Positions 1 to 64,000 of a stretch of DNA of 64,000 nt are shown here, one piece after another. The notes below the pieces were generated by a model. It worked only from the letters and a program-made list of their open reading frames with translations, was not told where the DNA came from and did no database searches. This DNA comes from Lytechinus variegatus (Eukaryota), in assembly GCF_018143015.1 (NCBI RefSeq), contig NC_054742.1, positions 58,220,853 to 58,284,852 of the forward strand, in the 5' to 3' direction. The position numbers were made by a program, and so were the translations under genes. Position 1 is the stretch's first letter; every line of letters starts with the position of its first letter.

Positions 1-354
1 TCAGCATCTTCACTCAGTGGGATCTGTCAGTCTCCCCCATCATTGATAATCCAAAGGTAAGAGTAGGGATGTAATGCAGTATAAAAGGTGGCAGCGGTGG
101 GATCGAGAGTAAAAGAGGCAGATATGTCAACTTTTATGATTTTGTACTTTATATGACTTTTGAGTGCCATGTACAACACTACAATTTGCTCAAGAAGATA
201 TGACTTTCTGTGATTTTATATCTTATTTTATTCAATTTTTACATGGAATCATTTATAACTCGGTGAATACTAAAAAAATTGATCATTTGGTACGGTTTCC
301 AGTCAACGTGATAAAGAGTTAAAGGGTATCTACATTTTCCATGTGTCTATGCAG

Positions 355-622
355 ATTCAGAAGCCAGCATCTCTGAAATTTGAGTCACGTAGCCTGGGAA
401 TTCCTGTTCACAGCAATGATAAGCTGTTGAAGATGACAGACACTGCTCTTCAGATCTACCTCGGTAACATCACCGAGTCATTGGCTAGCAAGAGTGGGGA
501 CAAGTCAGCAGGGACACAGAGGACTAAACTTCAACTACTCAACTATGTGGGAACCATCTGTGGGACAGGAGCCGTTGCTAGAGCGATTGCTGTATCAAAA
601 CTGGTCGGTAGATTTGTCATTA
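355..622 (+). CDS. ULK4: ULK4-like exon (first in window). Peptide: IQKPASLKFESRSLGIPVHSNDKLLKMTDTALQIYLGNITESLASKSGDKSAGTQRTKLQLLNYVGTICGTGAVARAIAVSKL
   Basis: Acceptor is tctatgcag at 346-354. The open frame matches the ORF track entry 343..642. The peptide resembles the ULK4 middle region (DKLL...RAKLNLLCYL block), recalled from memory. The donor is weak (ctg|gtcggt); I chose it so the phase continues into the following exons. Confidence 0.5.
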
Positions 623-1290
623 GCTTGTGTTTCATGCACTAAAATTGATTTTAAATTCATTTCAAGGTTTCATGAAACCCCTAAAGGCTGTTCCAACATT
701 GGTTTTCATCGTTATGTTTCATGCACTAAAATTGATTTTAAATCAAGTTTAATATTTCATGAAGCACTCCAGACTGTTGCAAGAAGCAATCAAACCTGGT
801 CAGTGGATTTGTCACCAGGAGGTATTGCATGCACTAAGATTGATTTTAGATCATATTTAAGTTCAGAGCAATTATCAATGCTGGTAGTTGATTTATCATT
901 GGGGAATGTTTCATGCATAAACTTGAAAAAAAAATTAGGTTTCATGAAACACTCAAGGCTGTTGCAATTTGATTGTCATGAAGGGTTGTTTCATTCTAAA
1001 ATTTGATATTAATTCCAATGTGTCTTGACACACCCAAGACTGTTGCAAGAGCAATTTTTGTATCAAAGCCTGTTAGTTATTTGTGAATCAAGGGGTAGTT
1101 TCATGCACTAAAATTACTTTTAAATCAATTATAAGTTTCTATGAAAAACCCAAGGCTGCTTCAAGAGTTATTATTATATAAATATTGTTCAGTGGATTTG
1201 TCATCAACAAGCATTTTTTGCACTAAAATTTATTCAAAGATTAATTATAAGGTTTTATGAATCAGCCCGAGAGGATTCAAATCATCATCA
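560..1290 (+). repeat. Satellite-like array, about 4-5 units of about 130-180 bp. Motif ...TGGATTTGTCA...GTTTCATGCACTAAAATTGATTTTAAATCA...GTTTCATGAAAC.C.AAGGCTGTTGCAAG. The first unit contains the 3' end and donor of ULK4 exon 1.
   Basis: Repeated blocks at about 600-660, 795-850, 1065-1125 and 1185-1240. The ORF 494..1006 is spurious. Confidence 0.6.
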
Positions 1291-1358
1291 CCCAGGTTTT
1301 GATACCGTCACCATACCCATATACTAAGTAGATGTTTTTGTATTTTATAGTGACATGC

Positions 1359-1535
1359 TGTGATCTAGTGTTTTCGACTTAATCAGAGGGTCTTGGGTTC
1401 AAATCTCGGCCATCTCAGCCTTTATCGAAAAATTCGCCCATACTGTGCTGCAATTGACCCATGTGAGTGCTGGAAACAGCAGCTCTAGCCAAAGCTTGGG
1501 TAAAAATAAAAGTGCTCCTCAGAAAAGATTTTACC
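1359..1535 (+). mobile_element. SINE copy, 5'-truncated. Same family. It starts near GGGTTCAAATCTCGGCC.
   Basis: The central domain ...ACTGTGCTGCAATTGACCCATGTGAGTGCTGGAAACAGCAGCTCTAGCCAAAGCTTGGGTAA aligns to the other copies. Confidence 0.5.
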
Positions 1536-1649
1536 TATATCAGTTGCACTATGGTAAATGCTAATTATTTGTATATCTTGATGGGTTTAATGCTTATCCT
1601 GATGATGAAATTATTTCATTTGTTCTATCATTTTGAACTGTATTTACAG

Positions 1650-1697
1650 ATTCCCTGCATGATCAATCTTTTAAAGCCATCACAACCCCTTGAAGTG
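1650..1697 (+). CDS. ULK4: ULK4-like micro-exon. Peptide: IPCMINLLKPSQPLE(V)
   Basis: Acceptor ttacag, donor gt|gtaagt. Phase 0 in, phase 2 out, which is exactly what the next exon needs. The peptide and exon lengths match the human ULK4 spacing of 37 residues between conserved blocks. Confidence 0.4.
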
Positions 1698-2096
1698 TAA
1701 GTTAATTTTACAGACATAAATATACTTGTTGAATAATGAAAAATATATGAATACATTGTATATTCATGAACGATAAGTGATAAGAGACCTATTGCAGCCA
1801 TATACAAAATTGGGATGTAAATTATCTACAAGTTTGGGGAAGTTCGATGTTGTGATATATCATACTAATGTTGGATGAATAAACTTTATTTTTTTTAAAG
1901 GAGCACGTAAAACAACTTACATTTATTCACCATCAATAATTTGAAGATTGGCAAAATAAATCTATACAAGGTGAGGTCTTAAGTCAATCATCCAGATTTT
2001 AAATCCGGTAATTAACAGTCTGTTAATTACAGGGATAACAGTTAAGTGCCATAATTTTTACTGTACTAATTCATAATACTTTTTTTCATATGGCAG

Positions 2097-2175
2097 ACGA
2101 TGCCGAAGTGGCAGAGTGTTTGGTCTACTTGCTCAAAATCTTGATGAATTTTCAGAGGATTTCGCGCTAACTGAG
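2097..2175 (+). CDS. ULK4: ULK4-like exon. Peptide: (R)CRSGRVFGLLAQNLDEFSEDFALTE
   Basis: Acceptor tatggcag|a, donor gag|gtatgt. Resembles human ULK4 AKVAHVIGLLASHTAELQENTPVVE. Confidence 0.55.
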
Positions 2176-2490
2176 GTATGTAATAATCATGATTGGAATA
2201 ACAACAGAGTTTTTTTAATAAATCTTGTGATAGAGCTTATCAAGAGTGGTATGGATGCACAACCTATCAAGAAATTATTCCCATTTGCTTGAAAGATATA
2301 CCATTAAATGGAAGTTTGTAAAGACTTGTTGCAATTGTAAAAATATTAATTATAGTTTTGTCTCGTTTTCTGGTGTAGTGTACGATATTGGTTAAAATAG
2401 TATGTCCATGTTATCGTCGAAGAATATGTCTTTCCTTTATTTGGAATTCAAGTAATTGATGCCTCTTTAATGGCGCTTCCATTGTATTAG

Positions 2491-2679
2491 GTCATCACGG
2501 CACTAACAGAAGTTTTACGAGATAACAATCGTAATGCCAAGCTGAAGCAGAGTATGGTCCCAGCTATTGGAGAGCTTTTGTTCCTGGCAGCTACCCATGA
2601 CCAAGACGAGGCATCGAACCCTTCGAACGTACCTGCCCTGGTCTACACCATGATCTCTAGGTGCCTTAGAGAAGGGGTA
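2491..2679 (+). CDS. ULK4: ULK4-like exon. Peptide: VITALTEVLRDNNRNAKLKQSMVPAIGELLFLAATHDQDEASNPSNVPALVYTMISRCLREG
   Basis: Acceptor attag|gtc, donor ggg|gtaagt, phase 0 at both ends. Strong similarity to ULK4 ...LIRENFRNSKLKQCLLPTLGELIYLVATQ...LMRCLREGE. Confidence 0.8.
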
Positions 2680-2830
2680 AGTTGTCCTCACAAATTCTTA
2701 AACATAAATGCGTGCCATGGTAAGGATCTGAAAATAAGTTTGACTAGAATCCAATAAAATGGCCACCCAAGTGTTTGTATACATAAAGAGTATTTTGCCA
2801 AACGATTGGGGTAGAAAATGTAGAAAATTT

Positions 2831-2992
2831 CTCCTGCAACAAATTCACACACTACGCTAAACTTAAACTATAACCTCAAACCCTAAACTTATTCCTCATT
2901 TTCTCATCATTCTCAACCAAAAACCCAATGACATCCCCAACCCTAACCCAATATCTTCAGTGAAATTAGCAGTGGAGCACTTGTTGCAGGAG
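2831..2992 (+). mobile_element. Small MITE (family 2) about 160-190 bp long. TIR CTCCTGCAACAA...TTGTTGCAGGAG. The interior is CCCTAA-rich.
   Basis: Terminal inverted repeats seen directly. Related copies at 11201-11391 and 12466-12634. Confidence 0.5.
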
Positions 2993-3058
2993 CAAATATT
3001 GCGTTACCTTGTCTCACTGTACTATAGTAATGTTCATTTTGTTGTGTTTGTTTCATAG

Positions 3059-3220
3059 GAGGATGCAATTGTGCAACACTTTGCTGCCAAGGTGATAGAG
3101 AATGTTGCAGCAACAAACAGTATCCATGGTGAGAAACTATCCAGCAATGAGATAGGACATCTTCTGTGGCAGCTCTTTACCCACTCTATGGCAGACACAC
3201 CCAAGATATGTGCAATTTCA
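3059..3220 (+). CDS. ULK4: ULK4-like exon. Peptide: EDAIVQHFAAKVIENVAATNSIHGEKLSSNEIGHLLWQLFTHSMADTPKICAIS
   Basis: Acceptor tttcatag, donor tca|gtaagt. 162 nt, phase 0 at both ends. Matches ULK4 ERVVNHMAAKIIENV...ILWYLFRHSTADSLRITAVS. Confidence 0.8.
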
Positions 3221-3848
3221 GTAAGTTGTTTTTATCATGTAATAAAACCTTTCATTCACTGTGGCTGATATTTCCAAGATGTATGCCATCAAGTCGCCTA
3301 ATCATGATACATAACCTTTTACGCACTCTATGGCCGACACACCCAAAATATGTGCGATTTCAGTAAGCTATCTTTCACACACACACATCTTTTAAGTTGA
3401 AAGTCACCCAAGTAAAACAGATTGCTGTGATCCAGAAATATCAAGCATGTTTTCCTGTAATATGTTTTTTCTCAGGAGTGATCCATGAAGCATCTTGTCA
3501 GTGGTTTTCACTAACTAATTTGTTCTGAGCCAATCAGATGCAAGATTTTCAGTGGCTTATAACAGTTGCAAGTGAAAAATACTGACTGCTTGTTTCATGA
3601 AATGCTTCCCTGACCTAGTCTGCAGGCAAAGAACCTGATTGAAACTTTTGATCAACAAGTGGGTCTTCAAACAAGCCTAGCACAAAAACAAATTGCTGTT
3701 TTGGTACACAAGTCATTTGCAGAAACCTTAGACTGCATGTTCAGACCACTTTCCTTGCGTGAAGTGTTTGCATTGCAGACTATCCCTTAACTGCTCTATT
3801 CAATCATAACTAACATGTTCATCCTTACCCTTCTCTCTTTTAATCCAG

Positions 3849-4031
3849 GCTTTATGTAGAATTTGCCGTCATTCGGTCAGCATCTTTCAGAGTATTCTTG
3901 ATAAGGTTGGGTTGCCCAAGGTGTTGGAGGGGCTAGCGGTCAACATCAGCCGTGTCCAGCAAGCACTGGTCACCATGTTCGGTCATCTCTTGACCGAAGG
4001 ATCACACGTTCAGAGAATAACTCAAGATAAG
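3849..4031 (+). CDS. ULK4: ULK4-like exon. Peptide: ALCRICRHSVSIFQSILDKVGLPKVLEGLAVNISRVQQALVTMFGHLLTEGSHVQRITQDK
   Basis: Acceptor taatccag, donor aag|gtaacc. 183 nt. Matches ULK4 ALCRITRHSPTAFQNVIEKVGL...HLQRLIQEKG. Confidence 0.8.
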
Positions 4032-4408
4032 GTAACCAATAAATCCCCCAGCTCTTTTTTCAAGTTGTAAGAAAATAGTTTTTATGCATGCAAAGGGAAT
4101 AATTGAAATATTTGTACGCATCTGCCATGCATAGGTGGTTGCTGGAGGCATCCTATTTTGTTCTCGCTTGAATCGAATGTTATTGTACATTTAATTTCAA
4201 ATGAAAACTTAGTACACTCACTAATTTTCCTTAAAACTCAATTACGAATGTCCTGCTTTACGAATACCCCAGACTCAGTTGTAGACTCAATGAGACATTT
4301 CACCTCATCTGCTTCGTATTCCCTATCCCATACAGTCTCTTTCCAATGCTAGCGTTGGTACATGTGTTTAGAGATTCAAAGGAAAATTGGTCTCTTTTGC
4401 GTTTTCAG

Positions 4409-4536
4409 GAGTTTTGCTTGCACGTAATGAAGTTGGTGGAGAGTCCGTCGGTGCTAATCCGTGCCAAAGCTCTCCTTGTCGTTCTTGAAATCATCAAGGT
4501 CAGCCCAGAGATGATCATGGCGTGCTGTCAGGCAAG
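4409..4536 (+). CDS. ULK4: ULK4-like exon. Peptide: EFCLHVMKLVESPSVLIRAKALLVVLEIIKVSPEMIMACCQA(R)
   Basis: Acceptor gttttcag, donor ag|gtatga with phase 2 out. Matches ULK4 ...LLDSPSTCIRAKAFLVLLYILIYNREMLLLSCQAR. Confidence 0.75.
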
Positions 4537-4817
4537 GTATGAATAATTTTAATCAAGTAAGCTCAGGTAAAATGATTGTACCATGTAACATAATACCATA
4601 TGACACATTCCACTGTAAATGTTCTCATTCTTTCAAATGGTTGGAGTTAAAGAAAAGAAAAAAGTACTTTCAGGGAATACAAGAATAATTTATGACTTTA
4701 ATTAATAACTTGGCTATGCCCTGTTGAATAGACTATTTTTCTTCCATCTCATGCAAAATCTTATACCACCACACTCATGCCTATTAAGTATCTATATGCT
4801 GTTGTGTTTGTGTTCAG

Positions 4818-4957
4818 GTTGATAACTTACATGGAGCGAGACATCCGTCAACAGATGAGCAGGGGCAAGGTGGATAGTCAGGCTCAATGGAAGTATATGG
4901 ATCAATGTCTCACCCTCCTCGCAGATCATCTGGTCAATCTACTCCCTCAAATATTAG
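4818..4957 (+). CDS. ULK4: ULK4-like exon. Peptide: (R)LITYMERDIRQQMSRGKVDSQAQWKYMDQCLTLLADHLVNLLPQIL(G)
   Basis: Acceptor tgttcag, donor g|gtattt with phase 1 out. Matches ULK4 LVMYIERDSRK...ELPRILG. Confidence 0.75.
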
Positions 4958-5881
4958 GTATTTCCCTACATATTTCATCAAATTTAAATGCTGAGCATGA
5001 AAAGTAGCTCAGCTGTAACAGCCAGGGTAATTTTGCTGCATTTATTGTAGAGCGCTTTAGACAATTCTGATGAAAGAAGCACTCTAAAAGCACATATAAT
5101 TATAATTGTTATCAAATTGAGTACATTAGTACAAAAAATTATCCAATTCCATGATCTTTTTGAGTGAAATCAAGAGAGACAGAATTATTATTATGTGTTT
5201 GTCCAATCAGGAATTTGGTCAGTTTTTCATTCACTTCAGGCCCTTTTGGATGGAATTCAGAGATATGAATTAAACAAGATGGTCTATGTATGTATAAGCA
5301 ACAATATCCCATGTTAAACTCAATTTGGCGTAGAGATAGACTTGCATCTTATGTTCATCTATATACTCAATTTATTATTGTAAAAGTGATGTCAGTAACA
5401 GCCATCTGGTGTATTATTTGAAATGGTAAATTGCATTTCTGGCTTGCATCCAGTAAATAAGGATACATATTTGATCTGATTGAAAGAAAAAAATCTTAGA
5501 ACAAGTAATACCTTTTATCTACTGATCGATTGTCTGCAATGCTACCACCATGGCTGTCACTGGCCCATGGCACAGTCACAATGATTGAAATCACAAAATG
5601 AAAGAATGTATACCTCGGTACCTCTGATTATAATGTTGGCTTGCATTCATAGTCCGCCATGGACAATGGAATGAAATATTAAATGGCTTGATGGGGATAC
5701 TTAGTTAACAGCTCGGTAAATGAGTGTTCATGTTGTGTCTTGTTAACAACATACAATTCTCGAAATCAATAAATGGGTTTAAAGGGAGAAGATGGCTGGT
5801 CAAACTCGTTCAGTACATGGCTTAAACGTCCAGGTGTCCCAGCCCCGTAAGTGATATCTAAATGTGATTTGTCATTGTTAG

Positions 5882-6003
5882 GTGATGCTGAGAGTAGTTT
5901 AGCTGCAGTATCAGGACGGAAGCATCCCTCTACAATACAAGCTAAACAGCTGAAAGGAAGTCTACCTCTGGTCTCATTGGCTCTACATCTTATCACAAGT
6001 CAG
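5882..6003 (+). CDS. ULK4: ULK4-like exon. Peptide: (G)DAESSLAAVSGRKHPSTIQAKQLKGSLPLVSLALHLITSQ
   Basis: Acceptor cattgttag, donor cag|gtttgt. Matches ULK4 DILNSLANVSGRKHPSTVQVKQLKLCLPLMPVVLHLVTSQ almost residue by residue. Confidence 0.8.
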
Positions 6004-6677
6004 GTTTGTGCTTTTTCTTGACTCTGTAAAAGATGGCTCTAAAAGCCATCTAGCCGTGATTCCTCAGCTGCACTAATTGTCCTTTTGCCATGGACTCTAA
6101 TCTCCCATGGCCAGGTTTTTCACCTGTGTATTCATAAGATCACTTTGGTTTTGTTTATGTATAGTACTTCATAACAGTAAGAGTTTTCAGTACTATCTAA
6201 GCTGATCTCCTTTTAAAAATGTCACATAAAAAATATCACCTCTGGACATTGAGAAATATACCCCAAACGTCTCTTTTTGCTCATTCTAGTGATAGTTCTA
6301 AATCTTTGTCCATGATATATATTGTGAAACATGCATTACATTTTTCTTCTATGAAAAACAAATTCCTGATTTATAGATAGACTTCATAACAGTGACAATT
6401 TAATTGAAATATATACAAAAGTAAATGGGGAAGTTGTTTTATATGTGAATCATACTTATTGGCCGTAGTCCCAATCGGATATTGTCCATATAGCATTACT
6501 GATCTCAACATTCATATACATGTACTCATAACTTTCTTTCTTTATTTGTTATTTATTAAACTTTTCACAATCTTTCATTGATATGGTTCTTTGATTTTTG
6601 TGTTTTAGACAAGTAACTGGTTTCAAGAGTTTCATACTCCTTTCATAACTATTTCATGTTCCTATCATTATTGTCAG

Positions 6678-6786
6678 GTTTTCAGGCCAAGAATTGTTGG
6701 TGAGAGGTTTTTGTCCAATATCGGTGCCCTACTGACCCATGTCAAATCAATGGATTGTGGAGAAACGAACATAGAACCCGCAATAG
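6678..6786 (+). CDS. ULK4: ULK4-like exon. Peptide: VFRPRIVGERFLSNIGALLTHVKSMDCGETNIEPAI(G)
   Basis: Acceptor ttgtcag, donor g|gtaagg with phase 1 out. Matches ULK4 VFRPQVVTEEFLFSYGTILSHIKSVDSGETNIDGAIG. Confidence 0.8.
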
Positions 6787-7232
6787 GTAAGGCTTCAATA
6801 CAAGGGTATGCAATTTTCTGAATTTGATATCAAATCATATTTTAAAAACATTTGTTTAATTGTCAAGCAGCTGTAATTCTGTTTTCTTGTAAATGTCTTG
6901 TCCATTATAGCCACTATTGTATCATAATGTAGACCAAAAAGAACTAGAACTAAAATCATGTTGAATTTAGACCATGTTGAGGATCTGAGCTTGTAAAATA
7001 AAACATATACAAGGAAACGTAATCAACTAACAAAATTTGTACAAATAAAATAATGTATTGATCTATTTATTATCAGCTTCATTAGTGTTATGTGATTTAT
7101 TGTCTTTTCTTCAATTTGACTTTTAATTACAAAATGATTCATTCACACCAAGTGGGATGAGACCAACAAAGTGGGTAGACCAAGTGGCAATTTATCTAAT
7201 GTTCATGTACTTTTATTTCAATCTCTTTCCAG

Positions 7233-7379
7233 GGATGTTAGGGATCGTCGAGTTCAACAATATTATCCTGTCCATTCTGGAAGCAGTCACGCAGCATCCA
7301 TCTATCCTAATGGAGCATCATTTAGAGGTCATTGATAGTATTCTGAATCCTCTAGCTACTCTGGTCGCCAGTAGAAACG
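7233..7379 (+). CDS. ULK4: ULK4-like exon. Peptide: (G)MLGIVEFNNIILSILEAVTQHPSILMEHHLEVIDSILNPLATLVASRN(D)
   Basis: Acceptor ctctttccag, donor g|gtaaga, phase 1 in and out. Resembles ULK4 ...ITLSAFEAIIQYPILLKDYRSTVVDYILPPLVSLVQSQN. Confidence 0.75.
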
Positions 7380-7726
7380 GTAAGATCCTTTCAAATCCAC
7401 TCTGTATGAATCTAGGATTATATTGTTTTACAAGTTAATTGTGAAGTGGTAGAGGAAACATAGGTGTACATATTTTTTTTACTGGAAGCAGTCATTCAGC
7501 ATCTATCTATCTTAATGGAGCATGATAAAGAGGCCATTCATTGATAGTATCATCAACCCTCTAACTACCCTGGTTGCTAGTAGAAACGGTAAGATCAGCT
7601 CGGAGTGTTTCGCAAAGACTTAAGAGTCATGCTTAAGTACCAATGCATACATGATACAGTTTGCGTCCATCCTCTGAGCTTGACTGATGTAGTGATGTGT
7701 TTTATACCATACCCAATCGGAAATAT

Positions 7727-8751
7727 ACAGTCCGACCTCTCTTATCCGGACACGTTGACACCAGCACCAATCCGGATAAGGGATAATAATACCAACTTGC
7801 TTATATAGCGCATATCACTGCCAAATGCGTCCCTATGTGCTTAATTGGATATTATTACCCTGGCTTTAGCCTCGCAGCCTTTTACAGCGCGATGGCATTT
7901 CAAGGAATAAATTCCTGCCAGGTACCCATTTACCTCACCTGGGTCGAGTGCAGCACAATGTTGATGAATTTCTTGCCGAAGGAAATTACGCCATGGCTGG
8001 GATTCGAACCCACGACCCTGTTTCAAAGTCCGGAGACTAATCCACTGGGCCACAACACTCCACATAGATTTAATCCGGATCTGGGAGATTCAATATTAAA
8101 TACATGCAGCTGCCTCCCTAACGGCGGTAGCTACACGTAATATATTGTAGTGGGCATGCAGACAGTATTCACTGCAGTGTCAGTACAAATTATAGGCGGT
8201 ATTTTTACGGAAATGAAATTGATCGATGGCCAAAACTCTTAGATAATATACCTGCTAAAATGATTGAGGTATACATTGAGCATACCTCGAAAGGAAGAGA
8301 ATGACTCGATGAAACTAAGTTTTACTATTAGATCATCGCGGCGGGTATCGCAGCTTCGCAATGTCAGTCATTGTCATACTGACTGTAGGCTCAAACATGA
8401 TAGCTGGCGCTGTCCGTATTGAGGCCTAGCGCTAGCTAGCGAGACATGTGTTGTTTTTTCCCCAGAGAAATAAAAAGAGTTTGTGATGAAATGTTTGCGC
8501 TGCGCCCTGATTTACTGGAAAATTGTCCTGTCAAAGTTCTTTTGGTGATTTGGGTGAGATATTTTAATGAAAAATAATGTAGGTAGAATATATTGGGAAA
8601 TATATGTAATCAAACTGAGTTTTTTTGTAGGATTGAGTTTCTATTGAAATCTCATTTCCCCACGAACTAGATTGAATTGGAAACAAAAAATCTTGGCAAG
8701 TGTGTGGCCGGATAATAGAGAGATCCGGATAAGAGAGAGGTCGGATTGTAA
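7727..8751. mobile_element. About 1 kb non-autonomous DNA element. It has 25-bp TIRs (CAGTCCGACCTCTCTTATCCGGA / TCCGGATAAGAGAGAGGTCGGATTG), TA flanks, and a SINE nested inside.
   Basis: TIRs at 7727-7750 and 8727-8751 are near-perfect reverse complements. Subterminal ccggataa repeats are present. TA sits on both sides. Confidence 0.5.
7841..8068 (-). mobile_element. tRNA-derived SINE, the most complete copy. The head is GGCCCAGTGGATTAG...GGGTTCGAATCCC. The core is GCAAGAAATTnATCnACAnTGTGCTGCACTCGACnCAGGTGAGGTnAATGGGTACC.
   Basis: tRNA-like A/B boxes without a full cloverleaf, plus a shared central domain with the copies at 1359-1535 and 35241-35462. The spurious ORF 7841..8065 lies inside it. 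Confidence 0.6.
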
Positions 8752-9080
8752 CTGCTATCTTTGAAAAACACCCCCTTCGGCCCATTCTGTAGGCATCTTG
8801 GTTTATAATGCTTTACATGTAAATTGGAGTGATAAATAAATGCCAGTATTATACTTCTGTAAATTGATTTCAGATTCCAATTTCTAAATTTTTGATAACA
8901 GCTCAAAAATGAAATGTTATTATAATGATATTTCCATAAAATAATTTTGGAATAATACAATACATAAAGAAATGAAGTGTTAATATGATATTTCTGTAAA
9001 GGAATTTCATATTCCGAGTTCTAACTTTTGAATAATACCAGTACCTTGATAATAAAATATTTCCTTGTTGTTTCTTTCAG

Positions 9081-9309
9081 ATGAGACCCGTATGTTCTGT
9101 GTGCGTCTGTTCGCTGAGATCATCTGCTTGTACCTAAACCATGACAACCTTACAGAGAATGGAGCCATCACAAACCCTCAGCTTCTGACTGACATCACGT
9201 CACAGATTCTACCTAGTCTCCAGCAGCTTCTTGTCGATGCCGATCCCCTGCCGCTCTATGCACTCAAACTCATACTAGCTCTCATTGAAACAAGCCCTGC
9301 CTTCATCAG
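9081..9309 (+). CDS. ULK4: ULK4-like exon. Peptide: (D)ETRMFCVRLFAEIICLYLNHDNLTENGAITNPQLLTDITSQILPSLQQLLVDADPLPLYALKLILALIETSPAFI(R)
   Basis: Acceptor tttctttcag, donor ag|gtaggc with phase 2 out. Matches ULK4 ...EPDPVPAYALKLLVAMTEHNPTFTR. Confidence 0.75.
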
Positions 9310-9329
9310 GTAGGCAGATCCTACCTACT

Positions 9330-9700
9330 CCTCACAAATTTGTTGTTAATCTCTCTATCTCTATCTTGTTTTTGTTTCTCTCTGTCTCTGTTATGCTATG
9401 TCTCTGCCTGTCTCTCTTTCTCTCTTCATCTATCTCTCTCTTCTCATTTGTTGCTCTCTCTCTCACTGTTTATCTCTCCTTTTATATCTGTCTCTGTCGC
9501 TGTCACTATCTCTGTCTATATTTCTTTGCACCGACTTCTCTAGCTCTGTCTCTCGTTCTTTCTTTTTCTATTATTACTTGTTTGTATGTTTCTATCTTTG
9601 TCTCTCTCTCTCTCATTGTCATTCTCGGTGTCTATATCTCTTTGTATTTCCATCTCTGTCTTTCTTTCTGTCTCTGTCAAAATATATCTATTGCTTTCCG
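9330..9700 (+). repeat. (TC)n/(CTCT)n-rich low-complexity tract that fills most of ULK4 intron 12.
   Basis: Seen directly. ORFs 9285..9788, 9340..9543 and 9398..9721 are artefacts of it. Confidence 0.8.
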
Positions 9701-9827
9701 ATGGTTCCTGACGGATGTTGAATATCCTTTTCCCCTACTGCAGGAGCAATGGGCATCTATATTTATCCGACCATCTAATGCTGATTAAATACCCTGAATA
9801 ATCACATTTTTTATTTTATTTTCATAG

Positions 9828-9982
9828 AAAAATGGAAGAACTGGAGCTCGTACCGGTGCTATTTCAAGTACTGATAGATCATCGGAACAGTCCCACATGT
9901 AGCACCATACGTTATGTTATCTCAGTGTTGAACTGTTTGTTAGCAGATACCAACACAGAAATGCAAGTCCTTTATGATCAAG
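9828..9982 (+). CDS. ULK4: ULK4-like exon. Peptide: (R)KMEELELVPVLFQVLIDHRNSPTCSTIRYVISVLNCLLADTNTEMQVLYDQ(G)
   Basis: Acceptor ttttcatag, donor g|gtaaga. Matches ULK4 LVEESKLIPLIFEVTLEHQESILGNTMQSVIALLSNLVACKDSNMELLYEQG. Confidence 0.75.
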
Positions 9983-10092
9983 GTAAGAAATGGTAAAGTA
10001 AAGCCCGGTGCACACTATGCAATCCATTGCAATATGATTTTTAATGGTACTGAAATAGCATTTCATATGAACATTCCAACCTGTAAATCTTA

Positions 10093-10697
10093 AAGGACAA
10101 GTCCACCTCAACAAACACTTGATTTGAATAAAAAGAGAAAAATTCAACAAGCATAACACTGAAAATTTCATCAAAATCGGATTTAAAATAAGAAAGTTAT
10201 GGCATTTTAAAGTTTCGCTTATTTTCAATGAAATAGTTATATGAACGAGCCAGTTACATCCAAATGAGAGAGTTGATGACATCACTCACTCACTATTTCT
10301 TTTGTATTTTATTATATGAAATATGAAATATTTTGATTTTTCAGTCATTGTCATGTGAAATGAAGTGTCATTCCTCCCTGAACATGTGGAATTCCATTAT
10401 TTTAACATTTTGTGCTTCAGGCAAGGAGGTCCTAATCATCAAATTCGTAAGAATTGAAGTATTGTATAATTCAAACAATAACAAACAAAAGAAATAGTGA
10501 GTGAGTGACATCATCGCCCCTCTCATTTGGATGTAACTGGCTCGTTCATATAACTTTTTTGTTGAAAATAAGAGAAACTTTGAAATGTCATAACTTTCTT
10601 ATTTTACATCCGATTTTGATGAAATTTTCAGTGTTATGCTTGTTGAATTTTTCTCTTTTTATTCAAATCAAGTTTTTGTTGGGGTGGACTTGTCCTT
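10093..10697. mobile_element. Foldback MITE copy 1. The arms are about 210 bp and nearly perfect inverted repeats. Termini AAGGACAAGTCC...GGACTTGTCCTT, flanked by a TA/TA target-site duplication. It lies in ULK4 intron 13.
   Basis: Left arm 10093-10300 is the reverse complement of right arm 10490-10697. The spurious ORFs 9917..10285 (-) and 10505..10711 (+) encode the same peptide because of the palindrome. Confidence 0.75.
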
Positions 10698-10900
10698 TAA
10701 GAATCTTCTGAATACTGTTATGCATACTAACATCGAAATTCCAGTCTGTTTCTAGCCTGCCTGTAGGAATAAAAGCAAATTCAATCTGAATCGTAATGTT
10801 GTCATCATACGCTGTGACCTGAAGCCTATTTGGACTTTACTCTAACCCTGTAAGTACCAGTAATCATATTGATATGAATATTCACTTGGTATTTTATCAG

Positions 10901-11070
10901 GCATTCAGGATCACATCAGCATTCTTTTTGAAGACGTCCAGCGAATGTACCTATCGTCGGAGGACACCAAGGTGGATTCCAAGTCACTGACCCTTCTTAT
11001 GACGGGTCTTCTGGATCTTCTACATACCTTGCTCAAACATATCGCATGCATCGTCAGGAGTGTACTACAG
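10901..11070 (+). CDS. ULK4: ULK4-like exon. Peptide: (G)IQDHISILFEDVQRMYLSSEDTKVDSKSLTLLMTGLLDLLHTLLKHIACIVRSVLQ
   Basis: Acceptor attttatcag, donor cag|gtaaga. Matches ULK4 ...LFSLLDILHSMLTYTSGIVRLALQ. Confidence 0.75.
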
Positions 11071-11200
11071 GTAAGATCAAAACTACTTTGTTGATTTCAC
11101 GATTGTATTTGGACATGTCGTTTATCTGATAAGGTTCAGTTTCCAGCAAATGTCACATAAGCCACAGTCAGGGAGTGGAGTTCACAGTGGGTTCCATGAC

Positions 11201-11391
11201 ATTTGCTCTGGCGACAATTTGCTCCGGCGACAATTACAATTCCACACACTAATGAAATTACCAACTTCAACCCTGGATTTAACGCTATACCCTATCCTAA
11301 CCCTAATCCTAAAATAAGACCTTATTGCAATCCTAATCATAACTCTACATCTTAGAGGAAACTAAGCCTGCAGCAATTGTCGTAGGAGCAA
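11201..11391 (+). mobile_element. MITE family 2 copy. TIR TTGCTCCGGCGACAATT...CAATTGTCGTAGGAGCAA.
   Basis: TIRs and the aaccctaa-rich interior match the 2831-2992 copy. Confidence 0.55.
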
Positions 11392-11523
11392 CGGGTACTA
11401 CTGGGAAAGAATTCCTCAATAAGCTGTGAGCACTGAGATCAGTATCCTAGCTTAGCTAGGTGGATATGTTTGCAATATGAATAACTTGTGTAATTGTTAT
11501 TATCATTATTACTATGTATCTAG

Positions 11524-11622
11524 GCCAAAAAGTCTGGTAGTAGCGCAGACACACAGGGAGCAGAGAGAATACTGATGGCAAACAAACCCTTGGTCAATTG
11601 TAGTCTCATCATTATTAGACTG
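11524..11622 (+). CDS. ULK4: ULK4-like exon. Peptide: AKKSGSSADTQGAERILMANKPLVNCSLIIIRL
   Basis: Acceptor gtatctag, donor ctg|gtaagt. 99 nt, phase 0 at both ends. Matches ULK4 AQKSGSGEDPQAAEDLLLLNRPLTDLISLLIPLL. Confidence 0.75.
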
Positions 11623-11759
11623 GTAAGTGTCAAAGAAAGTTAACAAAGAAGGCAAAGGCCTTTTAAAACAGATAAATCTTGCAGAGTAAACTACTTCCTG
11701 AGTAGTAAAGTAGCCTTTGTAGACCAAATGGCAATTCATTAAGTACACAGAGACATCAA

Positions 11760-11945
11760 ATCTTATGTGATATCCACTATACAATAGCTGAATATTGTTA
11801 TTATTATCATTATTATTGTAATAATGATTATTATTATTATTATTATTATTATTATCATTATTGTTATTATTATCATTATTCTCATTTTAATTATTATTAT
11901 TAATAATAATATTATTATTGTTATGATTACTATTGTTTATCATTA
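11760..11945 (+). repeat. (ATT)n/(TTA)n microsatellite in a ULK4 intron.
   Basis: Seen directly. Confidence 0.85.
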
Positions 11946-11975
11946 AATCTATTTAAAAACATGTCTCTTCCTCAG

Positions 11976-12158
11976 CTTTGTCACAAGGATAAAGAGATCC
12001 ATACGACAGCCTGTGAGTGTCTCTCCCTGATTGGTCAGCTGTATGGTGGGGAATACCCTGCGTCGTTCTCCGCCGATAACTCACAAGCCATGGCTAGAGC
12101 CCTCCAGGCCTTCGATACCAAGAGACAAAAGCTGATCCTCAGATACATCAAGAGAGTG
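11976..12158 (+). CDS. ULK4: ULK4-like exon. Peptide: LCHKDKEIHTTACECLSLIGQLYGGEYPASFSADNSQAMARALQAFDTKRQKLILRYIKRV
   Basis: Acceptor ttcctcag, donor gtg|gtaagt. 183 nt. Matches ULK4 ...SSKCLSILVQLYGGENPDSLSPEN...KEQKLLLRILRRM. Confidence 0.75.
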
Positions 12159-12465
12159 GTAAGTATGACAGGCAGTGATTTTCACTGCCTGTTGTTATAA
12201 GCTACTGAAATCCTTGCATCCGACTGGCTCAGAGTAGATTGTCAGTGAGAATCAATTACTATTTTTTTTCATGAAACACTCCCCTGATCTCTGTGATATG
12301 GTTGACAAGGATGTCGATTTCTTGTGAATTTGTTTTTAATTGCGATTAAAAATATAAGTAATTTTTCTCCTCCCCCTCATACTGATGCACAATTGTACAT
12401 CTGTTTATTTTTTTTAAGCAAATGAAATCTAAATATATTGATCTGTTTTACATTTGACACGACAT

Positions 12466-12634
12466 TTGCTCCTGTGACATTTGCTCCGGTCTCATTATCT
12501 CAGAGGGAAAAGGTGTAGATTTAGGATTGTAATAAAAAAGTTTTTGGTTCATAATAATGTTGGGTTGGGTTTTATGTTCGGCTTAACGTGCAGATTTTCT
12601 ATCGGAGCAACTGTCGCCAGAGCAAATGTCATGG
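12466..12634 (-). mobile_element. MITE family 2 copy in inverted orientation. TIR TTTGCTCCGG...CCAGAGCAAA.
   Basis: Reverse-complement match to the 11201-11391 copy. The two copies bracket ULK4 exons 15 and 16. Confidence 0.55.
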
Positions 12635-12868
12635 AACTGCTTCATAGGGATGAGGGTTGTTATCCTAATTTTTAGAGTAGTGGGTCCTGAAATGATACTT
12701 AGCAGGTTAACAGACAAAAAAATGAAATGATTCTATAAAATGTAAAAAAAAAACTTTTCCACAATAGGAGCCAATTCAACAATTTCCTGTGTCAAATATT
12801 TCAATTTTGATAGCTGGTGACAATAATTATAAATCAATCTGTAATGGTATATCTTCTTCCATTTGTAG

Positions 12869-13024
12869 GTAGCAACTGAGACACACCACATAGAGCATCT
12901 TAACACAGAGGGCACCGTTTTGATAGAAGCATTGGTGCGTATGAGGCAGACGGCAAGCTCACATGCTGATGTAGCAGTGTCTTCTCTTGCAGCTGATATC
13001 CTGAGGGTTGTGGGTGTCCAATAA
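12869..13024 (+). CDS. ULK4: ULK4-like terminal coding exon. Peptide: VATETHHIEHLNTEGTVLIEALVRMRQTASSHADVAVSSLAADILRVVGVQ*
   Basis: Acceptor atttgtag. TAA stop at 13022-13024. Matches the ULK4 C-terminus ...LRALERLAPGSGSFADSAVAPLALEILQAVGR. AATAAA overlaps the stop. Confidence 0.75.
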   Translation, partial: VATETHHIEHLNTEGTVLIEALVRMRQTASSHADVAVSSLAADILRVVGVQ

Positions 13025-13025
13025 A
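13020..13025 (+). promoter_or_regulatory. Candidate polyadenylation signal AATAAA at the ULK4 stop. Other AATAAA hexamers lie at 13146-13151 and 13448-13453.
   Basis: Hexamer seen directly downstream of the stop codon. The actual cleavage site is unknown. Confidence 0.3.
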
Positions 13026-13400
13026 GGCACGATTACTGAGGCTGCTGTTTTAATAGGTGGCATTAGGAGACGGACACCATGCTGATGTAGTGTTTTCTTC
13101 TCTTGCAGCAGATATCATGATTGTTGTTGGTGTACTATCAGAGAATAAACACTTAAGGCACTGCTTTGATAGAGGCATTAGTTCGTATGAAACAGACATC
13201 AAGCTCGCATTCTGATGTAGCAGTCTCCTATCTTGCAGCAGATATCCTGAGGGTTGTGGTTGTCCAGTAAAAGCATGAACACTGAAGGTGTTGTTTTGAT
13301 AGAAGCGTTAGTTTCTATTGGTCAGACGACAAGCTCACATGCTGATGCAAAGGTCTCTTTCAGGGGTTGGGGACACCCAAGTCACAATATAATGGGAGTG
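13025..13400 (+). repeat. Tandem array of about 120-125 bp units derived from the ULK4 last coding exon (3 further partial copies), in the 3' UTR.
   Basis: ..HADVVFSSLAADIMIVVGV.., ..LVRMKQTSSSHSDVAVSYLAADILRVVVVQ*, ..VSIGQTTSSHADAKVS.. These are degenerate copies of exon 17 (12893-13024). Confidence 0.7.
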
Positions 13401-16400
13401 TGCCTCATAAAACCTAATGGGGGTCCAAGGAACTGGCTACAATATTTAAATAAAATAATTGTGCGACGAATATGTTACATAATGGGGGTTTTTGGTTATG
13501 GCCAACATTTTGCCTTTTAACTGTACAATATGCTTTTGCTCACCAAATCACCATTCCCAAGGCTTTTATGCATATAATTAGATATGTATTCTTTTTATTG
13601 TCTCTCTCTTCATATTTTTTGGCATTTTTTGGGGGGGCTATTATGTTTCTGACATTTGTTTCTGTATTGGTTTATTGTAGTGGTTGATGTCAGTGATTTC
13701 CAGCTTGTTTGTGTACTAATGCTGTTAAAACCTTGTACATCAAAATATAAATGCAAGATTTTTAGAGTTGACATAAGTAGCAACCTTCTTTTTCCTAGAA
13801 AGAGTTCTTGGCAGGAATTAGAAAACTGTTTTCGGACAACATAAGGTCGCCACCGTTATATTTCTAATTATCAGTTTTTCTTATCTGATATCGGCAAAAT
13901 TAAAAAAAAAAAAATTTCATCTGAATTTCATGATGAAATTCAGAGGCTAGTAAGATGGGAGATGACTTATCGCAATATTTTGAAAAAGTGTATAATTTAT
14001 TGTTGATCACAAACTGATCAACTGTACAGTCATATATACATTGTTGAATATGTGTAAGAAAGTATTTGCAAGGAAGTACTATTTTGTTCCCTTTGAATCT
14101 TATTTCCCAAAGTAGGTTCTCTGCATTGGGTTGTTGTCGGTTATTGGGGAAATTTCTTCTCGTTTAACCATTACTAGCCTCCTCTTTGGCACAGAAAAAA
14201 AAATCAGTGATTAAACTTTGCCTTTTCAGCTTGCCTTTAATATATCTTAATAAAAGCCACATGGGATAGTTGTTTTGTATCCATTTATGTATTAAAGTGA
14301 TGCAGTACTAATTTATTTATGGATTGTTTTATATGTTATTGATATGCATTTTGGTGTGTATAGTACATATTTATGATGAAAATGTAGATAATCTTCATTG
14401 GAGCGTGTGAATATATTTCCAAATTGAATTAGAGCAGTGTTAAAATAAGTAAATAAAATAAACAAGGAAATGTAGCTAAATATGTTTTCCTTGAACAAAT
14501 AATTGAATCTTTTATTTTTTTTGTGTTTTGTTGTTGTTTGTATTAAAGTCAGTCAAATAACATGCTGTTTTTTCTAACTCTCTTATCCCTCTCCTATCTG
14601 TGCTCTTAAATCCCCCCCCCCTCTCTCTCTCTCTACTCTGCTCCACATTCCCCCCCCCCTTCATCCTTTTTCTATTAAACCCATCCCTCCCTTTGCCTCT
14701 TCTCATCCGTCACAGTGGGATTATGTTTGTATTTAGATACTATTCTCTTTCCTTGAGAGTAGTAGATGTGCCATTGATGTATATAGCTTTGAAAGAGATG
14801 CAAAGAGAGAAATGATGATGCATAGAGGTATAAATAGATGCAAATATGTATATGCTGAAATAGAGTGAAACTAAATAAGAATAAGAAAAATAAAGATGCA
14901 ATGCAAAGAGATAAAGGTGCAAAGTGGGGAAAGGAAAACAGAAGTTAAAATAATTTTAGGTTTGAAAATAATTTTAGGTTTGAAAGTACCACAGGATATA
15001 TCTGTGTTGAGTTTATAAGGCACTTTGATAGGTGGAGTTTAATGTTGAGTGTGAAAGGGGTTTTTCTATATTGTCTTGAGTTCATTTTAAATGCATGCTT
15101 TACTCTATGGTCCAGGTAGTTGCTTTACAACCAGAAATTTTCAGGTGAAGCTATGCAAATTAGTTATAACTCCCATGTAGATGTCCATTATAATGAGCTG
15201 TAGTACAGGGTATTTGGACAAACATGCCCAGCCTCTGTAAGATGAAGGACTCTCTGCCTCTGGCAGCCTTTCTGTTATATCTTTGAATCTTAGTTTGTCT
15301 TCAGTTTCAACACTTATGTTATTCTGCCATGTTCGTTCATCAGAGTTTGTGAAAGCAAATAGCACCTCTGGACAGAAAGATTTAAGCAGTTATTGTGTAG
15401 ATCACCACTGGTGAGTTGACTCATGATTTTTAAGTTTCCAAGGCTAGGATGAAAAATGATAAAGAGATGACAAGAAATTAATATCTCTTCTTCGTTGATT
15501 AATGTTTGCTATTTCTAAAACATGTTTGTACATATTTATTGCATCATTAATTACATTATATCTCTGTACTATCAGTAGCAGAGATATCAAAGTTCAAAGA
15601 CCCACAATGCATTATATATTTTAGGCTGGGAACTGACTTGGCTTGAGATTTCCAGGCATTACGTATATGAGGACATGGGCTGTGATACAGGCATAAAGAG
15701 ATTTAGGGGATAAGCAAGTCGGGTCTTGCATAGTATACTGCCTTTTGCGTGAAACTTGGCAAGTCTGTAGTAGAGACATAGGATTCGAAGATTGGTAGAA
15801 AATGACTTGGAAAAGCTATTTCTTATTGCTTTATAGGTTTGTAATATTCGTGTAAGATGATGCATTTTAAGGTAACGAGAGGCCTGCAAAGCAGAGAGGT
15901 TGATTTTCTTAATTTACTTTGAATTTGGATGGCTCTTCATTGGGGGCACGAGTCTCCCCCACCCTGAACCTCCTCCCAGTATTGTATAGTTGAGCCTTTC
16001 AGCGACATTTTGTAGCAGTGATCCACCAGTGAACTCTCTCATCTAGCAAGCTTAACTTTTTGCATGCTCAATTAATTCTGGGGGATAAGTAATGATTGTT
16101 TATATTTTCTATGAATCTAGTTTTCCACGTTGCACCAGTGATACTGATATCTATTATATGTATGCCCAATAAGTATACAATTTATTAGAATTCTCCAATG
16201 CAAAGGAGAAAACTAATTAGTACCATTGTTGAATTTAATTGTACATATGAGTAAAATTAGCGTACCAAGAACATCGAATGTAAAATGTTGGATATGGGAG
16301 AATGGAAACTGCTGAACGTCACATTGACAAACTGTTGGATTAATGAGAGATCAACAACTTTCACAGCAATGTGATTAATGTAGTATTCTGATATGGTTGG

Positions 16401-16649
16401 GGTGTTTTCATCTTTTCTAAAAAAAATTATGACTTCTTTTAAGCAGTTATCATCAAAGTCATAGTCTTGAGAAGCAAGAATTCATACTGGTTTCGGCAAA
16501 TATGGTATTCAGTTATTGGGAAGTTAATATATTTGGAGAAATTGAAAGATATTGCAAGGGATAAGTTGGATCCTGATAGATTCTTTGAATTTGAAAAAAA
16601 TGCTTGGCATTTGTTGAACATGTATTTCTGTATACCCCTGTGACAATAC

Positions 16650-17170
16650 CCCCATCTTCCTCTGTATCAACTCCCCCCCCTTTCATCTCATCTAAAAAAA
16701 AAATTTCTAACCTGTCCCTTTCTACCTCTCATCTCAAAATTCTTTTACATCTTTTCTGTTACCCCTCCCTCGGTCATTCCTCCTCTCCACATCTCCCTCA
16801 CATCTCATTTTATGTAGCCTGTCCATCTCTTATCTCTCCTCTTCACATCTTCTCTCTCACGTTTTTTGTCACCCCCTTGTGTTTTTCTCACCCCCCTTCT
16901 CTCCCTTGTGTTTTCACTCAACCCCCCCCCCCCCCATCTGAACATGCTCCTCTTTTGATCTATTATCTCCACCTCCCTCTCTCAATCATCTTTTCTCAAT
17001 ATTTTGTTCCTCCCCTTTTGCTTTTAACTTTCCCCTATACAGTATATCTCATTTTCTCACTTCTCATCTCTGCTCAAAATTTTTTTGCTCATGATTTCTC
17101 TAAACCACACCCCTTGCCGATTCATACCACTTTATTTCTCTCATCCCTCTACATTTCGTCTTCACCCAAA
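16650..17170 (+). repeat. Polypyrimidine (C/T-rich) low-complexity block. A similar one lies at 14580-14720.
   Basis: ORF 16604..17191 (proline-rich) is an artefact. Confidence 0.75.
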
Positions 17171-18961
17171 GTCCCAAGTGTTCCTCGATAAGAAAAAGTT
17201 TCACACAGAATTTCGAAGTAAACATTTATCAGACCTAAAAATGAATTCGGAAAAAATACATTGAAAAATCAAGGCAAAATCAAATAAAACAAAACTGTTT
17301 ATCAGTGGATTACACCCCCCTCCCCTTAGATTTCCACTATCAATAATTGCTTTGTATGTATTTTGTATATGTCACCGATGAACACCAAAAAAACAGACTT
17401 TGCATTTTAGAACATGGAAAACTGGGAACTTTACAACAGACTCTTTCTCTTCCCTCAATCAAATGCACCTTCCTCCAAATTACAGTTTTTTTCAACCCGT
17501 AACCCAGGACAGATTCAAGAACATAGAATATGTATTGAAAATGCCTGTCAAATGACAAAGAATAGCTGGGAGGTCTTTGTAATAATTGATGATCCAGGGG
17601 ACCGTTTCATCAATATTTTTGTCTGACAAGTTGTCAGATCCGACATCTTTCCTTGATTCTGATTGACTGAGAGGCACTGTTACCATAGTAACTGTCGGAT
17701 AAAATGGGACTTGTTGGATAAAACGTCTGACAAGTCCTTTCATGAAACGCTCCCCTGGACAACAGTTTTGTATGTCATTTGTCCAGAGTCCAGGATGAAA
17801 CTGCTATTTTGATTCACCTATTATCAACATGACTTGTTCTTTGTCCTGAAGCGCATTTGATAAAATATATTCTCTATGTTTACGAATCCACTGTGCGTCA
17901 CTGTGTAAAGACTTCATGCTCATGAATTAACAAAGGTCACAAAACCATTGTCCGCAGTAATAATTAGTTTGATAGATGGTTTTAATTTGACGCAACACTG
18001 TACATTACATTTTCATTCTACTCCTAAAATATGTTACATCACATCACCACTATGAAACAATAATTGAGATGAATCAGAAAACATATATAAAAAAAATTAC
18101 AGTATAAAAGCACATGCTGAATATAAATCACAAGCTAAGATAGTTGCGCTAGCATCAAAATTATAAGATCCATATCGAGTTGATATGTGTAAAAATACCA
18201 TTTTACAAACATTAATTTTTTTCATATTTGTATGAACATTAAGTTGATAAGACTATTGTTACTTTTGGCAAGGTGGATGACTTTAGTATCATGTGTTTCT
18301 CTCTTAAAAAAAACAATGACTTGGGATCATTTAATTAAGATATTGAAGAAATAAGAAACCAATGAAATAAACTGATGGTACTTTAAGGAAATTTTGATTC
18401 ATGATCTAGACAGAGATAAGCAGACCTCATAATCAACCATTACTGGTATATCAAAACTATAAATATGGGTGTAGAATTTCAAATGTGCTACATGATCACT
18501 TTTGTATTTCAAAAATATATATATATTTGCATTCAAAAATATTAATTTCACTTGGAAAGGAATGGGGTGTTTGGGCAAAATGCAGTAATAAACCGCCACA
18601 CATAGTAAGAATTTGTGTAGAGGGGAAATTAATGAAGGGGTAATATCATCACTTTAAGAACACATGTCATGAAGAAGACTAGGTTTACAATGCATAATGT
18701 ACAATCTTTCTTGACGTCACATATGTACAGGACACAGCACCAATCATTAATTTACAAGCCTGAATTATAATACATGCAATGTATATCTCCCTCTTAGAAG
18801 TTCAGATCTAGAGGGGCTTTCTTTTTCTTGGGAATACACGTATGTAATGCACTTTTAAACATAATTATGGTATAAATAATGCATGCACTATCTAATGACC
18901 TTTTATCAGGTTTACTGTATAAGGAAAAAAATAAAGTAACAACTTCCCATGTATAAACATG

Positions 18962-19002
<41 letters not shown>

Positions 19003-21496
19003 TTCCATGTTAGGTAGATCATTATGAAGTTTCCATTCTTCATAACATGAAGAAACATACATGAAATCTCAGACCTGTTTCATAAACGTGACTATAATGG
19101 TAACTTCCCTATTATCCTTGATTTTGATTGACTGATGAGCACCGTTACCATGGTAGTTACCGCTGGATGGCAAAGTTACCATAATATTAACTTTTACGCA
19201 AAAGGGCCCTGATACGAAACAAGTCTCTGCAGTGATTTCAAAGATGAAACATGATTATTCTGTTCTTGTCTATATTGAGTTCTCATGGAATCATTTTTAA
19301 AAAAATTTAAAAAACTTATCGACATCTGATCATAAGGTAGTTCAAAAATTTCTTCCATTAAGTGTACTCAACAATTTAGTCAATCATGCATTGGTGGTGC
19401 TTCACAAAGCTGTAATTTAGTTATCCACAACTTTACAAACAGCTGAAAGCTGACCTTGCTCTTGTCAGATATCCAAATTAGGACCAAGGAAATATCTTAC
19501 ATGTCTGAGAAATTGGACACATCATGTTTTGAATAACCCAGTCTAAAAAATTGCTTTGACTAGATGTTTATTTGCCTGATGGAAGGTTGATTTTATAGAC
19601 AGGTACCTTTACACTGAATGAGCACTGATCCAATTTATAACCTATAAACTTTGCTTTAAGATGCTTGTTGAAATAAAAAAATAATTTGAAGATATTTGCA
19701 CATATCAATATCATTGAGAACATGATTTGGTACCCAAGGACAAGTAATCAGCTTTCTTAACATATTGAATACCTAACATACAAACAGCTTTGTGAAATGC
19801 CATCATTGTCTGTTTCCATACAAAGGGGAATGCTTCAGTCAAACCTATTAAAATGATTCCAATTCCAAACATAACGAAGGTATGTCATTGAACATAATGT
19901 AAAGTAGTTGGTCTGGGTCCGTAAAACAAAGGCTAGCGATTGATCGTGTGCTTGATTTTCAGGATTGATTGTACATTGTAGTCAATGGAATCAATTGTAG
20001 AAATATGATTTATGATCATTGCTGAATTTTGTGTTCCAGGCTCCTTGTCTTGTTTCTGTGGGTGTGACTGCAGCCCAAAAGATATTTTTATGCATTTCTT
20101 AATGCAATATTCAAAATTTACCAGTGTATACCAACTTGTCTGAGTTGTACTAGATATACCCACAATGTACAATAATTACAAAACCAAAACAGTTATTATA
20201 TGTACAAATTATATATTGATACTAACTGTACAGGAGAGATGTATAATAGAAGTATCAGAATTACAGGCTATGTATATTTGTGACCAAAATGTAAAGGTGA
20301 AGAAGTAATAAAGCAAGGATGAACTGTATGTCCAAATTTCTCAAGAGTACAAAAAGAGAAATAAAAAAATTGCACCGTTCCCCATTCAGAACAATATTGG
20401 CTGTAAATTATCTTGCAATTAAAATTGACTGCAGCGGCGTATCCGGGCAGGGCACATGGAGCCTCTATATTTTTGAGAATCGCACAATGAAAATGCATAA
20501 TCTAGATGTAAATCATAGAAAATTTAATCTGCATCCCCTCTATTTCAAAATTTGCTATTTTCGCCCCCGATATTTCAGCATTCTGGATCTGCCACTGACT
20601 TGTACATGTAAATATGAAGGTTACAAGACAAGAAGAAATAAGTGTATTGTAATATAACATGGACTAATCATAATATTGCCCTTATAAGATCATTTTAATG
20701 GAGGCATTCGTTGAGGAAGATATGAAGGTAATGTGCAAATGTCAGATCTCAAAAAGTTCAATGATTTAATAATTGCCAGTAAAAGACATCTCTAGCAAAC
20801 AATATAGTAATGTCTTGTTTATTTTCTTTTATCTATAATTTGTCAGTAAAACTAAACTCATTGTACTTCTTGCCTTACTTCAAATTCATATCATATTGTT
20901 GATGGTATTAAACAAAGTGTGTTAGGCACACACATTTCACCTAAATTTGGTTGAAAATACTTCCTCAGGAATTCCCTGTATTAAATGAAAAATATTGATA
21001 TGATAGACCAGATTTTTTGGTATAATATTTGATTCTAAACCGAGTCCAAATGAAATAAGAATTGACCTGCTAAGAAATTGTATACATATCGTGCTTTAAT
21101 CATAAATGTTATATTCATTTTGAAGGAAAGGCATTAAGATATATGCTAATAGGATCTCAGAGAAGTATATATCAGACAAATTATGCATGTCATCTGACAA
21201 AAGACGTCATACATAATCAGCCAAACTGAGTCATTCCTAACACAAGGTGAAATTTTAATTAGGAAATATATTTTACAAATAACTCATTTTTTCTGGTATG
21301 AAAAATATGTTGACTTGGAATATGCTGTGAATGCTGTCAATAAAGTTACAATAGCGATAGCAAAGCCAATTTTATTGAGTTGTATAGAAAAATGTACTTA
21401 CATTAAAAAAACCTATGTCATTTGACAGAAATCTTTGACAATTTCATCATGTGCAAAGCTGAGTGCTGGATGTCTCTGATAAACTGCAAAAACTAT

Positions 21497-21790
21497 ATGA
21501 ATACTGGGCCCTGTCTTACAAAGAGTTAAGATTGATCCAATCAATCGTAACTCTATGGAAATCCATCAGTGCCATAATTTTTTCTACAGGAAATTTGCAA
21601 AATGTCCTTTGTAAACAAAGAAGAACACACCAAATTGCCAAGAAATTAATGAATTCATGGATATACATTCATATCTAGAACATCTTTTGAACAAACATGC
21701 ATTTTATATGTTGACTTTGCTGGCTTTCCATAGTTGCGATTGATCGGATCAATCGCAACTCTTTGTAAGGCAGGCCACTGAAAAGTCTGC
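21497..21790. mobile_element. About 290 bp MITE with about 45-bp TIRs (GGCCCTGTCTTACAAAGAGTTaaGATTGATCCAATCAATCG...).
   Basis: Arms at 21497-21560 and 21725-21790 are reverse complements. Related GTTGCGATTGATCG-motif elements at 37395-37525 and 42955-43040. Confidence 0.45.
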
Positions 21791-22129
21791 TTCATAGAAT
21801 TCACTTGTTTCATAAAACATGGGCGTAAATTTTGTCCTCATTGTGCCGTCGTTCCTTTGTGTCTCTGAATGATTGGTCGACCACATCTCCAGGCATTGTA
21901 ATCACAGTAATTGTCCTTCATAGTGATTGTTAACATCCATAATCACTTCAGCCTTCCTGGGAGTTCTCCTGATAATCCTTATTCTTCGCTGCACTTGGAA
22001 TTCATTGGTCAGTTATAAAGTCATTTTGTATATTCTCACTCGCATCCTGTGCTATTTCATATATTTTAGGAAAGGTGAATAACCCGCAGGCTTCTCAATG
22101 ATAATAGAAAATAGCGGTGCATGTAATGC

Positions 22130-22330
22130 ATGAATTGTCCACTAGAAGATGAAACTCCTGACCTGCCATCAATGGTCTACATTCACTTGGACTCCCACAC
22201 AGGATAAACCCACTTGGTCTACTATCAATCTGGTCTAATTGTCGTTTGGTCTACACTCCTCTAGATCTTGGTCTAAAACACACTTTGCCTAATTCTTATT
22301 TATTCTAATGACCAGATGGTCCTATTTTCA
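22130..22330 (+). repeat. Related TGGTCTA(A/C) minisatellite in the 3' flank of the zinc-finger gene.
   Basis: Seen directly. Confidence 0.45.
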
Positions 22331-22605
22331 ATTTGTATACTAATTATTTTCTTTACTTTGTAAAATGAAAATTTCATTCATTAACAGTTCACCTGACCAT
22401 ATTGACTAAATGGTGTTACCAAATGGATGTTAGATGAAATGGGGAAGGAATAACTAGAAATTAAACAATATAGTTAACGGGTGACATGGCAATTACATCA
22501 AATGGTCAGTAGACAATTGGAGATAAAGTAGGATTTAGACCTTGCGGTTTGAGACCTAACGGAAGGTACACAAAGCGGGTGTAGACCAAGTGGCTCTTCA
22601 TCCCA

Positions 22606-22887
22606 TTAATCATCAAACGAGATTCCACCAATACTAAGATGCATCTTCTCATGTTTCTTCAAGATCCACTTTTCACTCAGCGGTTTATCACACACGCTGC
22701 AGACGTAGGGTTTGTAGCCGGTGTGGGTGCGTTCGTGCCGCTTCTTGTTACTGCTGCTGTAGAAACGTTTATTGCAATATTGACACATGTAGGGTTTTTC
22801 TCCTGTGTGAACACGCTCGTGCTTCTTCAGCTGGTTCGCTACCTTGAATGCCTTGTCACACATGGAGCACGGGAATGGGAACTCTCC
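22606..22887 (-). CDS. Terminal exon of the same zinc-finger gene: three further TGEKP-linked C2H2 fingers, then the stop. Peptide: (G)EFPFPCSMCDKAFKVANQLKKHERVHTGEKPYMCQYCNKRFYSSSNKKRHERTHTGYKPYVCSVCDKPLSEKWILKKHEKMHLSIGGISFDD*
   Basis: Minus-strand acceptor ttttacag (plus 22888-22895). Phase-1 continuity with the upstream donor gives the canonical HTG-E.P linker. Matches ORF track 22606..22863. TAA stop at 22606-22608 on the plus strand. A minus-strand AATAAA lies about 300 nt downstream. Confidence 0.8.
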   Translation of the reverse strand, partial: GEFPFPCSMCDKAFKVANQLKKHERVHTGEKPYMCQYCNKRFYSSSNKKRHERTHTGYKPYVCSVCDKPLSEKWILKKHEKMHLSIGGISFDD

Positions 22888-23566
22888 TGTAAAAGGATAT
22901 CAAGAAACAGGCCCAGGGTTATCACCACCACTTTAATCTACATTTGCCGTATCATTATTACCACAATGACCTACATTTTCAGATATCCATTTTATTTCTA
23001 CACATTAATTCTTTTAAAAAGGATCTTTTGTTTGGAAAATTTATTGATCATTTTAATAATACTTTTCAATATTATTTCAAAATGTGCATTTTTATTATGC
23101 AATGCAAAGAAAAAAAGGAAACTGTTTTTTTGGAGAAAAATATCACAAACATTGAACATGTTTTGACTATGAATTTGACACTAATATTAAATGACTTCCT
23201 TCTTTGATTTGAGATTAAATAAATCATAATTCAATAAACAATAAATACTGAGGCCTGTCAAAAGCATATTGGTTTTGAGATTGAAATTCCAAACTCTTGC
23301 TTATATCATAGAAGCTCTTGCTCATATCATGACAATTAGGATAAGATCTTTTGTAGTCCTGTCATGTAATTTTTCCAAGGAAAATTTTCTCAGACCAATT
23401 TTCACATGCTTGGAAGTATACCATAAATTTTGGACACAATTTTCTTGGAATAAGTTTTGCAATTCACCAATACGACAGTTTGGATGATCGCCGATAAAAC
23501 TGGCATCTTTAGATAATCTTGAAATAAGTCTGTAGTAAATCCATTCATGTGAGATCTCAAACTTAC

Positions 23567-26500
23567 CTGTATGAATTTTCTTATGCTCCTCAAGCAGCTC
23601 CTCATGAACAAAGTCTTTCCCACATAGCTTGCAGGAGAAGAGATCTGTCTTGGGTTGTACCGGTGACTGCTTATTTTTGGAAGGTCCACCTGTAGAAGCA
23701 GAGGCTGTTTTGGGCTTGGCTTCACTTTTGATTTCAACTTTGACCTTTTGCAAGGGAGTTTTCACAGGACCTTTGGCATGGACGGAATTTGAATTTGCCT
23801 TCATCTCTGCTCCCCCTTCAGATTCCTTTGGGCGCACTGCAGATTTTTCTTTCTTGGTATCCTCAGTAATGGTCAGTTTTCTAATTTTTCCAGGCTGAAT
23901 GGGCTTGGCTTCCTTCAGGTCATCAGCTACGATAAAAATTTCAGTTGAACTTTTCCTTTTGACAGAGCTTGGAACTGGATCCTTATGGGATTTATAGTGA
24001 CGCACTATGTCTGCTTTCCTCTTGTATGATTTGTCACAGACTAGGCAAATAAACATCCCAGACTTTACATGAGACAATTCATGTAGCTTGACCAGTTCTT
24101 CGTTTTGGAATGATTGTCGGCAAATGGAACACATTTTTGGCTGATTAGCATGGGTAGATTTGAAGTGGGCTTGCATATCTTGTTCAGTTTCAAACTCTAA
24201 AATACAGGATGAACACTTGACTTTATTCATAGTAGGGGCAAAGGTTATTGCAAGCTTCTTAAACTTAGTAGGCAATGGCTTTCTCTTGGCTTTACTGCTT
24301 TCATCAGGTGTAGGTTCGGGAGGAGCTTGCTTTGCTCTCTTCGCTTCCAAGCAGTGTTTACAAGAGCACTTCCCGGACCGACATGTCTTTGAAAATATCC
24401 TCTTTTTAGCTTTTCTGGCTTCAGAAACAGGAGATGATTGATTTTCTTCAGACTCCAGGGCTCTCACCTCTGCCTCATCAAAGTTATCTTGACTTTGCAA
24501 GTGATGGTCTGAGGCATCTCCCATTTGGCCTTCAGCTCCATTCTCTTCTGGAACGTGGTCCATCTCCGGAGCCATTACTTTTTCTTCAACAACTACCTGA
24601 ACCTCTTCATTAATGGCTTTCTCTCCATCATCCACACAGCTGGACACACCAGTTTGGTCAACAGTCAGAGGCACTTTCAAGATTTCTCCTTCTGGAGTCG
24701 TGACTGGAATTGCCACCACACCTTCCCCGATAGTTTCGGACATCTTTAATATCTCCTGCAATATCATATTGGCTGTTTCTTCGTCGGCTGGCTGAGCAGT
24801 CACTGCAAGTTGCGCAATGCTTTGCTGTGGATCCTTTGTTTGAATAGTCAAGGATTGTGACGGTGTATCAATTTTATTTTCATTCTCCAGCTTCTGTGAG
24901 GAAACATCTGCACTTCCCCTACTAGTGTTGTCAGCTGCTTCGACATTTACATCAGAGGGTACCAATTCAGGTGCAGATTCTTTCACTCTGAAATCATTGA
25001 CATCCTTGCACATCTCTGAATCATCCAATACAATGATATCATTGTCTTCTGCAGATCCCTCATCTATCATCAGTTTACCATCCTCTTGATCTGACAATGC
25101 ATCATCATCATCATGAACCCTTTCCACTTTTGAATCAGCTTGCTTGGTTGCATGAGTTATATCATCAAATTCTTTGGAAGGTATAACTTCTATTCTCTCT
25201 TGTGGTGCATTGTCAGGTTCACTTACATTCAGAGAATTGGCATTATCTACTTGATTGGTATCACCACCATCTGGAGTATCTTTGTCATCTTGCATTTCTT
25301 GTGAGGTTGCCAGGGTCAAGATGGGTGCATCAATCTCTGCCAGATTTTCACCTTCAAGGACCGGAACCTCTCCTGCAGAAAGAGAACGTTCTAATACAGG
25401 TATTTCCATGTCCTCTTCATCAATCTTCTCAACCAGTTGATCACTAATCTTGCCAATGACTTTCGACACCTCTTCCATTTCTTTCCGAACAGTCTGAACT
25501 CTTTCTTCAATGGGTACAGTATCATCTTCCCTCTCAAGCTTCTCCAAACTGTCTGATTCTCTGCTCATCTGATCAACTTTCTGTCCTTCCTGTGTTTCAT
25601 TGGGGGTCGAGTCAATTCCCGCATCTTCAGAATCCATGCTTGTTTCAGGCTGTGAATCCTTGAGTTGTAGAACTTCGCCGCTGGATAGTTGCCTTTCATC
25701 ACTTTGTTGTATTGATGCTTCTCTAACTCTTTCTTTCTGGTCAGTTACTCCATCTGGCATTATCACAGAATCATCATCTCCAACTTGAACGCTTTCAACA
25801 CTTTCAGTATCCTTTGCAGGAAGGACTTCTTCATCTACATTTTCGCTTGCTGTACTTTTACCATCTTCAAAGGTGCTTTCAGATCTTTCTGGTAAGCTTT
25901 CCAACACACTTTCTGCTGCAATGGTGTCTTTGTGGTCTGTGTAAATATCTGAAAGAACTGTTGACTCAATGGCATTGCTGTCTTGATTTTTATCCACTGA
26001 TAAATCCTGGATAGGCTCCTCATCATTATTCATGGATGACACCTCCTTGTACTCTAATACACCTGTAACCATTTCAGAAGAGTCCTGATCTTTTGATATT
26101 TCTGATTCTTTCTCTCTTGAACACTCCACATGTCTCTGTTCTTCAAAACTTGCCTGTTCCACTACACGGCTACTGGCATCAGAACTGGTTGATTCCACCC
26201 TTGATTCTTCATTTGATTCTTGGATTTCCTGTTCACCATCAATTTCCATAGCCTCATCAACATCTATGGTCTCATCACTTTGCTTAAGATTTAAATCCGA
26301 CAGTCCAACATCTTGACATATGTTTCCAAGTTCTCGACTGGACCCTTCCTGCAACTCATCAGGGACAGAAGTCACATCAACTGCTGTCAAATCAGCAGCA
26401 ATAGGAATTGACTGCCCAGCTCCATCCTCTTCAATACTATGCATATTTTTGGTCTCAAGATCACTTGCTTCAACATATGAGTCAATGTTTGATGGCTCTA

Positions 26501-29500
26501 AATGAACTTTATTACCACTACCGATTTCTTCACCAGAGACATCCTTTGTCATGTCAGCTCTATCATTATTTTCCTGTGAAGCAAACTCAGTTGCAGCATC
26601 AGATATCTCCAGATTTTTATCAACATCACAAATCGCCTCTTTTCCTTCCATATTAGTAGTGTCAGCAGTGATGTCTCCAGGTTCGAAACTCACCGACTGA
26701 TGAGTTGATAGTTCTTCATTTAATGATTTCTTGGACATTATCGTGGATATTTCAATATCTTCTGACCTTCGAAGGACCACCTCTTCTTCTTTGGAATGTG
26801 GGGTAACAACATCTTCTATGACAGATATTTCCATTTCCATGCCCCTTGATGAAGCAACTGAAGTATCATCCCCAGAACCATCCATCTTGACAGATAAAAC
26901 AGCAGAATCCATAGGTGTAGTTCCCATCAATGCATTTTCACTTCCTACAGACTCAGACACATCAGTGTTCTCCTCTTTCTCAGATATTACTTCAGTGTCT
27001 TTACTGGGATCCAGTATTTCAGCAGAGGACGTACATGAAGGCTCCTTGTTCACAATTTCTTCTGGAGTATCACTCACTGGCTCTTGCTCAGCCATACATT
27101 TATCATCATTGTCTGTCACATAAGATACCCCAGTTGTGATTGTCTCTCTTGCATGACTTAATTCTTCGATCTCTTTACTAGGATCCAGGACTTCTGCAAA
27201 AATCAATGAATGTGAAGACTTGCTTTCCTCGGTTTTCTCTGGAATGTTACTGACAGACTCAGAGACACCTGCAGTACTAGTCTCTACTACCTCGGTTATT
27301 ACTTCAGGGTCTTTACTGCAATCAGATTCTCCTGCAGGTGTATATGATGGCTCTTTGTCCACAACTTCCTCTGGAATATCACTGACTGGCTGAATTCCTG
27401 TACTGCATTCATTTTCATTGTCTGTCACATCAGAAACTTCTGTAGTATTTATCTCATCTGCCTCAACTACATCTCTGATCTCTTTACTGGGATCCAGTGT
27501 TTCTGCAAACAATGTATGTGAAGCCTCATCGTCCTCAATTTGCTCTGGAATGTTACGGTCAAACTCAATCTCAGTGCTGCACCCATTTTCATTGTCTGTC
27601 ACATCAAACACCCCTATTGTCTTTGTCTCTGCTACCTCATTTATTTCTTTGGCGTTGCTACTGGGATCGAGTGCCTCTAAAGACAATGTGCATGAAGGCT
27701 TGTTGTCCACAAGTCCCTCTGGAATATGACTGACAGACTCTATTCCACTGCTACATGTGTTGCTGTTGTCTGCAGCATCAGATTCAGTCGAACATGTGGT
27801 ATGTTCCTCTGCTTTCTCAGTAGATTCTTCAATGTCTTTAACATGATCACACCCTTCTGCAGAGAATGTCAATAAGTGATCCTTATTCCCTGCAATATCA
27901 CTAACTAGCTCAATCTCTGACACACCTGTGGACTTTGCCTCTGCTACATCATTTATTTCATCAATGTCTTTACCCAAAGAGTCTTCTGCAGAAGAAACCT
28001 CCATGTCCTCTGGAATATCACTGACGGACTTCATCTCGGCACTAGATTTACTTTCATTGTCAGCAGCATCAGAAGCCTCTATGTCGTCACACACATCAAC
28101 AACCATGGGAATCTCCTCATTCTCTTCTTCCAGCTGTGAGTCATCTTTCTGGTGTGATTCTAATTCATCAGGATGCACTTCAACACAGATGGTTTCCTGC
28201 AAATGTCCAGAAGGTAATTCACCTCTCTTTTCATCAATAGTTTTTGAAGACTTGCATTCAGTGTCATTAAGAGTGGTTTTTGATTCTCCTTCAAAGTCAC
28301 TTTTTGATATTTCTTCAGATGATTCAAATGCAGCTTCTTTACTCGCCCGACTAGGGTCAAACGTATGACTGTCATCTTGTGATGGATGCATGACACTCGC
28401 ATCTGTTCTACTCTCTTCATAGCTGCTTTCTGAAATTTCTCTAGATGATGATTCTACTATAGCTTCTGTACTAGACTGACTTGGGTCATTAATATGACTA
28501 TCATTTCTTGGTGCATGCATCAATCTTGCATATGTTGTGCTCTCTTGACTAATTACCTGTTGACATGCACTGGTTTCATTTTTACTTGATACTTGAGCCT
28601 CTTCACTGAAAGTCAGTGTATGATACCCAGCTGCTGAGACAGTCTTATCTGTTTCATCATTCTCTAATACAATGTTCTCTTGAATACTTTCACTCGATAC
28701 AGGAGTATCAAGGTTTCTCACCTGCTCTATATCATGGACAATGTCTGTCTCTGAAGATATTTCTATGCTAACCGGATTATCTTCAGAAATACTGCCAACT
28801 GTGACCCCAGAATTTCCAGCCACTGGACCTGAATCTGATCTGCCTTTAACCTCCTCTTGTGATAAACTTATATTTTTGCCCAGATCACATTTAACATCAC
28901 CTGACAGTTCACCTTTGTTCAGAATGATTTCTGGAGTCATTTGTTCATCATCATTGTCAACATCTCCCACAGCAGTTTGGATACCATGGGATTCTGTTAA
29001 TTGCTCTCCTTGCACGTCACTGCTTTCTGCATTTGAATTTTTACTATCAGGCACATGACTAGTATGATCACTGTATTCTGCAGTATCACCATCACATGTT
29101 TCAACAGCCATCTTTTCCTTCTGGTCCAAAGAAACAGGTAATTCAATTCTATTCTCATCTTCTGTATAACCAGAACCAACCTTATCAGCAACATGTTCAC
29201 CAGCTAATCTGTTCCCGTCTTCAACAAGACGTTGCTCATTATCTTCTAAATGTTCAAGTTGCATACTAGTTGATGCATTATTTTCATGCATCTTTTTGAC
29301 ATTGCATGTATTCGATGGTTTCGCCTCTTCTGCCAAACTGTCACTATCATGAGCACTTTGATCCACTATTGTTCTATCGTCTGAATCACATGTATCCTGA
29401 TCACGTAGCAAATCTATTTGTCCTGAAGACATTGCCAGTGGCTTGACTGCAGGGTTTATTGGTGTCTGCTGTACTTGCTCATTTTCATCAAAACTTTCAG

Positions 29501-31713
29501 GTACGTCTTTCAGTGGGTCTGTACCTGAAGACTGGCATTCTTCAATCAATTCTTTCTGCAAAGGCTGCTCGATTTCTGAAGCCAATCCAGACTCAGCAGT
29601 TGTTGTATCACAAGAATAGGTTTTGGCTTCTGCACTGCTTGGCTCAAGTAATGCAATATCTTTATCTTTTACATCACTAGCTTGTGAGTCTGGCGTTATT
29701 GTACAATGTGTGGTTGGAACTGGGTGGACATGCTCTTCCATCTCCTTATCCTTAGCTTGATCTTTTTCACCTTGTTCTTGCTCTTCCTTTGATGCCAAGC
29801 TTGTTCCAGAACATGAACTTGCTTCCATGACTGAGGCATTTGCGATGTTTTCTTGAGACAATAACTGACTTTCAGATTCGTCATCATCCCTTTGATCAGG
29901 TTGATCAATTTCCATTTCTGAAACTTGATCTGTTAATCCCATTTCATCATAACTTATCAAAACATCACTTGTTACTTCTCCACCTGATTCTATAGATGGT
30001 TTTTGATAGACTGCATTAGTGACAACACCTTCATCCTGTAAAATTTCTTCAGGGGTTTTTGCTTGATTCCTCAAGCCTTTCCTCTTCCATATCAGGACCG
30101 CATTCTTGAGACTCTACTGCATCTGAAGATGTTACACTGGAAAGATGATGGGATGCATGTGCTTCAGAATCTTTGCCCAACATTTCAGAAACTAAGCCTG
30201 GGACTACACTTGGGTCTATTGTGTCTACGGATGTTTGGCTGCTGGAGATGTGAAGTGCACTTTCTGTTACATCCATTGGCTCTTCAGATAAAACCATTGG
30301 TTCTATGAATTGTGTTAACTGCTGACCTGGACCATTCGCTGAAGACTGGTTTGGTTGAATCACATCTGTAGAAAGTTCCATAGCCATTTGCCCTCTGTCA
30401 TCATCTACCACGTGAATGCTATCCCGTGGTGTTGCTTCATTTATCTGATTAGTGTCGATGCTTATATCCATTGGAGTACCTTCATACATATTAGACCCAC
30501 GTTCTTCTTGTGTGGAAGTACTTGTCACAAAATCAGAAGACTCATTTCCCAAAACATTTCTTGTTTTATTTAAAACGTTAGTATCCACTGGTGATATCTG
30601 AGCGAGGTCTGTATGATCTGAACCTTGCTGATAAACCTCTTGAACTGTAGAAGTTATGGTATCCTCACCTTGCTTTTTAGTCATAGCAATTTCTGTTTCT
30701 GTTGAGGGCATATCACTAACAAATGCATTTTCACCTGTTGTCATAGGGTCAACTGGCATTGAAGGAACAGCTTCATCATTGGTAATGTCAACGGCTGATG
30801 TATTCACCAACGTATTATCTTCATGAAGTGACTCTGCATGTGAAGGGATATTATGGTCTCCACTGAATGTACTAACAAATTTACTTGAACATGATTCCTG
30901 AGATGGGGAAGCAGATGGTTTAGCTGATTCTTCTCCATCTTCTCCAGTCTCACTTGCACCAATTACCTGGACAACTCCTGGGCTTCCTCTGCAGAGTGCG
31001 TTGTCACCCTGCTCAGCACTTGTACCAGTCTGATCAACGGATTGCATAATCAGTTCCTTGCTGAGTTGTGAGTCAATCTGCACAATACCTTCAGTTTGAT
31101 TACATTCTCCTGCAGAATCCCTGCTATCCTGGACTGATATTTCAGATTTCTGATCATCTGTTGATGAAGAAATAGGGTTTTTATGGACTTCTTGCAATAA
31201 TACCACTACTTCATCCGTGGAGACAGTAGTGCCTGAAGCGGCAAGTTCAGTTAAAGTTTCACCTGGATCTAACGTCTCTGCATCTTCGTGTGTGATCTCT
31301 TGTACTTTAGTAGACATTGTTGGAGTATTCCCCTCTGGATGAGTTTCACTATCAACCACTTCAGATGTAACAGCAGCTGTTGAAGCACCAGAGATCACTC
31401 CCACTGGTTCCAAAGAGGAATGATCTTCCAAATCCACTGGAATCTCTATCCCTACTTTGTTCACTCCATCAACATTACCTTCAGGGTTAACTGGCACATT
31501 CTGATTGGTAAGATCTTCCATGCTTCCTTGAGCTGCATGAATGTCGTCCGGATCCCCAATACACGTGTCCTTGGTACCTCCCGATAGACCAGGATGAACG
31601 GTGGTTTCACACTGATCATTTTTATTTGCAGTGTCTGATTTATTCTCCTCCTCCTCCTCCGTTGTACCTTGTACAGTCAGGTTAAACTGCCCAACTTCAT
31701 TTTCCTGCTCCAT
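23567..31713 (-). CDS. Giant single coding exon of a C2H2 zinc-finger protein (about 2800 aa). The N-terminal roughly 2400 aa are extremely acidic, S/D/E/T-rich and look disordered. Three dispersed C2H2 fingers and the first finger of a terminal tandem set lie at the C-terminal end. An apparent +1 frameshift sits at about 30049-30074.
   Basis: Two long minus-strand ORFs, 30049..31713 (554 aa) and 23322..30074 (2250 aa), overlap by 26 nt in adjacent frames. The C-terminal part carries C-x2-C...H-x3-H motifs (KMCSICRQSF..HELSH, FICLVCDKSY..RHYKSH, FSCKLCGKDF..HKKIHTG). A donor acag|gtaagt follows the HTG codon (plus-strand 23561-23566 is acttac). Confidence 0.75.
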
Positions 31714-32944
31714 TGTCGTTGACTGATAGTTCCTTCACTTGGGTTTATTTCATGAGGGCACTCTGATATGACTTCAGCACTTTTGAAGGACAGCCAAACT
31801 TTTGAAGACAAGAAAAACCATGTGGTATGCTCGGTGTGTAATCTGTTGAAGGGAAACAGAAATACAGAGGCTGACATGAGAAACATGACCATTGATGCTG
31901 CAAGCAAAAGAAAGACATTATTTCTCAGCTAAAATTAAAGAAACAAGAGTGTCGCTGGGGGAGCACATAATATGCCCACCTGTAACATGGAAAATTGAGT
32001 TTTTGGTAAAGCAAGAAGGTGACAACTTGACCTTTTGACCTTAAAATCAATAGGCTTCCTGGGATCCATGCTAGTATCAAACACACCAAATTATATAAGC
32101 CTAAGGTTAAGTTAGACTGAAGTTATCGCGTTTAAAAGGACTTCAGAAGGGGAAGATGATATCATGTCCCTGTGACCTTGACCTTTGACATTTTGACCTC
32201 AAAATCGATAGGCTTCCTGAGATCCATGCTACATGCAGTATCATACACACAAATGAGCCTTAATTAAGTTAAACTGAAGTTATCGCATTCACAAGGATAA
32301 TTTAACAGACGGACGGACACCGAGCGTGATACCATATGTCCCGTCTAGGACGGTGTATAAAAATGACATATAAGGTTTCAAACAAACAGGCATCATTTTA
32401 AGATTAATGTGTACATGTACCTGTGAAATAGATTAAGTCAGTAACCCAAATCACAAAGGTTCATTTTGAATCCGCTTCAAAAAATAATTTATGCAAATTT
32501 AATGCATTAATTCAGTGCATATATTTCAAAAGCATCCGATAATGAATGCATGCTTTGCCACAATACGCTAAATTCATGCCCGTCACTACTATTACTGCAC
32601 TAATAAAACCAAATGTTAAAAGAAAATGAAACTCAATATCTAATATCACATAATATCATTGATAAATACAAAATAAGAAAAATGAATCCACTTATACCCC
32701 AATCCGATTTCCCAGTATGGGGTAATGATAATAGCAGGGCTTGCTGGGAGAACAGTTTTCGGAACTGAAGTGGCTACCCTGGGTAAATATGCCATTATTA
32801 TTATCAGTTTTATTATTACCTCTTTGAAGTTGGGATTCTTCAGGCTCAAAGTTTTTGGATGTAGATCGCCATTTATGCGGGGTTAGTTCAAATCTGTGTC
32901 ATCAGCAACAAACTACACCTCTAGGTTAAGTAGATATGTACATT

Positions 32945-33305
32945 TGCCTATTATAGCTTCTATTTTACCAATAATAAATCGAATATACACATAAAAATTT
33001 AGAAGAAATGTGTCTTATATTAAATTATAGTTTCAAAATACAATTTGATGAATTTTAATGATAAATTTTACACCCTTATCTACGATTTCCAAATTTGCAT
33101 ATTAGTTAATTAGCTCGTGATTAATTCTTGCTAGCTAATTTGCAAATTTGGAAATCGTTGATATGGGTGTAAGATTTATTATAAAAACTCATAAAATTGT
33201 ATTTGGAACTATAATATAATACACACATTTCTAACAATATTTTTATGAGTTTTATGTGTATATTTGATTTATTATTGGTTACATAGAATCTATAATGCGC
33301 AAATG
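32945..33305. repeat. About 360 bp near-perfect palindrome (foldback) centred near 33125.
   Basis: The left arm 32945-33125 is the reverse complement of the right arm 33125-33305 at about 85-90 percent identity. The central core is ccaaatttgcatattagttaattagc / gctagctaatttgcaaatttgg. Confidence 0.65.
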
Positions 33306-33337
33306 TAGATATCTACGTAAAGATGTAGTTACCAAGG

Positions 33338-33351
33338 GCGCATGCGCGAAT
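33338..33351. promoter_or_regulatory. Palindromic GCGCATGCGCG (NRF1-type site) in a small CpG-rich patch (33330-33440). Candidate promoter.
   Basis: Motif seen. CpG density is locally higher than the surroundings. It lies about 1.6 kb upstream of the zinc-finger gene ATG on its 5' side. Confidence 0.3.
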
Positions 33352-34196
33352 TTGGCAGAGTCTAATAATTTTGCTTGAAAATATGTTTTTTTTGCGCACG
33401 CGCCATCTGTACATCGATCAGCCAGTTTTGTTTGCAATTTTGAAAGCGAGTGAACGAACACGGTCTTGCCTTTTATTCCCCTCTTTCAGAGTCTGGCTAC
33501 TGCCTCGATGTCAGGATTATGCTGCCCATCAGACCTTCATCAATATCATGAGAATTGAGGTGGGTGAATGATTTTTTTTCTTTAATCTTGGGTGTTTTGG
33601 TACCCCAACCTCAAATCGAAGGTACTCATGCATGTTAGTATTTGTTACCTGTGGCAGCCTATGCTATGCTATGGTTACCTTCTTGGCTCTCTGACTCTGG
33701 GTTAGAATATCTTCCGTTCAAAATCAAATTCGATCTGACAATGTCAATGTGATTTCTGACATTCTCATTCTGCATGTTCTGATTACCAGTTTATTACCAC
33801 CCAAAAAAAGAAGAAAAATACTTAATATTCACTTGGTCTGGCAGATTTAATGGCGCCTGGGCATTATGACTAACAAATTTGGAGTGAAAATATATATATA
33901 GAAGCAGTACGACAATTTGAACAAACGTAACAACATTTTCATAATTGCAAAGGTAACATTACAAAAATAACAAGGCGTGGGGCCATCATGTAAAATTATA
34001 ATGCAAAATATGCTGCGTTTCGATGGAAAATTGTGTGATAATCCTCAATCATACCTTACCCATCATCCCTCAATCTGTCACACAACAATGTTATTATTTA
34101 CAAGCAGATAAATGACTACAAATTCTGAACAGTTTACCTCGAAAATCAGCAATAATTCTATTCCTCGGATCGGGATCACATCAACAGGGAAATATT

Positions 34197-34225
34197 ACGC
34201 ATGCGCAGAATGACCCAAGCGGAAG
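34197..34225. promoter_or_regulatory. ACGCATGCGCAG (NRF1-like), then 9 bp later CCAAGCGGAAGTA (ETS/GABP-like). This is a classic housekeeping-promoter pairing.
   Basis: Motifs seen. No nearby exon was identified. Confidence 0.25.
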
Positions 34226-34952
34226 TATTATTATACTATAGTACTACAGGATATTTTTTCTTTCCAGGCCCTTTCTTTCTGTACATGTGTTCTCAATGTT
34301 CTTAACAAATATGCAACCAAATGAATTTGTCAAAAAATATATTGAATAATGGTAAATATGATAATATGATAATATTTGCTTATTTTTTGCATCCAAGTGT
34401 GAGCCCAAAAGGGGCCCAATCCCTAATCCGGCCAATATACCTATCATGGTTATAACACGTCTACTTATGAATTTCATGTTTTGGAATTTAAGAATATGCC
34501 ATAAAATTAGCAAAACTGGGGAGATCAGTATTAAATATAACTGTTTTCCCCGCTGGGGTTTAAAAACAAAACACGCAAATAAAAGAAAGAGAAATAGGGG
34601 GAGAGAGGGGGAGGGGCCCCGGGGAGCTAGAAAGTGGATACCATGCGCGACCAAAAAAAAAACACGTAAAAGGGATGGGTTATTTTTCAAAATTGGGCAC
34701 GTTACGTAAGTAAAGTAATAAGGGTGTCAAAAACACTAAAATAATATAAAAAAAAGGTATCTATTTCGCTAGGACGTGTTTATAGGGTCAAATTTGCGAG
34801 GGTATAAAAAAATTAAGACTAAAATGGTAAGAATGTACCTTTCATTTCATATGGCACCCTTATTCCTGATGATCCTATATGTTTGTTTTCAATCTCATCT
34901 CACTTTAACTAGTGAGAAAATGATTTTTCATTGAACAAAGCACGACTGTTTA

Positions 34953-35110
34953 AAACTGGGCGTTGTGGCGTACGTGCGCCTGTAATTCAAGCAGTGGGGA
35001 AGTTACAAATTGATGCAGAGGTTCGAGGTTCGAGCCCTGGTCACGTCTTTCGGATGGTGACGTTAAAGGTCGGTCCCAGACGTAAATAATCATATCTGAT
35101 TGATACACGT
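34953..35110 (+). ncRNA. 7SL (SRP RNA) Alu-domain-like sequence. This is probably a 7SL-derived SINE or fragment, not the intact gene.
   Basis: GGGCGTTGTGGCGTACGTGCGCCTGTAATTCAAGCAGTGGGG...GAGGTTCGAGCCCTGG resembles the conserved 7SL 5' Alu domain (GCCGGGCGCGGTGGCGCGTGCCTGTAGTCCCAGC...GAGTTCGAGACCAGCCTGG). No S-domain was seen. Confidence 0.3.
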
Positions 35111-35240
35111 CTGACAAAACTCAAATACACACACACCCAGGCTATTTGCTCCTTTTATATATTTTTTCTTGCCATCTTCTAAAGTTTACGTTATTGATAA
35201 TATACCCTAATCATATATCCTCTGTTTTTTATGCAAATTA

Positions 35241-35462
35241 TTTGGGTTCGAATCCTAGCCATGGCGTTTCCTTCAGCAAGAAATTTATCCACACTGTGCT
35301 GCACTCGACACAGGTGAGGTGAATGGGTACCCGGCAGGATTATTTCCTTGAATGCACTGAGCGCTGGTGATGGTAGCTTGAGCTAAAGCTGGGGTAATGA
35401 TAGCAGCGCTTTGTATCCTCAGGCAAAATGTGCTTTATAAATCCAGCTATTATTATTATTAT
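35241..35462 (+). mobile_element. SINE copy. Same family, with a 3' (ATT)n tail.
   Basis: GGGTTCGAATCCTAGCCATGGCG head remnant and central domain, then an attattattatt tail. Confidence 0.55.
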
Positions 35463-35989
35463 TTAACGCTCGCTTACTAGCGACGCTTACCACCGCAATT
35501 TCTCCCTTGAATTAGTTTTTAATTACACTCCCTTGAAATACGATTTGATAATTGTGTTCGCTTAATTCGCTCTTTCGCACTTGGATACTAACTGTAATCC
35601 AGTGGTTTACGTCACAACAAATCCATTACAATACAACCATCATTGTGATAGTCCATAAAATGATAGTAGTATTATTAAGAAGGAGGTCTCCCACATTTCA
35701 AAATGTATATATATATATATTTATATATACAGTCGCTGATGATCCTTCGGGTAAAACAGTCTGTACGACCAGCTTAGTTAAGCAATCCAACCAATAAATT
35801 ATTATATATATATATATTCTGCTATTTGCTTTGATAATTAAAAAAAATTACCAGGTATAACTATATTTAAATTAGATTGTTAGAATGTATGTATGCATAT
35901 GTTATTAATTATGTCATTTGCTTGTTATATTATGCTGAGAAAAAAATGATTACACTTGTATATACTTTTGTTACTGGAATGTGGAAATA

Positions 35990-36425
35990 AATAAATAAAT
36001 CAAATCAAATTATTACATTCCCCCAGTTTGTAAATTTGAATGACACTTAAGTTTCTTTATCATTTAAAATGAAGCGCATCAGATTAGGTCAAAAAATTGT
36101 ACATCATCCTGTTTTATAAAATTTCAATAAATCACAGAAGTTTCACCAACTATTTGCGCACTATTTTCCTTGTAATGAAGTTCAATAATCTTAGAAAATC
36201 AATTGAATTAGAGCCGATGGGGGTATTAGAGATATCTGCATTTGATGAAACGTCCGCCCTTTGAAATTTCAAAGTTCCATAGCTCTGCGCGAGGAGGAAT
36301 ATCTTCCTCCCGGCATAAATCTTAATTCTCCTCTGTTTTGCGAGTTAAGATGTGCACTGTCGCTAAAATTGTTTGTAATCAAATCTGATCTTTCCAAGGG
36401 AAGTATTCAACATAACTTAGAGCAG
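35990..36425 (+). repeat. About 430 bp repeat, copy A. An inverted partner lies at 43860-44300.
   Basis: The reverse complement of 43860-44300 aligns along its whole length at about 90 percent. It begins with (AAAT)n(CAAAT)n. Confidence 0.6.
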
Positions 36426-36579
36426 TGCTTCTGAACTTTTTTTTTTACTCGAGGACCACCTTGAATCTCAGATTTTTTTTCGAGGCCCACCAACTCAACT
36501 TAAAAAAAAAGGATATGACTATATACTGTCTCGACAATTATAAAGAGCATGTTAGTGCGTAACTCTCTGATCTTTTGCT

Positions 36580-36860
36580 GCAGTGGCGTAATGAGCCAAA
36601 AAATTGAGGGGCTTGATATGGTTTATATTGCGAACGAGCATGACGAGCAAGCAAAAATTTTGACATTTTTATTACAAATATCCAAGTTTGAGATAGATTT
36701 TGACACAATATTTTAAAAAATATATATTTTACCCTTATCCCTTTTCTTTTCTTCTCTTTCTTTTCTTTCCTTTTTCTCTCTTTTCTTTTCTTGGTCATGA
36801 AATATCTGGGGCTAAGGGCCCCCCATCTGTAAGCAAGTGTAATTCTGCTGTGAATAAAAT
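36580..36860 (+). repeat. Dispersed repeat (GCGAAATGAGCCAAAAATTTTGAGGGG...TTTTCTTTCCTTTT...CCCCCCATCTGT). A second copy lies at 57670-57910.
   Basis: The two copies align at about 80 percent. Confidence 0.5.
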
Positions 36861-37394
36861 CCAGCCTTTTTCCTCTCGAAACACTCTTTTGGCTTTCCTG
36901 CAATCTTCGGATGTTCTATGTTTAGGTGTTTCTGAAGCTCTGACGGTTTAAGCGCCTTATTTGACATTGTAACTTCAGCACATTCGACACACATTGATTT
37001 TGGTTTTTGCATCAATGTGCAGTTATGATAAATCCAAATTTAATGTATTCAGGGTCATGTTTTATTACAGATATTATGTCATGAATTAGATTCTCATTTC
37101 AAATTTAAAAAAAAATAACATTTTTGCTTGCTTGAACGATTTTGCCCGAGATATTACCACATTCAGATATTGCCTCCTCGTTTTGTTTGTTTGGGGGCTT
37201 ATATCATGTAAAGCCTGCTGCATGGAGGTAACAAATTTTGCATGGATGGCGATCCCCGGCGACGTACATGATCCCTATATTTATACATTTTATATATAGC
37301 TCCCCTCCAATTTCAAATGATCGAGAGCCTGATCATTTCCACCCCCCCCCCCCCGACAGACCAAAAATCTCACGAAATCGTCGCCAGGTTGAGT

Positions 37395-37525
37395 GTCACT
37401 TCTTGGGTCCGTTGCAGAAAGAGTTGCGTTTAAACGCAAGTCAAAAAATCAATCGCAAGTCCCAAATGCGCGCTGTTGATAGTTGAAAATCAAGTTGCGA
37501 TTGATTGCAAGTCTGCAACGGGCCC
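37395..37525. mobile_element. Small palindromic element related to the 21497 MITE (GGGTCCGTTGCAGAAAGAGTTGCG...GCAACGGGCCC).
   Basis: Inverted termini seen directly. Shares the aagagttgcg / atcaatcgcaa motifs. Confidence 0.35.
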
Positions 37526-40500
37526 CTGAATGTATTTTGACGTTATTATATTACAGTCGATATAAAGGCAGGAGTCAAAGTACGTGGCAAATTAGTACGA
37601 CATATACCCGGATATATGACACATCGGATGAGCTATACCGATATTCTCTTTCAGTATATTGTTGGCACAGGCACTACTGTATTTCCTGTTGTCATTGAAT
37701 ATTGATACTGCTTGCTTGTTGTCTCGTTATCATGCGGAAAATGTGATACTACTAAAATTTCGCTTTTGTATTAAATGCTCGTGGAAATATATCAGATCAG
37801 AACTTATAACTTGCCAACTATAGGATTCGACAGGTACATGTACTGCATGACTGTTTCACGTTAATGTTGTCGTCTGCTGCGATATCGAATAAGACTCGAA
37901 TAGATCGAGGGTAAGTACTTTGATCTAAAGATATAAACTCCGGGTATAAACTGCATGAATTGCGCCTATAAAAACCCTTGTTAATGGTACATATGCATCA
38001 GTTTCCGGGGTGATTATATACCTAAAAAAAGTTTCAGAGGTGTACATATCAAAGTTAGATGTAAAATCCAGAAGGAGTTATGGTAGTCGATGGTGCATTG
38101 ATTTGATTTGATTTGATTTATTTATTTCCGTTTCACAATAGTATAATGAACATAGCAATAATATAATAAACATAACAAAACAAGGTCGAAAATACTACGA
38201 AATATAATATGTATACATAAATAATCATAAATTTAAAGAACACAATTGAGTAAATAAATTTATCTGAAATGACATTTGTATTTGAAAGTAAAACGGAGGG
38301 GCTTGCCGAAAAAAGCAAAGCTTGTACAGGAATCTAGAAAAAAAAAATCTCCACTTGCCAATTCCAAATCTACATGGTTTGGTCTCTTCGATCCGTTTAT
38401 AAGAAGCATCTTATTGTTTGATATTTTTAAATTCAAGATCAATTTGATTTCCATTAAATACATGTATTTTCTTTTTACATTGGCATACAGCTATGTAGGC
38501 CTATCCGATCAATCACACCCTCTATCCCGCCCCCCCCCCTGCCCCCGATCTCCCCTGAACCCATTCTCTCTCCCTCTCTCTCCCTCTCTCTTCTTCTTCT
38601 TCACCCCGTTGTTTACTCCTCACTTGAAATAAAACTATGAAATCAATTGCATATACCGATGTATTATTTTCATGAAGGTTAATTAAACACACACCGTTTC
38701 CGTGTTTACACAGTATACAGCTCGAGGGTTCGACATGCGAGCCGTGCTCCATACGGCAATTTTATGCTGTGTAAACGCGAGTGTGATAGATAGATAGATA
38801 GATGGATAGATAAATGGTATTTATTGTGATAAAAATTCAATTAGCAGCCAAAGGCTGAATTGCATGAATTTGTACATAGTAAAATCTTAGTAAACAAACA
38901 AGCGAAACAGTAAAAAAAATAACAAAGTATACTAATGTATAATACTGGAAAGGGGATACAAAAAGAAAAGTATAGAGAGGGAGAAGTAATGTCAAATACA
39001 GGAATGGGGAAAGGTTAGGAGTAGACTAAATGTATATACCTTTAACATAATGCACATTTTAACATAAATATATATTTAACCAATTTTGAATGAATAACAA
39101 TACATGTAGATTGAAGAGAGGATTGTATGAAATTGCTTGCTTTGTAGAAAAGAAAAAAAATAAAGCTATTAATTGGGTGAAACTGAAGGAGGAAAACATG
39201 TATAAATATTATAAATGATACAGTAATCTGGGTTGGGATTGCTCTCGACATGCTTGATAATGATTCTAAATAAACACTGTGTTGATGGTAATAATAATAG
39301 TTGAAGGAATCGGAGTAATGAATGAATTATCTCAAAAGAAATTTAAATTAAATCCGCGAGCCGTGTCGATTACGGCTTTCTTGATCCGCCAAATTCTCGT
39401 ATCTGTCAATTACCCGCGAGCCGAGTCAGGCCATGGTCAGACTCGCCTATTTTTCGTCTGTAAACAGAAAACCGTGTCAATTAACCGGCGATTAACCCGC
39501 ATGTGAAGTCAAACACAGCATATTTTTGACGTCTGTTTAGTGATCCGCGGGCCGTGTCGCAAACTCGCCTTTTTGTTTCAGTATAAACACGATCACATTT
39601 TCCCTCTTTGCAGCGTTCGACCCTGCTTGAGGATTCAACAGTCGAACCGAGTCGTGTGTAAAGACGGTATCACCGAGTCCGAATACAACAAAATACATGT
39701 AGAACGTATTGAAAAAAAAAGAATGTGATCAGGTCAAAGTCTCAGAGATATACCTGTCTACATTTTTAAACCAGCAAGGCTATCCACTTATACTTATAAA
39801 TACATTTGCTTTCAGTTATAGGCTTACCCATTACATTTGCCCAAAAATTAACAAGTATATTTATAAATTTAACAAATGAAGGGAGTACCATTAGTAAAAT
39901 ATAAATCGCAAGGATTTTATATGAAAAAGTACATTCTTTTCATGAAATAGATAATTTCATGTATAACGATTTTTTTTTCATTCTTGTCTTACTTTGTTTT
40001 TACATGATTTCTTTTCGATGAAGCCTATATGGATTTGAACACCACCATATATTCTCGATATCATGACTATTATTTGTAACTCACTTCGGAAAGCAACTGA
40101 CTTGGCAACTCATCCGAATTGAGAAGTACATCCGTCAATGTCGTAGAGCCTAAAAACAATGTGTGATCATAAATATGGCGACGTCAATCAACATTACAAA
40201 TAAGCCTTGGTGAGTGATAATGATGAAAATCATATCTTTTATTCAAATCCATTTGAAGATTCTGCAGTGGAAAACGGGAAATCTAATAAACTCATCTCGA
40301 TATCACGCTAGAGCTAAGATTTTTATATAACACAAAAATAATCATCTGCTCTGACGCCCATGAAAAAAGATGTTATAATGCTATGTTTTACAAAATTATT
40401 GGCTGTAAAAATTTACTTTACACTAATATGACACAATAGGCAACATCTTTTCCATTATTCTAGAGAAGTTAATATGTCAAATCAATAATTAATAACTTTT

Positions 40501-40882
40501 CCCATAGGGAGGCAAATACACTCAGGGGTACCGCCGCAAGGTGGCAGCTTGGTCACTCCTTTGATTTATGAAATAATAAAATGTGAAAAATGAAGAAAAA
40601 ACAATAGGATTAACAAAGGTTGAGGAAGAAGAAAGAAGAACGTGAAAATAGAGATTTTATCTCTACAATACCCTCATTATTGGAGAAAAAAAAAACGAAG
40701 ACACAATTAGATATCCTTGCCCCCCATCGCCGCCCTTGATTATTATAATGTAATATACAATTATAATTATTAATCGTTCGTTATCAATTATTAATCGTTC
40801 GTTATTAATGAAGGTCAATATTGATTATAACATTTAGACAACATATAATTTCGTTGACTCTTTTTTCTCGATGAAGTAATAC

Positions 40883-40987
40883 ATGAACTATTATAAATTT
40901 ACTATGTTTACTGATGTGACATACAGGTGTGACGAACCAGTCATTGTACCTGTGCAAGAGCAGCTGGTCAAAGCAGCCGTTCTTCAA
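40883..40987 (+). CDS. Candidate first coding exon of an uncharacterised gene. Peptide: MNYYKFTMFTDVTYRCDEPVIVPVQEQLVKAAVLQ
   Basis: ATG at 40883, with an alternative at 40904. The ORF stays open to the donor caa|gtaagg, with phase 0 out. That phase matches the next exon. Confidence 0.4.
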
Positions 40988-42221
40988 GTAAGGATGATAT
41001 TAATTTTTATAAGTAGCTACGTATACGTCGCCATGGTGCTGGGGCGGTGTAATTGGGGACGGGGGGGGGGCAACCCCTCACTTTTTAACCTACAAAATGT
41101 TAAACAAATACCATCTTATTGCGTTTAGGGAACTTCCCCCTAGCCCTTTCCCCCTCCACGTTTGACCCAGCCCCAGCTGTAATATATACATTAAATCGAA
41201 TGCAATATATGACGAAACCAAAGACAGAGCTTTATTTTTCTCTATGAGTGGCCCTCTTGCGAAGCAAACAAAACTGAAACAAATTGGAATGACAATATTT
41301 GATTTTATATTTTATCTGGTTCTAAGTATGTATTGTTAGTGAATATCCAAAGTTCACTGAGTGTCCTATCAATAGTCATCAAACTTCTGGAAAAGATGCA
41401 GTTGCGAAATTTTGTGGATTTTTAAGGGGCCAGTTCCCCAAACACCCCCGTCTGTAGGCCGGTATTCTGAATTGTCTCTATATGGTCTGTAATAAACGGG
41501 ACCCCCCCCCCCCATCAAACATTGGATAGTTTTGGTCTCTTTCTCAAGGAGGGCCAATTTCTTGCTTTTTAAGACTGTAACCTCTGGAATATCGCTGGGG
41601 TAGAACCAATAGTCTTTATCTGGTCATAATAAATGCATAGCCTTTTTGATAATGTAAATTGAAAAAAAAAACACTACCTCTCCAATATACTTGGGCATCA
41701 TTCTGCACAGTACGTCAGTGTAGGGTCTGTTTTAATCCGAAAAAACACTGATTTCTGTGTTATCTATTATTTCCCAGTTTGACGACGAATGCTGACGACC
41801 TCATAATCATTTATGATTGAAATGGTCGTCACATAGATCGGCGGTCATGGCCTACTATTTATGACGAGTATCTGACTTCATTTAATTTTTATGCTTAAAA
41901 GAACAGGTAGTCTTTAAAGAACATTATTATAATAATTTCAAATAATTCGTGATATTTCAATGCATATGCATGATCTAATAGTCTTACAAAAAACAATAAC
42001 AATATTGGATTAAATTACTTTCCAGTTTGAATTATAACTGGGCTTTAGGCCTAAAAATAAATAAAAAGAAATTTATTTTTTTTTTCAAAATTCTGACCCA
42101 GACAATTTTAATCTTATGACAGTTTTGTCCTACGTGTATATTCACAGACATAATAACGATGACCTTTTGTTAGTAAGGGTGTTATCGTGTGTTTTTATTT
42201 CGATTTCTTTATAATGTGCAG

Positions 42222-42401
42222 GACACACATGCTGCCGCCCCTGAAAATAATCGGTTATTTTCAGTAGAGATCCTAAGAAACATAATCTCATCTGACAAAT
42301 TAACATCATCAGGTGATCAGGTGGACGGAAATGAGTCTTCCAGAGGAAAAGACTTTCCTTTCAAAGTGGTGACCCATCTGACGTCAAAAGGGTCAGCGAC
42401 G
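42222..42401 (+). CDS. Exon of the uncharacterised gene. Peptide: DTHAAAPENNRLFSVEILRNIISSDKLTSSGDQVDGNESSRGKDFPFKVVTHLTSKGSAT
   Basis: Acceptor ataatgtgcag, donor acg|gtaatt, phase 0 at both ends. Lies inside ORF track 42189..42479. Ordinary amino-acid composition. Confidence 0.45.
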
Positions 42402-43329
42402 GTAATTAAATTTTCAGTTCCTGTCCCAGTTACAATTTATTTATCCATAAAATTGATACAGTATTTGACAAGCAAATAACATCCGGTATACATTAACACT
42501 TGACAGATTTATCAATTAGAATATTTTTATATTTTCATTTCATTTATTTTCATATTTCGTTTTTTTTTTACATTTGTTTCATACAAAATAAGGCAACAAC
42601 AAACATGCATACAACGAAATTACATACAAATGAAAATGTACAAGTAACGTGATACAATCAGTCAAGTATTAAAAATACCTTGATCTAAGTCAATGAAATA
42701 TAATGGGACCTATAAAGGCAAGTTTGTAGAATTGCGGGCCCCGATGAAATATATTTGTAAGTAATGGAAGCCGGTTCAATTTTTATGACCTTATACACAA
42801 TAACGTGACACTGTTTTCAATACAATATTATCTGCTAAGATACACTGTTAAAAAAACCCCTGATTTTACAGAAAAAACAAGATTTTGCAGAAAGCAATAA
42901 CAGAATAATTCTGTATATTCATTAATCATGAATTTTTCTACAATTTAGCAGAACAGGGACCCGTTGCATAAAAAGTTGCAATCAATCGCAACTCCAAAAA
43001 TCATGCGCAACTTGATTTTCAACCAATCAGCAGCGCGTATTTTGATCTCGAAGGGGAAAATGGTGTTTTATTTAAGGAAATTTGTAAGGTTCCATACACC
43101 AAATACCAATTTCCTGTAATTGAACATGATACAATGTAAGATTAGGCAATCTGGTAAGATTACAGGTGTTCTCAGGCGCGTACGCAGGATTTTTGAAAGG
43201 GGGGGGGGGGGGGCTTTCGAGCATATTTTTTTTTTAAATCTCCCGCCCAGTCTCTAAAAAGTGATGAGCGGGGGGGAGGTGATGATTTTTTTTATATTTT
43301 TTTTTCAGCGCTGCAAATAAGACAATAAC

Positions 43330-43500
43330 ATTTAAGTGGGGATGGGTATGTAACAGTGCGGTCATGACCCGCGAGCGAGCAGAAATGTTCTCGTTTTTGC
43401 GTTGAAAACATAACCTTTTTGTCAATAGTTTGTTGGTATCATAGTCGATGCTACATGTCCTTCGGATCGTAGCACTCATGATATGGCCAACCGCGTAGCC
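43330..43500 (+). repeat. Single unit of the about 180 bp satellite (GAGCGAGC...GAAATGTT.TCG.GTTTTT.CGTTGAAAACATA...).
   Basis: Aligns to the units at 44990-45640. Confidence 0.5.
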
Positions 43501-43859
43501 AGGATTTCATTTTGGAGGGGGCGGTAAATGCACGCGAAGCGTGCGAACACTTACAGAGCGCGCGAAGCGTGCTCCCTAGGGGGTGGGTGCAGGGAGGGGG
43601 AGTTTCCCCCTCCCGCGCGAAGCGCGAAGCTTTTAGTGTTTCATAAATTAAAATGAAAAGGAGCCGTTTCTCTTGTCTCTAGTACCTCCAATTCGGTTGA
43701 CTATATTGCGATTTTGAACCTTGTTTTCAAAAGTGATTGTAAACGCGCACAAAAGAGGTATACAATGGAGGAAATTAAAATGATAATAACTCCGCGCGAA
43801 GCGCGGAAGCTAAAGTGATTTATCAATTTTTCTTGCCATAAAAAGGGTCCCGAGAAAAG

Positions 43860-44300
43860 GGTATTCTCAAAGATATATTGAAACTTTCTTTGGAAAGATC
43901 AGATTTGATTACAAACAATTTAGCATCAGTGCATATTTTTAACTCGCAAAACAGAGGAGAAGATTGGTAGAGGAAGATATTCCTCCCCGCGATGAGCAAT
44001 GAAACTCTGAAATTTCAAAGGGCGGACGTTTCATCAAATGTAGATATCTCTAATACCCAATCGTCTCTAATTCAATTGATTTTCTAAGATTATTGAACTT
44101 CATTACAAGGAAAATAGTGCGCATAAATATGAAACTTCTGTGATTTATTGAAATTATCTATCTATATAATAAAGGATGATTATTTTTTTTGACTTATCCT
44201 GAAGCGCTTCATTTTGAATATAAAGAAACTTAAGTGTCATTCAAAATTTCAAATTGAGGGCGCAAAACAGGACAGGAGATGAATGTATACAGGGAAATGA
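43860..44300 (-). repeat. About 430 bp repeat, copy B. Inverted relative to copy A, 7.4 kb away.
   Basis: See copy A. Confidence 0.6.
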
Positions 44301-44879
44301 CATGAAGTTTAATACAATTTGATAAAAAAATATTGCACTTTTTTATTTAATACGACACGAATTCCATACCTTCCTCTTTTTAAATTAGGAACCTGTTTGC
44401 CCCCAAATTATGGTTGTTTATAGTAATGAGCTGAAAAGCGGGAGAAGCTGACTTTATGGAGGTGACGGCAGAAACTGATATAAAGATTTTACCCGCTCGG
44501 AGCAGACCAGACCAGAAGTTGCGCGATCAATTGAAAAAAAAAGATAACTTCATACATTTACTTCGGCCTAACCTTACTCAAATTCATGCCCTAATGTATA
44601 CAATTTTAACTTTAACTGGCAAGAAGCACATAGCTGAGGTGGAAAAACAGGGTTAGAGAAAAGGTGGGGGAACAATGGAGAACTTCAATATTGTCATTTA
44701 ACCGCGCGCAGCGCGGAAGCAAAATTCATATATGAATTTAAAGCAAGAATAGTGAAGGAGTTTCTCTTTTGAGAAAAAAATAAAGAATAAATAGAAAAAA
44801 CACAAAGCTACCTTTCTTCCCTTTCCTTCCTTCCCTTTTCCTTTTCTCCTCTCCTTTTTTCCCTTTTTTTTCTTTTTGG

Positions 44880-44947
44880 GGACGTTTTGGGCCATATCCA
44901 GGCGCGTAGCCGGGGGGGGGGGCGGTTGCCCCCCCTGGCTACGCGCC
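44880..44947. repeat. 68-bp perfect hairpin: GGCCATATCCAGGCGCGTAGCC-G10 / C7-GGCTACGCGCCTGGATATGGCC.
   Basis: Exact reverse-complement arms around a G/C homopolymer centre. The same CCAGGCGCGTA(C/G)C motif next to G-tracts recurs at 43178-43230, 43485-43510 and 45765-45800. Confidence 0.7.
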
Positions 44948-44989
44948 TGGATATGGCCTTGATCAGAACACTAGAAACTTGAGAAATGT

Positions 44990-45640
44990 CATGAATAATT
45001 ACGAGCGAGCGGAGCAAGCGAGCCGAAATGTTTGCGTTTTTCCGTCAAAACATACAATTCTTCTCAATAGCTTGTTGGTAATGATTACATATTAGTTGAT
45101 GATACATGTCCTTCTGCTCGTAAGTCTCATGATATGGCCTTGATCAAGAGACTAGAAACTTAAGAAATTTCATAAATTATTACGAGCGAGCGGAGTGAGC
45201 GAGCCGAAATTTTCGCGTTTTCCCGTCAAAACATACATTTCTTGTCAATAGTTTGTTAGTAAATCAAGTATTAGTCGATGCTACATGTCCTTCTATTCGT
45301 AACACTCATAATACGGCCTTGAACAGGAGACTAGATACTTATGGAATTTCATAAATTATTACGAGCGAGCGGAGCGAGCTAACCGACATTTTAGCGTTTT
45401 CCGTCATTTTGGTTTTCATATTGGTAAAACATATTTTGTAAGAAAACGTATGTCTTTGTCTTGGTTCACTTGTATTCATAAGTATACATCATGATAATCA
45501 TGTATGGCCTTGTTAATGGCGATACCGTGATCATGTCGGCGACATGCGGAAATAAAAGATATAATAAAATGGAGCGAGCGAAGCGAGCGGAATTTTTTTC
45601 TGTGTTTTTCGTCGGAAACATGAGATTCTGTTCATTATTG
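44990..45640 (+). repeat. About 180 bp satellite, at least 4 tandem units (ACGAGCGAGCGGAGCGAGCGAGCCGAAATnTTnGCGTTTTnCCGTCAAAACATACA...CATGATATGGCCTTGA...).
   Basis: Units visible at about 44990, 45170, 45350 and 45570 (partial). Confidence 0.65.
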
Positions 45641-45869
45641 TCTTACTGTCCGTAACCAGACCAAGGAGTTATCAGGCTCTTGCCCGATAACTCCTTGACC
45701 AGACCGACCTCTGGGGAGACAAGCAAAAAAAAAAAAAAAAAAAAACGAAAAGGGGGGGGGGTTAAACCCCCGAAACCCCCCCTTGCGTACGCGCCTGGGT
45801 GTTCTCGCGACTCTGCTGCAGGTGTAGACACCCAAGGAAAACCAAAAAAGTTATAAACAAGTTCTATTA

Positions 45870-46474
45870 AAGGACAAGTCCACCCCAACAAAAACTTGAT
45901 TTGAATAAAAAGAGAAAAATTCAACAAGCAGAACATTGAAAATTTCATCAAAATCGGATGTAAAATAAAAAGTTATGACATTTTAAAGTTTCGCTTCATT
46001 TCATAAAACAGTGATATGCACATTTCGGTCGGTATGCAAATGAGGGAACTGATGACATCACTCACTCACTGTTTCTTTTGTATTTTATTATATGAAATAT
46101 GAAATATTTTGATTTTCTTGTCATTGTCATGTGAAATGAAGTTTCATTCCTCCCTGAACACGTGGAATTCCATTATTTTAACATGTTGTGCTTCAGGCAA
46201 GGAGGTCCTAATCATCAAATTCGTAAAAATTGAAATATTGTATAATTCAAACAATAAAAAAACAAAAGAAATAGTGAGTGAATGACGTCATCAGCTCTCT
46301 CATTTGGATGTAACTGGCTCGTTCATATAACTATTTTTGTTGAAAATAAGCGAAACTTTGAAATGTCATAACTTTCTTATTTTACATCCGATTTTGATGA
46401 AATTTTCAGCATTGTGCCTGTCTGATTTTTCTCTATTGATTCAAATCAACATTTTTCTGAGGTGGATTGACCTT
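45870..46474. mobile_element. Foldback MITE copy 2. Same family, TA TSD.
   Basis: More than 90 percent identical to copy 1 over the arms. Flanked by tatTA|AAGG ... CCTT|TAaac. Confidence 0.75.
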
Positions 46475-46992
46475 TAAACACAATCATGTTCCCTTTTTGG
46501 CCACTAACGACAGGTTCCACTACAGACGGGTGCTACATCTTTGTTCTATGTTACTATGTCGTTTATCTGTACATGTGAACGAATCCTTCAATTTCTTCAA
46601 TTTCTTCAATGCCTTCGGTGGATCCCCTCATTTGATCTATTGTTTCACACCCCCACAATATGACGTCACGGACTTCCACCAATGCATATGATTGATTGAT
46701 TGCTGCATGTTTGCTTGCTTGATTGATTGATAGATTTTATTTCTCACGATGAAAACAATACAAAATACATACATTCAAATAATAAAAACATAGTAATTGA
46801 ATTAATAATATAGAACAGATATAAACTTACGAGAAAAAACAGGGTAAAACAAAAAAAAAATCTACAAGGAACTTGAATATCCCAGTTGCAAAATACGACT
46901 GTGGAATACATAAACATAAAATAAAATTTGATGTATATTTGTGATAGAAATGAAATAAACGTCTTAAAGATTTGAATCTTAATTTTGTGTAG

Positions 46993-47166
46993 GACGAAGA
47001 TAGTGGAGATCGAGAATGCCACTACGCGTCTTCAGCAGAAGAAGCTTTACAGATCTACGAAGATCTTTACAAGCAACATGCTTCAACGGGAGAAGGCGGG
47101 ATATCGATGGAACCTGTCTCATCAGTCAATAACTCACGATGGATCGGCTCAGAAGCCCTCAGAAAG
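46993..47166 (+). CDS. Exon of the uncharacterised gene. Peptide: DEDSGDRECHYASSAEEALQIYEDLYKQHASTGEGGISMEPVSSVNNSRWIGSEALRK
   Basis: Acceptor ttttgtgtag, donor aag|gtaaaa. Two frames are open here. I chose this one because it exits in phase 0, which the next exon requires. The ORF-track frame exits in phase 1. Confidence 0.5.
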
Positions 47167-47916
47167 GTAAAATATTAATCGCGGGCGTACGGATTGGGTC
47201 TTGGGGGCCACGGACCCAACACAATTTTAACGAAGTAAGGAAAACGAAAAAAGAAAGAAAAGGAAAGGTAAGGGTAGAAGAGAGTAAAATATGATACTAT
47301 TTTGTCTGAATGTTATATCAAAATCTATCAAAAGTTTATTTTTGTGTATTAAAGAGGTTAATTTTTGGCTCACTCGCAGCATTTAAAACAAAGATTGGTC
47401 AATTCATGCCAAGATCTTATTTCCATACGACCTATTGAGTTTGCTGTATAGCTGAAACTTAAGATAGTTTATGTATATGAACCCTGGCTTATAAGTTTAC
47501 ATAGGTGCTGCTTATAACAGATTATTTGTTGTAATCATATTTTCTGCCCTTTTTTTCTTGTTCCTATTTTTTCTTACCTTGTAAGTGTGATTATTCGGGA
47601 TTTCTTCAATCTCATTGAATAACTGTAAATATTGTAATTTGATCTGTTTCTTAATAAAAAACATAAATAAAAAAGATCTTATTTCCATGCCATCCAATTA
47701 AAAACGCATTTTATTTTATTCTGTTTTCTTCCGTATTTTGGGGGCGGGGAGACACTATTTTGTGTTATGTACTGAAATTTCAACGAAAGATTGTTCTTGG
47801 TATCGGCTCAAACGCAAAGATTCGGTGTCTAATAATTGCCAGAATATAATAAATGTATTAAGTAATGACATCACTTGACTGCATACATGATGATTTCTCA
47901 TAATTATTTTGTACAG

Positions 47917-48060
47917 ACACTTCTTTATCGAGAAACCTATTCACCAACCGAGGACCTGTCCCCAGAGGTGGCCAAATTGGTGGATGACGTCTGGAAGGAG
48001 GCTATGGGCAAGCTCAAGGAATATCTTGCAGTCCCCGTGGCGTCTATTCTTCCAGGGCAA
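47917..48060 (+). CDS. Exon of the uncharacterised gene. Peptide: TLLYRETYSPTEDLSPEVAKLVDDVWKEAMGKLKEYLAVPVASILPGQ
   Basis: Acceptor ttttgtacag, donor caa|gtacgt, phase 0 at both ends. Lies inside ORF track 47875..48105. A satellite array starts immediately downstream. Confidence 0.55.
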
Positions 48061-48099
48061 GTACGTATTAAGGCCACCGCACACGTTACAACATGTCTA

Positions 48100-49070
48100 C
48101 TATGACAAGCCAAGTGTCCGCCAGTATATTTCGTACAAATCAAGTCATTTCGTACACAAAATATGTTTTTATTCAGACGAAAATAATTTCGTCATGACGC
48201 TGTTTTACTTCGTATACGAAATTTATTTTTTGTCACATAAAATTAATTTCGTCTCGACGAAATGCACGAAATAAATTTTGTCTATACAAAATGTAATTAC
48301 GTCCACAAACTTTATTTGGCGTGCCATACGAAATGAATTTTGATCAAACGAAATGGCGCACTAAATGTCCGATGTTTAATTCCGTCCAGTTCACGCCATT
48401 CCGTACACAAAATGTGTTTTTGTTCATATGAAAATCATTTCGTCATGACGCTGTTTTATTTCGTATACGAAATTTATTTTTTGTCACATAAAATTAATTT
48501 CGTCCGACGAAATCAATTTTCGTTAAGACGAAATGTGATTGCTCCACAAAATTTATTTCGTATGTACAAAATAAATTTTGATCCAACGAAATGGCGCCCA
48601 AAGTGTCCAATGGAAAATTCTGTATGCACACTTTGTTTTTTCACTCAAACGAAAATCATTTCGTCATGATGCAGTGTGATTTCGTATACGAAATTTATTC
48701 TGTGTCACCCTTAATCAATTTCGTCCACAAAATTCATTTCGTCCCGATGCGAAATTTATTCTGTCGACGAAATGATTTTGTGTCAAAACACACACAAAAA
48801 AATTCGTCTCCCTGTCTATTCATTTCGTTCCGATGCGATATCTATTCGGTGGACAAAATGATTTTGTGTCAAAACACAAAAAAATTTCGTCTCCTCTGTC
48901 TATTTATTTCGTTCAGATGCGATATCCCGTCGACGAAATGATTTTGTGTCAAAACACAAAAAAAATTTCGTCTCTGTCTATTCATTTCGTTCCGTTGCGA
49001 AATCATTCCGTCGACGAAATGATTTTGTGTCAAAACACAAAAAAATTTTGTCTCCTCTGTCTGCTATGGG
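48100..49070 (+). repeat. Compound satellite: about 270 bp units (48100-48760), then about 65 bp units (48760-49070). Both are rich in the palindromic core GACGAAAT / ATTTCGTC.
   Basis: Direct repetition seen. ORFs 48340..49105 are spurious. Confidence 0.65.
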
Positions 49071-50395
49071 TCGCTGATTGCCAGCGCCTGCAGCTAGCTA
49101 GCTAGCTAGCTGTACTAAAGCTCCGGTACGGTCGGGCCGGTCACGTAGCTGTTGACGAGTTGGTGAACTTGTCTTAGCTTAGATTTCACGTTATTCATGC
49201 CTACATGAGCTGCATACAACTGCTCTAATCGCTAGGATGTGGATGGACATTGATTTAGTAAGTTCAGCTTTAAATTTTTCGACTCAAAAATTACGTTAAA
49301 AGAGGGAAATTCGCGAATTCGTTAATCGTTACCAAACTTGCATTTGCAAAAACAATGCTAGTCCGTGTATTCAAGTTTATGTACTGTTGTCAGTACAGCA
49401 TGGGGCCGGGGAGGGTGATTTGTCTTTTCTGCACATCTGAAATGGTAATGAATTATACAGGCTGAAGATATTCCGGCCTAGATCTTAATATATAATGTAA
49501 AAACGGCATTATCGTGATATTGGGAACTACCGTTCACTTAATACAGCAGCGCTTTATTTCCACCTCCATTCTCTTCGTACACAAGTGCGCATACACAAAT
49601 CAACGAGTGGTTCCCAAAACCACGATTTGGCCGTAAAAACCATACTCAGAGCAAAAAAAATGCTGAAAATTTCATCAAAAGTGGATGACAAATAAAGTTA
49701 TTGAAATTATTGTACAGCTTGGCCCGCAGCCTGCAGTAGACGGGAATAACCGTTGTTTCTGGGGTCAGTGGGATTTATTCAACAATTTCTGACATTTTAC
49801 TATCATGGTGGAGCCAACGTAGTTCAGCGCAACAACCAAAATACAGAGACTGAACTGAAGCTTTTGGTCTAGGCCCGTGGTAGAAAGCTGCCAGCCGTGT
49901 GTTTTGAGGAGTTTTTCAGCATGTTTTAATTTTTAAAAATTTCTCTTTCACAGACAGCTCGCTATCATGCAGCCACCATTGGGCATTAGGGGACTTACAA
50001 TCCCGGGGAGGCCACTTCCATTCACGAGTGGATACCATGCGTGACCATGGGGTCTCGAAAAGCACCCTAAACACATAATTTCCATATTCTGAAAATGCAC
50101 CCTTAACCACTCATGGTTTCAAATCGTCTCGTGTGTGAAGGATTCATATGCACCTGGTGCACGCGAATCTTTCACACCCTTTTTACTAAAATAACTATGA
50201 CTTTACATCGTAGCTAAGCATTATATTTATTCTATGACACTTACCGAACCATATGGATCGTTTGTTGAATTCTGTTTGGTGTTGTTTTGAATAAAATAAG
50301 AGCATTTTTCGTGATCTTCACGTAGATGCCTCTTGATCAGCGTTGATATCAACTTTTGCCTAAAGAGGGCGCGCGATATTATTTCAAAGTCGGTA

Positions 50396-50617
50396 GGCAC
50401 TTAAGAACCAAGTTTGAAAGGATACTCGTAAAATTATGTCACTCTCGCCGATGAATATTCATTAGATCGTGGTCGTGCGTGTTCAATACACACTGAGTGC
50501 ATGCATGCAGAGAGTTTTTATTGAACACGCACGACCATGATCTAATGATTATTCATCGCGAGAGTGACGTAATTTTACGAGTGTCCTTTCAAACTTGGTT
50601 CTTAAGTGCCTACCGTA
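50396..50617. repeat. About 220 bp near-perfect palindrome with arms of about 100 bp.
   Basis: ggcacttaagaaccaagtttgaaaggatactcgtaaaattatgtcactctcgccgatgaatattcattagatcgtggtcgtgcgtgttcaata | (centre) | reverse complement. Confidence 0.7.
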
Positions 50618-52042
50618 CCTTTGTTTACGGTGTTGCAAGCTAGCTGCATTCTAGGCGATCAGCATTATTTTCTTGCTCGTTCAATCCACTTTCATCATCA
50701 TCTTGTCAAAAGATGGCGTACTTTACCAATAAGTATATACATGAGATGCAACCTGTTGATTTTTGGTACAATTTCCTATTATGCGCTGACGACTTGAATT
50801 GAGAATGTTCGATACGAAAAATTGCTTTTCGATTGTTGTTTGCGTACTTTCCACCGCAGTATTAAGGACGGATCGAACGGAGTGTCCTGGTTGAGACTTG
50901 GAGGTAAGCGATAAAAACACTTTTATAAATAATTTCCAATTCATTAAAAAAAAAGTTAAATCATAAAAACAAATTTCCATTAGTGGAGAAATACTCAAAT
51001 GTTTGGCGTTTTTTATTCCCTCACATTCGTGTGATGAATGAAAACGTCAAAGTCCACTATGAAACCACATGCGTTGTGCGAGGTTAGTATTACTAACCTC
51101 GCATGTTGTGTGAGTGCACCTTAACAAGTAATTACTATTGGCATGTGAAACCCTACCCTTAGCAAGTATTGGAAACATGCAAAACGATACTCTTGGCAAA
51201 TGGTCCCTGAAATGAACCCCTAAAGTCTAAACAAGTACACAAATGTTTTATTGTTACGGGTCCTTCGGTCATCGGCTTTACCTTATTTGGTTTAATACGA
51301 CCCCACCTACACCTCGCGCAAAAATCGTACTTTAAACACAAAGTGTTGGGGCAAAAGGACATCCTTTAGTTTATAAAACATTTTAATTTTGTTTTATCAG
51401 AATTCGACCCTAAACACGTAATTTTCCTCGCGAAATAGATACCCTTTTTTCATTATTTTTGTGTTTTTGACACCCTTATCACGTTATGTACGTAATGTGC
51501 ACTGTCGTGAAAAAGACATCCTTTTTACGTGTTTTTTGGTCGCGCATGGTATCCACTCGTCAATGTAACTGGCCCCCGGGCTTACAATGCAAAATCCCCC
51601 GGCCACTCACGGGGCACATCGATTTTTTGGCTTTATTTTATGAAAATACTGAAAAGAATTGAACCAAAATGGAGATTATTATTCCCTTTTGGCCTGAAAT
51701 GCACCAAAATGGGAAAAAGAAACTTGAAAGGGGAAAACATGTTGGCTGTCAAGCAACTTCACTCCGTTTTTTTCCGAACTTACGTACATAAACATATGGC
51801 GATTGAGTCCCCTGTACAGATCACGCTAGAACTCGGTCTCTGTATTTGGTGAGTGGAGCCAACGTACATCATCAGAACAACCAACATAAAAGAGACCAAA
51901 GCTTTTGGTGTAGGCCCGCGGCTGCCAAGCTAGGGCAAGGCTTGGCTGTAGGCGTTGACTCTACTAGTCTAGAGTCCCCTCACTACTCACCACAGCACTT
52001 TCTGGTGAGTAGCCATGTACAAAAGTATTTTTTTTTATTCTT

Positions 52043-52632
52043 AAAGGTCAAGTCAATCCCAGAGAATGAAGATTTGAATGAATAGAGAAAAATCAAACTA
52101 TTTAGCATAATGCTGAAAATTTCATCGAAATCAGATGTAAAATAAGAAAGTTATGAAATTTTAAAGATTTGCTTCCTTTTCACAAAACGGTGATATGCAC
52201 AACTCAGTGACAAGCAAATGAGACAGTCGATGGCGTCACTCACTATTTCTTTTGTTTTTTTATAGTTTGAATTACACATTTTTTACAGATTTGACCATAA
52301 AGACCAGCTTGACTGAATAATATTAAACAATGCTAATTCAACACGTTCAGGGTGGAATTAGTCTTTATTTTACTTGACAAAGGGGAGAAAATTGGAATAT
52401 TTCATGTTTCACGTGATCAAAATAGTGAGTGGTTGACGTCATCAGTCTCCTCATTTGCATACCGACCAGGATGTGCATATAACTATTTTGTGATAAGCAA
52501 AATTTTAAAATGTCATAACTTTCTTATATTACATCCGATTTTGATGAAATTTTGACTATTATGTTTTTTGGATTTTTCTCTTTTTATTCAAATCAACTGT
52601 TTGTTGGGGTGGACTTGGGTGGACTTTTCCTT
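52043..52632. mobile_element. Foldback MITE copy 3. More diverged, TA TSD.
   Basis: Same terminal structure (AAGGtCAAGTC ... CCTT). The internal arms align to copies 1 and 2. Confidence 0.65.
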
Positions 52633-53576
52633 TAAATCAAAATCACACACAAAAAAAATTGATTACTTTGGCCTGGAAAGTGACTTAGCGGGTCTCTTTC
52701 TACAGAAATAAAATGAAGCCTGATGGTGGCGCTAATAAATTTTGCAGCCTTGATTCAGGCTCGCTTCAAATTCAGCTCCTCTGTAATTATGCCCCCACAG
52801 ACAAAGTCCGGAGGGGGCATTAAGCGTTACCCCATAAGCGTTGCCCCTGTCCGTCAATTCGTTCACCCCCCCTCCCACTTGTTTTCCGTGCAATAAATCG
52901 AAATATTCTTGGATTTAAAAAATTTTTGGTGTGTAGGTAGATGACAGTATGACACCATAAATAATACAGGCTGAGTTTGAAATTGGAATCTGCAGGTCCA
53001 AGGTCACAGCTCATGAAATATGTGAGTTGGTTTACGCATGATGAAATATTCATCAGATTTGTAAAAAAATGAGGGAGTGTAGGTAGATGAACCAAAATAC
53101 AGGCTACACAAGTTTTTTAGGCTACTACAAGTACAGGCTACTACAAGTTTGAATTCAGAGTCTGCAGGTAACAGATCAGAGCTCATTAAATATGCGAGTT
53201 GGTTTCCTCATGATAACTTATGAAATATTCAACAAATTAAAAAAAAAGGCAAATCTGTAGGTCAAAGGTCTAAATTTGTTCATTTTATACATATTGATTT
53301 CTGCATGATATTAAATTCAATCATATTGAATGAATTTCTGATCGCTTTAAGCAGGGGCATCATTTCAAATTTCTAGTGTTATAACTGTATCTAAATTCTT
53401 TTAATGCGCAATTCTTATAATTACTAGATTAATATGGGCACCAATGAATGAAATACTGGTACCTTCAAAAACATAATTTAAGATTATTATTGGCGGTGAT
53501 ATTGAAAACACTTTTTTTTCAAATAGTTTAAAATGATGAACACCTGGAATTAAAAAAATAGAATAAAATCTACTTA

Positions 53577-54497
53577 TGGCGCTGTCACACCTTGGCGTTT
53601 TAGACGCGTATGCCTGACGTATCAAAATTTCTCTAAAACGTCGGCATACGCTGAACTTTGATTGTTTTTTTTTCAACTCTGGGCGTATACATGTACTTAG
53701 CGTATTCATAACGAGTTGGATGAATACATAACGTATTAGTAACTTATATCGAACGCTTCGTTAACTTATAGTAACGTATTCCAATGAATGCTTAGGGTAT
53801 TGCTGGCGTACACAACTTATGCCCTATGATAGCCTAACTTACGCATAGCGCGCGGCAGCGTATCGCTGACGAACACGTGTCGTAGCCTATAAAAAGGCTG
53901 CCATACACGTTCAACTATTCAAATCACAACCGCACGATACATCACCGTATCAACACCACCGCCATGCCGAAGAAAACTCCTGTGAACCCCACCTTTATAT
54001 ACCAATTCCTATAAACGTCAATACGCCATTATACAGTAGCTGTAAGTTATAAACACGTTCAGTAAGTTTTGTGGTCGTCCGGAGCACGTCTTCATACGTC
54101 AATATACGTTGGAGTTAAGTTACACATACATTCAAAGCACGTTACTCATAGGTTAGAAGTAAGTTTTAGGGTACGCTGGACATTATCTCGACGTACATCG
54201 ACTTATGATTAACTTACGAGTAACGTGTGTCAACGTGTATCAACGATAGCGTAAATTGCCTACAACTTATGGCCCGCGTATGCGGGACGTATGAGCCATA
54301 CGCTGGCATGCGTCGAAAAATTTTGTGCTTGCACAAAATTTTTCGACGACCTCGCCGTATGACGACGTATACCAGCGTGTTTTAGCGTACTCTTGACGTA
54401 TGCAAAACTTACCCGTAATGTATTCGAAGTACGCCAGCGTATTCGCCAAATTCCTCATACGTTGGGCATACGCTGTCTAAAACGCCAAGGTGTGACA
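53577..54497. mobile_element. About 920 bp non-autonomous DNA transposon with about 45-bp TIRs (ATGGCGCTGTCACACCTTGGCGTTTTAGACnCGTATGCC). The interior is CpG/ACGT-rich.
   Basis: Terminal inverted repeats at 53577-53625 and 54450-54497 seen directly. An internal 36-bp perfect palindrome (gtcgaaaaattttgtgcttgcacaaaatttttcgac) sits near 54312-54347. Confidence 0.55.
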
Positions 54498-55679
54498 GCG
54501 CCATTACCTTGAACAAAACCAGCAGTACAAGCTTTGTTCGTTATGTCAATAATACAGTCTTCTAAAGTCTATACAATGAAAAGATTGGACACTCTAAGGA
54601 CTTCGCTTAATACTATGCGTCGATTTGCTTTAAAATAGTCAAGGTTCCTATTCTTTGCCGTGTGTCTTTGATATGAATATAAATCACATGCCTTCTTTAG
54701 GGCACAAATTGATTATGCGGTTCTACAGGCAGCGACGTGAAGAGAAGGAAAAGATGAGGAACAGAGTGCTCAAATGGTCACCAAAGGGACTTTATTCGTG
54801 CAATTGCATGGTAGTGTTTCATCTGGATACAGGAATCTCCAAAGAAGTGGAAAGATTAGCTCATAAAGAGATTTTCATGTGTCGTGCTTTGATTTTCCTG
54901 TGAACGGAGGCATGCAGTGAACCCTCGAGTGGCCTAGTCCTCAGTCTATGCCATAAACATGAATATTCACTAGGTGGGCTGATGTCACGTTCCCACTTTC
55001 CTAATGTTATTACACGAAATCATAATTGCTTCATTTTTCATGCTCATGTGTAAATGATTTGTCTCCATTATAATTAAATAAGTTACAGTAATAACTAATT
55101 AAATGCACTAAATCAGTTGTCAATTCAATTATGACCTGTAATTTCTTTTTTAATAAACCTAATTTCATATAAAATACATAAGAACAAGTGGGGGTATGAT
55201 ATCAGTTTGCTCACTGAATATTCATGAAGACATGCTTACATCTGTTTCATTGGAATAATGCAAATATTAAAATTCAATATCCGATTTTGATCAAATTTCT
55301 AGCATTAATTGCTTTGTGAATTTTACTCTATTTTGGAGATGAGGTCAATGATGAGTATCTTCAGCCTGGAGCATCCCTTTATCATGTTGGTAGTGGAACA
55401 CCTAAGTACCTTCTAGGCAGGGCCAGAGGCAAGACTTCGAGATTCTTTCTAGAATTTATTTACATCCTGGATAGAAATACATTAGGCTTTTCTAGTAATG
55501 ATTTGGGGATGAAGGAATGGAGATGTGGCTGAGAATTCGAGTGTGGCAAAATGATTCTGTTTGGTTTGGCTTGTTGCAATTTCTGCAGGAATTATAATCA
55601 TGGATCGTCAGGTCAACATAATGAAACACTAGGAGGTGATCAAATGAATTGATTTTTGTATATAGAAATACTGTTTTTA

Positions 55680-55890
55680 CAAGACAAAGTGAACAACGAA
55701 CCTCATTTTGTTTTCGGAAAAACGAACCTTATTTCGTTTTCGGATTAACGAACCTTTGGAACAATGAACCTCATATCGTTTTTGGATTGTCGAACCTTCG
55801 GAACAATGAACCTTATTTCGCTTTCGGATTAACGAACCTTCGGAATATCCAAACCTTCGGAAAAACGAAGCTTCGGAATTACGAATGTAT
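55680..55890 (+). repeat. Minisatellite with about 50 bp unit (..AACGAACCTTCGGAA..), about 4 units.
   Basis: Seen directly. Confidence 0.6.
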
Positions 55891-58689
55891 ATGAAATTAA
55901 TAACAAGTTTTGATAATAATACATCACAAAACCATTCATTTTGAATTGGTAGAATAATTGAATGATTATTCAGAAAAGTGGCACCTATATTATAGTTTCA
56001 CTCTGCTATGCAGGTGAGACAAAAAAAGGAGAGAAGGGAAACAAAAAATTTGTGCATTTTCATTTATTTACAGTCAGACTGCAGGTCCCAAGAAAGTGGC
56101 TTCTTTCATCCAAGTGATATTCATGACTTGAGTTGTTTTGCATATTTAATGAGCTTGATGCAGACCAAAACACCTCTTTTCATTTGGTCATTGCTGCTCT
56201 AATTGTGCATCGAATTTCATGAATTTGGTACCATTGTAAAGAAGAAGAATAATTCTTTCAGGTCATGTGTTTGGATTAGTCAAAGATTTTGTAATATAGG
56301 TTAAAATTTTGATCTAAAATATCCTACAAAGTAAATATTTTCACCTGACAAAAGCTGCTATTTTCACACTTTATTTATGTTTGAGCCCAAATGATTTTTA
56401 TATCATGATAAAGCTGAATATGTATGCTTTGAAATGATATAGGTTTCAAAATAAGAATTGGTTTAATCGGGTCAAGATCAAGTACATAAAGCAGTTTGAA
56501 AACAAGAATACTGCACTCTGATTGGTCAAAGAGACCACCCAGTGGCAAATTCCAACGGTTCCAGTGCCTGGGTTCGTGGGAAGGTCACACTTCCCATGTG
56601 GTAATCTCAAATACCCCGCGCCTGTTGTTCTGTGAACCTTATCCAGCCAATCAGGACTCTGGATTTCATGCAAGTACAAAATTTCAGAAATCTTGTCTTG
56701 TACCTTGGTGGGAAAAGTGTGAACTTGACCCGATTAAAAGGTGCCGCACATCAAGAATGGCATTGTGAGAAAGTACAAAAGTTCAGCTTTATGGTGATAT
56801 AGATATCATTGAGGCTCAACATAAAAAGTTTTGCACAATTTGCAAAAGAAAACAGAGGAAGAAAATTCAGTTTTGAGGCACACTTTCAGGCCAGAAATTT
56901 ACTTATTTAACAAAATATTGTATACAAAATAAATGACCAATATGAAAGAGTAACTCTTACTCTATCTGATGGTGCAATAATATTTCATTTAACTTGAGGT
57001 TAAAACAGGTAAATTCTTAGAAAAAGAAAATCTCACGAATCATGAGATTTTGCAAGGAGGAGGATTCAGCCACGAGATGATTTGGATGAATCTGGCCTTT
57101 TTTGCTCATTAGCATAGGGACCTGCGGTCTGACTGTTTAGGCTTATTCATTTTCAATAGTCACAGCAGTTCACAGGTGCTGCCATATATGGTAACTATTA
57201 TATCAGTGCTAGCCAGCAGCTTGCGAAGGAAAGTCAGTTTCAAAGTAATTGCTTCAGTGGTGTACAGATGAAGGGGGGGGGCTTCGGGTGCTTGCTCCCC
57301 CCCTGCCTCCTACAAAAAATCATGACCAAGAAAGGGGAAGAGAATATGGTGAAATAAATTATTCAGAATATTGTGCTTTAATTGGATTTTTATAAATAAA
57401 ACAAATTCTAAATTTTTGCTCGCTCACAAATAAAAAAAATTGCCCAATATGCCATTATCTAGCCACTTCAAAATCTTTGGCTCACTCTGCCAATGATTTG
57501 TTTCATCACACTTCTAGGCAAATGCTTTTATATAGAATACACTATTTCTCATGATTCCATTGTTTATATAATATGGCTTTGTGGAATTGTTTGGGGTCTA
57601 GAATTACTTCATTAATATGCAATTTTATTAAAATCACAAAAACTGCAAGTTCTTTTTTTCTCCTAATAATCAGAGGCGAAATGAGCCAAAAATTTTGAGG
57701 GGTTCAGATATGTCGTATCGGGCAAAATTCAATAAAAGTTGTGAGCGAGGAAGATTTTTCATTTTAAAAAAAATCAAATTTTGTAGCTTGACATGAAAAT
57801 ATACAAAAAATGTTATATTTCATTTTTCTCTCTTTTCTTTTCTTTCCTTTTTTAGTCTTTTTTTTGAGGGGGGGGGGACCATCCCAAGCTCCCCCCATCT
57901 GTTTACCTCTGTCTATATCACTGTTATATTGTTGTCATTATTTGATGACTAATTTCATAGAAACGACTGATTCAGAAAAATATTAAATACAGCCTTTCGT
58001 GAAAAGCTGTCCCGGTTGTCTCAAAAATGTGCGTTTATTTGTCTGCCCTCCATCAACCCACCCTATTTCAAGAAAAGCTCCCAGCTTTCTCGAAATGGTG
58101 CGGCCATCCCAGCTCTGCGAAGACAGACGATGGTAACAAGCCAACAGTTTATGATACAGTATATTTTGATGGTATCATAAAAACCTATATAATTATCATT
58201 ATTTTATGAAGAAAGCCTGTATGGTTTATTTACGTTAACTATTAAAATTCTCTATCTGGGGGTACCCATCTCAACGTCCGTATGACATTTTTTTTAGTCA
58301 CGAAATGAATTAGTGATAATTTCATTTTCTCAGTAATTTAATGCCCAAGTCTACATGGTGTTACCATGTTTGATGCATATTTTGCCTCTGTTATTATCTT
58401 GATTGGATTTATTTCCAGATTCTTCACAATAAATGCAAGTTTTATCATAATTTTAGTTCTGAAAATTGACTAAGGCAGTAAGGCTTCATCTCTTATGTAT
58501 TTTCTACCGATAGTATCGATATAACGATATCAATGGATTCTGGTTAAAAATCCTTTTGGGTTAAGATTGGAACTAACTCTGTAGATAAAGATATAGACTA
58601 ACTTGTCCAGGTGTTGAGAAACGGGCCCCTGCTAAGTAAGCCTAGAGTTTTCTTAATTATGTGTAATTGATTTCATGGCATTTGTTTAC

Positions 58690-58896
58690 ATTTGCTGCAG
58701 ATTCCCATTCAGCAATTGGACTGAACCTGTACTGTAACACAGTATGGATGAGCTTCATTGAATTCCTCCAAGAGCTCTGTACTCTGTTCTGATCATTTTG
58801 AAGATGCTTGCTTGACAGAACTGGGCAAACGATTCGTCTTAGACAGGATGCTGTCCCAACCATATTTGATATCCCCCCTCGTCTTCAGAAGGTACA
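58690..58896 (+). pseudogene. Decayed THAP-type zinc-finger domain. The peptide reads ..ICCRFPFSNWTEPVL* then, after a frameshift, ..NSSKSSVLCSDHFEDACLTELGKRFVLDRMLSQPYLISPLVF.
   Basis: The C-x2-H half (LCSDHF) and an AVPTIF-like tail (ISPLVF) are recognisable. The upstream FHRFP...W-like half is in another frame with a stop between. No intact C-x2-4-C part was found. Confidence 0.35.
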
Positions 58897-59823
58897 GTAG
58901 ATCAATATCATACATGTGTTCTAAAGAAACATATTTTCTGTACTATCATCTACCTTTGGTTTGACAGGACAATGTTTTAAACATTCCATTTTCAGTAGCC
59001 AAAGAGAGATAAAGAATTATATATTCGGGAGGGTAACCATAGACCTGGGCCTATATTGTGTATTTAAAGTAAACGCTTACTCAATAATCAAACAAATTAA
59101 AAAATTGGTTTAGCCCTACATAATTAGCCTGGGCTACTTTGAAATTGCATGGCGAAGGATGCATCGCTGATTTTTCAGACTCTATTGAAATTTATTTTAA
59201 ATAAATTAATTTATGCATAGAGAATTCTCTGCTGTACAGGTAAGTCTCCAAATAATTCCCAAAGGTCTATAGTTTCTATCAAATGTGCACCTAAAAAATG
59301 GTAAATCAAATTTCTATTATGTATTTTATTGTTTCTATAATTTCTTTGTTTCAGGGCCTTAAGTGTTTTGTTTTTTCTGAAGGGATTTCCATTGGATTAA
59401 ATTTATATACAAAATAACGTTTTTGAGCATTATTTGGTCCAACATGAACTCATAAATGTTGCGTATCTGGGTGTTGCGAATTTGGTCCCAAAAGTTCTGC
59501 GAGACTTGAACCAAAAAACATCATGAGGACTTGTTTCTCAGTGTGGACTTATTGCAAAAAACTGTGGAGGGGGCGTATTAAGCCCTCCCCCCTTTGGGGC
59601 CAGATAGGGTTAATATATCATCATAAATATTAAAAAAACATGTTTTTCTTGCTGCAAGTCGGAGGAAAAGTATTGATTTCTAAATAAATATTATTCTTCA
59701 TGTACTATTGAATATTAATTTGACAAATTCAAAGTTATCTTTCAATTCTTGTATCTCTGTTTGTTCAATATTTCTTTTTTTCTGAAATGTTTCTTTTTTA
59801 AAATTCACTCTTCTACAGAATTC

Positions 59824-60053
59824 ACACAAGCCAGGGAAACCCCCGGAAGAAAGACGTTTCGATTCAGCGAACAACCTCCCAGATACTGCAAAGACACCTG
59901 TACCAAAGTCCTCAGCACTTTCATTTCTCAAGGACCACTACTACTCAATACCAGAAAGTCCAGGAGGGGTAAAGTGGAAGTTAACAACAATAATGGACTT
60001 TATTAAAAACTTGGAGAAGAGGCTGGAGACCACACAGAAGTGTAGATTACATG
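59824..60053 (+). other. Possible coding segment after the THAP remnant. Peptide ..SFLKDHYYSIPESPGGVKWKLTTIMDFIKNLEKRLETTQKCRLHVLAVKFGQT*. It has a D-H-x-Y motif, which in THAP proteins is the HCFC1-binding motif, followed by a heptad-like stretch.
   Basis: Acceptor ttctacag at 59816-59823. All three forward frames are open for about 200 nt, so the frame assignment is uncertain. There is no Met near the 5' end, so this is an internal or terminal exon, or a remnant. Confidence 0.25.
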
Positions 60054-60503
60054 TACTTGCTGTTAAGTTTGGACAAACCTGACTTGCACAACTTTACAAC
60101 AAATAATTTACGCTATGTGCATTCTGATTATTTAACATAGCTCAATGAAATAGTTTATCACTGGGCATGTAACAAAAGTGAATTCATTAAATTTGAACGT
60201 GTTGCAAAAATGATGTCTTACAGTAAATTCATTCTGGCTTAGAATGTCGGAAGAGAAAAAAGTTTGTGAAAAGAAGGAATGACGGCAAGCTGACTGCAAG
60301 CAAAACACTGAAAATTTGATTGCAAATTTGATGTAAAATGAGAAAGTTCTGATCCAATCCAATCCAAAAGTCATTTGATATAGCGCCTTTTCCTTTCGGT
60401 TACAAAGCGCTGCACACACACTACTCCATATTTGTTTTGGCCACTAAAACAACTGTTCTACACCTGAGAATGATCGGTCTAGTCCATGCAATTAATTGTC
60501 CAC

Positions 60504-61440
60504 TTAGCAGAATAGATGGGATTTAATGGCCTTCTTGAATTGTTCAACAGAGGAGGCCATCTGCACTGCAGCTGGTAGGTGATTCCATAGTTTTGCAGCA
60601 ATCACAGGAAAGGACGTTTCACTCGCACGTCTCTTGGAAAGGCGTTGAGTGAGCCAGATTGACGAAGATGAACGAGTAGTACGGACTTGAGAACGACGAA
60701 TGAGAATGTTATCGATGTACTCCGGGCTTCTGTGGTTGAGCGACTTGAAGACTAGCAGCAAAATTTTGAAGGCTATCCCGAATCCTGACCGACCAATGGA
60801 GTTCCAGTCGGAGAGGTTCTGTGCGAGTCCGAAGGGGAGCAGAGAAGACAAGCCTAGCGGCAGAGTTCCGTAGTCTCTGAAGTCGGTCTAAGTCTTTCTG
60901 GCTAAGAACGCTGAAGAGACTATTGCAGTAGTCCAGTCTGGAAAGAACAAGAGCCCTGACAGCAGCATGACATGTTTGCTTGTCAATAAAACGTCTCACT
61001 CTCCAGAGGTTACGAAGATGAAACTTGACGTTTCTGCAGACCAAGGTGACGTGATGGCTGAGATTTGCAGAAGGCTCAAATGTTATACCAAGATTGCGAA
61101 CAGACTTACAAGGCTGGAAAGATTTCTCGTTAATTGTCAGTCTGACATCCTTCATGAGATCAGATGATAAATGATGTGGCGAAGCAGAGACAAAGATTCA
61201 GTCTTTGCATCATTGAGTTTGAGCTTGTTTGCCTTCATCCAGTCATGGATTTCAGTGATACAGCAGCTAAGTTTGTGAATAGCATTATCAACTGCCACTG
61301 GATCCGTTGGAACAAACTGCATACATGTGGAAGGAAACATCATGAGATCGAAGGATATCTCCAATTGGACGAACATAGAGTGTAAACAACAGTGGGCCGA
61401 TGACGGAACCTTGCGGAATGCCGTAGTTCAATGTATGTGG
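60504..61440 (-). mobile_element. 5'-truncated non-LTR (LINE) retrotransposon, the 3' part of the ORF2 reverse transcriptase, with frameshifts.
   Basis: Minus-strand ORFs 61152..61376 (..IHDWMKANKLKLNDAKTE..), 60709..61155 (..LGITFE..LSRLDYCNSLFS..LQRLRNSAARLV..) and 60504..60851 (..FKKAIKSHLFC) carry the conserved C-terminal RT/thumb motifs of CR1/L2-type LINEs in three different frames. Confidence 0.6.
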
Positions 61441-61489
61441 TCTGGAAAACTGACCCGACACAATTTTAAAATTTAGCTAAATTAAAAAA

Positions 61490-61930
61490 ACAAGAGTTAA
61501 ATGCACATTCTGGTCGGTATGCAAATGAGGAGACTGATGATGTCATCAGACAGTGAGCTATTTCTTTTGTTATATTTCTCCTCGTCATGTTTAACAAACT
61601 TTTATTCCTCTCTGATCATGTGGAATTAGCATTATTCAATACTATATGGTTCAGTAAAGTTTGTCCTTATTGTCATATCTCTAAATAATGAAATATCGTA
61701 TAATTCAAACAATAAAAAACAAAATAAAGAGTGAGTGAGGGACATCATCGACTGTCTCATTTGCATGTCACTGAGTTGTGCATATTATTTTTTTTTTATG
61801 AAAAATAAGTGAAAGTTTGAAATGCCATATCTTATTAGACATGCGATTTTGATGGAATTTTTAGTGTTATGCTAGTTTGATTTCTCTCTATTTAATTGAA
61901 CCAACATTTTTCTGGGGTAGACTTGACCTT
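61490..61930. mobile_element. Foldback MITE copy 4. The left arm is truncated. The right terminus CCTT|TA is intact. It abuts the LINE fragment.
   Basis: Inner-arm and right-arm sequence align to copies 1-3. The left terminal about 150 bp is missing. Confidence 0.55.
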
Positions 61931-63119
61931 TAATAATGAGCTGTTTGATAGAGAAAAAAAGATGAATTGAGATTGAGGGTGATAGACAAAGAGAGACAGG
62001 TGTGGAGGAGCCTTTGATTAATGCCCGAGAAAGCGAACATTAGGCCTACCATATTTTTTTTTGTATTTCTAAAACTGTGTATGTTGTATGAAATGAAATG
62101 GGTATAATCCTTTAGTAAGATACACTCATTCACAGAATATTGACTTAAAAGAAAAAAACCCAAATATTTTACTGATTTTCTACTGTTCAGAGACTCATAT
62201 CCAAAGTACCCCCCCCCCTTAACTTCAAGGTATTGGAGAGAGATGTTGAATGTGACGTGGCCAACTGCAGAAAAAATGCAGGGGGAGCCAAACATTTTTG
62301 GGATATGTTCAAGGGAGTGAAGCGACTGAGCAGAAAAATTATTCTGGGGATATTTGAGAGAGCGAAAAGACTGAGAACAAATGGAGGGGCCAAGATATTT
62401 CGAGAATATGTGAGAGGGAGCAAAGTGACCAAACAGAAGTAAAAAAGTAAAAGGAAAGAGGGACAAAAATTGTTGTGTGTGTGAGGAAGCAAAGCATCCG
62501 ATCAAATAAACAGAAAGCAGGTCAGACAAAATATTTTCGAATTTGTGCTGGTGAGCGACACATTCACTCCTGAGCAATAGGGACTTGTTTAAAAATGGCA
62601 TAGGAATTATGCGTTTTCTAAGCACAATACGGTAGAATTTAAGCTTTGTGAGAGTTAAATTCTGAATGAACTGTATTGGTAGCTAAGACATGCGCAGAGG
62701 ATTATTTGTCTTTATCCATTTTTATTTTCCACATTTGTCTTTTGTTTGACTTTAATCTCCAGGGGGGAAACCCCAGTTCCTGTGGATGCCAATGGGGCGG
62801 GGTCTTGGAATAGTTTGAAAGGGTGAACCTGAACTTTAAAGATATCAAAGAGAGAGAAAGAATTGTAAAATGAAAATGAATGAAAGCAAAGAGAGGTGGA
62901 GAGAGTGAGAAAACAGGTGAACTTTCGAGGGGCATTAAAAAGTCTCAGATTAAAAACATTTTTGTTTTTGTAATTGATTATTTATTTCTTGTTTTATTTA
63001 CTCGGTCAATCAAAATATTTTGGAAAATGTCTGCAAGGGAGCGACACATTTACTCCCGAGCGAAAGGGACTTGTTTTAGGAAATATGCAATTTCTAAGAA
63101 TGGTAAACACATGATGTAA

Positions 63120-63540
63120 AGTAAATTGCCAATTCGTCTACTGCCATTTAGTCCACACACCACATAGTCTACCTTCATTCGGTCTAATGCCTTTTTGTCC
63201 ACCACCCATTTCGTCCAATAGCAGCTTCGTCTACCACCCATTTGGTCTAATTTTATGTAGGCTTATGCCAACTCGTCTATTAATCAGTTCGTCCAATGTT
63301 TATTTATTACAATAGCCATGTTGGCTAATATCAGTTGGTCCAAATTGTCTACTGGTACTTGTCATTTTGTCCAAGTGCCATTTCGTCTAATTATTTTGTC
63401 CACCACCCATTAGGTCCAATAATCAACCAACCAAATTGTGTAATACCCAGTTCGTCCAATTCTAAAATCGCTCAATTGTCATTTAGACTAATAGCCAAAT
63501 AGCCAATTGGTGCAATAGCCATGTTGTCTAATACAAATAA
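63120..63540 (+). repeat. Minisatellite with about 20-25 bp unit (..CCATTTCGTC(C/T)AAT.. / ..TTGGTCTAAT..). A related array lies at 22130-22330.
   Basis: At least 15 degenerate units seen. At 22130-22330, TGGTCTAC / TGGTCTAA repeats. Confidence 0.55.
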
Positions 63541-64000
63541 GATGCATTATCCGAGGGGGCGAAATGACTTCTTAAATATACTTTGAAATTATTGAAGATA
63601 AAAAAGAAAACATATAACTAGGCCTACTGTCAGGAATGGAATGATGCAGTACAGCATACAGCATCCCACACGCTCTCTCTACTACATAACGCTCACAAAA
63701 AGGGGAATGGGAGTGGTTAAAAATGTTAAAATTGGAATAGGGTCCTTTGATTTGGAATTTTCCCTTTCTTGATAATCATCATTCATGATAATCATCATTC
63801 ATCATATAACTGATAATATTAATAAATAATTGTAATTCACGATAGTACTAATAAATAAATGTACTATAATAATGATAATAGCTTTTGACGGTACCCAAAA
63901 AATTAAAAGAGAAAAAAGTGGGAAAGGAGGGGAAGAACATGACATAAGAACACAAAATGTATTACAATGGAGCTGAAAAAGTTTACTTATAAAAAAAAAT

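Follow-up and report, generated by a model that had tools for sequence, protein, structure and literature searches.

Acidic, disordered regions linked to chromatin are found in zinc-finger factors, including ZFX/ZFY and Drosophila Su(Hw), and in polyacidic proteins that bind histones, including nucleoplasmin, nucleolin, prothymosin-alpha and, through its acidic segment, DAXX. Closer to the gene presented here are three predicted sea urchin proteins: LOC129257463 of Lytechinus pictus (XP_054751763; 2,772-2,773 aa), LOC590715 of S. purpuratus (XP_795405; also XP_030856152 'futsch-like', 2,653 aa) and XP_072174271 of Diadema setosum (2,543 aa). These computational predictions predate our analysis, the functions of the orthologs are unstudied, and the gene is not a new kind of system. 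A literature search on the ortholog identifiers, the SRA run and 'futsch-like' in sea urchin found no paper, and a general search on sea-urchin C2H2 proteins returned nothing specific to the gene. Judged by sequence comparison, the gene analyzed here is the ortholog of all three. It lies in a 64,000-nt stretch of Lytechinus variegatus DNA (NC_054742.1, positions 58,220,853 to 58,284,852), referred to below as the window. The initial annotation could not place its architecture from the sequence alone, but the gene can be placed with these already predicted 'uncharacterized' urchin proteins; that it belongs to no named family held up, with nothing beyond C2H2 found in a Pfam search.

The coding region is on the minus strand and is very long, spanning 22606-31713 by ORF analysis (Table 1). 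The start codon, an ATG at 31713, is closely preceded by an in-frame stop, and candidate acceptors for a 5' UTR exon lie further upstream at ~31843 and ~31899. About 2800 codons had been read in a single exon of ~8.1 kb. The long minus-strand exon is real, but its frame is broken by a 1-nt frameshift at ~30055; 23567-31713 comes to 8,147 nt, and its sum with the length of the last exon does not divide by three. As given, the assembly encodes a truncated product of 554 aa, while removal of one C yields a corrected product of 2,808 aa from two coding exons. Beyond the frameshift, the large exon encodes the remainder of an acidic disordered arm, a set of conserved motifs and fingers 1-4, and it ends at 23567 because the donor reads cat aca g followed by GTAAGT. 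The acceptor AG ends at 22887, so that the last exon begins at 22886 and not, as first annotated, at 22887. As had been proposed, this last intron splits the four-finger array, falling inside the first linker of fingers 4-7, and its position and phase are identical in L. pictus, S. purpuratus and the ENA contig L003. The cDNA-like contig L004 (SRR6173504) runs straight across the spliced junction, and from this one contig of a relative we infer transcription. The protein encoded by the last exon is 100% identical to that of L. pictus. L003 and L004 carry a relic copy of the last exon past the stop codon; the window has none.

Table 1. Positions of the coding segments, splice features and protein elements of the gene within the window.
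Feature	Position	Strand	Description
Coding segment A, large exon	30052..31713	-	aa 1-554, frame 0; tail ...EESSKNP, then TGA 30051-30049
Frameshift site, homopolymer run AAAAACCCC	30052..30060	-	C4 here, C3 in L. pictus
Coding segment B, large exon	23567..30051	-	aa 554-2715 plus first base of codon 2716, frame +1
Diverged ~58-aa repeats	26913..28100	-	aa ~1205-1600; unit ...TDNENxCSTxIxPVSDIPEExVDKEPSxTxSAExLDPSKE...
Conserved motif PIEERVQTVRKEMEEVSKVIGKISDQLVEKI	25422..25514	-	aa 2067-2097; recognizable in Diadema as PLEERAQKVRKELMDVSKIIEQVSGNLAEKI
Conserved acidic stretch ALSDQEDGKLMIDE...EDNDIIVLDDSE	25014..25100	-	aa 2205-2233
Conserved amphipathic helix EETANMILQEILKMSETIG	24726..24782	-	aa 2311-2329
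Basic patch with four-cysteine motif ARKAKKRIFSKTCRSGKCSCKHCLEAKRAKQ	24327..24419	-	aa 2432-2462
Motif KRKPLPTKFKKLAITFAPT	24231-24293	-	ahead of finger cluster 1
Finger cluster 1	23985..24215	-	F1 24150-24215, F2 24069-24131, F3 23985-24047
Finger 4 (CKLCGKDFVHEELLEEHKKIH)	23571..23633	-	last element of large exon
Intron, phase 1	22887..23566	-	680 nt; GTAAGT...TTTTACAG; between HTG and E of the linker of fingers 4/5
Last coding exon	22606..22886	-	F5-F7, tail LSIGGISFDD, stop TAA 22608-22606
Fingers in last exon		-	F5 22807-22869, F6 22723-22785, F7 22639-22701

Orthology can be followed along the whole protein. The match to L. pictus scores 5,160 bits with 89% identity and 100% coverage, and that to S. 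purpuratus scores 1,959 bits; both orthologs are collinear with the window protein over their full length, with identity to S. purpuratus of ~45-50% in the arm and 75-93% at the C terminus. The start MEQENEV is common to the window and L. pictus and reads MEQANEV in S. purpuratus, the C-terminal tail GISFDD is common to the orthologs, and their acidic arms are of the same size and charge. Gene order is also kept, since a ULK4-like gene (11478-13358) and a PARP4-like gene (40895-48069) flank the gene in the window and occur in the same order in S. purpuratus. There are also differences. The window copy carries the 1-nt frameshift, and a second three-finger module, kept in S. purpuratus and two further orthologs, is only a relic in Lytechinus and is lacking in Diadema.

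Similarity between zinc fingers is, as far as our searches indicate, uninformative about orthology: a query with the four-finger C terminus and a C-terminal profile between them returned only generic poly-zinc-finger proteins and one true ortholog, P0008. The non-finger signature block (the helix EETANxILQEILKMSE; KTCRxGxCSCKxC; KRKPxP..FKKLxIxFxPT) is present in the window, and an exhaustive search with a profile of this block gave only four matches among 1.84 billion representatives, all of them members of the orthogroup (L. pictus, D. setosum and two others of the same architecture). The gene thus appears to be lineage-restricted and found only in sea urchins, in line with the lineage specificity first suggested for it.

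The N-terminal arm is very strongly acidic. Over aa 1-2400, D+E+S+T make up 43.7% of residues, D+E 23.7% and K+R 6.3%, for a net charge of -418. The region had been described as rich in D, E, S and T, which these values bear out, and as having almost no hydrophobic core, which is too strong given that aliphatic and aromatic residues account for 22.5% of the arm; aromatic residues are ~2% of the whole protein. By the charge-hydropathy boundary, itself a heuristic, every 200-aa block counts as disordered. AlphaFold2, run on shallow alignments of 3-5 sequences, placed 1,134 of the 1,141 residues at aa 560-1700 below a pLDDT of 50 (mean 32.4), with no helices or strands. Both results agree with the disorder first proposed, and the arm of ~2,300 residues and net charge ~-400 is predicted to be a fully disordered polyanion.

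Within the arm, diverged repeats of ~58 aa are expanded in Lytechinus relative to S. purpuratus. They were detected through motif spacing only, and self-similarity at the DNA level is weak; Tandem Repeats Finder reported no tandem array in the DNA of the gene, and self-versus-self BLASTP of the protein gave no repeat pairs. Casein-kinase-2-type sites (S/T-x-x-D/E) are not enriched in the arm, with 112 present and 114 +/- 8 expected from composition. BLASTP finds no similarity between the arm and that of the Diadema or ENA ortholog. Its properties are nonetheless alike across orthologs in size, D+E content (20-27%), aromatics (0.4-2%) and net charge (-270 to -440).

Selection acts very differently along the protein. 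For aa 1-2200, dN/dS is 0.82 against L. pictus (Fisher p = 0.12) and 0.59 against S. purpuratus (p = 3e-17), falling to 0.11 and 0.22, respectively, for aa 2201-2499 and to 0.31 and 0.19 for the fingers. The constrained part is the C-terminal 500-600 residues. The sequence of the arm drifts almost neutrally, but across sea urchins the arm has retained its open frame, its length and its charge density.

These C-terminal 500-600 residues hold two short conserved helices, a basic patch and 3+4 C2H2 fingers. The seven fingers are found at aa 2500, 2528 and 2556, then at 2694, 2722, 2750 and 2778, and AlphaFold2 models them as seven E-E-H (beta-beta-alpha) units with a block-mean pLDDT of 74-87 over the finger regions. 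Pfam recognizes PF00096 (56.4 bits, cut-off 25.2) and PF13465 (68.6 bits, cut-off 40) in the last exon and PF00096 (27.1 bits, cut-off 25.2) in the large exon. The initial count of seven C2H2 fingers, four of them TGEKP-linked, is therefore one on which motif search, Pfam and AlphaFold2 agree. Across the 2,808 aa, Pfam found only finger models (zf-C2H2 and zf-H2C2_2 above threshold and, more weakly, jaz) and no transposon or effector domain; with no named N-terminal effector domain, the protein does not fall into a KRAB-, SCAN-, BTB- or ZAD-type subfamily.

Several conserved elements lie ahead of the fingers. The acidic stretch at aa 2205-2233 is taken by us to hold the only element of the protein that is like a SUMO-interaction motif, DIIVLDDSE, which presumably resembles the SUMO-interaction motifs of DAXX. 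The amphipathic helix (AlphaFold2 block-mean pLDDT 86 and 64 over model residues 1-20) is conserved in four of the five aligned orthologs, Diadema included; the P0008 fragment begins inside it. The basic patch with its four-cysteine motif is a candidate nuclear localization signal and small zinc knuckle, in which T-C-R-x-G-x-C-S-C-x2-C is invariant in all five orthologs (pLDDT 52-69). Searching the conserved non-finger blocks against Pfam at E up to 10 gave nothing meaningful, the four-cysteine motif included.

Taken as a whole, these results are probably best explained by a genuine single-copy urchin gene in which a constrained finger module is joined to a disordered polyanionic arm that acts through its bulk properties. 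The chromatin or transcription factor role first suggested for it is a reading of this architecture. The finger module and basic patch would direct the protein into the nucleus and anchor it at specific sites on nucleic acids. Once tethered, the polyanionic arm would act through bulk physical properties and not through a folded domain. Its targets may be histones or other basic chromatin proteins, which it would bind or compete for; alternatively, it may serve as an 'acid-blob' effector or spacer. A more specific proposal, which we offer tentatively and consider rather unlikely, is that sea urchins have kept a DNA-tethered 'giant polyanion' under selection on the length (~2,300 residues) and charge (~-400) of the arm and not on its sequence. 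Such a protein could act at its anchoring locus as a sink for, or exchanger of, very basic chromatin proteins, as in the replacement of sperm-specific histones after fertilization, or an electrostatic chromatin opener or spacer. This mode of action, if true, has not been described for C2H2 factors.

The same architecture can also be read as that of a conventional sequence-specific activator, in which the arm would be an acidic activation domain of great length, serving to recruit co-activators. A canonical TGEKP-type array stands beside an acidic, disordered N terminus, the arrangement classically seen in ZFX/ZFY-type factors. However, an acidic arm so poor in aromatics (just ~2%) is atypical of strong acidic activation domains, and sea urchins share no recognizable short motifs for activation. 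Length and charge are conserved where motifs are not, similarity to the arm of Diadema is undetectable, and 2,300 residues with a charge of -400 are far above the needs of known activation domains. We consider a conventional activator possible, if unlikely.

The frameshift raises the question of whether the gene is alive in this species. The frame breaks after codon 554, where an A5C4 run (30060-30052) has one C too many, and deleting one C restores ...SKNPEEILQ.... Frame 0 is open over 31734-30052 and closed by the TGA; the long frame runs one base out of step with it and is free of stops only from 30113 on. Alignment to the S. purpuratus ORF, an uninterrupted exon, breaks exactly at 30052/30053. 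If the insertion were real, the species or individual would carry a pseudogene or null allele, with translation ending after 554 residues and without fingers. The frameshift and TGA are present in the sequence as given; in addition, a collection search retrieved no protein of this exact species, and an exact look-up of the 554-aa product was also empty. Against this, the insertion is the sole disabling change, and ~2,250 downstream codons are free of stops. Relative to L. pictus there are eight other indels of 3-45 nt, and because all eight are multiples of three the 1-nt insertion in the homopolymer is most likely an assembly error. Such a run is a typical context for long-read consensus errors, and an unrelated low-coverage contig of another species has a frameshift elsewhere in the same gene. 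The C-terminal region, with dN/dS of 0.11-0.31 against L. pictus, is constrained, and neither multiple disabling mutations nor gene-wide relaxed constraint was found. Loss of the gene is thus quite improbable, and the frame break is most likely a consensus error of the assembly, or at most a very recent allele. A cryptic intron bypassing the frameshift was also considered. Many GT...AG pairs of fitting length exist, none with a convincing consensus, and any such intron would remove sequence with a codon-by-codon match in the single-exon ORFs of L. pictus and S. purpuratus; it was rejected on parsimony. For annotation, a one-base correction is needed at ~30055, without which the model will pass for a pseudogene or a fragment of 554 aa.

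What the fingers bind also bears on the reading of the gene, and they might contact RNA or proteins instead of DNA, making this an RNA-associated or scaffolding factor. Pfam zf-C2H2_jaz (dsRNA-binding) matches the fingers at E = 1e-5 to 1e-8, although these matches are weaker than the generic C2H2 matches that they overlap. The fingers form two separate clusters with a basic linker of 117 residues between them, and the linkers of cluster 1 are non-canonical (THANQPKMC, SHVKSGMFIC). Contact positions of fingers 1 (T/Q/D/A), 2 (N/E/L/L) and 4 (H/E/L/E) are unlike those of DNA-reading fingers. Perhaps only three or four of the seven read DNA, given the acidic or hydrophobic residues of fingers 1, 2 and 4 at the usual base-contact positions. 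In contrast, the contact residues of fingers 5 (V/N/Q/K), 6 (S/S/N/R) and 7 (E/W/I/K) appear to be of the kind usual in DNA-binding fingers, and at fingers 6 and 7 they show no variation across the orthologs, from Diadema to Lytechinus. Linkers across fingers 4-7 (HTGEFPFPC, HTGEKPYMC, HTGYKPYVC) are of the TGEKP type, and the best solved-structure matches, which cover fingers 4-7 only, are the DNA-bound arrays of ZNF568, Aart, PRDM9 and CTCF (E = 1e-70 to 1e-18). We consider a protein devoted to RNA or protein binding quite unlikely.

That the frame derives from a repeat or transposon, or is a low-complexity stretch left open by chance, is to be dismissed as exceedingly improbable: the ~58-aa repeats and the automatic naming of one S. 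purpuratus record as 'futsch-like', reflecting low-complexity similarity, speak for it, whereas the gene is present in one copy in the window between neighbors conserved in S. purpuratus, has C2H2-type Pfam matches only and no transposon domains, is better conserved than its flanks in nucleotide identity to L. pictus (95% against 79-88%), and has a 2,182-codon open frame with 0 stops where ~151 are expected by composition and the other five frames have 60-298 each (chance probability ~1e-68). Elsewhere in the window, Pfam gave no match for an ORF at 60709-61155 that may come from a retrotransposon.

Read as a genuine gene with a finger module and a polyanionic arm, the locus is a clear-cut natural case of a disordered region of great length that has retained its open frame, size and charge density from Diadema to Lytechinus. 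This split is of the order of 200 million years. Over it, the arm has diverged in sequence beyond detection and is still joined to a tightly conserved nucleic-acid-binding module. With bulk properties kept, sequence diverged and the module conserved, selection on the bulk properties of disordered regions therefore becomes testable in a tractable embryo system.

Compared with known systems, the protein is familiar in its parts. It is like the canonical poly-C2H2 arrays (ZNF568, designed Aart, PRDM9, CTCF, Zif268) in its C-x2-C-x12-H-x3-H pattern, TGEKP-like linkers and predicted fold; the similarity of ~30-50% identity is generic to the fold and says nothing of orthology. It differs from them in having no KRAB, SCAN, BTB, ZAD or SET domain and just seven fingers in two clusters. 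To the acidic proteins named at the outset, from ZFX/ZFY and Su(Hw) to nucleoplasmin, nucleolin, prothymosin-alpha and DAXX, no sequence similarity was found in any similarity, profile or Pfam search. It is an ordinary but curious lineage-restricted zinc-finger gene, with a function that we infer, and in comparison with those proteins its acidic region is ~5-50 times longer.

The initial annotation placed some 2,800 codons of this minus-strand gene (22606-31713) in a single reading frame within one exon, but in this assembly the exon carries two offset frames. The first begins with the ATG at 31713, a few codons after an in-frame stop, and continues for 554 codons, to 30052, before a TGA at 30051-30049 closes it; the second, offset by one base, runs without a stop from 30113 to 23325 (2,263 codons). 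The 8,147 nt of the large exon (23567-31713) plus the last exon give a total not divisible by three. The switch is confined to 30113-30052, an interval that contains the run AAAAACCCC (30060-30052). The long open frame is not a product of chance, as the long segment holds no stop in 2,182 codons, where base composition predicts about 151; the remaining five frames hold 60 to 298. The 3' end stands as first described, apart from the start of the last exon, which was off by one base.

Comparison with related species can be used to locate the frame switch. Aligned with the L. pictus locus (95% nucleotide identity), the large exon shows eight indels divisible by three (3, 6, 30, 12, 6, 6, 45 and 3 nt), and the sole 1-nt indel is an extra base in the window at 30055: the run is AAAAACCCC here but AAAAACCC in L. 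pictus. In S. purpuratus the large exon is one unbroken ORF, whose translated alignment to the window splits exactly at 30052/30053, and the corrected reading ...EESSKNPEEILQ... corresponds to its ...ESRENPEEIEQ.... Deleting one C gives a coding sequence of 8,427 nt that encodes 2,808 aa. A consensus error in the homopolymer most likely accounts for the extra C, since the gene has no second disabling change and the C-terminus downstream is clearly under purifying selection; a very recent null allele is a less likely reading, and a true pseudogene was weighed as a rival. A cryptic intron across the site was rejected, as it would remove sequence translated in orthologs. The ortholog on a low-coverage (7x) ENA contig (L003) is likewise broken into two overlapping ORFs, its frame shifting inside a repeat at ~4012-4015, a different site from that in the window; this hints at frequent long-read consensus errors in the gene. 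Correcting the frameshift is of practical use.

With the corrected protein in hand, relatives can be identified. The best match is L. pictus LOC129257463 ('uncharacterized'; 5,160 bits, 89% identity, 100% coverage), and S. purpuratus LOC590715 ('uncharacterized') matches at 1,959 bits, another record of which bears the automatic name 'futsch-like'. These matches mark the window as that of a Lytechinus-like sea urchin, and no protein of the exact species was retrieved. Queries built from the fingers bring back nothing but generic poly-zinc-finger proteins. When HMMER scored all 1.84 billion representative proteins with a profile built from the conserved non-finger block at aa 2290-2521, just four matched: the L. 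pictus representative, Diadema setosum XP_072174271 (2,543 aa) and two fragments of the same architecture. Sea stars, sea cucumbers, brittle stars and crinoids gave no match to this profile; their proteins are present in the collection, since they surface as generic finger matches, and the family therefore appears, as far as these data go, to be confined to sea urchins. Annotation pipelines had already predicted the orthogroup in three sea urchins, but a literature search found its identifiers cited in no paper, and it is unstudied.

Gene order and splicing are conserved as well. The S. purpuratus gene is flanked by a PARP4-like gene and a ULK4-like kinase gene, both of which have exons in the window in matching arrangement (see table). 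The ULK4-like exons lie downstream in convergent orientation; the PARP4-like gene is divergent, so that it shares ~9 kb of upstream space with the zinc-finger gene. The phase-1 intron within an HTG|E linker occurs at exactly the same position in L. pictus, S. purpuratus and L003. Run SRR6173504 yielded a 2.2-kb contig (L004) that crosses the intron junction without a break and has a 3' UTR. It appears to be cDNA from a spliced ortholog transcript and would be the only evidence, of an indirect kind, for transcription. Just past the real stop, L003 (9510-9770) and L004 (1830-1990) carry a degenerate, stop-bearing relic of the last finger exon, which is absent from the window. Two repeat copies at 32027-32297 (158 nt spacing, 47-nt core 91% identical) lie 300-600 nt upstream of the ATG, with at least four upstream of the L. 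pictus gene (locus L002, 9105-9682); it could be a small mobile element, or else a tandem repeat close to the promoter. The separate 148-aa ORF in the table has no Pfam match, and seems to resemble the tail at the C-terminus of ORF2 proteins from non-LTR retrotransposons.

Features of the zinc-finger gene and its surroundings in the window
Feature	Position	Strand	Detail
Large-exon donor	23567	minus	cat aca g|GTAAGT
Intron acceptor	AG ends 22887	minus	...ttttacAG
Last exon	22886-22606	minus	TAA at 22608-22606
Three-finger module relic	23640-23984		aa ~2577-2693, inter-cluster linker; KIRKLTITEDTKKEKSAV...AEMKANSNSVH (against S. purpuratus locus)
ULK4-like kinase exons	11478-13358	plus	65-90% protein identity to S. 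purpuratus neighbour
PARP4-like exons	40895-48069	plus	VIT/VWA/PARP domains in S. purpuratus
148-aa ORF	60709-61155	minus	...RLDYCNSLF...LQRLRNSAARLV...

The seven C2H2 fingers first noted are borne out by Pfam and by AlphaFold2, which for the C-terminal 499 residues (alignment of five orthologs) predicts seven confident beta-beta-alpha units (block-mean pLDDT 74-87), one confident helix, EETANMILQEILKMSETIG (pLDDT 86), moderate confidence around an invariant KTCRxGxCSCKxC motif, and disorder elsewhere. Motif, Pfam score, predicted fold and linkers place the protein in the C2H2 family, with putative DNA binding; only C2H2-type Pfam models match the protein and its conserved non-finger blocks, and tests for the KRAB, SCAN, BTB and ZAD subfamilies were negative. 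The C-terminal 408 residues have a net charge of +29. The short conserved islands in or just after the arm include the helix just named, HHLQSQDNFDEAEV, the basic four-cysteine patch, and KRKPxPxKFKKLAITFAPT ahead of the first finger. Finger number differs between orthologs: a second three-finger module is intact in two further orthologs, mostly intact in S. purpuratus (first finger degenerate), only a relic in Lytechinus and missing from Diadema.

The acidic N-terminus, first called probably disordered, is predicted to be so by two approaches. AlphaFold2 on aa 560-1700 (alignment of three orthologs) gives a mean pLDDT of 32.4 and no secondary structure, with 1,134 of 1,141 residues below 50, and the charge-hydropathy boundary classes all 200-aa blocks as disordered. 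The net charge of residues 1-2400 is -418. By the Nei-Gojobori method, dN/dS against L. pictus and S. purpuratus, respectively, is 0.82 (Fisher p = 0.12) and 0.59 (p = 3e-17) for aa 1-2200, 0.11 and 0.22 for aa 2201-2499, and 0.31 and 0.19 for aa 2500-2808. BLASTP finds no similarity between the arm and those of the Diadema and ENA orthologs, which are nevertheless similar in size, D+E content (20-27%), aromatic content (0.4-2%) and net charge (-270 to -440); net charge per residue is -0.17 in the window and L. pictus and -0.16 in S. purpuratus. The arm is nearly neutral in sequence, with frame, length and charge preserved. One short island, PIEERVQTVRKEMEEVSKVIGKISDQLVEKI, is also present in Diadema. 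Another, in or just after the arm, is an acidic stretch that ends in DIIVLDDSE, a putative SUMO-interaction-motif-like element. At synonymous sites the exon has diverged less from L. pictus (dS ~0.065) than have the introns and intergenic DNA around it (79-88% identity; window 22283-34842, L002); gaps in BLAST identities or constraint on synonymous sites may account for this.

The protein joins a constrained nucleic-acid-binding-type module and basic patch at its C-terminus to a giant disordered polyanion at its N-terminus. That this is a real sea-urchin-restricted C2H2 gene with such an arm, its frameshift an artefact or recent allele, is very probable. The protein would be nuclear, with fingers 5-7, perhaps plus finger 3, tethering it to specific DNA sites, while the arm could work through bulk electrostatics: it might bind basic chromatin proteins or compete for them, or else serve as an acid-blob effector or a spacer. 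This specific mechanism is tentative and rather doubtful; gene reading and mechanism combined are, on balance, favoured. An ordinary acidic activator and a repeat-derived ORF were weighed as rivals. Less probably, the fingers may bind RNA or protein: where fingers 1, 2 and 4 would contact bases, they carry acidic or hydrophobic residues. The contact residues are invariant across all orthologs, however, in finger 6 (S/S/N/R) and finger 7 (E/W/I/K). In the bulk-polyanion mechanism the few conserved islands would be docking motifs. For studies of how selection may act on the bulk properties of disordered regions, the arm offers a good case.
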